From Lingula anatina (taxonomy: Eukaryota; Animalia; Brachiopoda): a stretch of DNA of 64,000 bases. The stretch covers positions 10,416,001 through 10,480,000 of the forward strand of contig CM120649.1 of the NCBI GenBank assembly GCA_051362555.1, given 5' to 3'. The position numbers and the translations under genes were made by a program. Positions 1 to 64,000 of this stretch are shown here, piece after piece. Under the pieces are notes generated by a model, which made no database searches, was not told the origin of the DNA, and was given only the letters and a program-made list of their open reading frames with translations. Each line of letters starts with the position of its first letter. Within the stretch, counting starts at the first letter, position 1.

Positions 1-3000
1 GACAATGTCCTAAATCTTGCCACATATCATGTATTGTAGACTTGGATAAGACATACCTCTGTAGTGCTGCTCTTGATGCTGTCTTTCGCTGCCTGCATCT
101 TCATGGTAAGGGTACTCTGGAAAAAGAACAATATAACTGAAAAAACTGAAAATAACATAGAAAACGCTGGCAAATTCCATGACATAAAATAGTTAAACGT
201 TAATAATTTTGTCAAATCTTGTCCAATATTTCTGAAATTTGTACAAATGATGCTTAACAATAATAAAAATCTGTGATTAGATGATCTGTTGACTGTATCT
301 AATGAAAAGTGTTTCTTGGGGCAACATATTTGGAAAAACTGAAATTTACATTAAAAAGACTGGCAAATCTCATGGCTTAAATAGTTAAACGTTAATAATT
401 TTGTTAAATCTTGTCCAATATTTCTGAAATTTGTACAAATGATGCATAACAACAATAAAAATCTATGATTAGATGATCTGTTTACTGTATCTAATGAAAG
501 TGTTTTTTGGGACAATATATTTGGGAAAACTGAAATTTACATTGAAAAGACTGGCAAATCTCATGACTTAAAATAGTTAAACATTAATAAAATTTTCAAA
601 TCTTGTCCAATATTTCTGAAATTTGTACAAATGATGCTTAACAATAATAAAAATCTGTGATTAGATGATCTGTTCACTGTATCTAATGAAAAGTGTCATT
701 TTGTGACAATATATTTGGGGAAACTAAAATTTACATTGAAAAGACTGGCAAATGTCATGACTAAAATAGTTAAACGTTAATAAAATTTTCAAATCTTGTC
801 CAATATTTCTGAAATTTGTACAAATGATGCTTAACAACAATAAAAATCTGTGATAAGCTGATCAGTTGACTGTGTCAAATGAAAAGTGTCTTTTTGTGAA
901 AATATATTTGGGAAAAATGAAATTTACATTGAAAAGACTGGCAAATCCAAGGGCCTCAAATAGTTAAACGTTAATAATTTTGTCAAATCTAGTCCAGTGT
1001 TTCTGAAATTTGTACAAATGATGCTTAACAACAATTAATACCTCCGATAAGCTGATCAAATGACTGTGTCTAATGAAAAGTATCTTCTTTCGACAATATC
1101 CTTGAAAAAACTGAAAATTACACTGAAAAATCTGGCAAATTCCATGCCTTAAAATAGTTAAATGTTAATAATTTTGCAATGTGATTATTAAATAAAATAG
1201 CAAATGTGATGATTTGAGGTTGTTTGTGTAGGAGGTTGCAAATTACCTATAACTGTTATCTGGAAAACAATATATACCCATACAAGACTTCTCCTTACTA
1301 TCAATGCCAGATGCAGATTACTCCTTACAATGGGTTTCTGGAATGGGTTGTTGTTATCACAACATTTTACAATGTCCTAAGTCTTGCCACATATCATGTA
1401 TTGTACACATGGATAACACATAGTGCTGCTGTTGGTGCTGTCTTTCGCTGCCTGCATCTTCATGGTAAAGGTACTCTGGAAAAAGAACAATATGACTGAA
1501 AAAACTGAAAATAACATAGAAAACACTGGCAAATTCCACGACATAAAATAGTTAAACGTTAATAATTTTTTCAAATCTTGTCCAATATTTCTGAAATTCG
1601 TACAAATGATGCTTAACAACAATAAAAATCTGTGATTAGATGATCTGTTGACTGCATCTAATGAAAAGTGTTTTTTGGGACAACATATTTGGGAAAACTG
1701 AAATTTACATTGAACACACTGGCAAATCTCATGACTTAAAATATTTAAATGTTAATAAAATTTTCAAATCTTGTCCAATATTTCTGAAATTTGTACAAAT
1801 GATGCTTAACAATAATAAAAATCTGTGATTAGATGATCTGTTCACTGTATCTAATGAAAAGTGTCTTTTTGTGACAATATATTTGGGGAAACTGAAATTT
1901 TCATTGAAAAGACTGGCAAATGTCATGACTAAAATAGTTAAACGTTAATAATTTTGTCAAATCTTGTCCAATATTTCTGAAATTTGTACAAATGATGCTT
2001 AACAACAATAAAAATCTGTGATAAGCTGATCAGTTGACTGTGTCAAATGAAAAGTGTCTTTTTGTGAAAATATATTTGGGAAAAATGAAATTTACATTGA
2101 AAAGACTGGCAAATCCAAGGGCCTCAAATAGTTAAACGTTAATAATTTTGTCAAATCTAGTCCAGTGTTTCTGAAATTTGTACAAATGATGCTTAACAAC
2201 AATAAATACCTGCGATAAGCTGATCAAATGACTGTGTCTAATGAAAAGTATCTACTTTCGACAATATCCTTGAAAAAACTGAAAATTACACTGAAAAATC
2301 TGGCAAATTCCATGGCTTAAAATAGTTAAATGTTAATAATTTTGCAATGTGATTATAAAATAAAATAGCAAATGTGATGATTTGAGGTTGTTAGTGTAGG
2401 AGGTTGCAAATTACTTATAACTGTTATCTGGAAAACAATATATACCCATACAAGAATTCTCCTTACTATCAATGCCAGATGCAGATTACTCCTTACAATG
2501 GGTTTCTGGAATGGGTTGCTGTTATCACAACATTTTACAATGTCCTAAGTCTTGCCACATATCATGTATTGTACACATGGATAACACATAGTGCTACTGT
2601 TGGTGCTGTCTTTCACTGCCTGCATCTTCATGGTAAAGGTACTCTGGAAAAAGAACAATATGACTGAAAAAACTGAAAATAACATAGAAAACACTGGCAA
2701 ATTCCACGACATAAAATAGTTAAACGTTAATAATTTTTTCAAATCTTGTCCAATATTTCTGAAATTCGTACAAATGATGCTTTACAACAATAAAAATCTG
2801 TGATTAGATGATCTGTTGACTGCATCTAATGAAAAGTGTTTCTTGGGACAACATATTTGGGAAAACTGAAATTTACATTGAACACACTGGCAAATCTCAT
2901 GACTTAAAATAGTTAAATGTTAATAAAATTTTCAAATCTTGTCCAATATTTCTGAAATTTGTACAAATGATGCTTAACAATAATAAAAATCTGTGATTAG

Positions 3001-6000
3001 ATGATCTGTTCACTGTTTCTAATGAAAAGTGTTTTTTGGGACAACATATTTGGGAAAAATGAAATTTACATTGAAAAGACTGGCAAATCCAAGGACTTCA
3101 AATAGTTAAACGTTAATAATTTTGTCAAATCTAGTCCAGTGTTTCTGAAATTTGTACAAATGATGCTTAACAACAATAAAAACCTGTGATAAGCTGATCA
3201 AATGACTGTGTCTAATGAAAAATATCTTCTTTCGACAATATCCTTGAAAAAACTGGGTTTCTGGAATGGGTTTCTGGAATGGGTTGTTGTTATCACAACA
3301 TTTGACAATGTCCTAAATCTTGCCACATATCATGTATTGTAGACTTGGATAAGACATAGTGCTGCTCTTGATGCTGTCTTTCGCTGCCTGCATCTTCATG
3401 GTAAGGGTACTCTGGAAAAAGAACAATATAACTGAAAAAACTGAAAATAACATAGAAAACGCTGGCAAATTCCATGACATAAAATAGTTAAACGTTAATA
3501 ATTTTGTCAAATCTTGTCCAATATTTCTGAAATTTGTACAAATGATGCTTAACAACAATAAAAATCTGTGATTAGATGATCTGTTGACTGTATTTAATGA
3601 AAAGTGTTTTTTGGGACAACATATTTGGGAAAACTGAAATTTACATTGAAAACACTGGCAAATCTCATGACTTAAAATAGTTAAACGTTAATAAAATTTT
3701 CAAATCTTGTCCAATATTTCTGAAATTTGTACAAATGATGCTAAACAACAATATAAATCTGTGATTAGATGATCTGTTGACTGTATCTAATGAAAAGCGT
3801 TTTTTGGGACAACATATTTGGGAAAACAGAAATTTACATTGAAAAAACTGGCTAATCTCATGACTTTAAATAGTTAAACGTTAATAAAATTTTCAAATCT
3901 TGTCCAATATTTCTGAAATTTGTACAAATGATGCTTAACAATAATAAAAATCTGTGATTAGATGATCTGTTCACTGTATCTAATGAAAAGTGTCATTTTG
4001 TGACAATATATTTGGGAAAACTGAAATTTACATTGAAAAGACTGGCAAATGTCATGACTAAAATAGTTAAACGTTAATAATTTTGTCAAATCTTGTTCAA
4101 AATTTCTGAAATTTTTACAAATGATGCTTAACAACAATATAAATCTGTGATAAGCTGATCAGTTGACTGTGTCAAATGAAAAGTGTCTTTTTGTGAAAAT
4201 ATATTTGGGAAAAATGAAATTTACATTGAAAAGACTGGCAAATCCAAGGGCCTCAAATAGTTAAACGTTAATAATTGTGTCAAATCTAGTCCAGTATTTC
4301 TGAAATTTGTACAAATGATGCTTAACAACAATTAATACCTGCGATAAGCTGATCAAATGACTGTGTCTAATGAAAAGTATCTTCTTTCGACAATATCCTT
4401 GAAAAAACTGAAAATTACACTGAAAAATCTGGCAAATTCCATGGCTTAAAATAGTTAAATGTTAATAATTTTGCAATGTGATTATAAAATAAAATAGCAA
4501 ATGTGATGATTTGAGGTTGTTTGTGTAGGAGGTTGCAAATTACCTATAACTGTTATCTAAAAAACAATATATACCCATACAAGACTTCTCCTTACTATCA
4601 ATGCCAGATGCAGATTACTCCTTACAATGGGTTTCTGGAATGGGTTGTTGTTATCACAACATTTGACAATGTCCTAAATCTTGCCACATATCATGTATTG
4701 TACACATGGATAAGACATAGTGCTGCTCTTGGTGCTGTCTTTCGCTGCCTGCTTCTTCATGGTAAGGGTACTCTGGAAAAAGAACAATACAACGGAAAAA
4801 ACTGAAAATTACATTGAAAAGACTGGGAAATTCCATATCTGAAAATAGTTAAACATTAATTATTTTGTCAAATCTTGTTCAAAATTTCTGAAATTTTTAC
4901 AAATGATGCTTAACAACAATATAAATCTGTGATAAGCTGATCAGTTGACTGTGTATAATGCAAAGTATTTTCTTCAAAGGATATATTTGAGAAATCTGAA
5001 AATTACACTGAGAACAATAGCAAATTCCATGACTTGAAATAGTTAAATGTTAACAATTTTGACAAATCTAGTTCAATATTTCTGAAATTTGTACAAATGA
5101 TGCTTAACAACAATATAAATCTGTGATAAGCTGATCAGTTGACTGTGTAAAATGAAAAGTATTTTCTTCAAACGATATATTTGAGAAATCTGAAAATTAC
5201 ACTGAAAACACTGGCAAATTCCATGACTTGAAATAGTTAAATGTTAACAATTTTGACAAATCTTGTTCAATATTTCTGAAATCTGTACAAATGATGCTTA
5301 AGAATAATAAAAATCTGTGATATGCTGATCACTTGTCTGCGACTTTTTTTTAAGTGTCAAGTTTATTGGAAATTGATAATCAGAAGTGTGAGAATTAACC
5401 AAAACAAATATTTCAATATTGCAATGTATTATTTACCCTCAAAGAAAACAGCAAATGTGATGATTTGAGGTTGTTTGTGTAGGAGGTTGCAAATTACCTA
5501 TAACTGTCATCTGGAAAACAATATATGCCCATACAAGACATCTCCTTACTATCAATGCCAGATGCAGATTACTCCTTACAATGGGTTTCTGGAATGGGTT
5601 GCTGTTAGCACAATATTTGACAATGTCCTAAATCTTGCCACATATCATGTATTGTACACATGGATAAGACATAGTGGTGCTCTTGGTGCTGTCTTTCACT
5701 GTCTGCTTTTTCATGGTAAGGGTACTATGGAAAAAGAACAATATAACTGAAAGAACTGAAATTTACATTGAAAAGACTGGCATATTCAATGACTTAAAAA
5801 TAGTTAAATGTTAAAAATTTGGTCAAATCATGTCCAATATTTCTGAAATTTGTACAAATGATGCTGAACAACAATAAAAATCAGTGATTAGATGATCTGT
5901 TGACTGTATCTAATGAAAAGTGGTTTTTGGGACAACATATTTGGGAAAACTGAAAATTACATTGCAAAGACTGGCAAATCCCAGGACTTAAAAATAGTTA

Positions 6001-6540
6001 AACGTTAATAATTTTGTCAAATCTTGTCCAATGTTTCTGAAATTTGTAAAAATGATGCTTAACAACAATAAAAATCTGTGATAAGCTGATCAAATGACTG
6101 TCTCTAATGAAAAGTATTTTCTTCAGATGATATATTTGAGAAAACTGGAAATTACACTGAAAACACTGGCAAATTCCATGACTCAAAACAGTTAAACATT
6201 AAAAATTTTGACAAATTTTGTCCAGTGTTTCTGAAATCTGTACAAATGATGCTTAACAACAATGAAAATCTATGATATGCTGATCAGTAGTCTGTGTCTT
6301 TTTTTAAGTGTCAAGTTTATTGGAAATTGATAATCAGAAGAGAGAGAATTAACCAATTTGAAAAGAAATATTTCAATATTACAATGTATTATTTACTCTC
6401 AAAGAAAACAGCAAATGTAATGAGTTGAGTTTGTTTTATGAGTTTGTTTGTGTAGGAGGTTGCAAATTACCTATAACTGTCATCTGGAAAACAATATATA
6501 CCCATACAAGACTTCTTCTTGCTATCAATGCCAAATGTGA
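1..6540. repeat. Higher-order satellite array 1: ~192-194 bp AT-rich monomers interrupted by an exon-like spacer; continues off the left edge
   Basis: The monomer landmark AGTTAAAC recurs at 191, 383, 575, 768 and 962 (192-194 bp period). The spacer (GTGTAGGAGGTTGC...GGTACTCTGGAAAAAG) recurs at ~1228, 2396, 4525, 5479 and 6452 (partial), with a truncated copy at ~3255 and a partial copy at 1-125. Confidence 0.95.
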
Positions 6541-6870
6541 TCCATGACAGCCAACCTGCTGAGAGTGAATGGCACCCTATGTGGACAAGTTGGGAATGCT
6601 GGAATTGATAACAGGTGACTACATACATCTTTTTCAATAGCAGTATATGAATCAGCTTTGCAACAGTTTTAGAAATGGACCAATATCTGTACTTTAAAGC
6701 TGGAACATAATTTTATATCATGTTTTCAAATAAAGAAGTTGGTATTTTCGGGTCAAATACACCCATTACTCATCTCTATAAATTCCTGAGTTTACTAAAT
6801 TGACAAGCAATCTTTACAGCTTCATGAAGGCCATTACCCAGTGCACTACCTGACAACCCATTTCTTTGAT
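6540..6870 (-). pseudogene. Decayed YWTD beta-propeller plus EGF-like segment of an LDLR/LRP-family gene
   Basis: Manual minus-strand translation, allowing frameshifts, gives VHWV/NGLHEAVKIA (cf. YWVD..I), then GVFDPKIPTSLFENMI* (cf. HPF.I.LFED.IYW), then DVCSHLLSIPAFPTCP..PFTLS (cf. CSHLCL..P...CP). This is the propeller-then-EGF order of LRPs. Contains stops and indels. Confidence 0.55.
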
Positions 6871-6873
6871 ATC

Positions 6874-7097
6874 CATCTTCATTCTAAGCAATACTTACTA
6901 CACCCTTCCTCATCACTGTTATCTCTACAGTCATTGTTGTGGTCACATCTTCATTCTAAGTAATACTTACTACACCCTTCCTCATCACTGTTATCTCTAC
7001 AGTCATTGTTGTGGTCACATCTTTATTCTAAGTAATACTTACTACACCCTTCCTCATCACTGTTAGCTCTACAGTCATTGTCCTGGTCACATCTTCA
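6874..7097 (-). repeat. 72-bp tandem repeat (3 copies) made of the 3' half of an LDLa exon plus its GTAAGT donor
   Basis: CATCTT landmark at 6874, 6946, 7018 and 7090. The minus-strand unit reads RCDHNNDCRDNSDEEGC followed by A|GTAAGT. Confidence 0.9.
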
Positions 7098-7156
7098 TGA
7101 TAAGTTGATAAAGCAGCCATTATCACATACAAACTTATATGGAGGACATGTGTGAT
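7043..7156 (-). pseudogene. LDL-receptor class A (LDLa) module pseudo-exon
   Basis: 114 nt, phase 1-1, translating (D)HTCPPYKFVCDNGCFINLS*RCDQDNDCRANSDEEGC, which matches the LDLa consensus C..F.C.NG.CI...W.CD...DC.D.SDE..C. The conserved Trp is TGA, one Cys is lost, the acceptor AG is mutated (ttcctgtgg) and the GTAAGT donor is intact. Confidence 0.9.
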
Positions 7157-7254
7157 CCACAGGAAGACAATAAAAAATACATCTTTAAAACAATTTACTT
7201 TATTTTCAAGTGTCTTAAAACTGTTCCTTCAATTTCTTTGACAAAGCAATAAAA

Positions 7255-7470
7255 TACCTGGGTAATTTACATTAAAATTCTTACATCATTAGCAGCACAA
7301 ATTCACCTAAATATCTGGCATTACATTGAACAAGATGAAAAACTTGCTGAAAGGCTGTGATTAAGCAGCATTACAGATTCAAAAACTCACTGAAATATGT
7401 AAAAAATCTAGAAGACAATGCAATCACCTTATGACGATTTATGAAACTCTATTGTTATCTGACCATCTTG
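7255..7470 (-). pseudogene. Possible further degenerate LDLa fragments
   Basis: The minus strand gives EFH....GDCI and GEFV/AND.RI (cf. EF.C.NG.CI) with indels and stops, directly beside the clear LDLa exon. Confidence 0.35.
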
Positions 7471-7477
7471 AAAATAA

Positions 7478-8430
7478 GTCTGGAGTCATTGTGTTTTATT
7501 TTTTTTATTTTAGTATAGTCCCGTGTCTCCTAGTACAGTGTAGTAGTCTGGAGTCATTGTGTTCCATTGTGGCAGTATAGTCCTGTGCCTCCTAGTACAG
7601 CGTAGTAGTCTGGAGTCATTGTGTTCCATTGTGGCAGTATAGTCCTGTGCCTCCTAGTACAGCGTAGTAGTCTGGAGTCATTGTGTTCCATTGTGGCAGT
7701 ATAGTCCTGTGCCTCCTAGTACAGCGTAGTAGTCTGGAGTCATTGTGTTTCATTGTGGCAGTATAGTCCTGTGCCTCCTTGTACAGTGTAGTAGTCTGGA
7801 GTCATTGTGTGCCATTGTGGCAGTGTAGTCCTGTGCCTCCTAGTACAGTGTAGTAGTCTGGAGTCATTGTGTTCCATTGTGGCAGTGTAGTCCTGTGCCT
7901 CCTAGTACAGTGTAGTAGTCTGGAGTCATTGTGTTCCACTGTGGCAGTATAGTCCTGTGTCTCCTAGTACAGCGTAGTAGTCTGGAGTCATTGTGTTCCA
8001 TTGTGGCAGTATAGTCCTGTGTCTCCTAGTACAGTGTAGTAGTCTGGAGTCATTGTGTTCCATTGTGGCAGTATAGTCCTGTGTCTCCTAGTACAGTGTA
8101 GTAGTCTGGAGTCATTGTGTTCCATTGTGGCAGTATAGTCCTGTGCCTACTAGTACAGTGTAGTAGTCTGGAGTCATTGTGTTCCATTGTGGCAGTATAG
8201 TCCTGTGCCTCCTAGTACAGTGTAGTCTGGAGTCATTGTGTTCCATTGTGGCAGTATAGTCCTGTGCCTCCTAGTACAGTGTAGTAGTTTGGAGTCATTG
8301 TGTTCCATTGTGACAGTATAGTCCTGTGCCTCCTAGTACAGTGTAGTAGTCTGGAGTCATTGTGTTCCATTGTGGCAGTATAGTCCTGTGCCTCCTAGAA
8401 CATAGTAGTATAGTGTAGTGTGGAGTCAGA
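7478..8430. repeat. 62-bp minisatellite, ~15 copies
   Basis: Unit AGTCTGGAGTCATTGTGTTCCATTGTGGCAGTATAGTCCTGTGCCTCCTAGTACAGYGTAGT. Copies are near-identical, with one 3-bp deletion near 8222. Confidence 0.97.
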
Positions 8431-8737
8431 TGACGGACTGGAAAAGACAAAAAAAGTCAATGACCAGGGTTTTTCCTCAAGATCCAGAATATTAGAATTA
8501 AATCAAATAAACTGCAAAGAAATATTTTATAAAATAAATTTACCAAAAATGTGTTGTTGTAAGGCAACTCTCAAGCACACTTACCAGTACTGATAATAAA
8601 GAGGTGGGTTTATGGTGCTTTCTGAAACTCAGGATGGTAGTGCTAGTTCACGTAAGTGGACACGCCATGGAAAGTTTTAGTTGTTCATAGTTAAGTTCAT
8701 ATATTACTATTTCGACTGATGACTCAAAAGAAACAAG

Positions 8738-10565
8738 AACAAGGCAGCAAAGCTGTCAAATGTACAGACAAAAAGCAGGAAATAACAAAATAGGCTACTG
8801 TCAATTCTGATGTAAAAGTACATTATGTTAAACTGCAAATTCAACATCAAATTTTAATTATGCTCAACAGGTAATACCAATGTAAGTAAAATGTGTAACA
8901 AGCATAAGGCTTCAGGCCCATGGGAGTTCAAGTTCACACTTTGAAAATGTAAAACTTCCAGAAAAAGAAGTCAATTAGACTGCTTTTCCAACTCGAGCTG
9001 CATTTTAGTCCTGTGTTTCTTTTTTAAAAGTTTGACAATCATAAGTAACATGGTTTTCCCATGATGGTCATCATGGCAGCAATACCCAAAATTGTGTTTG
9101 CTTCTATTTTGATGCAATATTTCATAATGCTTAACAGCATAAAGACCATCAGTTTTTAATAATAAAATATACGTATCGTGGATTTTCAGAAAATGTGACT
9201 AGCATGGGTCTTCAAGCCCAAGGCGGTTCTAAGTCACACCTTGAAATTGCCAATATGTGAAAAATTAAATTTTCACAAAAAACTGATTAACTGCCAGAAA
9301 AATTTACCAAATAGACTGCACTGCCTAATGAAACTGTATTTTAGTCCCATGTTTCTTTCCTGTAAGTTTGAGAACAGTAAGCGACATAGTTTTCCTTAAA
9401 TGGTCATCAAGGGAGCAGTGTCCAAAATAGGGGTTTCTTCAAATTTTGATGCAATATTACATAATGTTTAACAGGATAATAACCATCAATTTTTAATAAT
9501 AAAATATTAGTATCATGGATATTCAGAAAATGTGACTAGCAAAGGTCTTCAGGCCCATGGAACTTCAAAGTCACACCTTGAAAATGCCAAAATGTAGACA
9601 AGACGGTACTGTCCTGAAGTGCCTTTTTTTCCATTTTTAACACTTTTTTAATATAAAACAAAATTAACAGTTTACTGCCATTTTTATATGATCAACTAAG
9701 AAAGTTGATGAGATGTGAAAAATATCAATAGAACAGTGTCAAATGTCCAATTTCCTCCATTCTGAGTTTCTGAACATAATGAATGATTGAATCTTACAAA
9801 CTGCAATGATATGAGTTTATTTCCATTTTTGACACTTTATTACACAATACACGATAACAAGTTTACCATTATTTTTACATAATCAACTAACAATGTTGTA
9901 AAGATGCAGGAAATGTCAAACAAACACTTTTACGTATCTTATTAATTAAATAATGAGACTGTTAACATGCCTAAGAATTGAATCTGAAGAAATGTGAAAA
10001 AAACAGCATAACTTATAAAATAATGGCCCGATTATGCTGATTTTCGAACTTGACCTGCGTTTTAGTAAGATTGATTACTCCTGTGAGTTTCATGACAACA
10101 GGCCTATCGGTTTTCTTTGAAATGTGTTAACAGTGTTGCATATATGCTGAAAAGTGAAAAAACAGCATAACTACTAAAATGGTGGCCCGATCATGGCAAT
10201 TTTCGAACTTGACCTGGGTTTTAGTAAGATTGATTACTCCTGTGAGTTTCATGACAACAGGCCTATTGTTTTTCTTTGAAATGTGTTAACAGTGTTGCAT
10301 ATATGCTGAAAAGTGAAAAAACAGCATAAATTCTACAATAATGGCCCGATCATGCTGATTTTCGAACTTGACCTGCGTTTTATGAATATTCATCAGCTCT
10401 GTAAATATAAAGCCAAAAAGTAAAACTGTCTTCCACTTATGGTGTTAACGCTGAAAGTGCACGGCGACGGCGACGGCGACGGCGACATCGACGGCGACAT
10501 GAACGGCGACGACAGACGCAGGTGATGGCAATATGTACAGACACATCTGTGTCTGTACATAAAAA
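8738..10565 (-). mobile_element. Non-autonomous Helentron-type element (HINE/DINE-1-like), apparently complete
   Basis: The left end has AACAA, a stem-loop GGCAGC-AAA-GCTGTC and subTIR ATGTACAGAC. The right end has a (GACGGC)n microsatellite, then the hairpin ATGTACAGAC-acatctgt-GTCTGTACAT and AAAAA. Inside are ~300-340 bp degenerate repeats and 159-bp tandem cores (10003, 10162, 10321). Confidence 0.85.
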
Positions 10566-11939
10566 GGCCCACTTAAAAATTATATAAGAAGGAATAACGT
10601 CAGTTCTTCATTTTATTGCCTCAACTTCATAAGGCATTGGGTAATTACAGATGAAAAGGGAATGGCAAAACTGAAGTAGATGACTGCGTGCAATCTTGCT
10701 AGATCTCCAAGAGCGCTTTTAATCTGCAGCGTCAACATTCTGAAGCATTTTGTAAAATCTTCACCAGCACATTGCATCGTGATGTGAACAGTGAACAACT
10801 GACACAGTCGATACCATATGTGTCCGTCACTTTAGATGTCTCATCCTGAACTCACCAATTAAGTTTGTCAATAGAATCTATAACAAAACCATCTAAGAAA
10901 AGTGTCCTGATGTATGGTGAAACTCAGTGTGCAGAACGTTTGATGATAATTCCGACTTTTCAGCGTCACTCTTTGCCTAGTCTACGCCATATAAAAATTG
11001 TTTAGTATAGATGGCGCTATGCAAGAGGTGAGACTTAGGATTTGTAAAGGAGTGCGGCCAGTATCAGCAACAGGTCCACCGCCTGCTTTCTAAGAAACTC
11101 GTGCGAGGAGGGAGAGAGTTCTGGAACCGTAATAGATATGACCAGGGACCAGGCACTGTGACATATATATTGCGATATTTAGTAGAAAGACTCAAGGTCG
11201 AGAGCTTCAACGAAGCGTCAATCTGATTGGTTTAAAGTTAAGGAAACAATACAGGAACCGTCCAATGAAATTCTTTTATACAATAATTATTCCTGTTTAT
11301 TGTTTTAGTAAACAAAGCAAAGAGACAATGTCTACACAGTCGCTGGTGATTTTTATTTTTTATTCAATACTGAAATTCTGCAGCAAGTTCAATGTAAACC
11401 CACACGGCGCCTTTTTATCCGTCGTTCATGATTTTTTATGTGATTAATTAATATTCTTAAAAATTTCTTGTCACATGACGATTTGCTGATCATTCTGGTA
11501 ATGGTACAAATGTAGTTTACATCATAAACTACCAAATAAAGATACAGAATTCTATGTATCCCGTTAACATGATTTCTTTAATTTATTGTACATATTGCAG
11601 ATGATAGCTGATATGGAAAATGAAATAAATAAAGAAGAACAGTGTGCTCGTAAGTTGTGTGCGTGTTTGTATAATCAGACTGTATGTGTTTTATAATACA
11701 ACGGGCCTAAAACTACTCTTGCATTTTTTGTTGTTATATAAATAAAAAAAAGATTTAATTTGTTCATAATGAGAAAGTAAGATATCCTATTCTTTATTTA
11801 CATTAATTAAGTGACCAGTTTGAATGTCTGTAATGTAAATATCAAAAACGATATATTGATAGTATTTCTTTCTATTTTACTTTTTACTTTGAACAGCAAA
11901 GGCCACTGTAAGAGTTTTCTTAACCAACAACTAATGGCG

Positions 11940-13230
11940 AATATCGGTTAACCGAGACAAAACACAAGTTGTGCACTTTCGAACAAAAACCACTCAATGT
12001 ACTGGAGCAAATTTCAATTGTGGGAACATTGTCGTTGTCGTTGCTGAAAGGTATAAATACCTAGGCTTGTGGTTTACTGAGCATTTAGATATGCATTTTA
12101 CCGTATCAGAGCTAACGAAGTCAGCGAGCAGAGCGTTATTTGCCCTACAGTCAAAGTACTTTCTTGTTGGTGGTATGTGCTTTGAGGTGTACAATAAGTT
12201 ATATAAGACATTAATTGAACCTGTTATGTATTATGGGAGCGCTGTCTGGGGTTTATCGTCCTTTCCCAAGCTAGACTCGTTACAAGCTAGAGCTGGAAAA
12301 TTCTTTCTCGGAGTGCGTAAACACACTACAAACATTGCTGTAAGAGGGGAGATGGGTTGGCCCTCAAACTTAACTAATCAACGTACGGAAGTCTTAAGGT
12401 ACTGGAATAAACTAAAGACATCAGATGAAACCAGGCTAATAACAAAAATCCACAAATGGTCGCTTTATAAACCGCGCACCTGGGAAAGTAGAGTGTTGTC
12501 GCTTCTGTCTCAGATGGAACTATATACGGAGGGAGACCTTGTCAACATTTCTTTGGCAAAAATAGTTTTAAAAACTGCGGATGAAAATTTATGGAAAATT
12601 AAGATGTGGGACGACAAAAAGTGCACAAATGGCAATAAACTACGAACATATAGAACATTTAAAGGTGAACTTGTGACAGAATCTTATTTGCATAATAACT
12701 ATCTGACTAGAGCACAACGACGGACCTTTGCTTCACTACGCTGTGGAAGCGCACCCCTCAGAGTGGAAGCTGGGCGTTATTCTAATACACCACTAAATGA
12801 GCGCATATGCGTTTATTGTTCTTGTAATGAAATAGAGAGTGAGAAACATTTTTTAATTAACTGTGAGCTCTATAAAGACATCAGAGAAGAGCTTTTTAAC
12901 CTTGCAAATCAAATAGACGGAAATTTTAATGTTTTTAATAACTATGAAAAGTTTATATTTCTTATGCAAAACGAACAAATACAATTTTATACAGCAAAAA
13001 AAGCACATGCAATGATGTGGAAAAGAAGCAAAGTTAACAACAAAGAAAGGGTTTAAAGTTTCATTTATAATATCCTTTTTTACGTATTTTATTGATAAGT
13101 AACAATTTTAATGAACTTCTTTGAATTTTAAATGCAGTAGCACGGGTTTTAGTCTCTCATAACCCTTAGCAGGGTGGGTTTTATTTATTTAAAACGTGAG
13201 ACGTTAATAAAATTATTATTATTATTATTA
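11940..13230 (+). mobile_element. 5'-truncated non-LTR retrotransposon (LINE, possibly RTE-X-like): end of the RT domain plus C-terminal CCHC knuckle
   Basis: ORF 11971-13056 has the YKYLG motif, a thumb-like FFLGV...TTNIAVRGEMG region and CVYC-x8-H-x4-C. It is followed by a 3'UTR, AATAAA at ~13206 and an (ATT)n tail at 13212-13230. The catalytic YADD and the endonuclease are absent. Clade assignment is tentative. Confidence 0.9.
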
Positions 13231-13254
13231 CTATTTAAAGGCCAATTAAAGTGG

Positions 13255-13362
13255 TGGGCAGGGGAACTGCCCTCGGGGGATGGGACCCCCAGAAAGGTGT
13301 GAACCTGTCAAGGTTCACTGATATGGGAGTCCCATCCCTCAGGGCAGAGTTTCTCCTGCCCA
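13255..13362. repeat. GC-rich long imperfect hairpin (~50-bp arms, 4-nt loop)
   Basis: TGGGCAGGGGAACTGCCCTCGGGGGATGGGACCCCCA...GTGAACCT-GTCA-AGGTTCAC...TGGGAGTCCCATCCCTCAGGGCAG...CCTGCCCA; the arms are reverse-complementary. Confidence 0.85.
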
Positions 13363-13964
13363 AGGGCTCAAATGTGGAATGGAAATTCATTAAGCCACAA
13401 AATGTAAGTACATGGACCTAATTAGGTCCATGGTAAGTATATATGAAGTATATATAAGTATATAATGATCTCGGGTAAAAATTTTCTTTGAAATTGAAAA
13501 ATAAAATTTAAAGTCTGATACGTTTAAGTATTTATTAAAACCTTCATTCATTTCTTCTAGTGTATTTATCAGTTGGTTGTATATATTTGTAAACATTTTA
13601 TTTTACATTTTAGACATTAACATATCTTTAAGTTATTTATTTGTTTGTTTTTTCATTCTTTCATGCATTCTTTAAATTTATTCAGCCTTACCACCCTGGG
13701 TCTGGCTGGACATGGGAGCCTGAACCCTTCAGGAACAGGTGCCTCCAGGTGACCACTAAGGACAGCATGGAAGTGACCTGTACTTGGGGAGAACTGGGCA
13801 TGGAAATAAAAGGTGCTTGAACTCATAATTCTCGTAACCTTTTAAATCTGTCATGTACAACATTTGGAAATAAAAGATTACTTGAGCTCACTATCCTATA
13901 AAAAAACTGTAGAAAAATGATGAAATGGACGTCCTTTAATGTTAGTAAGTATTATACATTTCAG

Positions 13965-14075
13965 CTCCAAAGAATCGCCGCCAATCTAGGTGGAGGAGGG
14001 TATTGAATCTGTTCACGTCTTGCTTCAGACGGAGGGCACAAACATAAATGGCTATTATTATTATTATTATTATTT
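13965..14075 (+). mobile_element. Short 3' remnant of an RTE-like LINE
   Basis: Reads RRQSRWRRVLNL (cf. the RTE C-terminal DR..WR..V motif), followed shortly by a (TAT)n tail. Confidence 0.45.
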
Positions 14076-15485
14076 ATTAATTAATCAAATAATTCTAAAC
14101 ACTTCAGACATTTAAATTCTTATAAGAAATAAAGTAAAAGTCAACAGTATTTTTAAAAGAATACATTTATTATACATTTACAGAGAAGTTCTTTTTGTCT
14201 GTCTATTTGTTTTGATGGTATCATAACTAAGTAAGCTTTCAGTTTTTTAGAGGAAAACTATGTCAAACAGCTGGTAAAACTGTACATTAAAGCAGTAAAT
14301 TAATTATATCACAGCAGCCAGGAGCTGGTGGTTGTAAAGTTACTGTCAACATCTATTTACACCTAACTGAATACACATTTTAACTGAATTATATTTTAAA
14401 ATCTAATCTTTTATTTTTCAGGGTTGTCAGTGCAGAACTATCATTACCTCTGTAGAAGCCAGTTAAAAACTGCAAAATGCCATTCTCTAAATTTTACAAT
14501 AAAATATTAATTTTTGTAATGAAATGAGTTTTTTTTTCTTAATTGAGGGTACCATTGGGGAGGGGTGATCAGGAAATATAATCATTAATGTACAAATCAC
14601 AGTAAATAAAACTTTATTTGTATCTCACTGACAATGCTAGTTGAAAATCCTGAAAATGATCTGGTATAAGGCTTTGTTTCACGAAGGGCAAAGAATAAAA
14701 AGCTGCATTTTTGAGTCACACAAATTAGTCACTTCAAGGATTACACTAAATAATATGGACTTTTCATGTATCTCGTTGATATAAAACATTATTTTCATGG
14801 GTAACAATATACCCAATGGGTCTCTTTTGATCAAAAAAAATTTTGAAAAAGCATAATATAGCGATTCTTGTGTAAAGGCATTTGGAACGTCATGCAAGAA
14901 GCCAGCACTTTACTTTTATTACTAGAAATGAAGCACTATAGTAATTACCTTATTCCAATACACCAACATTTGATTTCTGATTCAAGTTTATCTGAAATTT
15001 TTTATCAAATTCTTTTTTACATTTCATTTATTAAACTTAAGAAATAGACTATACATGGTACAAACTTTTGTTCAAATACATACATAAACACTCATACTCA
15101 CACACATGTACCCTACGGCTCAATTACTGATAACTTAATTCACTTTCGGTTTTATATTCCAGTATGTTCATGTTTAAATACAATATATTAGATATATAGT
15201 TCAAACTCCTAGGAATTTACTTGAAAAGTAAACTTGCTTTAGATGAAAACGGCTTTCTAGATCACTTGCAACTTTTACAGATAATGAGCCCGTTTTAATT
15301 AACTTTTATACGTGTAATATTGAGAGTATTTAACGTTTAATGCATCTGGTGGCTACAGTGGAGGAACGAGGAAAACACTCCAACGTTATTAGCACCACCG
15401 GTCAAATAATTGAGAGAGATATCTCCCAACTGGATGATATCTTGAAAAACAGAATGGAGAAAACAAAATGAATTGTGGGGATCCA

Positions 15486-15656
15486 ACAGGAGCAGATCCA
15501 GAGATATTTTCTGACAGTATTCCAAAGTATCTTTGTTGATCCATCCACCACTTTTGATGGTCTTCCAACAGAAAAAAAAATTGATACCAGTCAATGTAAA
15601 CTTTAAAATCTGACCGTCATCTGAAAGAGCCAGAAGACGGCCTCAATCCACCCCTG
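15486..15656 (+). mobile_element. ~170-bp MITE with degenerate CAGGGGCGGATCC-type TIRs (hAT-like)
   Basis: CAGGAGCAGATCCAG...AATCCACCCCTG. It aligns along its full length with the reverse complement of 34011-34178. Confidence 0.75.
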
Positions 15657-15659
15657 CAA

Positions 15660-17996
15660 TAAGATTACAGTTTCTGGACCATGAGAGTTCAAATTCACAT
15701 AATGAAAATCCCAATATTTGAAAAATGTTGACAGTGCATAAAATAATATTACATATTGTTTAAAGACATCAAAACCTATGCAACTGCTTATGTGGAAATA
15801 CAGAAAATCTGAAGAGCTTCAGGTGGATGGGAGTTGAAAATGCCAGTGTTTAGAAAAAAATTAAAAAGAAAACACAACAACAACAACAAAAAATTCCAAT
15901 AAAGCTGCTATTCAAACTTTTAATCTTGCTGTATTAACATGATATGAATAATCCCAATGTGTTTGAGGATAATAAGGCACTGTTATTCATCTATAGCATT
16001 AATGTTGGCATTACACATTTTTTTTTCTTTTGTAAACTTATTTGCAATATTAAACAACATTTACCTGCATAATAATCACCAATTCCTAATTATGTGACAC
16101 AGTTAAGAGAGCTTAACCTATAGGACTTGAATGGGAAATCTCAACGTGTGTTTTATGTAATCTTATTTAATGGGCACTTGAAAATTAATTAGGCAAGTAA
16201 TTTTATAGCTCTGAATTTAGCTAGTGATTATCCCAAGGGACAATTACCACCATCCATAAACAGTAGCCCCATATAGCACTCTATAGAGTTGCATTGCTTC
16301 CAAAACAGAAAACAATCACACTGATTTCCAACACAAGCTACACTTCAGTCCTATGAAACTTTTCAGTAAGTTAGAATATCATAAGTAAAATGTTTTTTCC
16401 TTAATGGTCATCCCAGCAGCAATGTCCAAAAAAGGTTTTTTTCATCTTTTATGCAATTTAACATAATGCTTAACAGCACAATGGCCATCAATTTTTAATA
16501 ATATAGTAAATGTATCATAGCTATTCAAAAGATGTGACTAGCAATGGTATTCAAGCCAATGGAAGTTCAAAGACTAAGTCACACCTTGAAAATGTCCATA
16601 TGTGAAAATTTTAATTGTAACAAAAAACTATATAATTTCCAAGAAAGTTAACCGATATAACAGGTTTTCCAACTGAAGCTATAATTTAGTGCTATGCTAC
16701 ATTTCTGTAAGTTTGAGAAGAGTAAGTGACTTGGTTTTCCTTTAATGGTCACTATGGAGGCATTGTCTAAAATGGGGTCGTCTTCAATTTTGATGCAATA
16801 TTACATAATGCTTAACAGCATAATGACCATCAATTTTTAATAATAAAATAAAAGTATCATGGATATTCAGAAAATTTGATATGGAAAGGTCTTCAGGACC
16901 ATGGAAGTTCAGAGTCACAACTTCAAAATGCCAAAATGTACACAAGAGATAACTGTACTGAAATGAATTTCTTTCCACTTTCAACACTTTTTTTCATATA
17001 TCAAAATAATCAATTTACTGTCATTTTTAAATTATCAACTAAGAAAGTTGTTGACATAGGAAAAATATCAATAAAACAATTTTAAATGTCCAATTTGTTC
17101 CATTCTGAGATTCTGAACATGGTGAATGATTGAATCTGACAAACTGTAAAGATATGAGTTTATTTCCATTTTTGACACTTTATTACACAATGCACAATAA
17201 CAGGTTTACCATCATTTTTATATAATCAACTAACAATATTGTTAAGATGCAGAAAATGTCAAAAGAACACCTTTATACTACTAATTAGTTCACAAATGAG
17301 ATTGTTAACATGCCTAAGAATTAAATCCGAGGAAAAAAGACTTATATATAAAAAAAAGGCACAATTTCACCAAAACTGAACCGATCAAGCTTATTTTCAA
17401 ACCTCATCTGTATTTTAGTAAATCTGATCACCCCTGTGAATTTCAAGACGATTGGCCAATTGATTTTCCTTGAAATGTGTTATCGGTGTTGCACATATGC
17501 TGAAATAATGAAAAAACAGCATAACTTCCATAAAAATGGCCCGATCAGGCTGATTTTCAAACTTGACCTGCGTATTATGAATATTCATCATTTCAGTAAC
17601 TTATAAACCAAAAAGTAAAACGATTTTTCGGTTATCGTGTTATCGGTGTTGCATTTATGCTGAAAAAAATGAAAAAAATAGCATAACTTCCACAAATATG
17701 GCCCGATCATGCTGATTTCGTACTTGACCTGCATATTATGAATATTCATCAGTTTTGTAAGTTTCAAGCCAAAAAGTAAAATGGTTTTCCACTTATCGTG
17801 TTATCACTGCTGCATATATGCTGAAAAAAGTGAAAAAACAGCATAACTTCCCTACAAGTGACCTGATCATGCTGATTTTCGAATTTGACCTGCGTATTAT
17901 AAATATTTAACAATTCTGTAAGTTTCAAGCTGAAATGAAAAACAGTTTTCCACTTATCGTGTTATCGGTAAAAGTGCACGGCGACGACATAAAAAG
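15660..17996 (-). mobile_element. Second HINE copy; left end missing and right end internally deleted
   Basis: 16340-17300 is colinear with 9000-10000. It has ~160-bp cores (17517, 17679, 17838) and ends AAAGTGCACGGCGACGACATAAAAA. Confidence 0.8.
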
Positions 17997-18303
17997 TACT
18001 GTAAATAGCGGCAACTTTCTTTTTTAACACAATTCCTTTTCTGTCATTTTTCAAAATGATAAAAGGATTTAAAATCTTTTACAACACCCTGCTTTTCAAC
18101 AATCTTTTACTCACAGTACGCTTTGAAATATGTGCTGGAAGTAGCTACATCTCTTTACTTTTCTCGTCCCAAAAACGTTACCAACGCTCTCAGTTCAGGT
18201 CCATCCTTTAAAATAAAATGATCTATTGTATAAAATATATATATAACATGAGTAAAACATGATTAAGACCATAACACTTACTATAGTATAATCAAAATTC
18301 TCC

Positions 18304-18305
<2 letters not shown>

Positions 18306-18352
<47 letters not shown>
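18306..18352. repeat. Poly-C run followed by (CA)n
   Basis: Directly visible. Confidence 0.95.
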
Positions 18353-21300
18353 AATACAATATCTACTGCCATACAAACTCAGCGTGTGTAGGAGTGAAAG
18401 CTAAAGAAGATCAAGTTCACGGATAGGATATGCCATGTAAGGGGATATAGGTTATATCCTTTTGCGTTTCTTTATTCTGTCAATTTTGAGAAGAAATATC
18501 AGTGTCTTGTATTACACTTAGTCAATATAAATTTTTAAAAAAGTCAATTTTCCTCCCTCTATTACGTAATTCGTCAGATGTAATAAAATACAGCATTTCC
18601 CCAGAAAACCTTTACCCCCTTTTGTGTGAATGCAATGTGCCGTCTGCAGAGCTCAGCGTCTGCCACCACACTGGATGCTCGCTTCCCGGGAGCTGAACAG
18701 TTAACGCGGTCTGAAAAATTTTAGGGAGAGTCAGATGAAATGGAGAGGAACTGTGGCATGTATAAAATTCTACGTGTTGAAGCTGGAGATGTGGGCTAGT
18801 TAAACTCTTTCCTTTAAAAGTGCTCAATATACTCTGCCTTTTACCAACCCTATGCAACCGAAATATTTTGCTGGCATCTTGATACATTTTCCACTACTGT
18901 CTCCCCCGTAAAACAGTCCATACTAAAAAATCAATAATCGTATGGCAATTTTATACAGGCAATTGACCTACTTGTATACCCATGCAGTTATCAACGAGTT
19001 TTATGGCTGTGGAGCGAAAGCGTGATACACATCAGTGATATAAAAAAAATTATTTCTAATTACACAATTTACGATCAGTGCATATGACTCAAAAGTGTCC
19101 CGATTTGTGAGCTTAAGGGACATTACTTTTTGCAAGTAATGAAAAAATTGGAAGCAAGCCAAAATCAGAAAAAATGCATTTTTTCTCTTATATGCAAATT
19201 AGGTTCCTTGAAGTAATATATGACTGGCCGGAAGTGATGTTCATATCAGAGATTTGTAATGATGATGATCTTAATGATAATTAATGATGATTAAATACTC
19301 TTATTAAAGTTTTCAGTTGTCATCTGGTGTGAAAGAAATTTTCTGCACTAACACAATCATTCCACAAGTGAAAAATAGATAGTAAACGCGCCTCGGAGAT
19401 GCACTGCATTCGTCCCAGCTTTTGGGTGAAAATCACATGATGTAAAAATATGCGTACGTGTTTAAGTCTTCCATTAAGATTTTGACTGCACTTCTATTTA
19501 TCTGGTTCGACTAGGGTGACTTTTATTGGGATATTTTCTTTCTCTTTTTTTAAGCGAAAACTAGGCATAAAAGTCAAAATATTCAGAAGTAAAAAGATTT
19601 CAAAGTTTAAAATCTTCTTGGTCACTCGTCGTGGTGGTTCACGGGGAAATTTTAAGACAACTTACATTTGTATAAATTGATAATCATCCGATTACGCGCT
19701 TTTTAATTATGTTCGTGATACACAAGTAAATTGCGCTCAAACTTAAAACCGCCGTGACTTGTGTCAAAATTACATTTTACATTAGACAATTAAATTTTTG
19801 GATTGTGTCAGATGTGTTTTTTAGTCTTCTCTTACTGTTTAAGTGCGGAAAACAGGCCTGTTTGTTGTAAATAAAGTTTAATATAAGCAACAAGTGAAGT
19901 CTTGAGTCGTTATTCTCACAACATTTGGATTTTTTACCTTCTTAATTTTTTTAACAAAGTCAAGTTGTTACGTTGTCTATGATTAAACAAACAAATATCA
20001 CATATATCACATAGATATACTTTATAAACATGTCTGCAGCTGCCACCACTTAAATTTTTCTGTCTAGGAAACTCACTGTTGTACGGAATATGTTTATTTA
20101 TTTAAAAACAGGTGTATATGTGCTTGTCTAGATACAGGTAATCTACATGTAGAGGAAGAAGAAGGTCTTTTCGATATTTCGGCTACACGTAAGACTTGAC
20201 GAAACACCCCTTGATGACTTTTATTTTATAAGTTTTTCTGTCTACGTGTACTTTGTGATAGCCCTGTAAAAAATGTAAGCATGGTTTAATTATGAATTTT
20301 AGAAAAAAATAGTAGAATACTACGCAAAAATAAGTTAACACAAAAAGAAACAAAAGAAATAAGATGATTGATATATCCTTCCCAAAACCTTTCGACAGGA
20401 TTTAATAGGAGGCGTTCTATCGATACTACACTGAAGGCATCTGTTAATGTTTTTTTTTGTATCGAAATACTCTAAATGCAGCAGAATCATCATATCAAAA
20501 ACACCCAAAAAGTGATAACTCATATCCACCGGAGAAGTGTATTTTCATTTTATTTCCGTTATTAGATTATAAATTTAATTCTCATGCCTAGATTACATTT
20601 GAAAAGCGTACTGCGCGATGAAATCGTAAACGATTTTCCATGCTTTTTTTAAAATTTTATTTTGCATCGTAAGTGGCTACGGGCTACGGCGAATACGTTT
20701 ACATTACAAAACAGTGTTACTTTTTACACAGATAATAAGGAATTTAATCTCGAGCTGGTCCAACCATTGTACTTTATATCTGCTCATTAATGACAAAATC
20801 CCCGCAATACTACTGGTACACAACAAGTAGACTGTCCTGTAGGTAGCTGCAAATCAGTCAATGGTACACAATGCTTTAAAGACTTCTTTAAAGACTTCTG
20901 CTGCTGTTACACAGAGACGAAGTAAATATAAAACATTGATGCATGTATCAGACTATCTCAGAAATAGATTATTTACTAGAATAAAACGGCGATTGTTTTA
21001 TTTATCATTACTTTTACATTAGACTGAGGTCTGGGTTTTATTCTACCGGATTCCATTGCTGACGAAATCAATACTGGAGAAGACGTAAAGCGGTTATATT
21101 GACGTAGATAAAGATATTAAATCCTAACTTGAGCTTTAACTAAAGCGTTTTACGTAACAGACAAGGGGTTAAACTGAACAGATGCACAGGTTCAATAATG
21201 ATGTATCATCCTCACCGGTCTTCTCTTGAAGGATGACGGCGCCGTCCTTGTGAAAAACGTAAAGCGTGTTCTGGGGTTACCAGACACCTTTTTTTTTCTA

Positions 21301-23323
21301 GACCTTCTTCATGCCATTTTCTTTAGTTTTTTTTTTCTTTTACAGATCTTGTATCAATGCTCCAACTTGAACATTCCCGGGCCCATCATAATACGTTGAT
21401 AAAAAACGAATAAAGCAATGAAGTGAGGGCATTGTCTACAATAAAACACCAACACTAAAAGTAATAATAAAAGATACCGAAATTTCTTCTTATTGTTGTC
21501 TTTTTCCCGTCATTCATTGTAGTCTAAATCATCATTTTGTGCATTGTCTTCAAATATTCATGAAGCCCAGATTTTGGGAGAGGGGCAACTGTCGCAATGA
21601 AGCCCACGTAATCCTTTAGCTAATTTCATTTACAAGCACACTTACCACATCGTCACCATGATAACAATATAAGCTCTTTCTGTAAAATAGCAAAATTTCT
21701 GTCCACATTCAAATGATTTTGTAAGAATGAAAACATCAATTGAATAACATGACTATAAAACAATGTTATGAGATATGGTATGTTTAACCTGAAGCTAGGG
21801 GATGAACAAGGACAGTGAGAAGTCGTTCTCTGTAATGGTTTCCTGACAACTCCTCTAGGTGCAACCTTATCAGTAAAATACGTCAGGGGGTGTTCCATGC
21901 CAAGTAAGTGTCTCGTCTGTCAAGCTGCAGGCAAATATGACATCAGTGCAAACATTGAATCGCCGAGTAGGAGAAGGGGTTGGGGGCAACGAAAAAATTA
22001 CTCACTTGAAGTTGGCTATCGACTGACTGGGGTCTCGGTCCTCAATGAAATGTATCAAGAATTTGTTTATAAATATGTAAAGTGGTAAAGAAATGAACAG
22101 GGCCCATCATCCTCTTCTCCGCTAAGAACTGACGTGGCTGAAAATGTAAGGGCGGGGTGGGGAGGGGAATAAACTCCTATCCCCCCCCCCCCCCGCCCCT
22201 GCAAATATTTTTCTCAGCCTACTGTCCTTATCATATAGAAATAAAGAAATACAGTGTTAGGTATGTGTGATGTAAATGGAAATGACTTTTATTTTATTTA
22301 TTTATTTAGTTAGTTAGTTAGTTATTAGTTTTGGAAACTTTTAAGGTCAGACTGAAAGAGTGCTTTTTTATGCAAGAATGATAACTTATAGAATATCTCT
22401 AAACCGAAATCTTAAGAATGGAGATACTCATAATAAACGCGTCTGCTTTCTCTAAATTTCGTTATTTGCATCACAGGCTGATGATTAAAAAAAGGTAGAC
22501 ATGAAGACATTTAATATGAACATAAATTTGTGTTGTACTAATATGCGAATATAGAGTAGAAACTGAGAATGTCTTACTACTGGAAGAAACTACACTGGGT
22601 TTATTTCACAACTCAAATTTTCAGTTAATGCAGATAAGGAAATGACAGACAAAGTGAAAGCTGAAATGACACACCAAACGAAACCATTGAATATTGTCAC
22701 AGAAAAGCAAAGTGTATATAAAAACGGCCAATATATTACCTTTAAAGAGGTTTTTAATACTTCTAATTATTATCTATTTTGACCTTGGATTTAACATATG
22801 CATTATTGCAAACTTAATTCATTATCGTGTATTTATTTATTTATTTATTATTTTATCTATTTTACATCTTGTGGGTAATTATCCTGTGCCTTATTCCCTT
22901 ATTCTTTCTTACGGGTCAACACACTCCATGCCATAGAGTTGCTGTGTACATGTAACTGAAGGATAGCCTTTGGAGTCTACAATACAAAGTAAAATGTGTC
23001 CCTCAAAACAAGGTGGGACTACAGAACTATACTGGCGCAGAGCAGATTTTCAATTTCTTTTGGATTTCAAACTCTTTCCTTTGCTCTCAATCTTCTAAAC
23101 ATCTAAACTGAACAGTCCTCCTGCAGACAATCTCCAACCGCAAGCGTAGCTTGGATTCATTTTTAACATAACTAAAAAATGCCTGCTTGTATAGAAATGT
23201 AAGACCGAGACTTTTTAATTTAAACACAGGCACCCTAAACTGTAAAAGATATCTGTTTTTTGCACATGCCTATACACTGTATTTACTCATTAATGACGCC
23301 TAATTTTAATTTACTAATTTAAA

Positions 23324-23741
23324 TAATCCTGGGGACAGTCCGCTCTCTACGGCGTTTTCATTGTTCGACAGCTATACTTGATCACCAGTATGATGATTGA
23401 CGTTTGTTTATATAACTGCCAATCAAGCCATCCACTTTTAATGGCTTTGATTGGCACCTCTCAATCACAGGAAGTAAAAGCTCCTTTGCAGGATGATTGT
23501 GATTGACGTTTGCTTAACTAACCGTCAATCAAGCTGTCAAATTTGACAGCTTTGATTGACACCTATCAATCACAGGAGATAAAAGTTCTTTGGCGGTATG
23601 GATGTGATTGACGTATGTTTACTCAAACTGTCAAATTTGACAGCTTTGATTGATATCTATCAATCACGAGATGTTAGAGTTGTTTTATTCTACAAAGAAA
23701 TTGTAGGAGCCGTCCGCACTGGACAGATTCCCCCAGGACTG
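23324..23741. mobile_element. Non-autonomous DNA element with T/C-A-R-TCCTGGGG termini and three internal palindromic subrepeats
   Basis: Ends are TAATCCTGGGG and CCCCAGGACTG. Internal ~105-bp units TGATTGACG...CAATCAAGC...GCTTTGATTG...TCAATCAC start at ~23394, 23499 and 23605. Superfamily uncertain (termini are reminiscent of Academ). Confidence 0.6.
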
Positions 23742-24317
23742 GAATTTTTAAGAAAATAATAAAGCTTGATGAAAGTATTGATCAAATAGGCCCATGTTCA
23801 TTAATATAAAGCGTGTTACTATATATTGGTAAAATTTTACAAGGAATTAGCTTCTTAGATAGAGATAGCTTCTCGATCCTGGACAACGTCTCGACGTGGA
23901 TTCCCAGAGAAAAAAACATACATCGCCTGCAGGGGCCTCAAGTACGGTTACCACTGTTACATGGTACTCTTTTTTCATATAAATGAAATTCATGACATTT
24001 GGAAACTTTTGAAATAGGTGAATTCAGTACAAAAAGTTTCGCGTATTTAAAAAAATTATTATGAGACTCCGAAGAAATTATAAGAAAAATGATCATATCA
24101 GCGTCCTCTATCATTTATCACTGTCTTCACTAGCACAATATGATGAAATTCATGGACAACGTCACAATCATGTTGATAAAGTTTCTGAGGTCAAATACTG
24201 TAGCATTAACCCTGTTGTAACTCAACTTCCTCTATTTTCCCGGACCATTACATACCTGTCAACATTGACAATTGCCAGAGAGGAAGATTCCCGCGCACGA
24301 CCTACGTCCCCAACTCC

Positions 24318-24319
<2 letters not shown>

Positions 24320-24353
<34 letters not shown>
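24320..24353. repeat. (CA)n microsatellite
   Basis: Directly visible. Confidence 0.97.
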
Positions 24354-24354
<1 letters not shown>

Positions 24355-25278
24355 CTAATTTTTATGCTTAGGAAAGTAACGCCTCGGTTAGAAATGTGTT
24401 GTTAGCAGTTTGCTATAGTAGAACAAATTTGCAATTAAGAACTTAATTATATTCCAATTCAAGCCATTCAATGTTCCAAGAAATCCATCAGCTGTTTTAC
24501 AACTTAGTCATACTAACAGCCTGTTTTAATCAATATTTAAAACAAGTCAATTTTTGAGCTCCGATATTTCAGTCTCTATTTCGTGCAAGTAGGCAAACAT
24601 ACTTGATGTGATAATCGCCGACAGTTTGTGTAGTTCAAAAATAGCAAACTTTGACTTCATGTAAATTCTGTCGGCACTTAATGTTCCATCTGTAACTGAC
24701 AGTAGGAAATACTGTCACGGCGTAGGGATTTTACGTCGTGTTTTCACGCGCTATTTCGTTGCGTCGCGTTCGTTGTGTGTAAAAACGCTAATTTTAATGA
24801 AAAATGCCGATAATTCTTTCTTTTTTAACTTTTTAAAATTTCAATTTCGAAACATGATAGACGAGTATTTAAGCATCACTTTAATTCATTGGGACAACAT
24901 TTCAGAGGAAGAATTTGATAGAGTAAATCGGCGCTAAATTATAATGTCACGATGATTTTCTAGCATAACAACAGCATAACATTTGCTGGAACTTATTTTA
25001 ATTTTAGTTCCTTTCGTAGCGTTGACGCTTTGCCAGTTAATTTTCTAGTGCTGCGTTTTTAGTAATGACGCTCTTTCTCAATAGATTTCGAGGTTCATCT
25101 TTGTAAATTACTATAGTTGAAACATACGGTAGTTAAATAAGTAGAAAAGATAAATCTATACAAGTTGGAAAAGTTTGTATAACCTGGCGTGTTAAAGTTA
25201 AAGGACAACAGTAAACACCCGAACGTACTCAAAACTCAATTTCCCCGACTCTCCCAAACCTTTTATACCATCATCATA

Positions 25279-26155
25279 GAGGAGACCGGGGCTAGTTGGA
25301 CCCCGGGGTAAGTCCCCCCCCCCCATCAATTTATGAAAAAGTAACTACGAGGTAAAAAAAATTGGCCACATACTCTTGTAAAGTGACCGTAGTCTACAAT
25401 GCTAAGGAAGTGTCTGACGTTAAAAAGTTTTAAGTGGTGAGTCGAGAAAAAAAAGGAATTTTGCACTTAAATGTAATTTTGTTTGAGAGATTTAAAAATC
25501 TATTTTCATAGGCTTTTGATCCAATATAATATATGTATAGGGCATCAAACTAAAGCTCATTGTTTCAAGTTTCACAGAGATGTATCATCGTTGCTCATTC
25601 TAACACCATAAATGACTGCCATCCTTTAAAATAAAAAAATGTGCACCCGGGACTAGTTGCCCCCCTTGACTCGGATCAAGTTGGACCCTCATATTACCCA
25701 CAAACCTTTGCGCGCAACAGAGCTAGAGCCCATTGTTGAAACAAACTCAATGGTTTAAAACTGAATTTGTTACTTTCTTTTTAAAAAACGAAAATTTATT
25801 ATTTGTTTTCATTCATTAAAAACCTGCTTTATACGATTATTAATTTATTCGTAAGTAAAACAAAGCAAATTTTATTGATAGATATTTTGGTCCTTGCAAC
25901 ACATAAGCCCTCCATAGAACGAGACGTACGGAAACCTCAATAAATCTGCCTCAAGTTGGCCCCCCTCACGTCAACTGAGTTTTTTATTTGTCAAATTGTG
26001 AGCCATCTGGCAATATATTTGAAAAATAATGACGTTGCAAACGTAGCTTAGTTGATGGGACTTACTTTGAAACCGGTTTTGTTACTCTAATTCATTCCTA
26101 GTTGGCTCTACAAGGCCAAAAGTTTCTAACTGGGCCAACTAGCTCTGGTCTCCCC
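25279..26155. mobile_element. 877-bp non-autonomous Tc1/mariner/pogo-type element
   Basis: TIRs GAGGAGACCGGGGCTAGTTGG and CCAACTAGCTCTGGTCTCCCC, flanked by TA on both sides. The AGTTGG(A/C)CCC-like motif is reiterated inside (~25655, 25679, 25954). No transposase ORF. Confidence 0.85.
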
Positions 26156-29100
26156 TACACTGCCACAATTATATTTGTGTCGTTTTCTTTCAACATATAT
26201 TGAATGGTTCGTCTACATCTAATTTAAACTAAAATATCACATTGTCATTTCCAATGGCTTATAAGGTAATTTCTTTATGAACTTTTCCTCACCCCCCCTC
26301 CCCACCTCGCGTTATGTCTTCACTAACACAATGGGGTGATATTTGTCACAATCATGGTTGAGACAGCATCAGAATCAAAACACCGCAGTCTCTATCGTAA
26401 GGTCTACTTGGTCAAACATAGCAAAAACTGCTCAGATATTCAAATCAGTGAACAATATTGAGTCATATAAAGACAGCTAGTGACCTACAAAATGTTGTTT
26501 CAATTTGGGGTGGATAAGGATCTGAAGTTGATTTTCGTCTGGCATTTTTTAAAATATACTGAACACAAACGTCGTCCACTGTATTTTTAATGTTGTAAAG
26601 TACAAATGAAGTTCCATCCGTAAAATATTGGTGAGAGTTGAAAAGAAAAGGCGGTCACTTCAGCCTGCCACCTCCCCCTACCATGAATGTAATGGGATGG
26701 ACAGCCTGGAAGGAGACGTCACTGCCTCAGTGCTGAGTGATCTGGAAGTGGAGCGAAGGCGGCTTAGATATTAAGTATACGAATATCGTAATTTCAGCCA
26801 TATCAATATAACGTTTTAAGAAGTCAATGTCAGGTATTAAGTTAATAGTGAATTATTTTTGAAAAGTTTTTTGATGCCCGTTTGCTTAAGAGTGGTTTTG
26901 ACCATTTCCCAATATTTTCCCCACGTACCATTTATTTCCTCCTTCACTTCATCTCATCACGTCTCATGAAACAAAGGAAGATGCAGTTGCACTTCATGTT
27001 CAGTATTTTGAACTTCGTCGGTAGAAAAAGTAGTGGCAGTGGAAGTTTACCGTGAGAAATGACCAAGGAGGGGAAAATGCTGTGAAATGTCTTGTAAGAG
27101 TCTGGCAATTGACATGTTGATATTTAGTGAGCGGTTGGTAGTGGAATTATAGAATATGATATAGGTATAGTAACAAACGTCCATTTCCGAAGTAAAGAAC
27201 ATAATTCAAGTATTTAGGGGTTATAGCAGTATACAGTGATACTTCCATTTCGAATATTGGCAATATTTCAAAAATTAATATATATTATTTCATTTCATTA
27301 AAATATCTGAGCTAAATTAAAGTTGTATTGATTTCTGCCTGACATATTTTAAGTTTAACCTTTCAGGACATAAGATGTGAAATTCTCAAAATGCTGTTTT
27401 GAACGGAGTTGAAAAGGCTCTGTCCAAAGGTGTCTTTTACGTACTTTATATCAATACAGCAACACGAATTTGAGGTGATTTACGAATTAAATGTTACATA
27501 TCTTAAACGTAATCATATATCAGAATGCATGGTCATCAGTTAGAAAACTTGCTTTATTGTATTGAAGTATGTTGTATACTGTCGTAGTGTCAAGTTTGTC
27601 ACACGTGACAATGTGAAATGGTACTATATGTGGTATTCTTCAGCAAGACAGCAAGGGATGACTTTCTAGTTTAGATGCGAATTAAGTACGCAAAAATATA
27701 CCAATTTTATGTCGGTTTAAAGCTAAATATTTTTTCTGTAATATTCAACAATTTCACCTAAATCACCAATGAACACATTATCGAATCCATTTATAAATTC
27801 TACAAGTCCAGTGTCGAATTCTTAATTTCTTTTTTTTTTACCGGCCCCGGCGTGAGTTAACTTCAGTCTCATTCTCCAAATGTACTGAAATCAAAAATGA
27901 AACGACTGAAGCTCATTGTGTGTCTTTTTTCAATGTTCAGAAGGGAAAAAGGATTATCGTCTCTTGAAATTTGAGCATTTGCTGTCTTGTTGAGTAAGAC
28001 ATGCCATTTTACGAATCAAGATCGATTATTTTGTGTCAAAAGTGATGTAGAATTAAGAAGTTTCATTTCCATTTGAGAAAAATCCCTTCTTGAAAAGCTG
28101 ATTTAGTTCATGTAAATACCATTCATATGACGGAAAAGAAACTACTTTCGTGTTTTACTTATCTCTGAACGTAGTTCTTACAACGTAAAATATGTACACG
28201 TTTTGTCCTGAAATATATGTTTTTGCCATTAATCTGTTGAACAAATACATTTATGGGAATGAAAATTGCTTTATTTTCCAAATTTAACAATTTCGGCAAT
28301 TCTGTCTTAACAGCATCATTATCTACCGACCAGATGATACAGAAATTTTTAATATTTATTCGAATTTAGAACAATTTATGTTCAGAAGGTTTTTTTTTTC
28401 GAATTGAAAATGCATTTAGGAAATATGAGAAAATCGTGATCTGTCCCTTGGATTTTAAGCCAGATTTCATGTAAATGTAGTTTGTTTTCTAATTGAAAAT
28501 AGATGTAGGAAATATGATCTGCTCATTGGATTTTAACCCAAATTTCATAAGTGAACATGTAGTTTGTTCTTTAAGTAGTTTTTGCAAGGAATTTTTTTAA
28601 ATTTCATATTCGTTTTACTATCTAATGTTCATTAGTCTTTCCAGTTTGGCAATAGCTGTATAAACGTGTATATGTTTTTATGTAGAACTTTTGACACTTT
28701 TTTGGCCAAACATAACGACAATGCGTGTCCGTTTTTTGCTCCCAACGATAAGTGTCTGACTGAAAAAAGCGTCCAATTTTAAACAGAGCATTTCATAAAT
28801 ATCTCATAATTTTCATTTTTATATAGAGAAAAACAATGGCGGATCCAGAACATTTGAAAGGAGTCAGATGTTGACATTTGGGGCGAGATGGAGTATTTTG
28901 AGAACTTGATCATGTTAATCCAAAATGGGTCTCTCACCATCGGGAGGGCGGAGACTAGATCCACCATTGTTTTTTTTTTTTTCTAATTTAATGAAGAAGT
29001 TGAAATATATTGTTTTTGTCATTAAGAACAAACATAAGACCATTAGTGTGGTAGATAGTTTATTTGTCAAGTCGAATATATAAGAATGTTATATTTTTAC

Positions 29101-29331
29101 ACCTGTAAGTGAATTTAAATGCAGACATAATAATGTTATACTATAATATCATAATATTCTTTCAGATACTAAACGCTTTTTAACTTGTAGTAATAAAAAG
29201 ACTGAAGACGATGATATTTTACAGATATATGTTTTATAAATAATTGAATACATAAAAGCAATTTGTATTGCTTATTGCTCTTAATAAAACTTTTATTAAA
29301 TATACAAAATGTCTTAGCGTTTTTACTGACA

Positions 29332-29711
29332 GCTACATGGTTCAGTGGTAGCCTGGGGTTGGGGTTCGATTCCTGGCTCGGGCACTTTGGAATTACAAAG
29401 GAGTGCTATTAGTAATTTTCCTTTGGTTACTATAAGAAGAAAGTCTACCCGGGGAGGGTGGGTGGGAACACTTAGAGAAGTAGGTAACGCGCTTGCCTCT
29501 GAGACAGAAGGTCCCCAGTTCGATTCCTGGCGCCTCTAGGTCCCAGCAAATTACCTTTTGCAAAAAATAATTCCAAATAAACAATTTAAACACCTACAAG
29601 AGGATCATGCATGATACTAGTACAAGTAAGTTGAGACAGTGGCTCAATAGGTAAGGTGACAGATCAAAATAGAGAAGAAAGCGAGGAAATTGATGGCTGT
29701 AGGTTCGAGTC
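29332..29711 (+). other. Three degenerate tRNA-like (Pol III A-box/B-box) modules, SINE-head-like
   Basis: TCAGTGGTAG...GGTTCGATTCC (29342-29373), AGTAGGTAA...AGTTCGATTCC (29479-29527) and TGGCTCAATAGG...GGTTCGAGTC (29640-29711). None has an intact cloverleaf. Confidence 0.55.
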
Positions 29712-30154
29712 GAGCTGAAGAAAAGATAGTTAGGAATAAACGACAGACATTTTGCACATTTTGAAACTACTATTACAACTTACAACTTATATATGTACGT
29801 TTATTATAACAAATACTAGCAATTGCACCATACAGATGTATGCAAAAACGAACATTACTTTTTGGCTCTATATAAAAAGCAATTTTCATAACGACTTCGC
29901 ATTTCGAGGTGTAAATCAAGCTAAATACAACTATCCATGACTAAATGTGTCGCAGGTTCATTTTGAAAATTGTCGCTCAATATAAATCATTTTGGTTGAA
30001 GATTGGACGTGATATATTTTACAACTATCATTCAAAGTTGAAATTGGTGTATTTGTCTTGTGACTGAACAAAAATTTCACCGAGGGACATTTTATCCAAA
30101 TTCAAGATTAATAACGACATCCAAAATTCAAAATGCATACGATCTCATGTAAGC

Positions 30155-30334
30155 CAGGCCCGTAGCCAGGGGGTTCGGGGGGGGGGGGGGTTCAAATGAA
30201 GGTTACCCTTTTTGCTGGGAAAAGGTCCACTCTGAGTAAAATTTAATCTAAGTACATGAAGATTTTAAGGTAAAAAGGTCCATTTTTAAGAAAAAGACTC
30301 CCCTCCCCCTTTGAAATTGCTGGCTACAGGGCTG
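30155..30334. mobile_element. 180-bp MITE (hAT-like CAG termini)
   Basis: TIRs CAGGCCCGTAGCCAG and CTGGCTACAGGGCTG, with subterminal G-run and C-run. No clear TSD. Confidence 0.75.
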
Positions 30335-31873
30335 TAAACGTTACCCCCTCCACGGGGGTACACACTCACGACACCACATCTTACTCTGTGTCTCCATGCT
30401 GATTTTTGTACACAACACCAAACAGCAGCCAAACATTATTCAATTCAGTAAATTTGATGAATGCATTTCACATAGATAATTGAAGTACCTCATACATGTA
30501 TTTTGCGTCACTTTTTCCCCCTCTTTAAATATTAAAATAGGATTTAGGTGGCACAATTTTGAGCGAACACTTAAATTTACGCATCGTGCGAATCAAGAAC
30601 AGCATGAAGACATGGTCAGTTTACAACCTTACCCCAATCATAGTAATTTTTAAGAATAATATGTAAAGAAAATTGAAAATGTCGTGGAAAAACAGTTTAC
30701 TTAAAGTAACTAAGCACATTTACTCAGAAAATGCTTATCAACTCAACGGTCTCCGGTGTTCAGTGACCAAGAAACATTAGCAACAATAACCCAGCAGCAC
30801 AAGAAGGACTGGTATCTAATCTTCCATTTTCTTCGCAATCACCCCTTGATCCCGACCGAAAAATAGAATTAAGAAAGTACCGGGTACAAGAACAACATAA
30901 AAAGAAACACGCGACTTTTCGATACGGATTTGAAAAGAAGTACTCAAAATTTTGAGTTGCATAAGGATGCGATAAATGCCAATCCTACATATGCATTTTA
31001 ATTGACAAAAGATGCCAAAAGGAAAAATTTTCTACAATCCATTTTTTGTGAACATCAAACATTTCCTCTTTGTTCTGCAGGCGAAAGGTCAATTTCCCTT
31101 CTGTAAAAACAAAAACATTAATTTTGTAAAAAAAAAAACTGCCCCAACCCCAGGTTTGATTTTCTGAAAACACAAACATTTCTACCCCTTCACAGCAATA
31201 AAACTATGGGTGTGTCACTGATCAGACAAACTATATCAAAACACCGGAAACCATTCATTCTTAGCATGCGTCATAACAGCATATTCACAATTTTAGAAAA
31301 ATCCGTTTCAATAAGTGTGGACATTTCTGCAATAACTTGAGCACATTTTACAATTTCATACTGCTGTTATTTTAATATAATAATTTGTATTAACAGTTTA
31401 TTGAATATTTACTTCTATTTCACTTCTTCAAATGCACCCACAATAAAAGATTCTTGTATGCATTTTACGTAATGGAAGTGCGACATTTTTTCCTTTTCAA
31501 AATTGAACTTCATCAAAATAAGTATTTGTATCCAATTTGATATGAATAAACAAATAGTCTTATTACATATTCGCCCACACATATTTTACAGTCAAACAGA
31601 AAACCAGTCGTGCCAGCATCACGTTCTACCTGGACATCACTTAGTGATAATTCTACAATATTTTTTAAAATAATTTTTCGTTTTTATGCATCACTTAAGC
31701 ACGAAAATGATTTCAATGACTTCTGTTTAAAGAGCACTCCAAAACTGTCCCTTTCAGGTTCAAGAATTTATAGGTATAAACAAAAAATAAACAAATTACA
31801 ATAAGTACGCCGTGTGTAAATAGAGAGCTGTGCTACGACTTATTTACATATCTCAAGCAATAAACTAGTGACG

Positions 31874-32034
31874 TGCAGGGTTGACGCTTGGATTTGGTTC
31901 ATTTTTACCAGAAGTTCCGTGAATAAAACACCCGTTACACGCTGCTCTTAGTTTGATGCACGTTCTGATGCAGAATATTATTACAACACAATACAAACAT
32001 TACATTTTAAACCAAATCAAATGTCAACCCTGCA
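31874..32034. mobile_element. ~160-bp MITE-like inverted repeat
   Basis: TGCAGGGTTGACGCTTGGATTTGGTT ... AACCAAATCAAATGTCAACCCTGCA (~25-bp imperfect TIR). Confidence 0.7.
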
Positions 32035-34010
32035 AATTAACTATAAGACAAACTTCGGCAAGTGAGACAATCTTGACATGGGTGCGGGCGCTGTCGAACA
32101 CGAAGTAGATATCTTTGTTGGGGGCGAATCCATTTTCATAAACGGTAGTTAAGAGTCACTGGAATTAAATGAAAATGATATAAATTAAAATTCACATTCA
32201 CGAGACAGTATCTAAATGTTCTGTAAATAAGAATATAACTATTATAGCAATCCCTTTCGAAATTCATGACGAAATATGAAAATCATATCATATAAATAAA
32301 TATATTAAACAACACATTCTATACAACCACGAACTTAATTTACAGTAAAATTATTACTTTTTTTAGTTTACTCTTAAAAACAGAGATACTTGATTCTTTG
32401 AAAAAAATGCTATGGTTAGGAATCAAAGGGCACCCAATTAAGAGCTACATATACAGCCACCTGCCTTGTCTTCTTGCTTTGTTTAAGATGGAATAACATG
32501 TCTCTGGACAACTGGAATAATCTTCTTGCTTCTTTATTGGAAAGCGAGTTCCCTCTAGAGAAAATAACAGAAAATAAGCTATTTTACTTCAAGCTCATTT
32601 TGGACTTCAAGGAGAAAGTGACGTTCACGTCAGGTATATGTCCCCATGGTCAATACGACTTCAATAGAAAACGTACCGTTTTTGGGAAAATGTCATCCAC
32701 ACATAATCAGAAGTGCAATTTTATATTATCTCTCCGGTAATTACAACAGATTACTGCAGTTTCAGTGTCAGAATTTCGGCCTACATGTGGAAATTGTAGC
32801 AGTGAGACTTCCTTCTTTTCCAACTGACCTTGGTCCTATCTGAATACCTCTCAGCAAAGTGACGTGCTCACCTGGTTTACATAATAATGTATAGTTGACC
32901 ACCCTCCGTACAGGGGCCTCGATTTAGGCATTGGTCTTTGTTATGTGATAGGGCACTATAATGGATTCCGATCCCGGGAAGGCAATTCGGGTTTACTTAA
33001 ATCATAACGGCAAAACAATCACGCTTTGTCAGCCATCAAACATTATTTCAAGTGACCAGTGGCAGCAGTCAGATTTCGCTGGTAGAATGAATGAACCCAA
33101 TAAAAATCAATTGTCTTAGAGAAGACAAGATGCGACTTATATCCAATCTAAAAAGTTACATCTCGTTGTGAATCCCTAGGTCATACCTCAATTCCAAATG
33201 TATTAGGTTATTATCATTATCATTACCAGCACATCGCAGTTTAAACATTTAGAGGTATTTTGCTCAATTAATATATATTGTTTACTATAGATTTGTGGAG
33301 CCGAAACTACTATAAATTGTTTACTATAGATTTGTGGAGCCGAAAGGTTTGTACATGTAAATGTAACGTTTTTTTCTGCTAACTGGTTTATTCTTTTCGT
33401 CGTTCAAATTACTGTATACAAAGAGAAAGCACAACTAGAATAGAATACTGTTTTATTATGGTGAAAAGGGTATACCCCTGGCCCTATTATGGAACAATTT
33501 GTTAATAAGATAGCACGTTTTCGCAGGGCAAAAATTTATAATAAAATAGAAAATAACAATGACAATAGTAATAACAAATTAACTATCAATTAAATAAATA
33601 ATAATCATCACATTTTCTTTTTTCGAAAGTTTGCACCAATTTCTTAACGCAGAGCTAGTCTATCTCAAGCACGTGTTTCGTGATACGCGGTTGTTCAACG
33701 GACAACGCCCTGTTCCAGTTTTGTACCGTGTTTAACCATTTACAGTGCTGACATGGTAGCCAGTCCGGGTCCCGTGGATTGCTTTATTTTTAGCGCTTTC
33801 ACTGTAAGAATCCACAGACTCCCGAAGCATAGTCCAGAACGGATGTAACGCTGATAATCCAAGTACTAGTGTTTTATAAGGGTGGGTCTTAGATATTCTT
33901 TTTCCAAGCGCAAGTCTACTGCTTTTTGTTAATGGTTCCGTGTGTAACGCCACGTCGTCGGTGTAGTGAGACGAAACGCTCAATTATTTGTACTGCTTCA
34001 CCATTTAATA

Positions 34011-34178
34011 AAGGGCCGAATTTAGGCCGTCTTCTGGGTCTTCCGGAAGACGGTCAGATTTTTTAGTTTACATTGACGGGTATCTAATATTTTCTGTCGG
34101 AAGACGGTCAAAAATTGAGGACGAATTAACAAAGATAATTTGGAAGACTGTCAGAAAATATCGCTGGATCCGCCCCTG
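34011..34178 (-). mobile_element. MITE, same family as 15486-15656
   Basis: Ends are AGGGCCGAATTTAGG and CTGGATCCGCCCCTG, with reiterated GAAGACGG/CCGTCTTC motifs inside. Confidence 0.75.
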
Positions 34179-34516
34179 TTTATAGTTTATTCTTTCCTAT
34201 TGTGATATAAAATCAGATTCGCTCTGGTCTTCCTGAAGTGCGTGTACTGTAACCTACTTTTCCAGCGCCAAGGCGTTGATAGATTAAGAGAATAGGTGTC
34301 ACTTTAAATCTCTGTCAATGGAATCATGAACCAGACTGTCCTCAGTCTCAGAATCCATTTCAGTCTCAGTAACAGTAGCAGTAAAGTACCACCTTCGTCT
34401 CTTTCTTCAGCATCTCCCTCTGAAATTGTAGAGTTGTTGGCGCCGGTGTAGTAGTACTGTACCTTTGCGATTTGCTCATGTATGGAATCTGAAATTCAGA
34501 GTGGGGTACATTACAA

Positions 34517-36070
34517 AACAAGGCAGCAAAACTGTCAAATGTACAGACAAAAAGCAGGAAGTAATAATGCACAAAACAGGCTACTGGCAATTTTGATGCA
34601 ATAATACATTAAGCAAAGTCAGCATCAAATTTTAATTATGCACAACAGCTAATACCAATGAAAGTAAAATGTGTAACAAGCATAAGGCTTCAGGCCTATG
34701 AGAGTTCAAGTTCACACTTGGAAAATGCCAGAATGAGCTCCTGAAAAAATGAAACTTTCACAAAAAACTGCATTAATTCAAAAAACAAGCATCAAAGCTG
34801 TCAAGTGTACAGACAAAAAGCAGAAAATAATAATGCACAAAATAGGCTACTGCCAATTCTGATGCAATATTACATTATGCTTAACTGTCTACAACAAATT
34901 TTAATTATGCACAACTGGTAATACCAATGTAAGTAAAATGTGTAATGGGCATAAGGCTTCAGGCCCATGAGACTTTAAGTTCACACTTTGAAAATGGCAG
35001 AATGAGAAAAATGAAATCTTCACAAAAAATTGCATACATTCAATAAAAATGTATAATCCAACAGAGTTGGTTTTCTGATTTGAACTGTATGTCAATCCTA
35101 AGAATCATTCTTGTTAAAAAAAAATTAAGTAACACTGTTTTTATTTCATAACGATTGTGGATGGAGTACATTTTTATCCATTTTGATGCAGCATTACATG
35201 ATGATTAACAATTATATTACTAAAAAATTTTTAATTGTCTACTATAAATTACACAGACATTTAGAAAATTTGATTACCCTTCAGCTTCATGCCCGTGGGA
35301 GTTCTAAGTTCCACACTGAAAATGGCAATATTTGAAAAATGAACATTTTCACAAAAATGATTAACTTCCAGAAAAAGAAGGCAATTAGACTGCTTTTCCA
35401 ACTCAGGCTGCATTTAAGTCCCGTGTTTCTGCTTTGCAAGTTTGAAAATCATAAGTAACATGTGACTAGTAAAAGTATTCAAGCCCATGGAGGTTCAAAG
35501 TCGAAAATGCCAATATGTGAAAAATTAAAATTCCCCCCCCCCCCCAAAAAAAAAAAAGAAAAATTAACCAATCAGGCTTGTTTTCCAACTGAAGCTGTAT
35601 TTTAGTTCTAGGTTTCTTTCATGTAAATTTGAGAATAGCAAGTGGCATAGTTTTCCTTCAGTGGTCACTATGGCAGAAGGGCCCAAGTTAGGTTTTTCTT
35701 CAATTATGATGCAACATTGCATATTGCACTGCAGGTGACATGGGCATTTACAAAAATGAACGGTCAAGCTAATTTTTGAATTTGATCTGTATATTTGTCC
35801 TTTAAATCAGTCAAAATGTTTTAAAGCAAAATATGACATTTTTCATGGTATCTATATTATGGTGGATTAAATATGCTGAAAAAAGTGAAAAAACAGCTTT
35901 ACTTTTGACAAAATGGCTTGATCATGCCGATTTTTGAAATCAACCTGCATTTTATGAATGTTCCGAAAGTTTGAAAACAAAAAGTAAAATGTCTATCCAC
36001 TTATTGTGTTATCGCTGAAAGTGCAAGGCAAAGGCAATGGCGATGCAGGTGACACGTGTTTGTACAAAAG
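34517..36070 (-). mobile_element. Third HINE copy, degenerate, with a duplicated left end
   Basis: AACAAGGCAGCAAAACTGTCAAATGTACAGAC at 34517 and again at ~34783. The body is homologous to 8738-9500 and the right end is decayed (GAAAGTGCAAGGC...GCAGGTGACACGTGTTTGTACAAAA). Confidence 0.8.
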
Positions 36071-36739
36071 AGTTTTGGGAAAAGTTCTCTTATTCTTGTA
36101 TCAAGTAACTTCAGTTATTATATTTTGATTTTTCGATGATAATCTTTAAGCAAATCCGTTGGATTAACAGTATAGTTACGGCATTCTTGGAGACACAAAG
36201 TCACCTGGACTTGGAAATTAACACTGTACTGGTACTTTCTTTATGTTATTTTCAAAACAGTGCTGAAAGATAAAAAATGGTTAGAATTTCTTTTATACCA
36301 ACTGAAGTGGTATCCCCCCCCCAAAAAAAAAAAATCCTTTCTCAATAATCAATTTTTTTTTGGTAATATCCATTTTATACAATTAAATAATGATGACAAT
36401 TATTATTCAAATCTTTATGTTGCATAGCAATGCTAAATTTATTATATGTAAAAGCTAATTCTAAGAAAGACATAAAAGACATCAAAACATCTATAATACC
36501 TTTTCAAGAACTGCGTTAGAATTGAAATCAAATATATATCATAAAATCATACATTTACGTAAAAGAACTAAAGGTACACAATAACAAAAACTACGTCTTA
36601 AGACCTTTTAAATGTCTTTATCAATAAATCAAAGAAACAGTATTTATATAAATTAGAACAATACATTTAATACATGTAAACATGTTCCCATGTAATTTCA
36701 TCTGCTCTGCGTTCATATTTTATACAAAAAATATAGTCT

Positions 36740-37062
36740 CAAACAGCTGAGGCTGGAGATTGCTGCCATAAAAAGTGTGTCCTCTCTCTAACTGCTGTAT
36801 GTGATGAGTTCACTGTTAAGTGCTTTCTTTGCAAGCAACTCTACTAAACTAAAGACACAACTATCATTCCCACTAAGACTGTACTGTTGAAAAAATAGTC
36901 AATGATCTCTTTTAAAACATTGCATTACCTTGATGAGTTGATGTGAGTAAATACCTAAATATTACAGTCATATATTCAGCACCCCATAACACCTGTTTGT
37001 ATGCATGTGATGTGGATATCAGTGTTATTGACTACCCAGGTTCTACATGATATTGCTATTCA
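36740..37062 (-). pseudogene. Decayed YWTD-propeller-like exon remnant flanking array 2
   Basis: Acceptor ttctgcag|, then EPG*SITL...KQVLW, SLTIF (cf. FSLTIFED.VYW) and HTFYGSNLQPQ (cf. the propeller terminus I.VY....QP), in the expected order. Many stops and indels. Confidence 0.45.
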
Positions 37063-37079
37063 CTGCAGAATTTACAGTT

Positions 37080-40000
37080 AAAAGAGACTGGGATAAGTTT
37101 ATCAGTTGACTGTGTCTAATGACTGTGTCCAATGAATTTGTATTTTTGGACAATATATTTGATAAAAACTTTAAATTATTTTGAAAAACAATGGCTTAAA
37201 AAAGTTAGGCGTTAATAATTTAGACAAATCTAGTCCAATGTTTGTGAAATTTGTACAAACGAGGCTTACAAACATTAAAAATCTGAGATAAGATTATCAG
37301 TAGACTGTATGTAATGAAAATGATTTTTCGGACAATATATTCAAGAAAACTGAACATTATGTTAAAAAGACTGGCGATTTTCATGGATACAAATAGCTGA
37401 ACATTAATAATTTTGAAAAATCTCAGATTGTTCAAATTTTTCTAAAATTTGAACAATCTGAGATAAGAGCTGCCTGTGTCTAATGAAACACAATCAATAT
37501 ATTCGAGAAAACCGAAAATTACATTGAAAAGAAAAGGTTTACCTGGAAAAAGGGCAAAGTCCATGACTTAAAATAGTTAAACGTTAATAATTTAAACAAA
37601 TCTGCTCCAATGTTTGTGAAATTTGTACAAATGATGCCTAATATCAGTAAAAATCTGAGATAAAATTATCAGTTGACTGTGTGTAATTAAAGTGATTTTT
37701 CAGACAATATATTTGAGAAAACCGAAAATTACGTTGAAAACATTGGCAAATTCCAAGGCTTAAAATAGTTAAACGTTAATAATTTTGACAAATATGGTTT
37801 AATATTTGTGAAATTTGAAAAAAAGTGCCTAAGAGCAATAAAAATCTGACATAAGCTTATCAGTTGACTACGTGTAATCAAAGTGACTTTTTGCACAATA
37901 TATTCCAGAAAATCCAAAATGACGTTGAAAACTTTGGCAAATTCCAAGGCTTAAAATAGTTAAACGTTAATAATTTTCACAAATCTGGTCACATGTTTGT
38001 GAAATTTGTACAAATGATGCCTAATAACAATAAAAATCTGAAATAAGCTTACCACTTCACTGTTTCTAATTTAAGTGTATTTTATTAGCAATTGATTCCA
38101 GAAGAGTGACAATTTATGAAAACAAATATTTCAATATTCCAATAAATCATTTTATCTCAAATAAAACATCAGATGTGATGACTTGTGTTTGTTTGTTTAG
38201 GAAGTGGCAAATTACCTATTATTGTCTTCTGAAAAGCAACATATACCCAATTAAGACTTCTCCTTACTACCAATACCAGATGCAGATTCCTCCTTATAGT
38301 GGGTTTCTGGAATGAGGTTGTTAGAACACCATTTCACCATGTCCTAGATCTTCCCACATATCATGTATTGTACACATGGATGAGACATAGCACTGCTCTT
38401 GATGTTGTCCTTCACTGCCTGTTTTTTCTATAGGCATTAACCATGGATAGACAGATTGAGTCCGTCAACCAAGAAGCCACCAGGCTGCAAGGAAATGTTT
38501 ACCTGGAAAAAGGGCAAAGTCCATGGCGTAATATAGTTAAACGTTAATAATTTTAACAAATCTGGTCCAATGTTTGTGAAATTTGTACAAATGATGCCTA
38601 ATATCAGTAAAAATCTGAGATAAAATTATCAGTTGACTATGTGTATTTAAAGTGATTTTTCAGACAATATATTTGAGAAAACCAAAAATTACGTTGAAAA
38701 CATTGGCAAATTCCAAGGCTTAAAATAGTTAAACGTTAATAATTTTGACAAATCTGGTCACATGTTTGTGAAATTTGTACAAATGATGCCTAATAACAAT
38801 AAAAATCTGAAATAAGCTTATCACTTCACTGTTTCTAATTTAAGTGTATTTTATTAGCAATTGATTCCAGAAGAGTGAGAATTTATGAAAACAAATATTT
38901 CAATATTCCAATAAATCATTTTATCTCAAATAAAACATCAGATGTGATGACTTGTGTTTGTTTGTTTGTTTGTGTAGAAAGTGGCAAATTACCTATTATT
39001 GTCTTCTGAAAAGCAACATATACCCAATCAAGACTTCTCCTTACTACCAATACCAGATGCAGATTCCTCCTTACAGTGGGTTCCTGGAATGAGGTTGTTA
39101 GAACACCATTTCACCATGTCCTAGATCTTCCCACATATCATGTATTGTACACATGGATGAGACATAGCACTGCTCTTGATGTTGTCTTTCACTGTCTGTT
39201 TTTTCTATAGGCATTAACCATGAATAGACAGATAGAGTCCGTCCACCAACAAGCCACCAGTCTGCAAGGAAAGGTTTACTTGGAAAAAGGGCAAAGTCCA
39301 TGACTTAAAATATTTAAACGTTAATAATTTTAACAAATCTGGTCCAATGTTTGTGAAATTTGTACAAATGATGCCTAATATCAGTAAAAATCTGAGATAA
39401 AATTATCAGTTGACTGCGTGTAATTAAAGTGATTTTTCAGACAATATATTTGAGAAAACCGAAAATTACGTTGAAAACATTGGCAAATTCCAAGGCTTAA
39501 AATAGTTAAACGTTAATAATTTTAACAAATCTGGTCATATGTTTGTGAAATTTGTACAAATGATGCCTAATAACAGTAAAATTTGAGATAAAATTATCAG
39601 TTGACTGTGTGTAATTAAAGTGACTTTTCAGACAATATATTCGAGAAAATCGAAAATGACGTTGAAAACTTTGGCAAATTCCAAGGCTTAAAATAGTTAA
39701 ACGTTAATGATTTTCACAAATCTGGTCATATGTTTGTGAAATTTGTACAAATGATGCCTAATAACAATAAAAATCTAAAATAAGCTTATCACTTCACTGT
39801 TTCTAATTTAAGTGTATTTTATTACCAATTGATTCCAGAAGAGTGAGAATTTATGAAAACAAATATTTCAATATTCCAATAAATCATTTTATCTCAAATA
39901 AAACATCAGATGTGATGACTTGTGTTTGTTTGTGTAGGAAGTGGCAAATTACCTATTATTGTCTTCTGAAAAGCAACATATACCCAATCAAGATTTCTCC

Positions 40001-43000
40001 TTACTACCAATACCAGATGCATATTCCTCCTTACAGTGGGTTTCTGGAATCAGGCTGTTAGAACACCATTTCACCATGTCCTAGATCTCCCACATATCAT
40101 GTATTGTACACATGGATGAGACATAGCACTGCTCTTGATGTTGTCCTTCACTGCCTGTTTTTTCTATAGGCATTAACCATGAATAGACAGATAGAGTCCG
40201 TCCACCAACAAGCCACCAGGCTGCAAGGAAAGGTTTACCTGCAAAAAGGGCAAAGTCCATGGCGTAAAATATTTAAACGTTAACAATTTTAACAAATCTG
40301 GTCCAATGTTTGTGAAATTTGTACAAATGATGCCTAATAAAAATAAAAATCTGACATAATCTAAGCAGTTGACTGTGTGAAATGAAAATGATTTTTCAGA
40401 CAATATATTCGAGAAACCTCAAAATTACGTTGAAAACACTGGCAAATTCTACGGCTTAAAATAGTTAAATGTTAATAATTTTGACAAATATAGTTTAATA
40501 TTTGTGAAATTTGAAAAAAAATTGCCTAAGAGCAATAAAAATCTGACATAAGCTTATCAGCTGACTACGTGTAATCAAAGTGACTTATTGCACAATATAT
40601 TCGAGAAAATCGAAAATGACGTTGAAAACTTTGGCAAATTCCAAGGCTTAAAATAGTTAAACGTTAATGATTTTCACAAATCTGGTCATATGTTTGTGAA
40701 ATTTGTACAAATGATGCCTAATAACAATAAAAATCTGAAATAAGCTTATCACTTCACTGTATCTAATTTAAGTGTATTTTATTAGCAATTGATTCCAGAA
40801 GAGTGAGAATTTATGAAAACAAATATTTCAATATTCTAATAAATCATTTTATCTCAAATAAAACATCAGATGTGATGACTTGTGTTTGTTTGTGTAGGAA
40901 GTGGCAAATTACCTATTATTGTCTTCTGAAAAGCAACATATACCCAATCAAGACTTCTCCGTACTACCAATACAAGATGCAGATTCCTCCTTACAGTGGG
41001 TTTCTGGAATGAGGCTGTTAGAACACCATTTCACCATGTCCTAGATCTCCCACATATCATGTATTGTACACATGGATGAGACATAGCACTGCTCTTGATG
41101 TTGTCTTTCACTGCCTGTTTTTTCTATAGGCATTAACCATGGATAGACAGATTGAGTCCGTCAACCAAGAAGCCACCAGGCTGCAAGGAAATGTTTACCT
41201 GGAAAAAGGGCAAAGTCCATGGCGTAAAATATTTAAACGTTAATAATTTTAACAAATCTGGTCCAATGTTTGTGAAATTTGTACAAATGATGCCTAATAT
41301 CAGTAGAAATCTGAGATAAAATTATCAGTTGACTGTGTGTAATTAAAGTGATTTTTCAGACAATATATTTGAGAAAACCGAAAATTACGTTGAAAACATT
41401 GGCAAATTCCAAGGCTTAAAATAGTTAAATGTTAATAATTTTAACAAATATGGTCATATGTTTGTGAAATTTGTACAAATGATGCCTAATAACAGTAAAA
41501 ATCTGAGATAAAATTATCAGTTGACTGTGTGTAATTAAAGTGACTTTTCAGACAATATATTCAAGAAAACCGAAAATGACGTTGAAAACATTGGCAAATT
41601 CCAAGGCTTAAAATAGTTAAACGTTAATAATTTTGACAAATCTGGTCATATGTTTGTGAAATTTGTACAAATGATGCCTAATAACAATAAAAATCTGAAA
41701 TAAGCTTATCACTTCACTGTTTCTAATTTAAGTGTATTTTATTAGCAATTGATTCCAGAAGAGTGAGAATTTATGAAAACAAATATTTCAATATTCCAAT
41801 AAATCATTTTATCTCAAATAAAACATCAGATGTGATGACTTGTGTTTGTTTGTGTAGGAAGTGGCAAATTACCTATTATTGTCTTCTGAAAAGCAACATA
41901 TACCCAATCAAGACTTCTCCTTACTACCAATACCAGATGCAGATTCCTCTTTACAGTGGGTTTCTGGAATCAGGCTGTTAGAACACCATTTCACCATGTC
42001 CTAGATCTTCCCACATATCAAGTATTGTACACATGGATGAGACATAGCACTGCTCTTGATGTTGTCTTTCACTGCCCGTTTTTTTTCTACACGCATTAAC
42101 CATGAATAGACAGATAGAGTCCGTCAACCAACAAGCCACCAGGCCGCAAGGAAAGTTTTACCTGGAAAAAGGGCAAAGTCCATGGCTTAAAATAGTTAAA
42201 CGTTAATAATTTTGACAAATCTGGTCATATGTTTGTGAAATTTGTACAAATGATGCTTAATAACAATAAAAATCTGAAATAAGTTGATCACTTCACTGTT
42301 TCTAATTTAAGTGTATTTTATTACCAATTGATTTTGGAAGAGTGAGAATTAATCAAAAGCAAATATTTTAATATTCCAATAAATCATTTTATCTCAAATA
42401 AAACATCAGATGTGATGACTTGTGTTTGTTTGTGTAGGAAGTGGCAAATTACCTATTATTGTCTTCTGAAAAGCAACATATACCCAACCAAGACTTCTCC
42501 TTACTACCAATACCAGATGCAGATTCCTCCTTACAGTGGGTTTCTGGAATCAGGCTGTTAGAACACCATTTCACCATGTCCTAGATCTCCCACATATCAT
42601 GTATTGTACACATGGATGAGACATAGCACTGCTCTTGATGTTGTCTTTCACTGCCTGTTTTTTCTATAGGCATTAACCATGAATAGACAGATAGAGTCCG
42701 TCCACCAACAAGCCACCAGGTTGCAAGAAAAGGTTTACCTGCAAAAAGGGCAAAGTCCATGGCGTAAAATATTTAAACGTTAATAATTTTAACAAATCTG
42801 GTCCAATGTTTGTGAAATTTGTACAAATGATGCCTAATAAAAATAAAAATCTGACATAATCTAAGCAGTTGACTGTGTGAAATGAAAATGATTTTTCAGA
42901 CAATATATTCGAGAAACCTCAAAATTACATTGAAAACATTGGTAAATTCCAAGGCTTAAAATAGTTAAACGTTAATAATTTTTACAAATCTGGTCATATG

Positions 43001-46000
43001 TTTGTGAAATTTGTACAAATGATGCCTAATAACAGTAAAAATCTGAGATAAAATTATCAGTTGACTGTGTGTAATTAAAGTGACTTTTCAGACAATATAT
43101 TCGAGAAAATGACGTTGAAAGCTTTGGCAAATTCCAAGGCTTAAAATAGTTAAACGTTAATAATTTTGACAAATCTGGTCCAATGTTTGTGAAATTTGTA
43201 CAAATGATGCCTAATATCAGTAAAAATCTGAGATAAAATTATCAGTTGACTGTGTGTAATTAAAGTGATTTTTCAGACAATATATTTGAGAAAACCGAAA
43301 ATTACGTTGAAAACAATGGCAAATTCCAAGGCTTAAAATAGTTAAACGTTAATAATTTTAACAAATATGGTCATATGTTTGTGAAATTTGTACAAATGAT
43401 GCCTAATAACAGTAAAAGTCTGAGATAAAATTATCAGTTGACTGTGTGTAATTAAAGTGACTTTTCAGACAATATATTCGAGAAAATCGAAAATGACGTT
43501 GAAAACTTTGGCAAATTCCAAGGCTTAAAATAGTTAAACGTTAATAATTTTGACAAATCTGGTCCAATGTTTGTCAAATGTGTACAAATGATGCCTAATA
43601 ACAATAAAAATCTGAAATAAGCTTATCACTTCACTGTTTCTAATTTAAGTGTATTTTATTAGCAATTGATTCCAGAAGAGTGAGAATTTATGAAAACAAA
43701 TATTTCAATATTCCAATAAATCATTTTATCTCAAAACAAACCATCAGATGTGATGACTTGTGTTTGTTTGTGTAGGAAGTGGCAAATTACCTATTATTGT
43801 CTTCTGAAAAGCAACATATACCCAATCAAGATTTCTCCTTACTACCAATACCAGATGCAGATTCCTCCTTACAGTGGGTTTCTGGAATCAGGCTGTTAGA
43901 ACACCATTTCACCATGTCCTAGATCTCCCACATATCATGTATTGTACACATGGATGAGACATAGCACTCCTCTTGATGTTGTCTTTCACTGCCTGTTTTT
44001 TCTATAGGCATTAACCATGAATAGACAGATAGAGTCCGTCCACCAACAAGCCACCAGGTTGCAAGAAAAGGTTTACCTGCAAAAAGGGCAAAGTCCATGG
44101 CGTAAAATATTTAAACGTTAATAATTTTAACAAATCTGGTCCAATGTTTGTGAAATTTGTACAAATGATGCCTAATAAAAATAAAAATCTGACATAATCT
44201 AAGCAGTTGACTGTGTGAAATGAAAATGATTTTTCAGACAATATATTCGAGAAACCTCAAAATTACATTGAAAACATTGGTAAATTCCAAGGCTTAAAAT
44301 AGTTAAACGTTAATAATTTTTACAAATCTGGTCATATGTTTGTGAAATTTGTACAAATGGTGCCTAATAACAGTAAAAATCTGAGATAAAATTATCAGTT
44401 GACTGTGTGTAATTAAAGTGACTTTTCAGACAATATATTCGAGAAAATGACGTTGAAAGCTTTGGCAAATTCCAAGGCTTAAAATAGTTAAACGTTAATA
44501 ATTTTGACAAATCTGGTCCAATGTTTGTGAAATTTGTACAAATGATGCCTAATATCAGTAAAAATCTGAGATAAAATTATCAGTTGACTGTGTGTAATTA
44601 AAGTGATTTTTCAGACAATATATTTGAGAAAACCGAAAATTACGTTGAAAACAATGGCAAATTCCAAGGCTTAAAATAGTTAAACGTTAATAATTTTAAC
44701 AAATATGGTCATATGTTTGTGAAATTTGTACAAATGATGCCTAATAACAGTAAAAGTCTGAGATAAAATTATCAGTTGACTGTGTGTAATTAAAGTGACT
44801 TTTCAGACAATATATTCGAGAAAATCGAAAATGACGTTGAAAACTTTGGCAAATTCCAAGGCTTAAAATAGTTAAACGTTAATAATTTTGACAAATCTGG
44901 TCCAATGTTTGTCAAATGTGTACAAATGATGCCTAATAACAATAAAAATCTGAAATAAGCTTATCACTTCACTGTTTCTAATTTAAGTGTATTTTATTAG
45001 CAATTGATTCCAGAAGAGTGAGAATTTATGAAAACAAATATTTCAATATTCCAATAAATCATTTTATCTCAAAACAAACCATCAGATGTGATGACTTGTG
45101 TTTGTTTGTGTAGGAAGTGGCAAATTACCTATTATTGTCTTCTGAAAAGCAACATATACCCAATCAAGATTTCTCCTTACTACCAATACCAGATGCAGAT
45201 TCCTCCTTACAGTGGGTTTCTGGAATCAGGCTGTTAGAACACCATTTCACCATGTCCTAGATCTCCCACATATCATGTATTGTACACATGGATGAGACAT
45301 AGCACTGCTCTTGATGTTGTCTTTCACTGCCTGTTTTTTCTATAGGCATTAACCATGAATAGACAGATAGAGTCCGTCCACCAACAAGCCACCAGGTTGC
45401 AAGGAAAGGTTTACCTGCAAAAAGGGCAAAGTCCATGGCGTAAAATATTTAAACGTTAATAATTTTAACAAATCTGGTCCAATGTTTGTGAAATTTGTAC
45501 AAATGATGCCTAATAAAAATAAAAATCTGACATAATCTAAGCAGTTGACTGTGTGAAATGAAAATGATTTTTCAGACAATATATTCGAGAAACCTCAAAA
45601 TTACTTTGAAAACATTGGTAAATTCCAAGGCTTAAAATAGTTAAACGTTAATAATTTTTAACAAATATGGTCATATGTTTGTGAAATTTGTACAAATGAT
45701 GCCTAATAACAGTAAAAGTCTGAGATAAAATTATCAGTTGACTGTGTGTAATTAAAGTGACTTTTCAGACAATATATTCGAGAAAATCGAAAATGACGTT
45801 GAAAACTTTGGCAAATTCCAAGGCTTAAAATAGTTAAACGTTAATAATTTTGACAAATCTGGTCCAATGTTTGTGAAATTTGTACAAATAATGCCTAATA
45901 TCAGTAAAAATCTGAGATAAAATTATCAGTTGACTGTGTTTAATTAAAGTGATTTTTCAGACAATATATTTGAGAAAACCGAAAATTACGTTGAAAACAT

Positions 46001-49000
46001 TGGCAAATTCCAAGGCTTAAAATAGTTAAACGTTAATAATTTTGACAAATCTGGTCCAATGTTTGTGAAATTTGTACAAATGATGCCTAATAACAATAAA
46101 AATCTGAAATAAGCTTACCACTTCACTGTTTCTAATTTAAGTGTATTTTATTAGCAATTGATTCCAGAAGAGTGAGAATTTATGAAAACAAATATTTCAA
46201 TATTCCAATAAATCATTTTATCTCAAAACAAACCATCAGATGTGATGACTTGTGTTTGTTTGTGTAGGAAGTGGCAAATTACCTATTATTGTCTTCTGAA
46301 AAGCAACATATACCCAATCAAGATTTCTCCTTACTACCAATACCAGATGCAGATTCCTCCTTACAGTGGGTTTCTGGAATCAGGCTGTTAGAACACCATT
46401 TCACCATGTCCTAGATCTCCCACATATCATGTATTGTACACATGGATGAGACATAGCACTGCTCTTGATGTTGTCTTTCACTGCCTGTTTTTTCTATAGG
46501 CATTAACCATGAATAGACAGATAGAGTCCGTCCACCAACAAGCCACCAGGTTGCAAGGAAAGGTTTACCTGCAAAAAGGGCAAAGTCCATGGCGTAAAAT
46601 ATTTAAACGTTAATAATTTTAACAAATCTGGTCCAATGTTTGTGAAATTTGTACAAATGATGCCTAATAAAAATAAAAATCTGACATAATCTAAGCAGTT
46701 GACTGTGTGAAATGAAAATGATTTTTCAGACAATATATTCGAGAAACCTCAAAATTACATTGAAAACATTGGTAAATTCCAAGGCTTAAAATAGTTAAAC
46801 GTTAATAATTTTAACAAATCTGGTCATATGTTTGTGAAATTTGTACAAATGATGCCTAATAACAGTAAAAATCTGAGATAAAATTATCAGTTGACTGTGT
46901 GTAATTAAAGTGACTTTTCAGACAATATATTCGAGAAAATGACGTTGAAAACTTTGGCAAATTCCAAGGCTTAAAATAGTTAAACGTTAATAATTTTGAC
47001 AAATCTGGTCCAATGTTTGTGAAATTTGTACAAATGATGCCTAATATCAGTAAAAATCTGAGATAAAATTATCAGTTGACTGTGTGTAATTAAAGTGATT
47101 TTTCAGACAATATATTTCAGAAAACCGAAAATTACGTTGAAAACATTGGCAAATTCCAAGGCTTAAAATAGTTAAACGTTAATAATTTTAACAAATATGG
47201 TCATATGTTTGTGAAATTTGTACAAATGATGCCTAATAACAGTAAAAATCTGAGATAAAATTATCAGTTGACTGTGTTTAATTAAAGTGATTTTTCAGAC
47301 AATATATTTGAGAAAACCGAAAATTACGTTGAAAACATTGGCAAATTCCAAGGCTTAAAATAGTTTAACGTTAATAATTTTGACAAATCTGGTCCAATGT
47401 TTGTGAAATTTGTACAAATGATGCCTAATAACAATAAAAATCTGAAATAAGCTTACCACTTCACTGTTTCTAATTTAAGTGTATTTTATTAGCAATTGAT
47501 TCCAGAAGAGTGAGAATTTATGAAAACAAATATTTCAATATTCCAATAAATCATTTTATCTCAAAACAAACCATCAGATGTGATGACTTGTGTTTGTTTG
47601 TGTAGGAAGTGGCAAATTACCTATTATTGTCTTCTGAAAAGCAACATATACCCAATCAAGATTTCTCCTTACTACCAATACCAGATGCAGATTCCTCCTT
47701 ACAGTGGGTTTCTGGAATCAGGCTGTTAGAACACCATTTCACCATGTCCTAGATCTCCCACATATCATGTATTGTACACATGGATGAGACATAGCACTGC
47801 TCTTGATGTTGTCTTTCACTGCCTGTTTTTTCTATAGGCATTAACCATGAATAGACAGATAGAGTCCGTCCACCAACAAGCCACCAGGTTGCAAGGAAAG
47901 GTTTACCTGCAAAAAGGGCAAAGTCCATGGCGTAAAATATTTAAACGTTAATAATTTTAACAAATCTGGTCCAATGTTTGTGAAATTTGTACAAATGATG
48001 CCTAATAAAAATAAAAATCTGACATAATCTAAGCAGTTGACTGTGTGAAATGAAAATGATTTTTCAGACAATATATTCGAGAAACCTCAAAATTACTTTG
48101 AAAACATTGGTAAATTCCAAGGCTTAAAATAGTTAAACGTTAATAATTTTAACAAATCTGGTCATATGTTTGTGAAATTTGTACAAATGATGCCTAATAA
48201 CAGTAAAAATCTGAGATAAAATTATCAGTTGACTGTGTGTAATTAAAGTGACTTTTCAGACAATATATTCGAGAAAATGACGTTGATAACTTTGGCAAAT
48301 TCCAAGGCTTAAAATAGTTAAACGTTAATAATTTTGACAAATCTGGTCCAATGTTTGTGAAATTTGTACAAATGATGCCTAATATCAGTAAAAATCTGAG
48401 ATAAAATTATCAGTTGACTGTGTGTAATTAAAGTGATTTTTCAGACAATATATTTCAGAAAACCGAAAATTACGTTGAAAACATTGGCAAATTCCAAGGC
48501 TTAAAATAGTTAAACGTTAATAATTTTAACAAATATGGTCATATGTTTGTGAAATTTGTACAAATGATGCCTAATAACAGTAAAAGTCTGAGATAAAATT
48601 ATCAGTTGACTGTGTGTAATTAAAGTGACTTTTCAGACAATATATTCGAGAAAATCGAAAATGACGTTGAAAACTTTGGCAAATTCCAAGGCTTAAAATA
48701 GTTAAACGTTAATAATTTTTAACAAATATGGTCATATGTTTGTGAAATTTGTACAAATGATGCCTAATAACAGTAAAAGTCTGAGATAAAATTATCAGTT
48801 GACTGTGTGTAATTAAAGTGACTTTTCAGACAATATATTCGAGAAAATCGAAAATGACGTTGAAAACTTTGGCAAATTCCAAGGCTTAAAATAGTTAAAC
48901 GTTAATAATTTTGACAAATCTGGTCCAATGTTTGTGAAATTTGTACAAATGATGCCTAATATCAGTAAAAATCTGAGATAAAATTATCAGTTGACTGTGT

Positions 49001-52000
49001 TTAATTAAAGTGATTTTTCAGACAATATATTTGAGAAAACCGAAAATTACGTTGAAAACATTGGCAAATTCCAAGGCTTAAAATAGTTAAACGTTAATAA
49101 TTTTGACAAATCTGGTCACATGTTTGTGAAATTTGTACAAATGATGCCTAATAACAATAAAAATCTGAAAAAAGCTTATCACTTCACTGTTTCTAATTTA
49201 AGTGTATTTTATTACCAATTGATTCCAGAAGAGTGAGAATTTATGAAAACAAATATTTCTATATTCCAATAAATCATTTTATCTCAAATAAAACATCAGA
49301 TGTGATGACTTGTGTTTGTTTGTGTAGGAAGTGGCAAATTACCTATTATTGTCTTCTAAAAAGCAACATATACCCAATCAAGACTTCTCCTTACTACCAA
49401 TACCAGATGCAGATTCCTCCTTACAGTGGGTTTCTGGAATCAGGCTGTTAGAACACCATTTCACCATGTCCTAGATCTTCCCACATATCAAGTATTGTAC
49501 ACATGGATGAGACATAGCACTGCTCTTGATGTTGTCTTTCACTGCCCGTTTTTTTTCTACACGCATTAACCATGAATAGACAGATAGAGTTTGTCAACCA
49601 ACAAGCCACCAGGCCGCAAGGAAAGTTTTACCTGGAAAAAGGGCAAAGTCCATGGCTTAAAATAGTTAAACGTTAATAATTTTGACAAATCTGGTCATAT
49701 GTTTGTGAAATTTGTACAAATGATGCCTAATAACAATAAAAATCTGAAATAAGTTGATCACTTCACTATTTCTAATTTAAGTGTATTTTATTACCAATTG
49801 ATTTTGGAAGAGTGAGAATTTATCAAAAGCAAATATTTTAATATTCCAATAAATCATTTTATCTCAAATAAAACATCAGATGTGATGACTTGTGTTTGTT
49901 TGTGTAGGAAGTGGCAAATTACCTATTATTGTCTTCTGAAAAGCAACATATACCCAACCAAGACTTCTCATTACTACCAATACCAGATGCAGATTCCTCC
50001 TAACAGTGGGTTTCTGGAATCAGGCTGTTAGAACACCATTTCACCATGTCCTAGATCTCCCACATATCATGTATTGTACACATGGATGAGACATAGCACT
50101 GCTCTTGATGTTGTCCTTCTCTGCCTGTTTTTTCTATAGGCATTAACCATGAATAGACAGATAGAGTCCATCCACCAACAAGCCACCAGGCTGCAAGGAA
50201 AGGTTTACCTGCAAAAAGGGCAAAGTCCATGGCGTAAAATATTTAAACGTTAATAATTTTAACAAATCTGGTCCAATGTTTGTGAAATTTGTACAAATGA
50301 TGCCTAATAAAAATAAAAATCTGACATAATCTAAGCAGTTGACTGTGTGAAATGAAAATGATTTTTCAGACCATATATTCGAGAAACCTCAAAATTACAT
50401 TGAAAACATTGGTAAATTCCAAGGCTTAAAATAGTTAAACGTTAATAATTTTAACAAATCTGGTCATATGTTTGTGAAATTTGTACAAATGATGCCTAAT
50501 AACAGTAAAAATCTGAGATAAAATTATCAGTTGACTGTGTGTAATTAAAGTGACTTTTCAGACAATATATTCGAGAAAATGACGTTGAAAACTTTGGCAA
50601 ATTCCAAGGCTTAAAATAGTTAAACGTTAATAATTTTGACAAATCTGGTCCAATGTTTGTGAAATTTGTACAAATGATGCCTAATATCAGTAAAAATCTG
50701 AGATAAAATTATCAGTTGACTGTGTGTAATTAAAGTGATTTTTCAGACAATATATTTGAGAAAACCGAAATTTACGTTGAAAACATTGGCAAATTCCAAG
50801 GCTTAAAATAGTTAAACGTTAATAATTTTAAGAAATCTGGTCATATGTTTGTGAAATTTGTACAAATGATGCCTAATAACAGTAAAAGTCTGAGATAAAA
50901 TTATCAGTTGACTGTGTGTAATTAAAGTGACTTTTCAGACAATATATTCTAGAAAATCGAAAATGACGTTGAAAACTTTGGCAAATTCCAAGGCTTAAAA
51001 TAGTTAAACGTTAATAATTTTGACAAATCTGGTCCAATGTTTGTGAAATTTGTACAAATAATGCCTAATATCAGTAAAAATCTGAGATAAAATTATCAGT
51101 TGACTGTGTTTAATTAAAGTGATTTTTCAGACAATATATTTGAGAAAACCGAAAATTACGTTGAAAACATTGGCAAATTCCAAGGCTTAAAATAGTTAAA
51201 CGTTAATAATTTTGACAAATCTGGTCCAATGTTTGTGAAATTTGTACAAATGATGCCTAATAACAATAAAAATCTGAAATAAGCTTATCACTTCACTGTT
51301 TCTAATTTAAGTGTATTTTATTACCAATTGATTCCAGAAGAGTGAGAATTTATGAAAACAAATATTTCAATATTCCAATAAATCATTTTATCTCAAAACA
51401 AACCATCAGATGTGATGACTTGTGTTTGTTTGTGTAGGAAGTGGCAAATTACCTATTATTGTCTTCTGAAAAGCAACATATACCCAATCAAGATTTCTCC
51501 TTACTACCAATACCAGATGCAGATTCCTCCTTACAGTGGGTTTCTGGAATCAGGCTGTTAGAACACCATTTCACCATGTCCTAGATCTCCCACATATCAT
51601 GTATTGTACACATGGATGAGACATAGCACTGCTCTTGATGTTGTCCTTCACTGCCTGTTTTTTCTATAGGCATTAACCATGAATAGACAGATAGAGTCCG
51701 TCCACCAACAAGCCACCAGGCTGCAAGGAAAGGTTTACCTGCAAAAAGGGCAAAGTCCATGGCGTAAAATATTTAAACGTTAATAATTTTAACAAATCTG
51801 GTCCAATGTTTGTGAAATTTGTACAAATGATGCCTAATAAAAATAAAAATCTGACATAATCTAAGCAGTTGACTGTGTGAAATGAAAATGATTTTTCAGA
51901 CAATATATTCGAGAAACCTCAAAATTACATTGAAAACATTGGTAAATTCCAAGGCTTAAAATAGTTAAACGTTAATAATTTTAACAAATATGGTCATATG

Positions 52001-55000
52001 TTTGTGAAATTTGTACAAATGATGCCTAATAACAGTATAAAACTGAGATAAAATTATCAGTTGACTGTGTGTAATTAAAGTGACTTTTCAGACAATATAT
52101 TTGAGAAAATGACGTTGAAAACTTTGGCAAATTCCAAGGCTTAAAATAGTTAAACGTTAATAATTTTGACAAATCTGGTCCAATGTTTGTGAAATTTGTA
52201 CAAATGATGCCTAATAACAGTAAAAATCTGAGATAAAATTATCAGTTGACTGTGTGTAATTAAAGTGATTTTTCAGACAATATATTTGAGAAAACCGAAA
52301 ATTACGTTGAAAACATTGGCAAATTCCAAGGCTTAAAATAGTTAAACGTTAATAATTTTAAGAAATCTGGTCATATGTTTGTGAAATTTGTACAAATGAT
52401 GCCTAATAACAGTAAAAGTCTGAGATAAAATTATCAGTTGACTGTGTGTAATTAAAGTGACTTTTCAGACAATATATTCGAGAAAATCGAAAATGACGTT
52501 GAAAACTTTGGCAAATTCCAAGGCTTAAAATAGTTAAACGTTAATAAATTTGACAAATCTGGTCCAATGTTTGTGAAATTTGTACAAATGATGCCTAATA
52601 TCAGTAAAAATCTGAGATAAAATTATCAGTTGACTGTGTGTAATTAAAGTAATTTTCAGACAATATATTTGAGAAAACCGAAAATTACGTTGAAAACATT
52701 GGCAAATTCCAAGGCTTAAAATAGTTAAACGTTAATAATTTTAACAAATATGGTCATATGTTTGTGAAATTTGTACAAATGATGCCTAATAACAGTAAAA
52801 ATCTGAGATAAAATTATCAGTTGACTGTGTTTAATTAAAGTGATTTTTCAGACAATATATTTGAGAAAACCGAAAATTACGTTGAAAACATTGGCAAATT
52901 CCAAGGCTTAAAATAGTTAAACGTTAATAATTTTGACAAATCTGGTCCAATGTTTGTGAAATTTGTACAAATGATGCCTAATAACAATAAAAATCTGAAA
53001 TAAGCTTACCACTTCACTGTTTCTAATTTAAGTGTATTTTATTAGCAATTGATTCCAGAAGAGTGAGAATTTATGAAAACAAATATTTCAATATTCCAAT
53101 AAATCATTTTATCTCAAAACAAACCATCAGATGTGATGACTTGTGTTTGTTTGTGTAGGAAGTGGCAAATTACCTATTATTGTCTTCTGAAAAGCAACAT
53201 ATACCCAATCAAGATTTCTCCTTACTACCAATACCAGATGCAGATTCCTCCTTACAGTGGGTTTCTGGAATCAGGCTGTTAGAACACCATTTCACCATGT
53301 CCTAGATCTCCCACATATCATGTATTGTACACATGGATGAGACATAGCACTGCTCTTGATGTTGTCTTTCACTGCCTGTTTTTTCTATAGGCATTAACCA
53401 TGAATAGACAGATAGAGTCCGTCCACCAACAAGCCACCAGGTTGCAAGGAAAGGTTTACCTGCAAAAAGGGCAAAGTCCATGGCGTAAAATATTTAAACG
53501 TTAATAATTTTAACAAATCTGGTCCAATGTTTGTGAAATTTGTACAAATGATGCCTAATAAAAATAAAAATCTGACATAATCTAAGCAGTTGACTGTGTG
53601 AAATGAAAATGATTTTTCAGACAATATATTCGAGAAACCTCAAAATTACTTTGAAAACATTGGTAAATTCCAAGGCTTAAAATAGTTAAACGTTAATAAT
53701 TTTAACAAATCTGGTCATATGTTTGTGAAATTTGTACAAATGATGCCTAATAACAGTAAAAATCTGAGATAAAATTATCAGTTGACTGTGTGTAATTAAA
53801 GTGACTTTTCAGACAATATATTCGAGAAAATGACGTTGAAAACTTTGGCAAATTCCAAGGCTTAAAATAGTTAAACGTTAATAATTTTGACAAATCTGGT
53901 CCAATGTTTGTGAAATTTGTACAAATGATGCCTAATATCAGTAAAAATCTGAGATAAAATTATCAGTTGACTGTGTGTAATTAAAGTGATTTTTCAGACA
54001 ATATATTTCAGAAAACCGAAAATTACGTTGAAAACATTGGCAAATTCCAAGGCTTAAAATAGTTAAACGTTAATAATTTTAACAAATATGGTCATATGTT
54101 TGTGAAATTTGTACAAATGATGCCTAATAACAGTAAAAGTCTGAGATAAAATTATCAGTTGACTGTGTGTAATTAAAGTGACTTTTCAGACAATATATTC
54201 GAGAAAATCGAAAATGACGTTGAAAACTTTGGCAAATTCCAAGGCTTAAAATAGTTAAACGTTAATAATTTTTAACAAATATGGTCATATGTTTGTGAAA
54301 TTTGTACAAATGATGCCTAATAACAGTAAAAGTCTGAGATAAAATTATCAGTTGACTGTGTGTAATTAAAGTGACTTTTCAGACAATATATTCGAGAAAA
54401 TCGAAAATGACGTTGAAAACTTTGGCAAATTCCAAGGCTTAAAATAGTTAAACGTTAATAATTTTGACAAATCTGGTCCAATGTTTGTGAAATTTGTACA
54501 AATGATGCCTAATATCAGTAAAAATCTGAGATAAAATTATCAGTTGACTGTGTTTAATTAAAGTGATTTTTCAGACAATATATTTGAGAAAACCGAAAAT
54601 TACGTTGAAAACATTGGCAAATTCCAAGGCTTAAAATAGTTAAACGTTAATAATTTTGACAAATCTGGTCACATGTTTGTGAAATTTGTACAAATGATGC
54701 CTAATAACAATAAAAATCTGAAATAAGCTTATCACTTCACTGTTTCTAATTTAAGTGTATTTTATTACCAATTGATTCCAGAAGAGTGAGAATTTATGAA
54801 AACAAATATTTCTATATTCCAATAAATCATTTTATCTCAAATAAAACATCAGATGTGATGACTTGTGTTTGTTTGTGTAGGAAGTGGCAAATTACCTATT
54901 ATTGTCTTCTAAAAAGCAACATATACCCAATCAAGATTTCTCCTTACTACCAATACCAGATGCAGATTCCTCCTTACAGTGGGTTTCTGGAATCAGGCTG

Positions 55001-58000
55001 TTAGAACACCATTTCACCATGTCCTAGATCTTCCCACATATCAAGTATTGTACACATGGATGAGACATAGCACTGCTCTTGATGTTGTCTTTCACTGCCC
55101 GTTTTTTTTCTACACGCATTAACCATGAATAGACAGATAGAGTCTGTCAACCAACAAGCCACCAGGCCGCAAGGAAAGTTTTACCTGGAAAAAGGGCAAA
55201 GTCCATGGCTTAAAATAGTTAAACGTTAATAATTTTGACAAATCTGGTCATATGTTTGTGAAATTTGTACAAATGATGCCTAATAACAATAAAAATCTGA
55301 AATAAGTTGATCACTTCACTATTTCTAATTTAAGTGTATTTTATTACCAATTGATTTTGGAAGAGTGAGAATTTATCAAAAGCAAATATTTTAATATTCC
55401 AATAAATCATTTTATCTCAAATAAAACATCAGATGTGATGACTTGTGTTTGTTTGTGTAGGAAGTGGCAAATTACCTATTATTGTCTTCTGAAAAGCAAC
55501 ATATACCCAACCAAGACTTCTCATTACTACCAATACCAGATGCAGATTCCTCCTAACAGTGGGTTTCTGGAATCAGGCTGTTAGAACACCATTTCACCAT
55601 GTCCTAGATCTCCCACATATCATGTATTGTACACATGGATGAGACATAGCACTGCTCTTGATGTTGCCCTTCACTGCCTGTTTTTTCTATAGGCATTAAC
55701 CATGAATAGACAGATAGAGTCTGTCCACCAACAAGCCACCAGGCTGCAAGGAAAGGTTTACCTGCAAAAAGGGCAAAGTCCATGGCGTAAAATATTTAAA
55801 CGTTAATAATTTTAACAAATCTGGTCCAATGTTTGTGAAATTTGTACAAATGATGCCTAATAAAAATAAAAATCTGACATAATCTAAGCAGTTGACTGTG
55901 TGAAATGAAAATGATTTTTCAGACAATATATTCGAGAAACCTCAAAATTACATTGAAAACATTGGTAAATTCCAAGGCTTAAAATAGTTAAACGTTAATA
56001 ATTTTAACAAATATGGTCATATGTTTGTGAAATTTGTACAAATGATGCCTAATAACAGTAAAAAACTGAGATAAAATTATCAGTTGACTGTGTGTAATTA
56101 AAGTGACTTTTCAGACAATATATTCGAGAAAATGACGTTGAAAACTTTGGCAAATTCCAAGGCTTAAAATAGTTAAACGTTAATAATTTTGACAAATTTG
56201 GTCCAATGTTTGTGAAATTTGTACAAATGATGCCTAATATCAGTAAAAATCTGAGATAAAATTATCAGTTGACTGTGTGTAATTAAAGTGATTTTTCAGA
56301 CAATATATTTGAGAAAACCGAAAATTACGTTGAAAACATTGGCAAATTCCAAGGCTTAAAATAGTTAAACGTTAATAATTTTAAGAAATCTGGTCATATG
56401 TTTGTGAAATTTGTACAAATGATGCCTAATAACAGTAAAAATCTGAGATAAAATTATCAGTTGACTGTGTGTAATTAAAGTGACTTTTCAGACAATATAT
56501 TCGAGAAAATCGAAAATGACGTTGAAAACTTTGGCAAATTCCAAGGCTTAAAATAGTTAAACGTTAATAATTTTGACAAATCTGGTCCAATGTTTGTGAA
56601 ATTTGTACAAATGATGCCTAATATCAGTAAAAATCTGAGATAAAATTATCAGTTGACTGTGTTTAATTAAAGTGTATTTTATTACCAATTGATTCCAGAA
56701 GAGTGAGAATTTATGAAAACAAATATTTCAATATTCCAATAAATCATTTTATCTCAAAACAAACCATCAGATGTGATGACTTGTGTTTGTTTGTGTAGGA
56801 AGTGGCAAATTACCTATTATTGTCTTCTGAAAAGCAACATATACCCAATCAAGATTTCTCCTTACTACCAATACCAGATGCAGATTCCTCCTTACAGTGG
56901 GTTTCTGGAATCAGGCTGTTAGAACACCATTTCACCATGTCCTAGATCTCCCACATATCATGTATTGTACACATGGATGAGACATAGCACTGCTCTTGAT
57001 GTTGTCCTTCACTGCCTGTTTTTTCTATAGGCATTAACCATGAATAGACAGATAGAGTCCGTCCACCAACAAGCCACCAGGCTGCAAGGAAAGGTTTACC
57101 TGCAAAAAGGGCAAAGTCCATGGCGTAAAATATTTAAACGTTAATAATTTTAACAAATCTGGTCCAATGTTTGTGAAATTTGTACAAATGATGCCTAATA
57201 AAAATAAAAATCTGACATAATCTAAGCAGTTGACTGTGTGAAATGAAAATGATTTTTCAGACAATATATTCGAGAAACCTCAAAATTACATTGAAAACAT
57301 TGGTAAATTCCAAGGCTTAAAATAGTTAAACGTTAATAATTTTAACAAATATGGTCATATGTTTGTGAAATTTGTACAAATGATGCCTAATAACAGTATA
57401 AAACTGAGATAAAATTATCAGTTGACTGTGTGTAATTAAAGTGACTTTTCAGACAATATATTTGAGAAAATGACGTTGAAAACTTTGGCAAATTCCAAGG
57501 CTTAAAATAGTTAAACGTTAATAATTTTGACAAATCTGGTCCAATGTTTGTGAAATTTGTACAAATGATGCCTAATATCAGTAAAAATCTGAGATAAAAT
57601 TATCAGTTGACTGTGTGTAATTAAAGTGATTTTTCAGACAATATATTTGAGAAAACCGAAAATTACGTTGAAAACATTGGCAAATTCCAAGGCTTAAAAT
57701 AGTTAAACGTTAATAATTTTAAGAAATCTGGTCATATGTTTGTGAAATTTGTACAAATGATGCCTAATAACAGTAAAAGTCTGAGATAAAATTATCAGTT
57801 GACTGTGTGTAATTAAAGTGACTTTTCAGACAATATATTCGAGAAAATCGAAAATGACGTTGAAAACTTTGGCAAATTCCAAGGCTTAAAATAGTTAAAC
57901 GTTAATAAATTTGACAAATCTGGTCCAATGTTTGTGAAATTTGTACAAATGATGCCTAATATCAGTAAAAATCTGAGATAAAATTATCAGTTGACTGTGT

Positions 58001-61000
58001 GTAATTAAAGTAATTTTCAGACAATATATTTGAGAAAACCGAAAATTACGTTGAAAACATTGGCAAATTCCAAGGCTTAAAATAGTTAAACGTTAATAAT
58101 TTTAACAAATATGGTCATATGTTTGTGAAATTTGTACAAATGATGCCTAATAACAGTAAAAATCTGAGATAAAATTATCAGTTGACTGTGTTTAATTAAA
58201 GTGATTTTTCAGACAATATATTTGAGAAAACCGAAAATTACGTTGAAAACATTGGCAAATTCCAAGGCTTAAAATAGTTAAACGTTAATAATTTTGACAA
58301 ATCTGGTCCAATGTTTGTGAAATTTGTACAAATGATGCCTAATAACAATAAAAATCTGAAATAAGCTTACCACTTCACTGTTTCTAATTTAAGTGTATTT
58401 TATTAGCAATTGATTCCAGAAGAGTGAGAATTTATGAAAACAAATATTTCAATATTCCAATAAATCATTTTATCTCAAAACAAACCATCAGATGTGATGA
58501 CTTGTGTTTGTTTGTGTAGGAAGTGGCAAATTACCTATTATTGTCTTCTGAAAAGCAACATATACCCAATCAAGATTTCTCCTTACTACCAATACCAGAT
58601 GCAGATTCCTCCTTACAGTGGGTTTCTGGAATCAGGCTGTTAGAACACCATTTCACCATGTCCTAGATCTCCCACATATCATGTATTGTACACATGGATG
58701 AGACATAGCACTGCTCTTGATGTTGTCTTTCACTGCCTGTTTTTTCTATAGGCATTAACCATGAATAGACAGATAGAGTCCGTCCACCAACAAGCCACCA
58801 GGTTGCAAGGAAAGGTTTACCTGCAAAAAGGGCAAAGTCCATGGCGTAAAATATTTAAACGTTAATAATTTTAACAAATCTGGTCCAATGTTTGTGAAAT
58901 TTGTACAAATGATGCCTAATAAAAATAAAAATCTGACATAATCTAAGCAGTTGACTGTGTGAAATGAAAATGATTTTTCAGACAATATATTCGAGAAACC
59001 TCAAAATTACTTTGAAAACATTGGTAAATTCCAAGGCTTAAAATAGTTAAACGTTAATAATTTTAACAAATCTGGTCATATGTTTGTGAAATTTGTACAA
59101 ATGATGCCTAATAACAGTAAAAATCTGAGATAAAATTATCAGTTGACTGTGTGTAATTAAAGTGACTTTTCAGACAATATATTCGAGAAAATGACGTTGA
59201 AAACTTTGGCAAATTCCAAGGCTTAAAATAGTTAAACGTTAATAATTTTGACAAATCTGGTCCAATGTTTGTGAAATTTGTACAAATGATGCCTAATATC
59301 AGTAAAAATCTGAGATAAAATTATCAGTTGACTGTGTGTAATTAAAGTGATTTTTCAGACAATATATTTCAGAAAACCGAAAATTACGTTGAAAACATTG
59401 GCAAATTCCAAGGCTTAAAATAGTTAAACGTTAATAATTTTAACAAATATGGTCATATGTTTGTGAAATTTGTACAAATGATGCCTAATAACAGTAAAAG
59501 TCTGAGATAAAATTATCAGTTGACTGTGTGTAATTAAAGTGACTTTTCAGACAATATATTCGAGAAAATCGAAAATGACGTTGAAAACTTTGGCAAATTC
59601 CAAGGCTTAAAATAGTTAAACGTTAATAATTTTTAACAAATATGGTCATATGTTTGTGAAATTTGTACAAATGATGCCTAATAACAGTAAAAGTCTGAGA
59701 TAAAATTATCAGTTGACTGTGTGTAATTAAAGTGACTTTTCAGACAATATATTCGAGAAAATCGAAAATGACGTTGAAAACTTTGGCAAATTCCAAGGCT
59801 TAAAATAGTTAAACGTTAATAATTTTGACAAATCTGGTCCAATGTTTGTGAAATTTGTACAAATGATGCCTAATATCAGTAAAAATCTGAGATAAAATTA
59901 TCAGTTGACTGTGTTTAATTAAAGTGATTTTTCAGACAATATATTTGAGAAAACCGAAAATTACGTTGAAAACATTGGCAAATTCCAAGGCTTAAAATAG
60001 TTAAACGTTAATAATTTTGACAAATCTGGTCACATGTTTGTGAAATTTGTACAAATGATGCCTAATAACAATAAAAATCTGAAATAAGCTTATCACTTCA
60101 CTGTTTCTAATTTAAGTGTATTTTATTACCAATTGATTCCAGAAGAGTGAGAATTTATGAAAACAAATATTTCTATATTCCAATAAATCATTTTATCTCA
60201 AATAAAACATCAGATGTGATGACTTGTGTTTGTTTGTGTAGGAAGTGGCAAATTACCTATTATTGTCTTCTAAAAAGCAACATATACCCAATCAAGATTT
60301 CTCCTTACTACCAATACCAGATGCAGATTCCTCCTTACAGTGGGTTTCTGGAATCAGGCTGTTAGAACACCATTTCACCATGTCCTAGATCTTCCCACAT
60401 ATCAAGTATTGTACACATGGATGAGACATAGCACTGCTCTTGATGTTGTCTTTCACTGCCCGTTTTTTTTCTACACGCATTAACCATGAATAGACAGATA
60501 GAGTCTGTCAACCAACAAGCCACCAGGCCGCAAGGAAAGTTTTACCTGGAAAAAGGGCAAAGTCCATGGCTTAAAATAGTTAAACGTTAATAATTTTGAC
60601 AAATCTGGTCATATGTTTGTGAAATTTGTACAAATGATGCCTAATAACAATAAAAATCTGAAATAAGTTGATCACTTCACTATTTCTAATTTAAGTGTAT
60701 TTTATTACCAATTGATTTTGGAAGAGTGAGAATTTATCAAAAGCAAATATTTTAATATTCCAATAAATCATTTTATCTCAAATAAAACATCAGATGTGAT
60801 GACTTGTGTTTGTTTGTGTAGGAAGTGGCAAATTACCTATTATTGTCTTCTGAAAAGCAACATATACCCAACCAAGACTTCTCATTACTACCAATACCAG
60901 ATGCAGATTCCTCCTAACAGTGGGTTTCTGGAATCAGGCTGTTAGAACACCATTTCACCATGTCCTAGATCTCCCACATATCATGTATTGTACACATGGA

Positions 61001-64000
61001 TGAGACATAGCACTGCTCTTGATGTTGCCCTTCACTGCCTGTTTTTTCTATAGGCATTAACCATGAATAGACAGATAGAGTCTGTCCACCAACAAGCCAC
61101 CAGGCTGCAAGGAAAGGTTTACCTGCAAAAAGGGCAAAGTCCATGGCGTAAAATATTTAAACGTTAATAATTTTAACAAATCTGGTCCAATGTTTGTGAA
61201 ATTTGTACAAATGATGCCTAATAAAAATAAAAATCTGACATAATCTAAGCAGTTGACTGTGTGAAATGAAAATGATTTTTCAGACAATATATTCGAGAAA
61301 CCTCAAAATTACATTGAAAACATTGGTAAATTCCAAGGCTTAAAATAGTTAAACGTTAATAATTTTAACAAATATGGTCATATGTTTGTGAAATTTGTAC
61401 AAATGATGCCTAATAACAGTAAAAAACTGAGATAAAATTATCAGTTGACTGTGTGTAATTAAAGTGACTTTTCAGACAATATATTCGAGAAAATGACGTT
61501 GAAAACTTTGGCAAATTCCAAGGCTTAAAATAGTTAAACGTTAATAATTTTGACAAATTTGGTCCAATGTTTGTGAAATTTGTACAAATGATGCCTAATA
61601 TCAGTAAAAATCTGAGATAAAATTATCAGTTGACTGTGTGTAATTAAAGTGATTTTTCAGACAATATATTTGAGAAAACCGAAAATTACGTTGAAAACAT
61701 TGGCAAATTCCAAGGCTTAAAATAGTTAAACGTTAATAATTTTAAGAAATCTGGTCATATGTTTGTGAAATTTGTACAAATGATGCCTAATAACAGTAAA
61801 AATCTGAGATAAAATTATCAGTTGACTGTGTGTAATTAAAGTGACTTTTCAGACAATATATTCGAGAAAATCGAAAATGACGTTGAAAACTTTGGCAAAT
61901 TCCAAGGCTTAAAATAGTTAAACGTTAATAATTTTGACAAATCTGGTCCAATGTTTGTGAAATTTGTACAAATGATGCCTAATATCAGTAAAAATCTGAG
62001 ATAAAATTATCAGTTGACTGTGTTTAATTAAAGTGTATTTTATTACCAATTGATTCCAGAAGAGTGAGAATTTATGAAAACAAATATTTCAATATTCCAA
62101 TAAATCATTTTATCTCAAAACAAACCATCAGATGTGATGACTTGTGTTTGTTTGTGTAGGAAGTGGCAAATTACCTATTATTGTCTTCTGAAAAGCAACA
62201 TATACCCAATCAAGATTTCTCCTTACTACCAATATCAGATGCAGATTCCTCCTTACAGTGGGTTTCTGGAATCAGGCTGTTAGAACACCATTTCACCATG
62301 TCCTAGATCTCCCACATATCATGTATTGTACACATGGATGAGACATAGCACTGCTCTTGATGTTATCCTTCACTGCCTGTTTTTTCTATAGGCATTAACC
62401 ATGAATAGACAGATAGAGTCCGTCCACCAACAAGCCACCAGGCTGCAAGGAAAGGTTTACCTGGAAAAAGGGCAAAGTCCATGGCGTAAAATATTTAAAC
62501 GTTAATAATTTTAACAAATCTGGTCCAATGTTTGTGAAATTTGTACAAATGATGCCTAATAACAGTAAAAGTCTGAGATAAAATTATCAGTTGACTGTGT
62601 GTAATTAAAGTGACTTTTCAGACAATATATTCGAGAAAATCGAAAATGACGTTGAAAACTTTGGCAAATTCCAAGGCTTAAAATAGTTAAACGTTAATAA
62701 TTTTGACAAATCTGGTCCAATGTTTGTGAAATTTGTACAAATGATGCCTAATATCAGTAAAAATCTGAGATAAAATTATCAGTTGACTGTGTTTAATTAA
62801 AGTGATTTTTCAGACAATATATTTGAGAAAACCGAAAATTACGTTGAAAACATTGGCAAATTCCAAGGCTTAAAATAGTTAAACGTTAATAATTTTGACA
62901 AATCTGGTCCAATGTTTGTGAAATTTGTACAAATGATACCTAATAACAATAAAAATCTGAAATAAGCTTATCACTTCACTGTTTCTAATTTAAGTGTATT
63001 TTATTAGCAATTGATTCCAGAAGAGTGAGAATTTATGAAAACAAATATTTCAATATTCCAATAAATCATTTTATCTCAAAACAAACCATCAGATGTGATG
63101 ACTTGTGTTTGTTTGTGTAGGAAGTGGCAAATTACCTATTATTGTCTTCTGAAAAGCAACATATACCCAATCAAGATTTCTCCTTACTACCAATACCAGA
63201 TGCAGATTCCTCCTTACAGTGGGTTTCTGGAATCAGGCTGTTAGAACACCATTTCACCATGTCCTAGATCTCCCACATATCATGTATTGTACACATGGAT
63301 GAGACATAGCACTGCTCTTGATGTTGTCCTTCACTGCCTGTTTTTTCTATAGGCATTAACCATGAATAGACAGATAGAGTCCGTCCACCAACAAGCCACC
63401 AGGCTGCAAGGAAAGGTTTACCTGCAAAAAGGGCAAAGTCCATGGCGTAAAATATTTAAACGTTAATAATTTTAACAAATCTGGTCCAATGTTTGTGAAA
63501 TTTGTACAAATGATGCCTAATAAAAATAAAAATCTGACATAATCTAAGCAGTTGACTGTGTGAAATGAAAATGATTTTTCAGACAATATATTCGAGAAAC
63601 CTCAAAATTACATTGAAAACATTGGTAAATTCCAAGGCTTAAAATAGTTAAACGTTAATAATTTTAACAAATATGGTCATATGTTTGTGAAATTTGTACA
63701 AATGATGCCTAATAACAGTAAAAAACTGAGATAAAATTATCAGTTGACTGTGTGTAATTAAAGTGACTTTTCAGACAATATATTCGAGAAAATGACGTTG
63801 AAAACTTTGGCAAATTCCAAGGCTTAAAATAGTTAAACGTTAATAATTTTGACAAATCTGGTCCAATGTTTGTGAAATTTGTACAAATGATGCCTAATAT
63901 CAGTAAAAATCTGACATAAAATTATCAGTTGACTGTGTGTAATTAAAGTGATTTTTCAGACAATATATTTGAGAAAACCGAAAATTACGTTGAAAACATT
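37080..64000. repeat. Higher-order satellite array 2: 191-192 bp monomers plus 22 spacer copies; continues off the right edge
   Basis: The spacer landmark TAGGAAGTGGC recurs from ~38198 to ~63117. Intervals are 580 + n x ~191 bp (580, ~777, 960, 1154, 1338, 1530, 1721/1722). A 5361-bp super-period is seen in the ORF track (51673/57034, 53394/58755, 54786/60147, 55696/61057). Confidence 0.97.

What the first reader, a model, noticed from the sequence alone, without database searches (positions are those of the whole stretch)
1247..1475. Satellite 'spacer' looks like a fossil LRP/LDLR YWTD exon amplified into a higher-order repeat
Seen: on the minus strand most full spacers start at a polypyrimidine acceptor (tttttccag| or tttttgcag|) and end at a donor (ATAG|gtaatt). 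They are 229 nt in array 1 and ~286 nt in array 2 (e.g. 42453-42738), with 192-bp monomers forming the 'intron'. Read across frameshifts, the spacer gives three successive YWTD-like motifs: LQPGGLLVDGLNLSI/W (array 2 only; cf. L..P.GLAVDW...IYW), RAV/HPCVQYM/WEDLG (cf. PRAI.LHP..GYMYW.DWG) and QKPIVRSNL/IDSKEK/LVWVY (cf. R..IV..NL...L.ID.....LYWVD). The last copy in array 1 (6452-6540) runs directly into unique YWTD/EGF/LDLa remnants. Inference: an exon-plus-intronic-satellite unit of a dead LRP-like gene was amplified at least 28 times in this window. That would be a gene-derived HOR satellite, which is unusual. Caveat: motif spacing is shorter than a canonical ~43-aa repeat, so deletions must be assumed.
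Basis: partly seen in the sequence, partly recalled or inferred. Interest (0 to 1): 0.85.

Follow-up and report, generated by a model that had tools for sequence, protein, structure and literature searches.

The report
Satellite DNA carrying a spliced exon
An animal satellite repeat carries a short spacer between its blocks of monomers, and RNA reads of this repeat family show spacers joined to each other at splice sites with the monomers cut out; the spliced piece has stop codons in all three frames, so it is likely a non-coding by-product of read-through transcription, and the proposed origin from a lipoprotein-receptor YWTD exon did not score above shuffled controls.

Summary
The repeat is real: 29 spacer copies (229 nt in array 1, 286-289 nt in array 2, about 81% alike) alternate with 192-bp monomers. 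The 'exon' reading is confirmed by RNA: in 4 of 4 runs from 3 studies, 134 reads join one array-1-type spacer to the next, at the predicted acceptor and at the predicted donor (65) or an internal donor giving a 177-nt exon (69); transcription is on the minus strand. All 26 full copies have stops in every frame and show no codon bias, so the product is non-coding. The YWTD origin is not supported: frameshift-aware searches against LDLR-family proteins, a YWTD profile and an LRP2 profile stayed within shuffle noise, although decay of 30% or more would be missed. The neighbouring remnant is a dead LRP2 LDLa exon plus the start of the next LDLa exon, not EGF/YWTD. Not shown: that this very locus is the transcribed one, splicing of array 2, or any function.

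The parts
1247..1475 (-). Spacer exon, array-1 type, 229 nt (177 nt when the internal donor after 1299 is used); the finding's copy
   Evidence: Splice signals; RNA joints on the homologous copy 5498-5726, whose reads carry the letters of this copy at 5 of 5 checked places
1..6540 (-). Array 1: units of exon + about 150-nt linker + several 193-bp monomers; runs off the window start
2415..2643 (-). Full spacer exon copy
4544..4772 (-). Full spacer exon copy
5498..5726 (-). Full spacer copy with a dead acceptor (AT for AG); reference on which the RNA joints were laid
6471..6537 (-). 3' 67 nt of a spacer with intact donor, fused to non-spacer DNA
6540..6581 (-). About 41-nt piece matched by RNA reads that run on differently at both ends; source not identified
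   Evidence: loose ends at 6540 (18 reads) and 6581 (13 reads) in run X12
6582..6598 (-). Start of the next LRP2-like LDLa exon (reads FPTCP) behind an intact acceptor; truncated
   Evidence: loose end at 7043; context of P0022
6874..7105 (-). 72-bp tandem repeat (3.2 copies) that duplicates the 3' part of the LDLa exon with its donor site
7043..7159 (-). Dead LRP2-like LDLa exon: in-frame TGA, acceptor TG for AG, intact donor
   Evidence: PF00057 E 9e-13; 74% identical to a Capitella LRP2-like repeat; 65 bits on the LRP2 profile against shuffle maximum 21
37100..64000 (-). Array 2: 22 spacers of 286-289 nt with 192-bp monomers; unit lengths 580-1722 bp; near-identical 5361- and 5553-bp super-repeats; runs off the window end
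42453..42738 (-). Example array-2 spacer, 286 nt (234 nt to the internal donor); splicing not shown

Best explanation
The spacer is a non-coding exon cassette built into a higher-order satellite: minus-strand transcripts of this repeat family are spliced from either of two donors to the next spacer's acceptor, so the monomer blocks leave as introns, and this is likely a neutral by-product of read-through from upstream promoters rather than a selected product. Shown: unit anatomy, splicing of array-1-type spacers, strand, stops in all frames. Inferred: the unit began as an exon of a dead gene whose intron held a 192-bp tandem repeat, and unequal exchange then amplified exon plus intron (monomer number per unit varies in steps of about 190 bp; 5.4-kb super-repeats are near-identical). 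Inferred: arrays act as exon traps, since exons not found in this window are spliced onto the acceptor. The donor gene is not identified; LRP2 is a candidate by position only.
For: 134 joint reads in 4 of 4 RNA runs, 3 studies, all at the predicted acceptor (5726, or within 2 letters): 65 to the end donor, 69 to the internal GT donor (table 5, 15 of 21 rows shown). All 56 joint reads of the two strand-biased runs lie one way, the same way as the LRP2 exon reads at 7033-7174, which fixes the RNA as minus strand. RNA depth is exon-rich (X12: 82-112 on exon bins, 0-24 on monomer bins) while DNA depth peaks on monomers (other array). Majority read letters match the other array-1 copies at 5 of 5 places checked. 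Loose ends at the acceptor carry foreign upstream sequence (at 5726 and 5727; at 39205); two of these three were sought in the window and not found. Stops in all three frames of 26 of 26 full copies for both exon lengths; substitutions between arrays fall 7/13/13, 11/11/12, 9/13/11 on the three codon positions. Splice-site retention (26 of 28, 27 of 27) is what 3-5% within-array divergence gives without selection (my arithmetic). Spacer is not a diverged monomer.
Against: Most laid reads are 80-95% alike (X12: 112 of 430 at 95% or more), so the transcribed arrays may be sister loci, not this one. No exon-exon joint for array 2 among 15 of 37 joints shown, and run X20 also covers the array-2 linker. 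The DNA control was laid on array 2 only and contigs drop rare forms, so a genomic intron-less concatemer is not excluded. The short exon is a multiple of three in 24 of 26 copies (177, 234, 237 nt), which a purely neutral model does not predict. The origin from a gene exon is inferred from splice signals and higher GC (0.39-0.42 against 0.26-0.27 in monomers), not from homology.
Confidence: 0.68

Rival explanations
1. One reading: the spacer is a heavily decayed, internally deleted YWTD exon of an LRP-family gene, amplified with its intronic satellite.
For: An LRP2-like genomic fragment (exon, intron, next exon start) abuts array 1 in the same orientation. Short YWTD-like strings appear in some pairwise alignments, best 2 and 4 of 100 shuffles reaching the score among 12 target-copy tests and 4 of 150 in one of 12 profile tests. 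Simulations show 30-40% decay would be missed in 35-83% of trials.
Against: No YWTD hit above controls: 54 LDLR-family proteins, generic YWTD profile (13 and 32 of 100), full LRP2 profile (4-27 of 30), LRP2 YWTD parts with both arrays merged (34 of 200); no Ldl_recept_b hit in 19 translations. At up to 20% decay with two large deletions 90% or more of simulated exons are detected. The LDLa remnant next door scores 65 bits, so the spacer cannot be part of the same, similarly aged copy. The spacer family appears genome-wide, so adjacency may be an insertion.
Confidence: 0.15
2. The spacer is a decayed exon of another protein gene, possibly cysteine-rich (LDLa/EGF-like), or a decayed copy of a tandem-exon coding gene.
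For: Merged arrays score slightly high on the cysteine-rich parts of the LRP2 profile (1 of 60; 4 of 200). One frame has a single stop over about 60 codons and the short exon keeps phase. An unreviewed note describes a tandem-exon gene that looks like satellite in the same genome.
Against: The alignment misplaces cysteines and is one of many tests; no credible Pfam or PDB hit; no codon bias; no look-alike among earlier notes.
Confidence: 0.15
3. The spliced concatemer is a selected structural long non-coding RNA, like FIRRE, with the exon as its repeated RNA domain.
For: Reproducible, strand-specific splicing in 3 studies; both donors and the acceptor are shared by arrays about 19% apart.
Against: Low abundance (51 joint reads in 12.4 million records in X12); splice-site retention is at the neutral level; no test of localisation or phenotype.
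Confidence: 0.15
4. The LRP2 piece, the 41-nt piece and the array are cargo of a non-autonomous rolling-circle (Helitron-like) element, which captured fragments and spread the arrays.
For: Three unrelated pieces are fused within 130 bp at 6471-6600. Helitrons capture exons and make tandem arrays (PMC12001565, passages). Reads join monomers to a sequence like the 36.74-kb flank, hinting that other arrays share that flank.
Against: No element ends were identified; no terminal inverted repeat brackets the spacer plus linker; no transposon library was available.
Confidence: 0.2

Closest known systems
FIRRE lncRNA and its exonic RRD repeat (PMC4820808, passages)
   Same: A locally repeated unit that forms many exons of one spliced non-coding RNA (RRD in 7 of 13 human and 11 of 23 mouse exons).
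   Different: FIRRE is one locus with a tested function (nuclear retention, hnRNPU binding). Here the introns are satellite monomers, the family appears to be high-copy, and no function is shown.
CapA satellite of New World monkeys, from a NOS1AP intron (10.1101/213868, abstract start and one passage; PMC8210747, passages)
   Same: A satellite built from a piece of a gene.
   Different: CapA comes from an intron with an identified single-copy source; here the unit holds a working exon and its source is unknown.
Chicken LL2R tandem repeat (10.64898/2026.03.19.712899, abstract and outline)
   Same: One-strand transcription of a tandem array rich in splice signals, from an outside promoter.
   Different: LL2R has excess donors and is suggested to be poorly spliced; here donor and acceptor are paired per unit and spliced products are seen.
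   Same: Exon plus intron amplified in tandem.
   Different: Those keep an open frame; this cassette has stops in all frames.
LRP2 (megalin) LDLa cluster III
   Same: The remnant at 7043-7159 and its neighbours in RNA match this repeat and its context.
   Different: Here only a broken fragment of about 600 bp; the spacer itself does not match LRP2.

Membership tests
Higher-order satellite repeat | Monomers grouped into a larger unit that repeats with higher identity than the monomers | tested here: met
   Monomer matches 64-73% by TRF over the long arrays; 5361- and 5553-bp lags at 99-100%
Spliceosomal exon | AG acceptor and GT donor used in RNA, on the transcribed strand | tested here: met
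   134 joint reads, 4 of 4 runs, array-1 type; sites
Spliceosomal exon | Joined form absent from genomic DNA | tested here: inconclusive
   DNA contigs laid on array 2 only; no spacer-spacer joint among 15 of 37 shown; contigs cannot prove absence
Spliceosomal exon (array-2 type) | Exon-exon joints in RNA | tested here: inconclusive
   None among the joints shown; 22 not shown
YWTD (Ldl_recept_b) pseudo-exon | Alignment to YWTD repeats above shuffled controls | tested here: not met
   power limits
YWTD (Ldl_recept_b) pseudo-exon | Nucleotide match and shared exon borders with the host's intact LRP gene | not testable with these tools
   No host genome held; none of the 26 LRP2 proteins compared matched the LDLa remnant better than 74%
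Coding tandem-exon array | Open frame through concatenated exons and codon-position bias | tested here: not met
   At least one stop per frame in 26 of 26 copies; no bias
LRP2 LDLa pseudo-exon (7043-7159) | LDLa match, LRP2 context, disabling lesions | tested here: met
Transposon-derived spacer | Match to a transposon library or terminal repeats | not testable with these tools
   No eukaryotic repeat library; no bracketing inverted repeat in two units examined

The most novel reading that the evidence does not exclude
A fossil coding exon of an LDL-receptor-family gene became the backbone of a major satellite, spread to the order of a thousand copies with its splice sites alive, and now works genome-wide as an exon trap that turns read-through transcripts into concatemeric non-coding RNAs and can poison host transcripts where arrays sit in introns.
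Probability: 0.15. Interest if true: 0.8.

Novelty: new variant of a known kind. Interest (0 to 1): 0.52.

Why it matters
Satellite origins can rarely be traced, and satellite transcripts are usually treated as unprocessed. Here a satellite unit has exon-intron anatomy that the spliceosome reads, with alternative donors and foreign upstream exons. That makes testable how long splice signals survive concerted evolution, and whether satellite arrays trap host transcripts. If the source gene is found, it would be a satellite traced to an exon rather than an intron. My paper searches (listings only) showed no satellite whose monomer blocks are spliced out between repeated exons, but the library lacks most subscription journals.

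Tried and rejected
YWTD homology by six approaches: not above noise. Spacer as a diverged monomer: rejected. Coding concatemer: rejected on stops and codon positions. PDB profile search with one spacer frame: only an E 1.1 hit; Pfam gave one sub-cutoff hit (PF23770, E 0.0045) in 1 of 12 spacer translations, not followed. A chitin-binding-domain or LDLa reading of the spacer was considered by eye and dropped as untested pattern-matching. Metagenome scan for the spacer: 0 matches. No RNA holder listed in the run index; the raw RNA runs were laid instead. First homologue search with the single LDLa repeat found nothing. Other LRP2 exons in the window: none by motif scan or tblastn; a full six-frame Pfam scan of 7.1-39 kb was not obtained. 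The protein-atlas look-up of the spacer was not obtained, so language-model look-alikes are untested. Summed DNA depth is not treated as a copy number. No supplements were read.

Full report
Observation. The window holds two arrays of an AT-rich 192-193-bp monomer, at 1-6.5 kb and 37.1-64 kb. A non-monomer spacer recurs 29 times: 4 full and 3 partial copies in array 1 and 22 in array 2. Copies are 93-98% alike in array 1, 94-100% in array 2 and 79-84% between arrays; array 1 lacks about 60 nt near the 5' end. The spacer is not a diverged monomer and is richer in GC; array-2 units run from 580 to 1722 bp in steps of about 190 bp, and 5361- and 5553-bp super-repeats are near-identical. On the minus strand an AG acceptor is intact in 26 of 28 copies, the end donor GT in 27 of 27, and an internal donor 52 nt upstream in 26 of 27.

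The spacer is spliced. Four RNA runs from three studies were laid on 5400-7500 at 80% likeness. All four hold reads that join the 3' end of one spacer to the 5' start of the next: 134 reads in the 15 of 21 joint rows shown (X12 51, X15 5, X18 36, X20 42). Of these 65 use the end donor (229-nt exon) and 69 the internal donor (177-nt exon); I count joints displaced by 2-3 letters with unmatched letters between as the same joints. In the two strand-biased runs all 56 joint reads lie in the same direction as the LRP2 exon reads, so the RNA is the minus strand, as the GT-AG signals require. Exon bins are several times deeper than monomer bins in X12. At five well-supported places the reads carry the letter of the copies at 1247, 2415 and 4544 rather than of the reference copy at 5498, whose own acceptor is dead. 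Loose ends at the acceptor carry at least three different upstream sequences; two were sought in the window and are absent. Limits: most reads are 80-95% alike, so sister arrays may be the source. On array 2 (88% likeness, two RNA and two DNA runs) no spacer-spacer joint is among the 15 of 37 joints shown, in RNA or DNA; X12's loose ends there are again array-1-type junctions. So array-2 splicing is open and the DNA control is incomplete. Summed contig depth over the spacer was 130,000-230,000 against about 70-160 for single contigs of the unique flank; the tool warns this is no copy number, and I take it only as a hint of a family in the order of a thousand copies.

It does not code. Both exon lengths have at least one stop in each frame in 26 of 26 full copies, and differences between arrays show no codon-position bias. 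One oddity: the short exon is a multiple of three in 24 of 26 copies. Splice-site retention is at the level expected from within-array divergence alone (my arithmetic).

Origin. The unique DNA beside array 1 holds a real LDLa exon (PF00057, E 9e-13; LRP/VLDLR hits in PDB). Its best match among fetched proteins is a Capitella LRP2-like repeat at 74%, and the neighbouring exons seen in RNA loose ends fit that protein's context. It is dead: in-frame TGA, broken acceptor, a 72-bp tandem duplication of its 3' end, and its upstream exon is not in the window. For the spacer itself I ran frameshift-aware alignments. Against 54 LDLR-family proteins scores (42-51) equalled reversed and complemented controls (39-48) and the best hit of each of 7 copies ended outside the YWTD repeats. 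Against a YWTD profile 11 of 12 tests lay within shuffles and one reached 4 of 150. Against four single propellers the best were 2 and 4 of 100 among 12 tests. Against a 26-sequence LRP2 profile 4-27 of 30 shuffles reached the spacer scores while the LDLa control scored 65 bits against a shuffle maximum of 21. With both arrays merged: YWTD profile 13 and 32 of 100, whole LRP2 1 of 60, split into YWTD parts 34 of 200 and cysteine-rich parts 4 of 200 with a poor alignment. A leave-out simulation detects 90% or more of YWTD exons at up to 20% decay, but 35-83% of those at 30-40% decay score no better than the spacer. So a YWTD origin would need a much older event than the LDLa remnant; it is unsupported, not excluded.

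Mechanism. Most likely an exon of a long-dead gene, with a 192-bp tandem repeat in its intron, was amplified as a unit by unequal exchange (inferred). Transcripts that read into such arrays from upstream promoters are spliced cassette to cassette (shown for the array-1 type), giving a non-coding concatemer, probably without selected function (inferred). Rivals are a decayed YWTD or other coding exon, a FIRRE-like functional RNA, and Helitron cargo.

Comparison. FIRRE has a repeat that forms many exons of a lncRNA (PMC4820808, passages); CapA is a satellite from a gene intron (10.1101/213868, one passage; PMC8210747, passages); chicken LL2R is a one-strand-transcribed array rich in donors (abstract); Helitrons capture exons and form arrays (PMC12001565, passages). 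A satellite review gave no passage on exon-derived satellites under four search words (PMC5615363); PMC6125249 was seen as abstract only. Listings showed no case of monomer blocks spliced out between repeated exons. Earlier notes label the genome as the brachiopod Lingula (unreviewed, not tested here) and hold nothing on this DNA.

Verdict. Anatomy and exon status confirmed and extended; YWTD ancestry not supported. New variant of a known kind; interest 0.52.

Noticed in passing
window 9989-10510, 17477-17969, about 35870-36060: 159-161-bp tandem repeats next to a GC-rich microsatellite (third site seen by eye); resembles non-autonomous Helitron-like elements with tandem cores known from marine invertebrates (recalled, not tested).
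   Followed up: no
window 11935-13056 (+): 373-codon stop-free frame that looks by eye like the 3' part of a non-LTR retrotransposon ORF; no Pfam hit at E 0.01.
   Followed up: partly
window 7512-8410: 62-bp minisatellite, 14.5 copies, 96% alike, just upstream of the LRP2 fragment on the minus strand.
   Followed up: no
window 7175-7500: Minus-strand RNA depth of 12-44 in run X12 over unique DNA upstream of the LDLa exon, with several near-fixed differences; allele or paralogue not resolved.
   Followed up: no
window 36736-36775 and 37684: Reads of run X20 join a monomer directly to a sequence like the 36.74-kb flank, suggesting other arrays share this flank.
   Followed up: partly
window 5631, 5669, 38308: Loose read ends show at least a third spacer subfamily, different from both arrays here.
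   Followed up: no
window about 37530-37560: A unit at the edge of array 2 keeps the acceptor and first 12 nt of the spacer but has lost the rest (seen).
   Followed up: no
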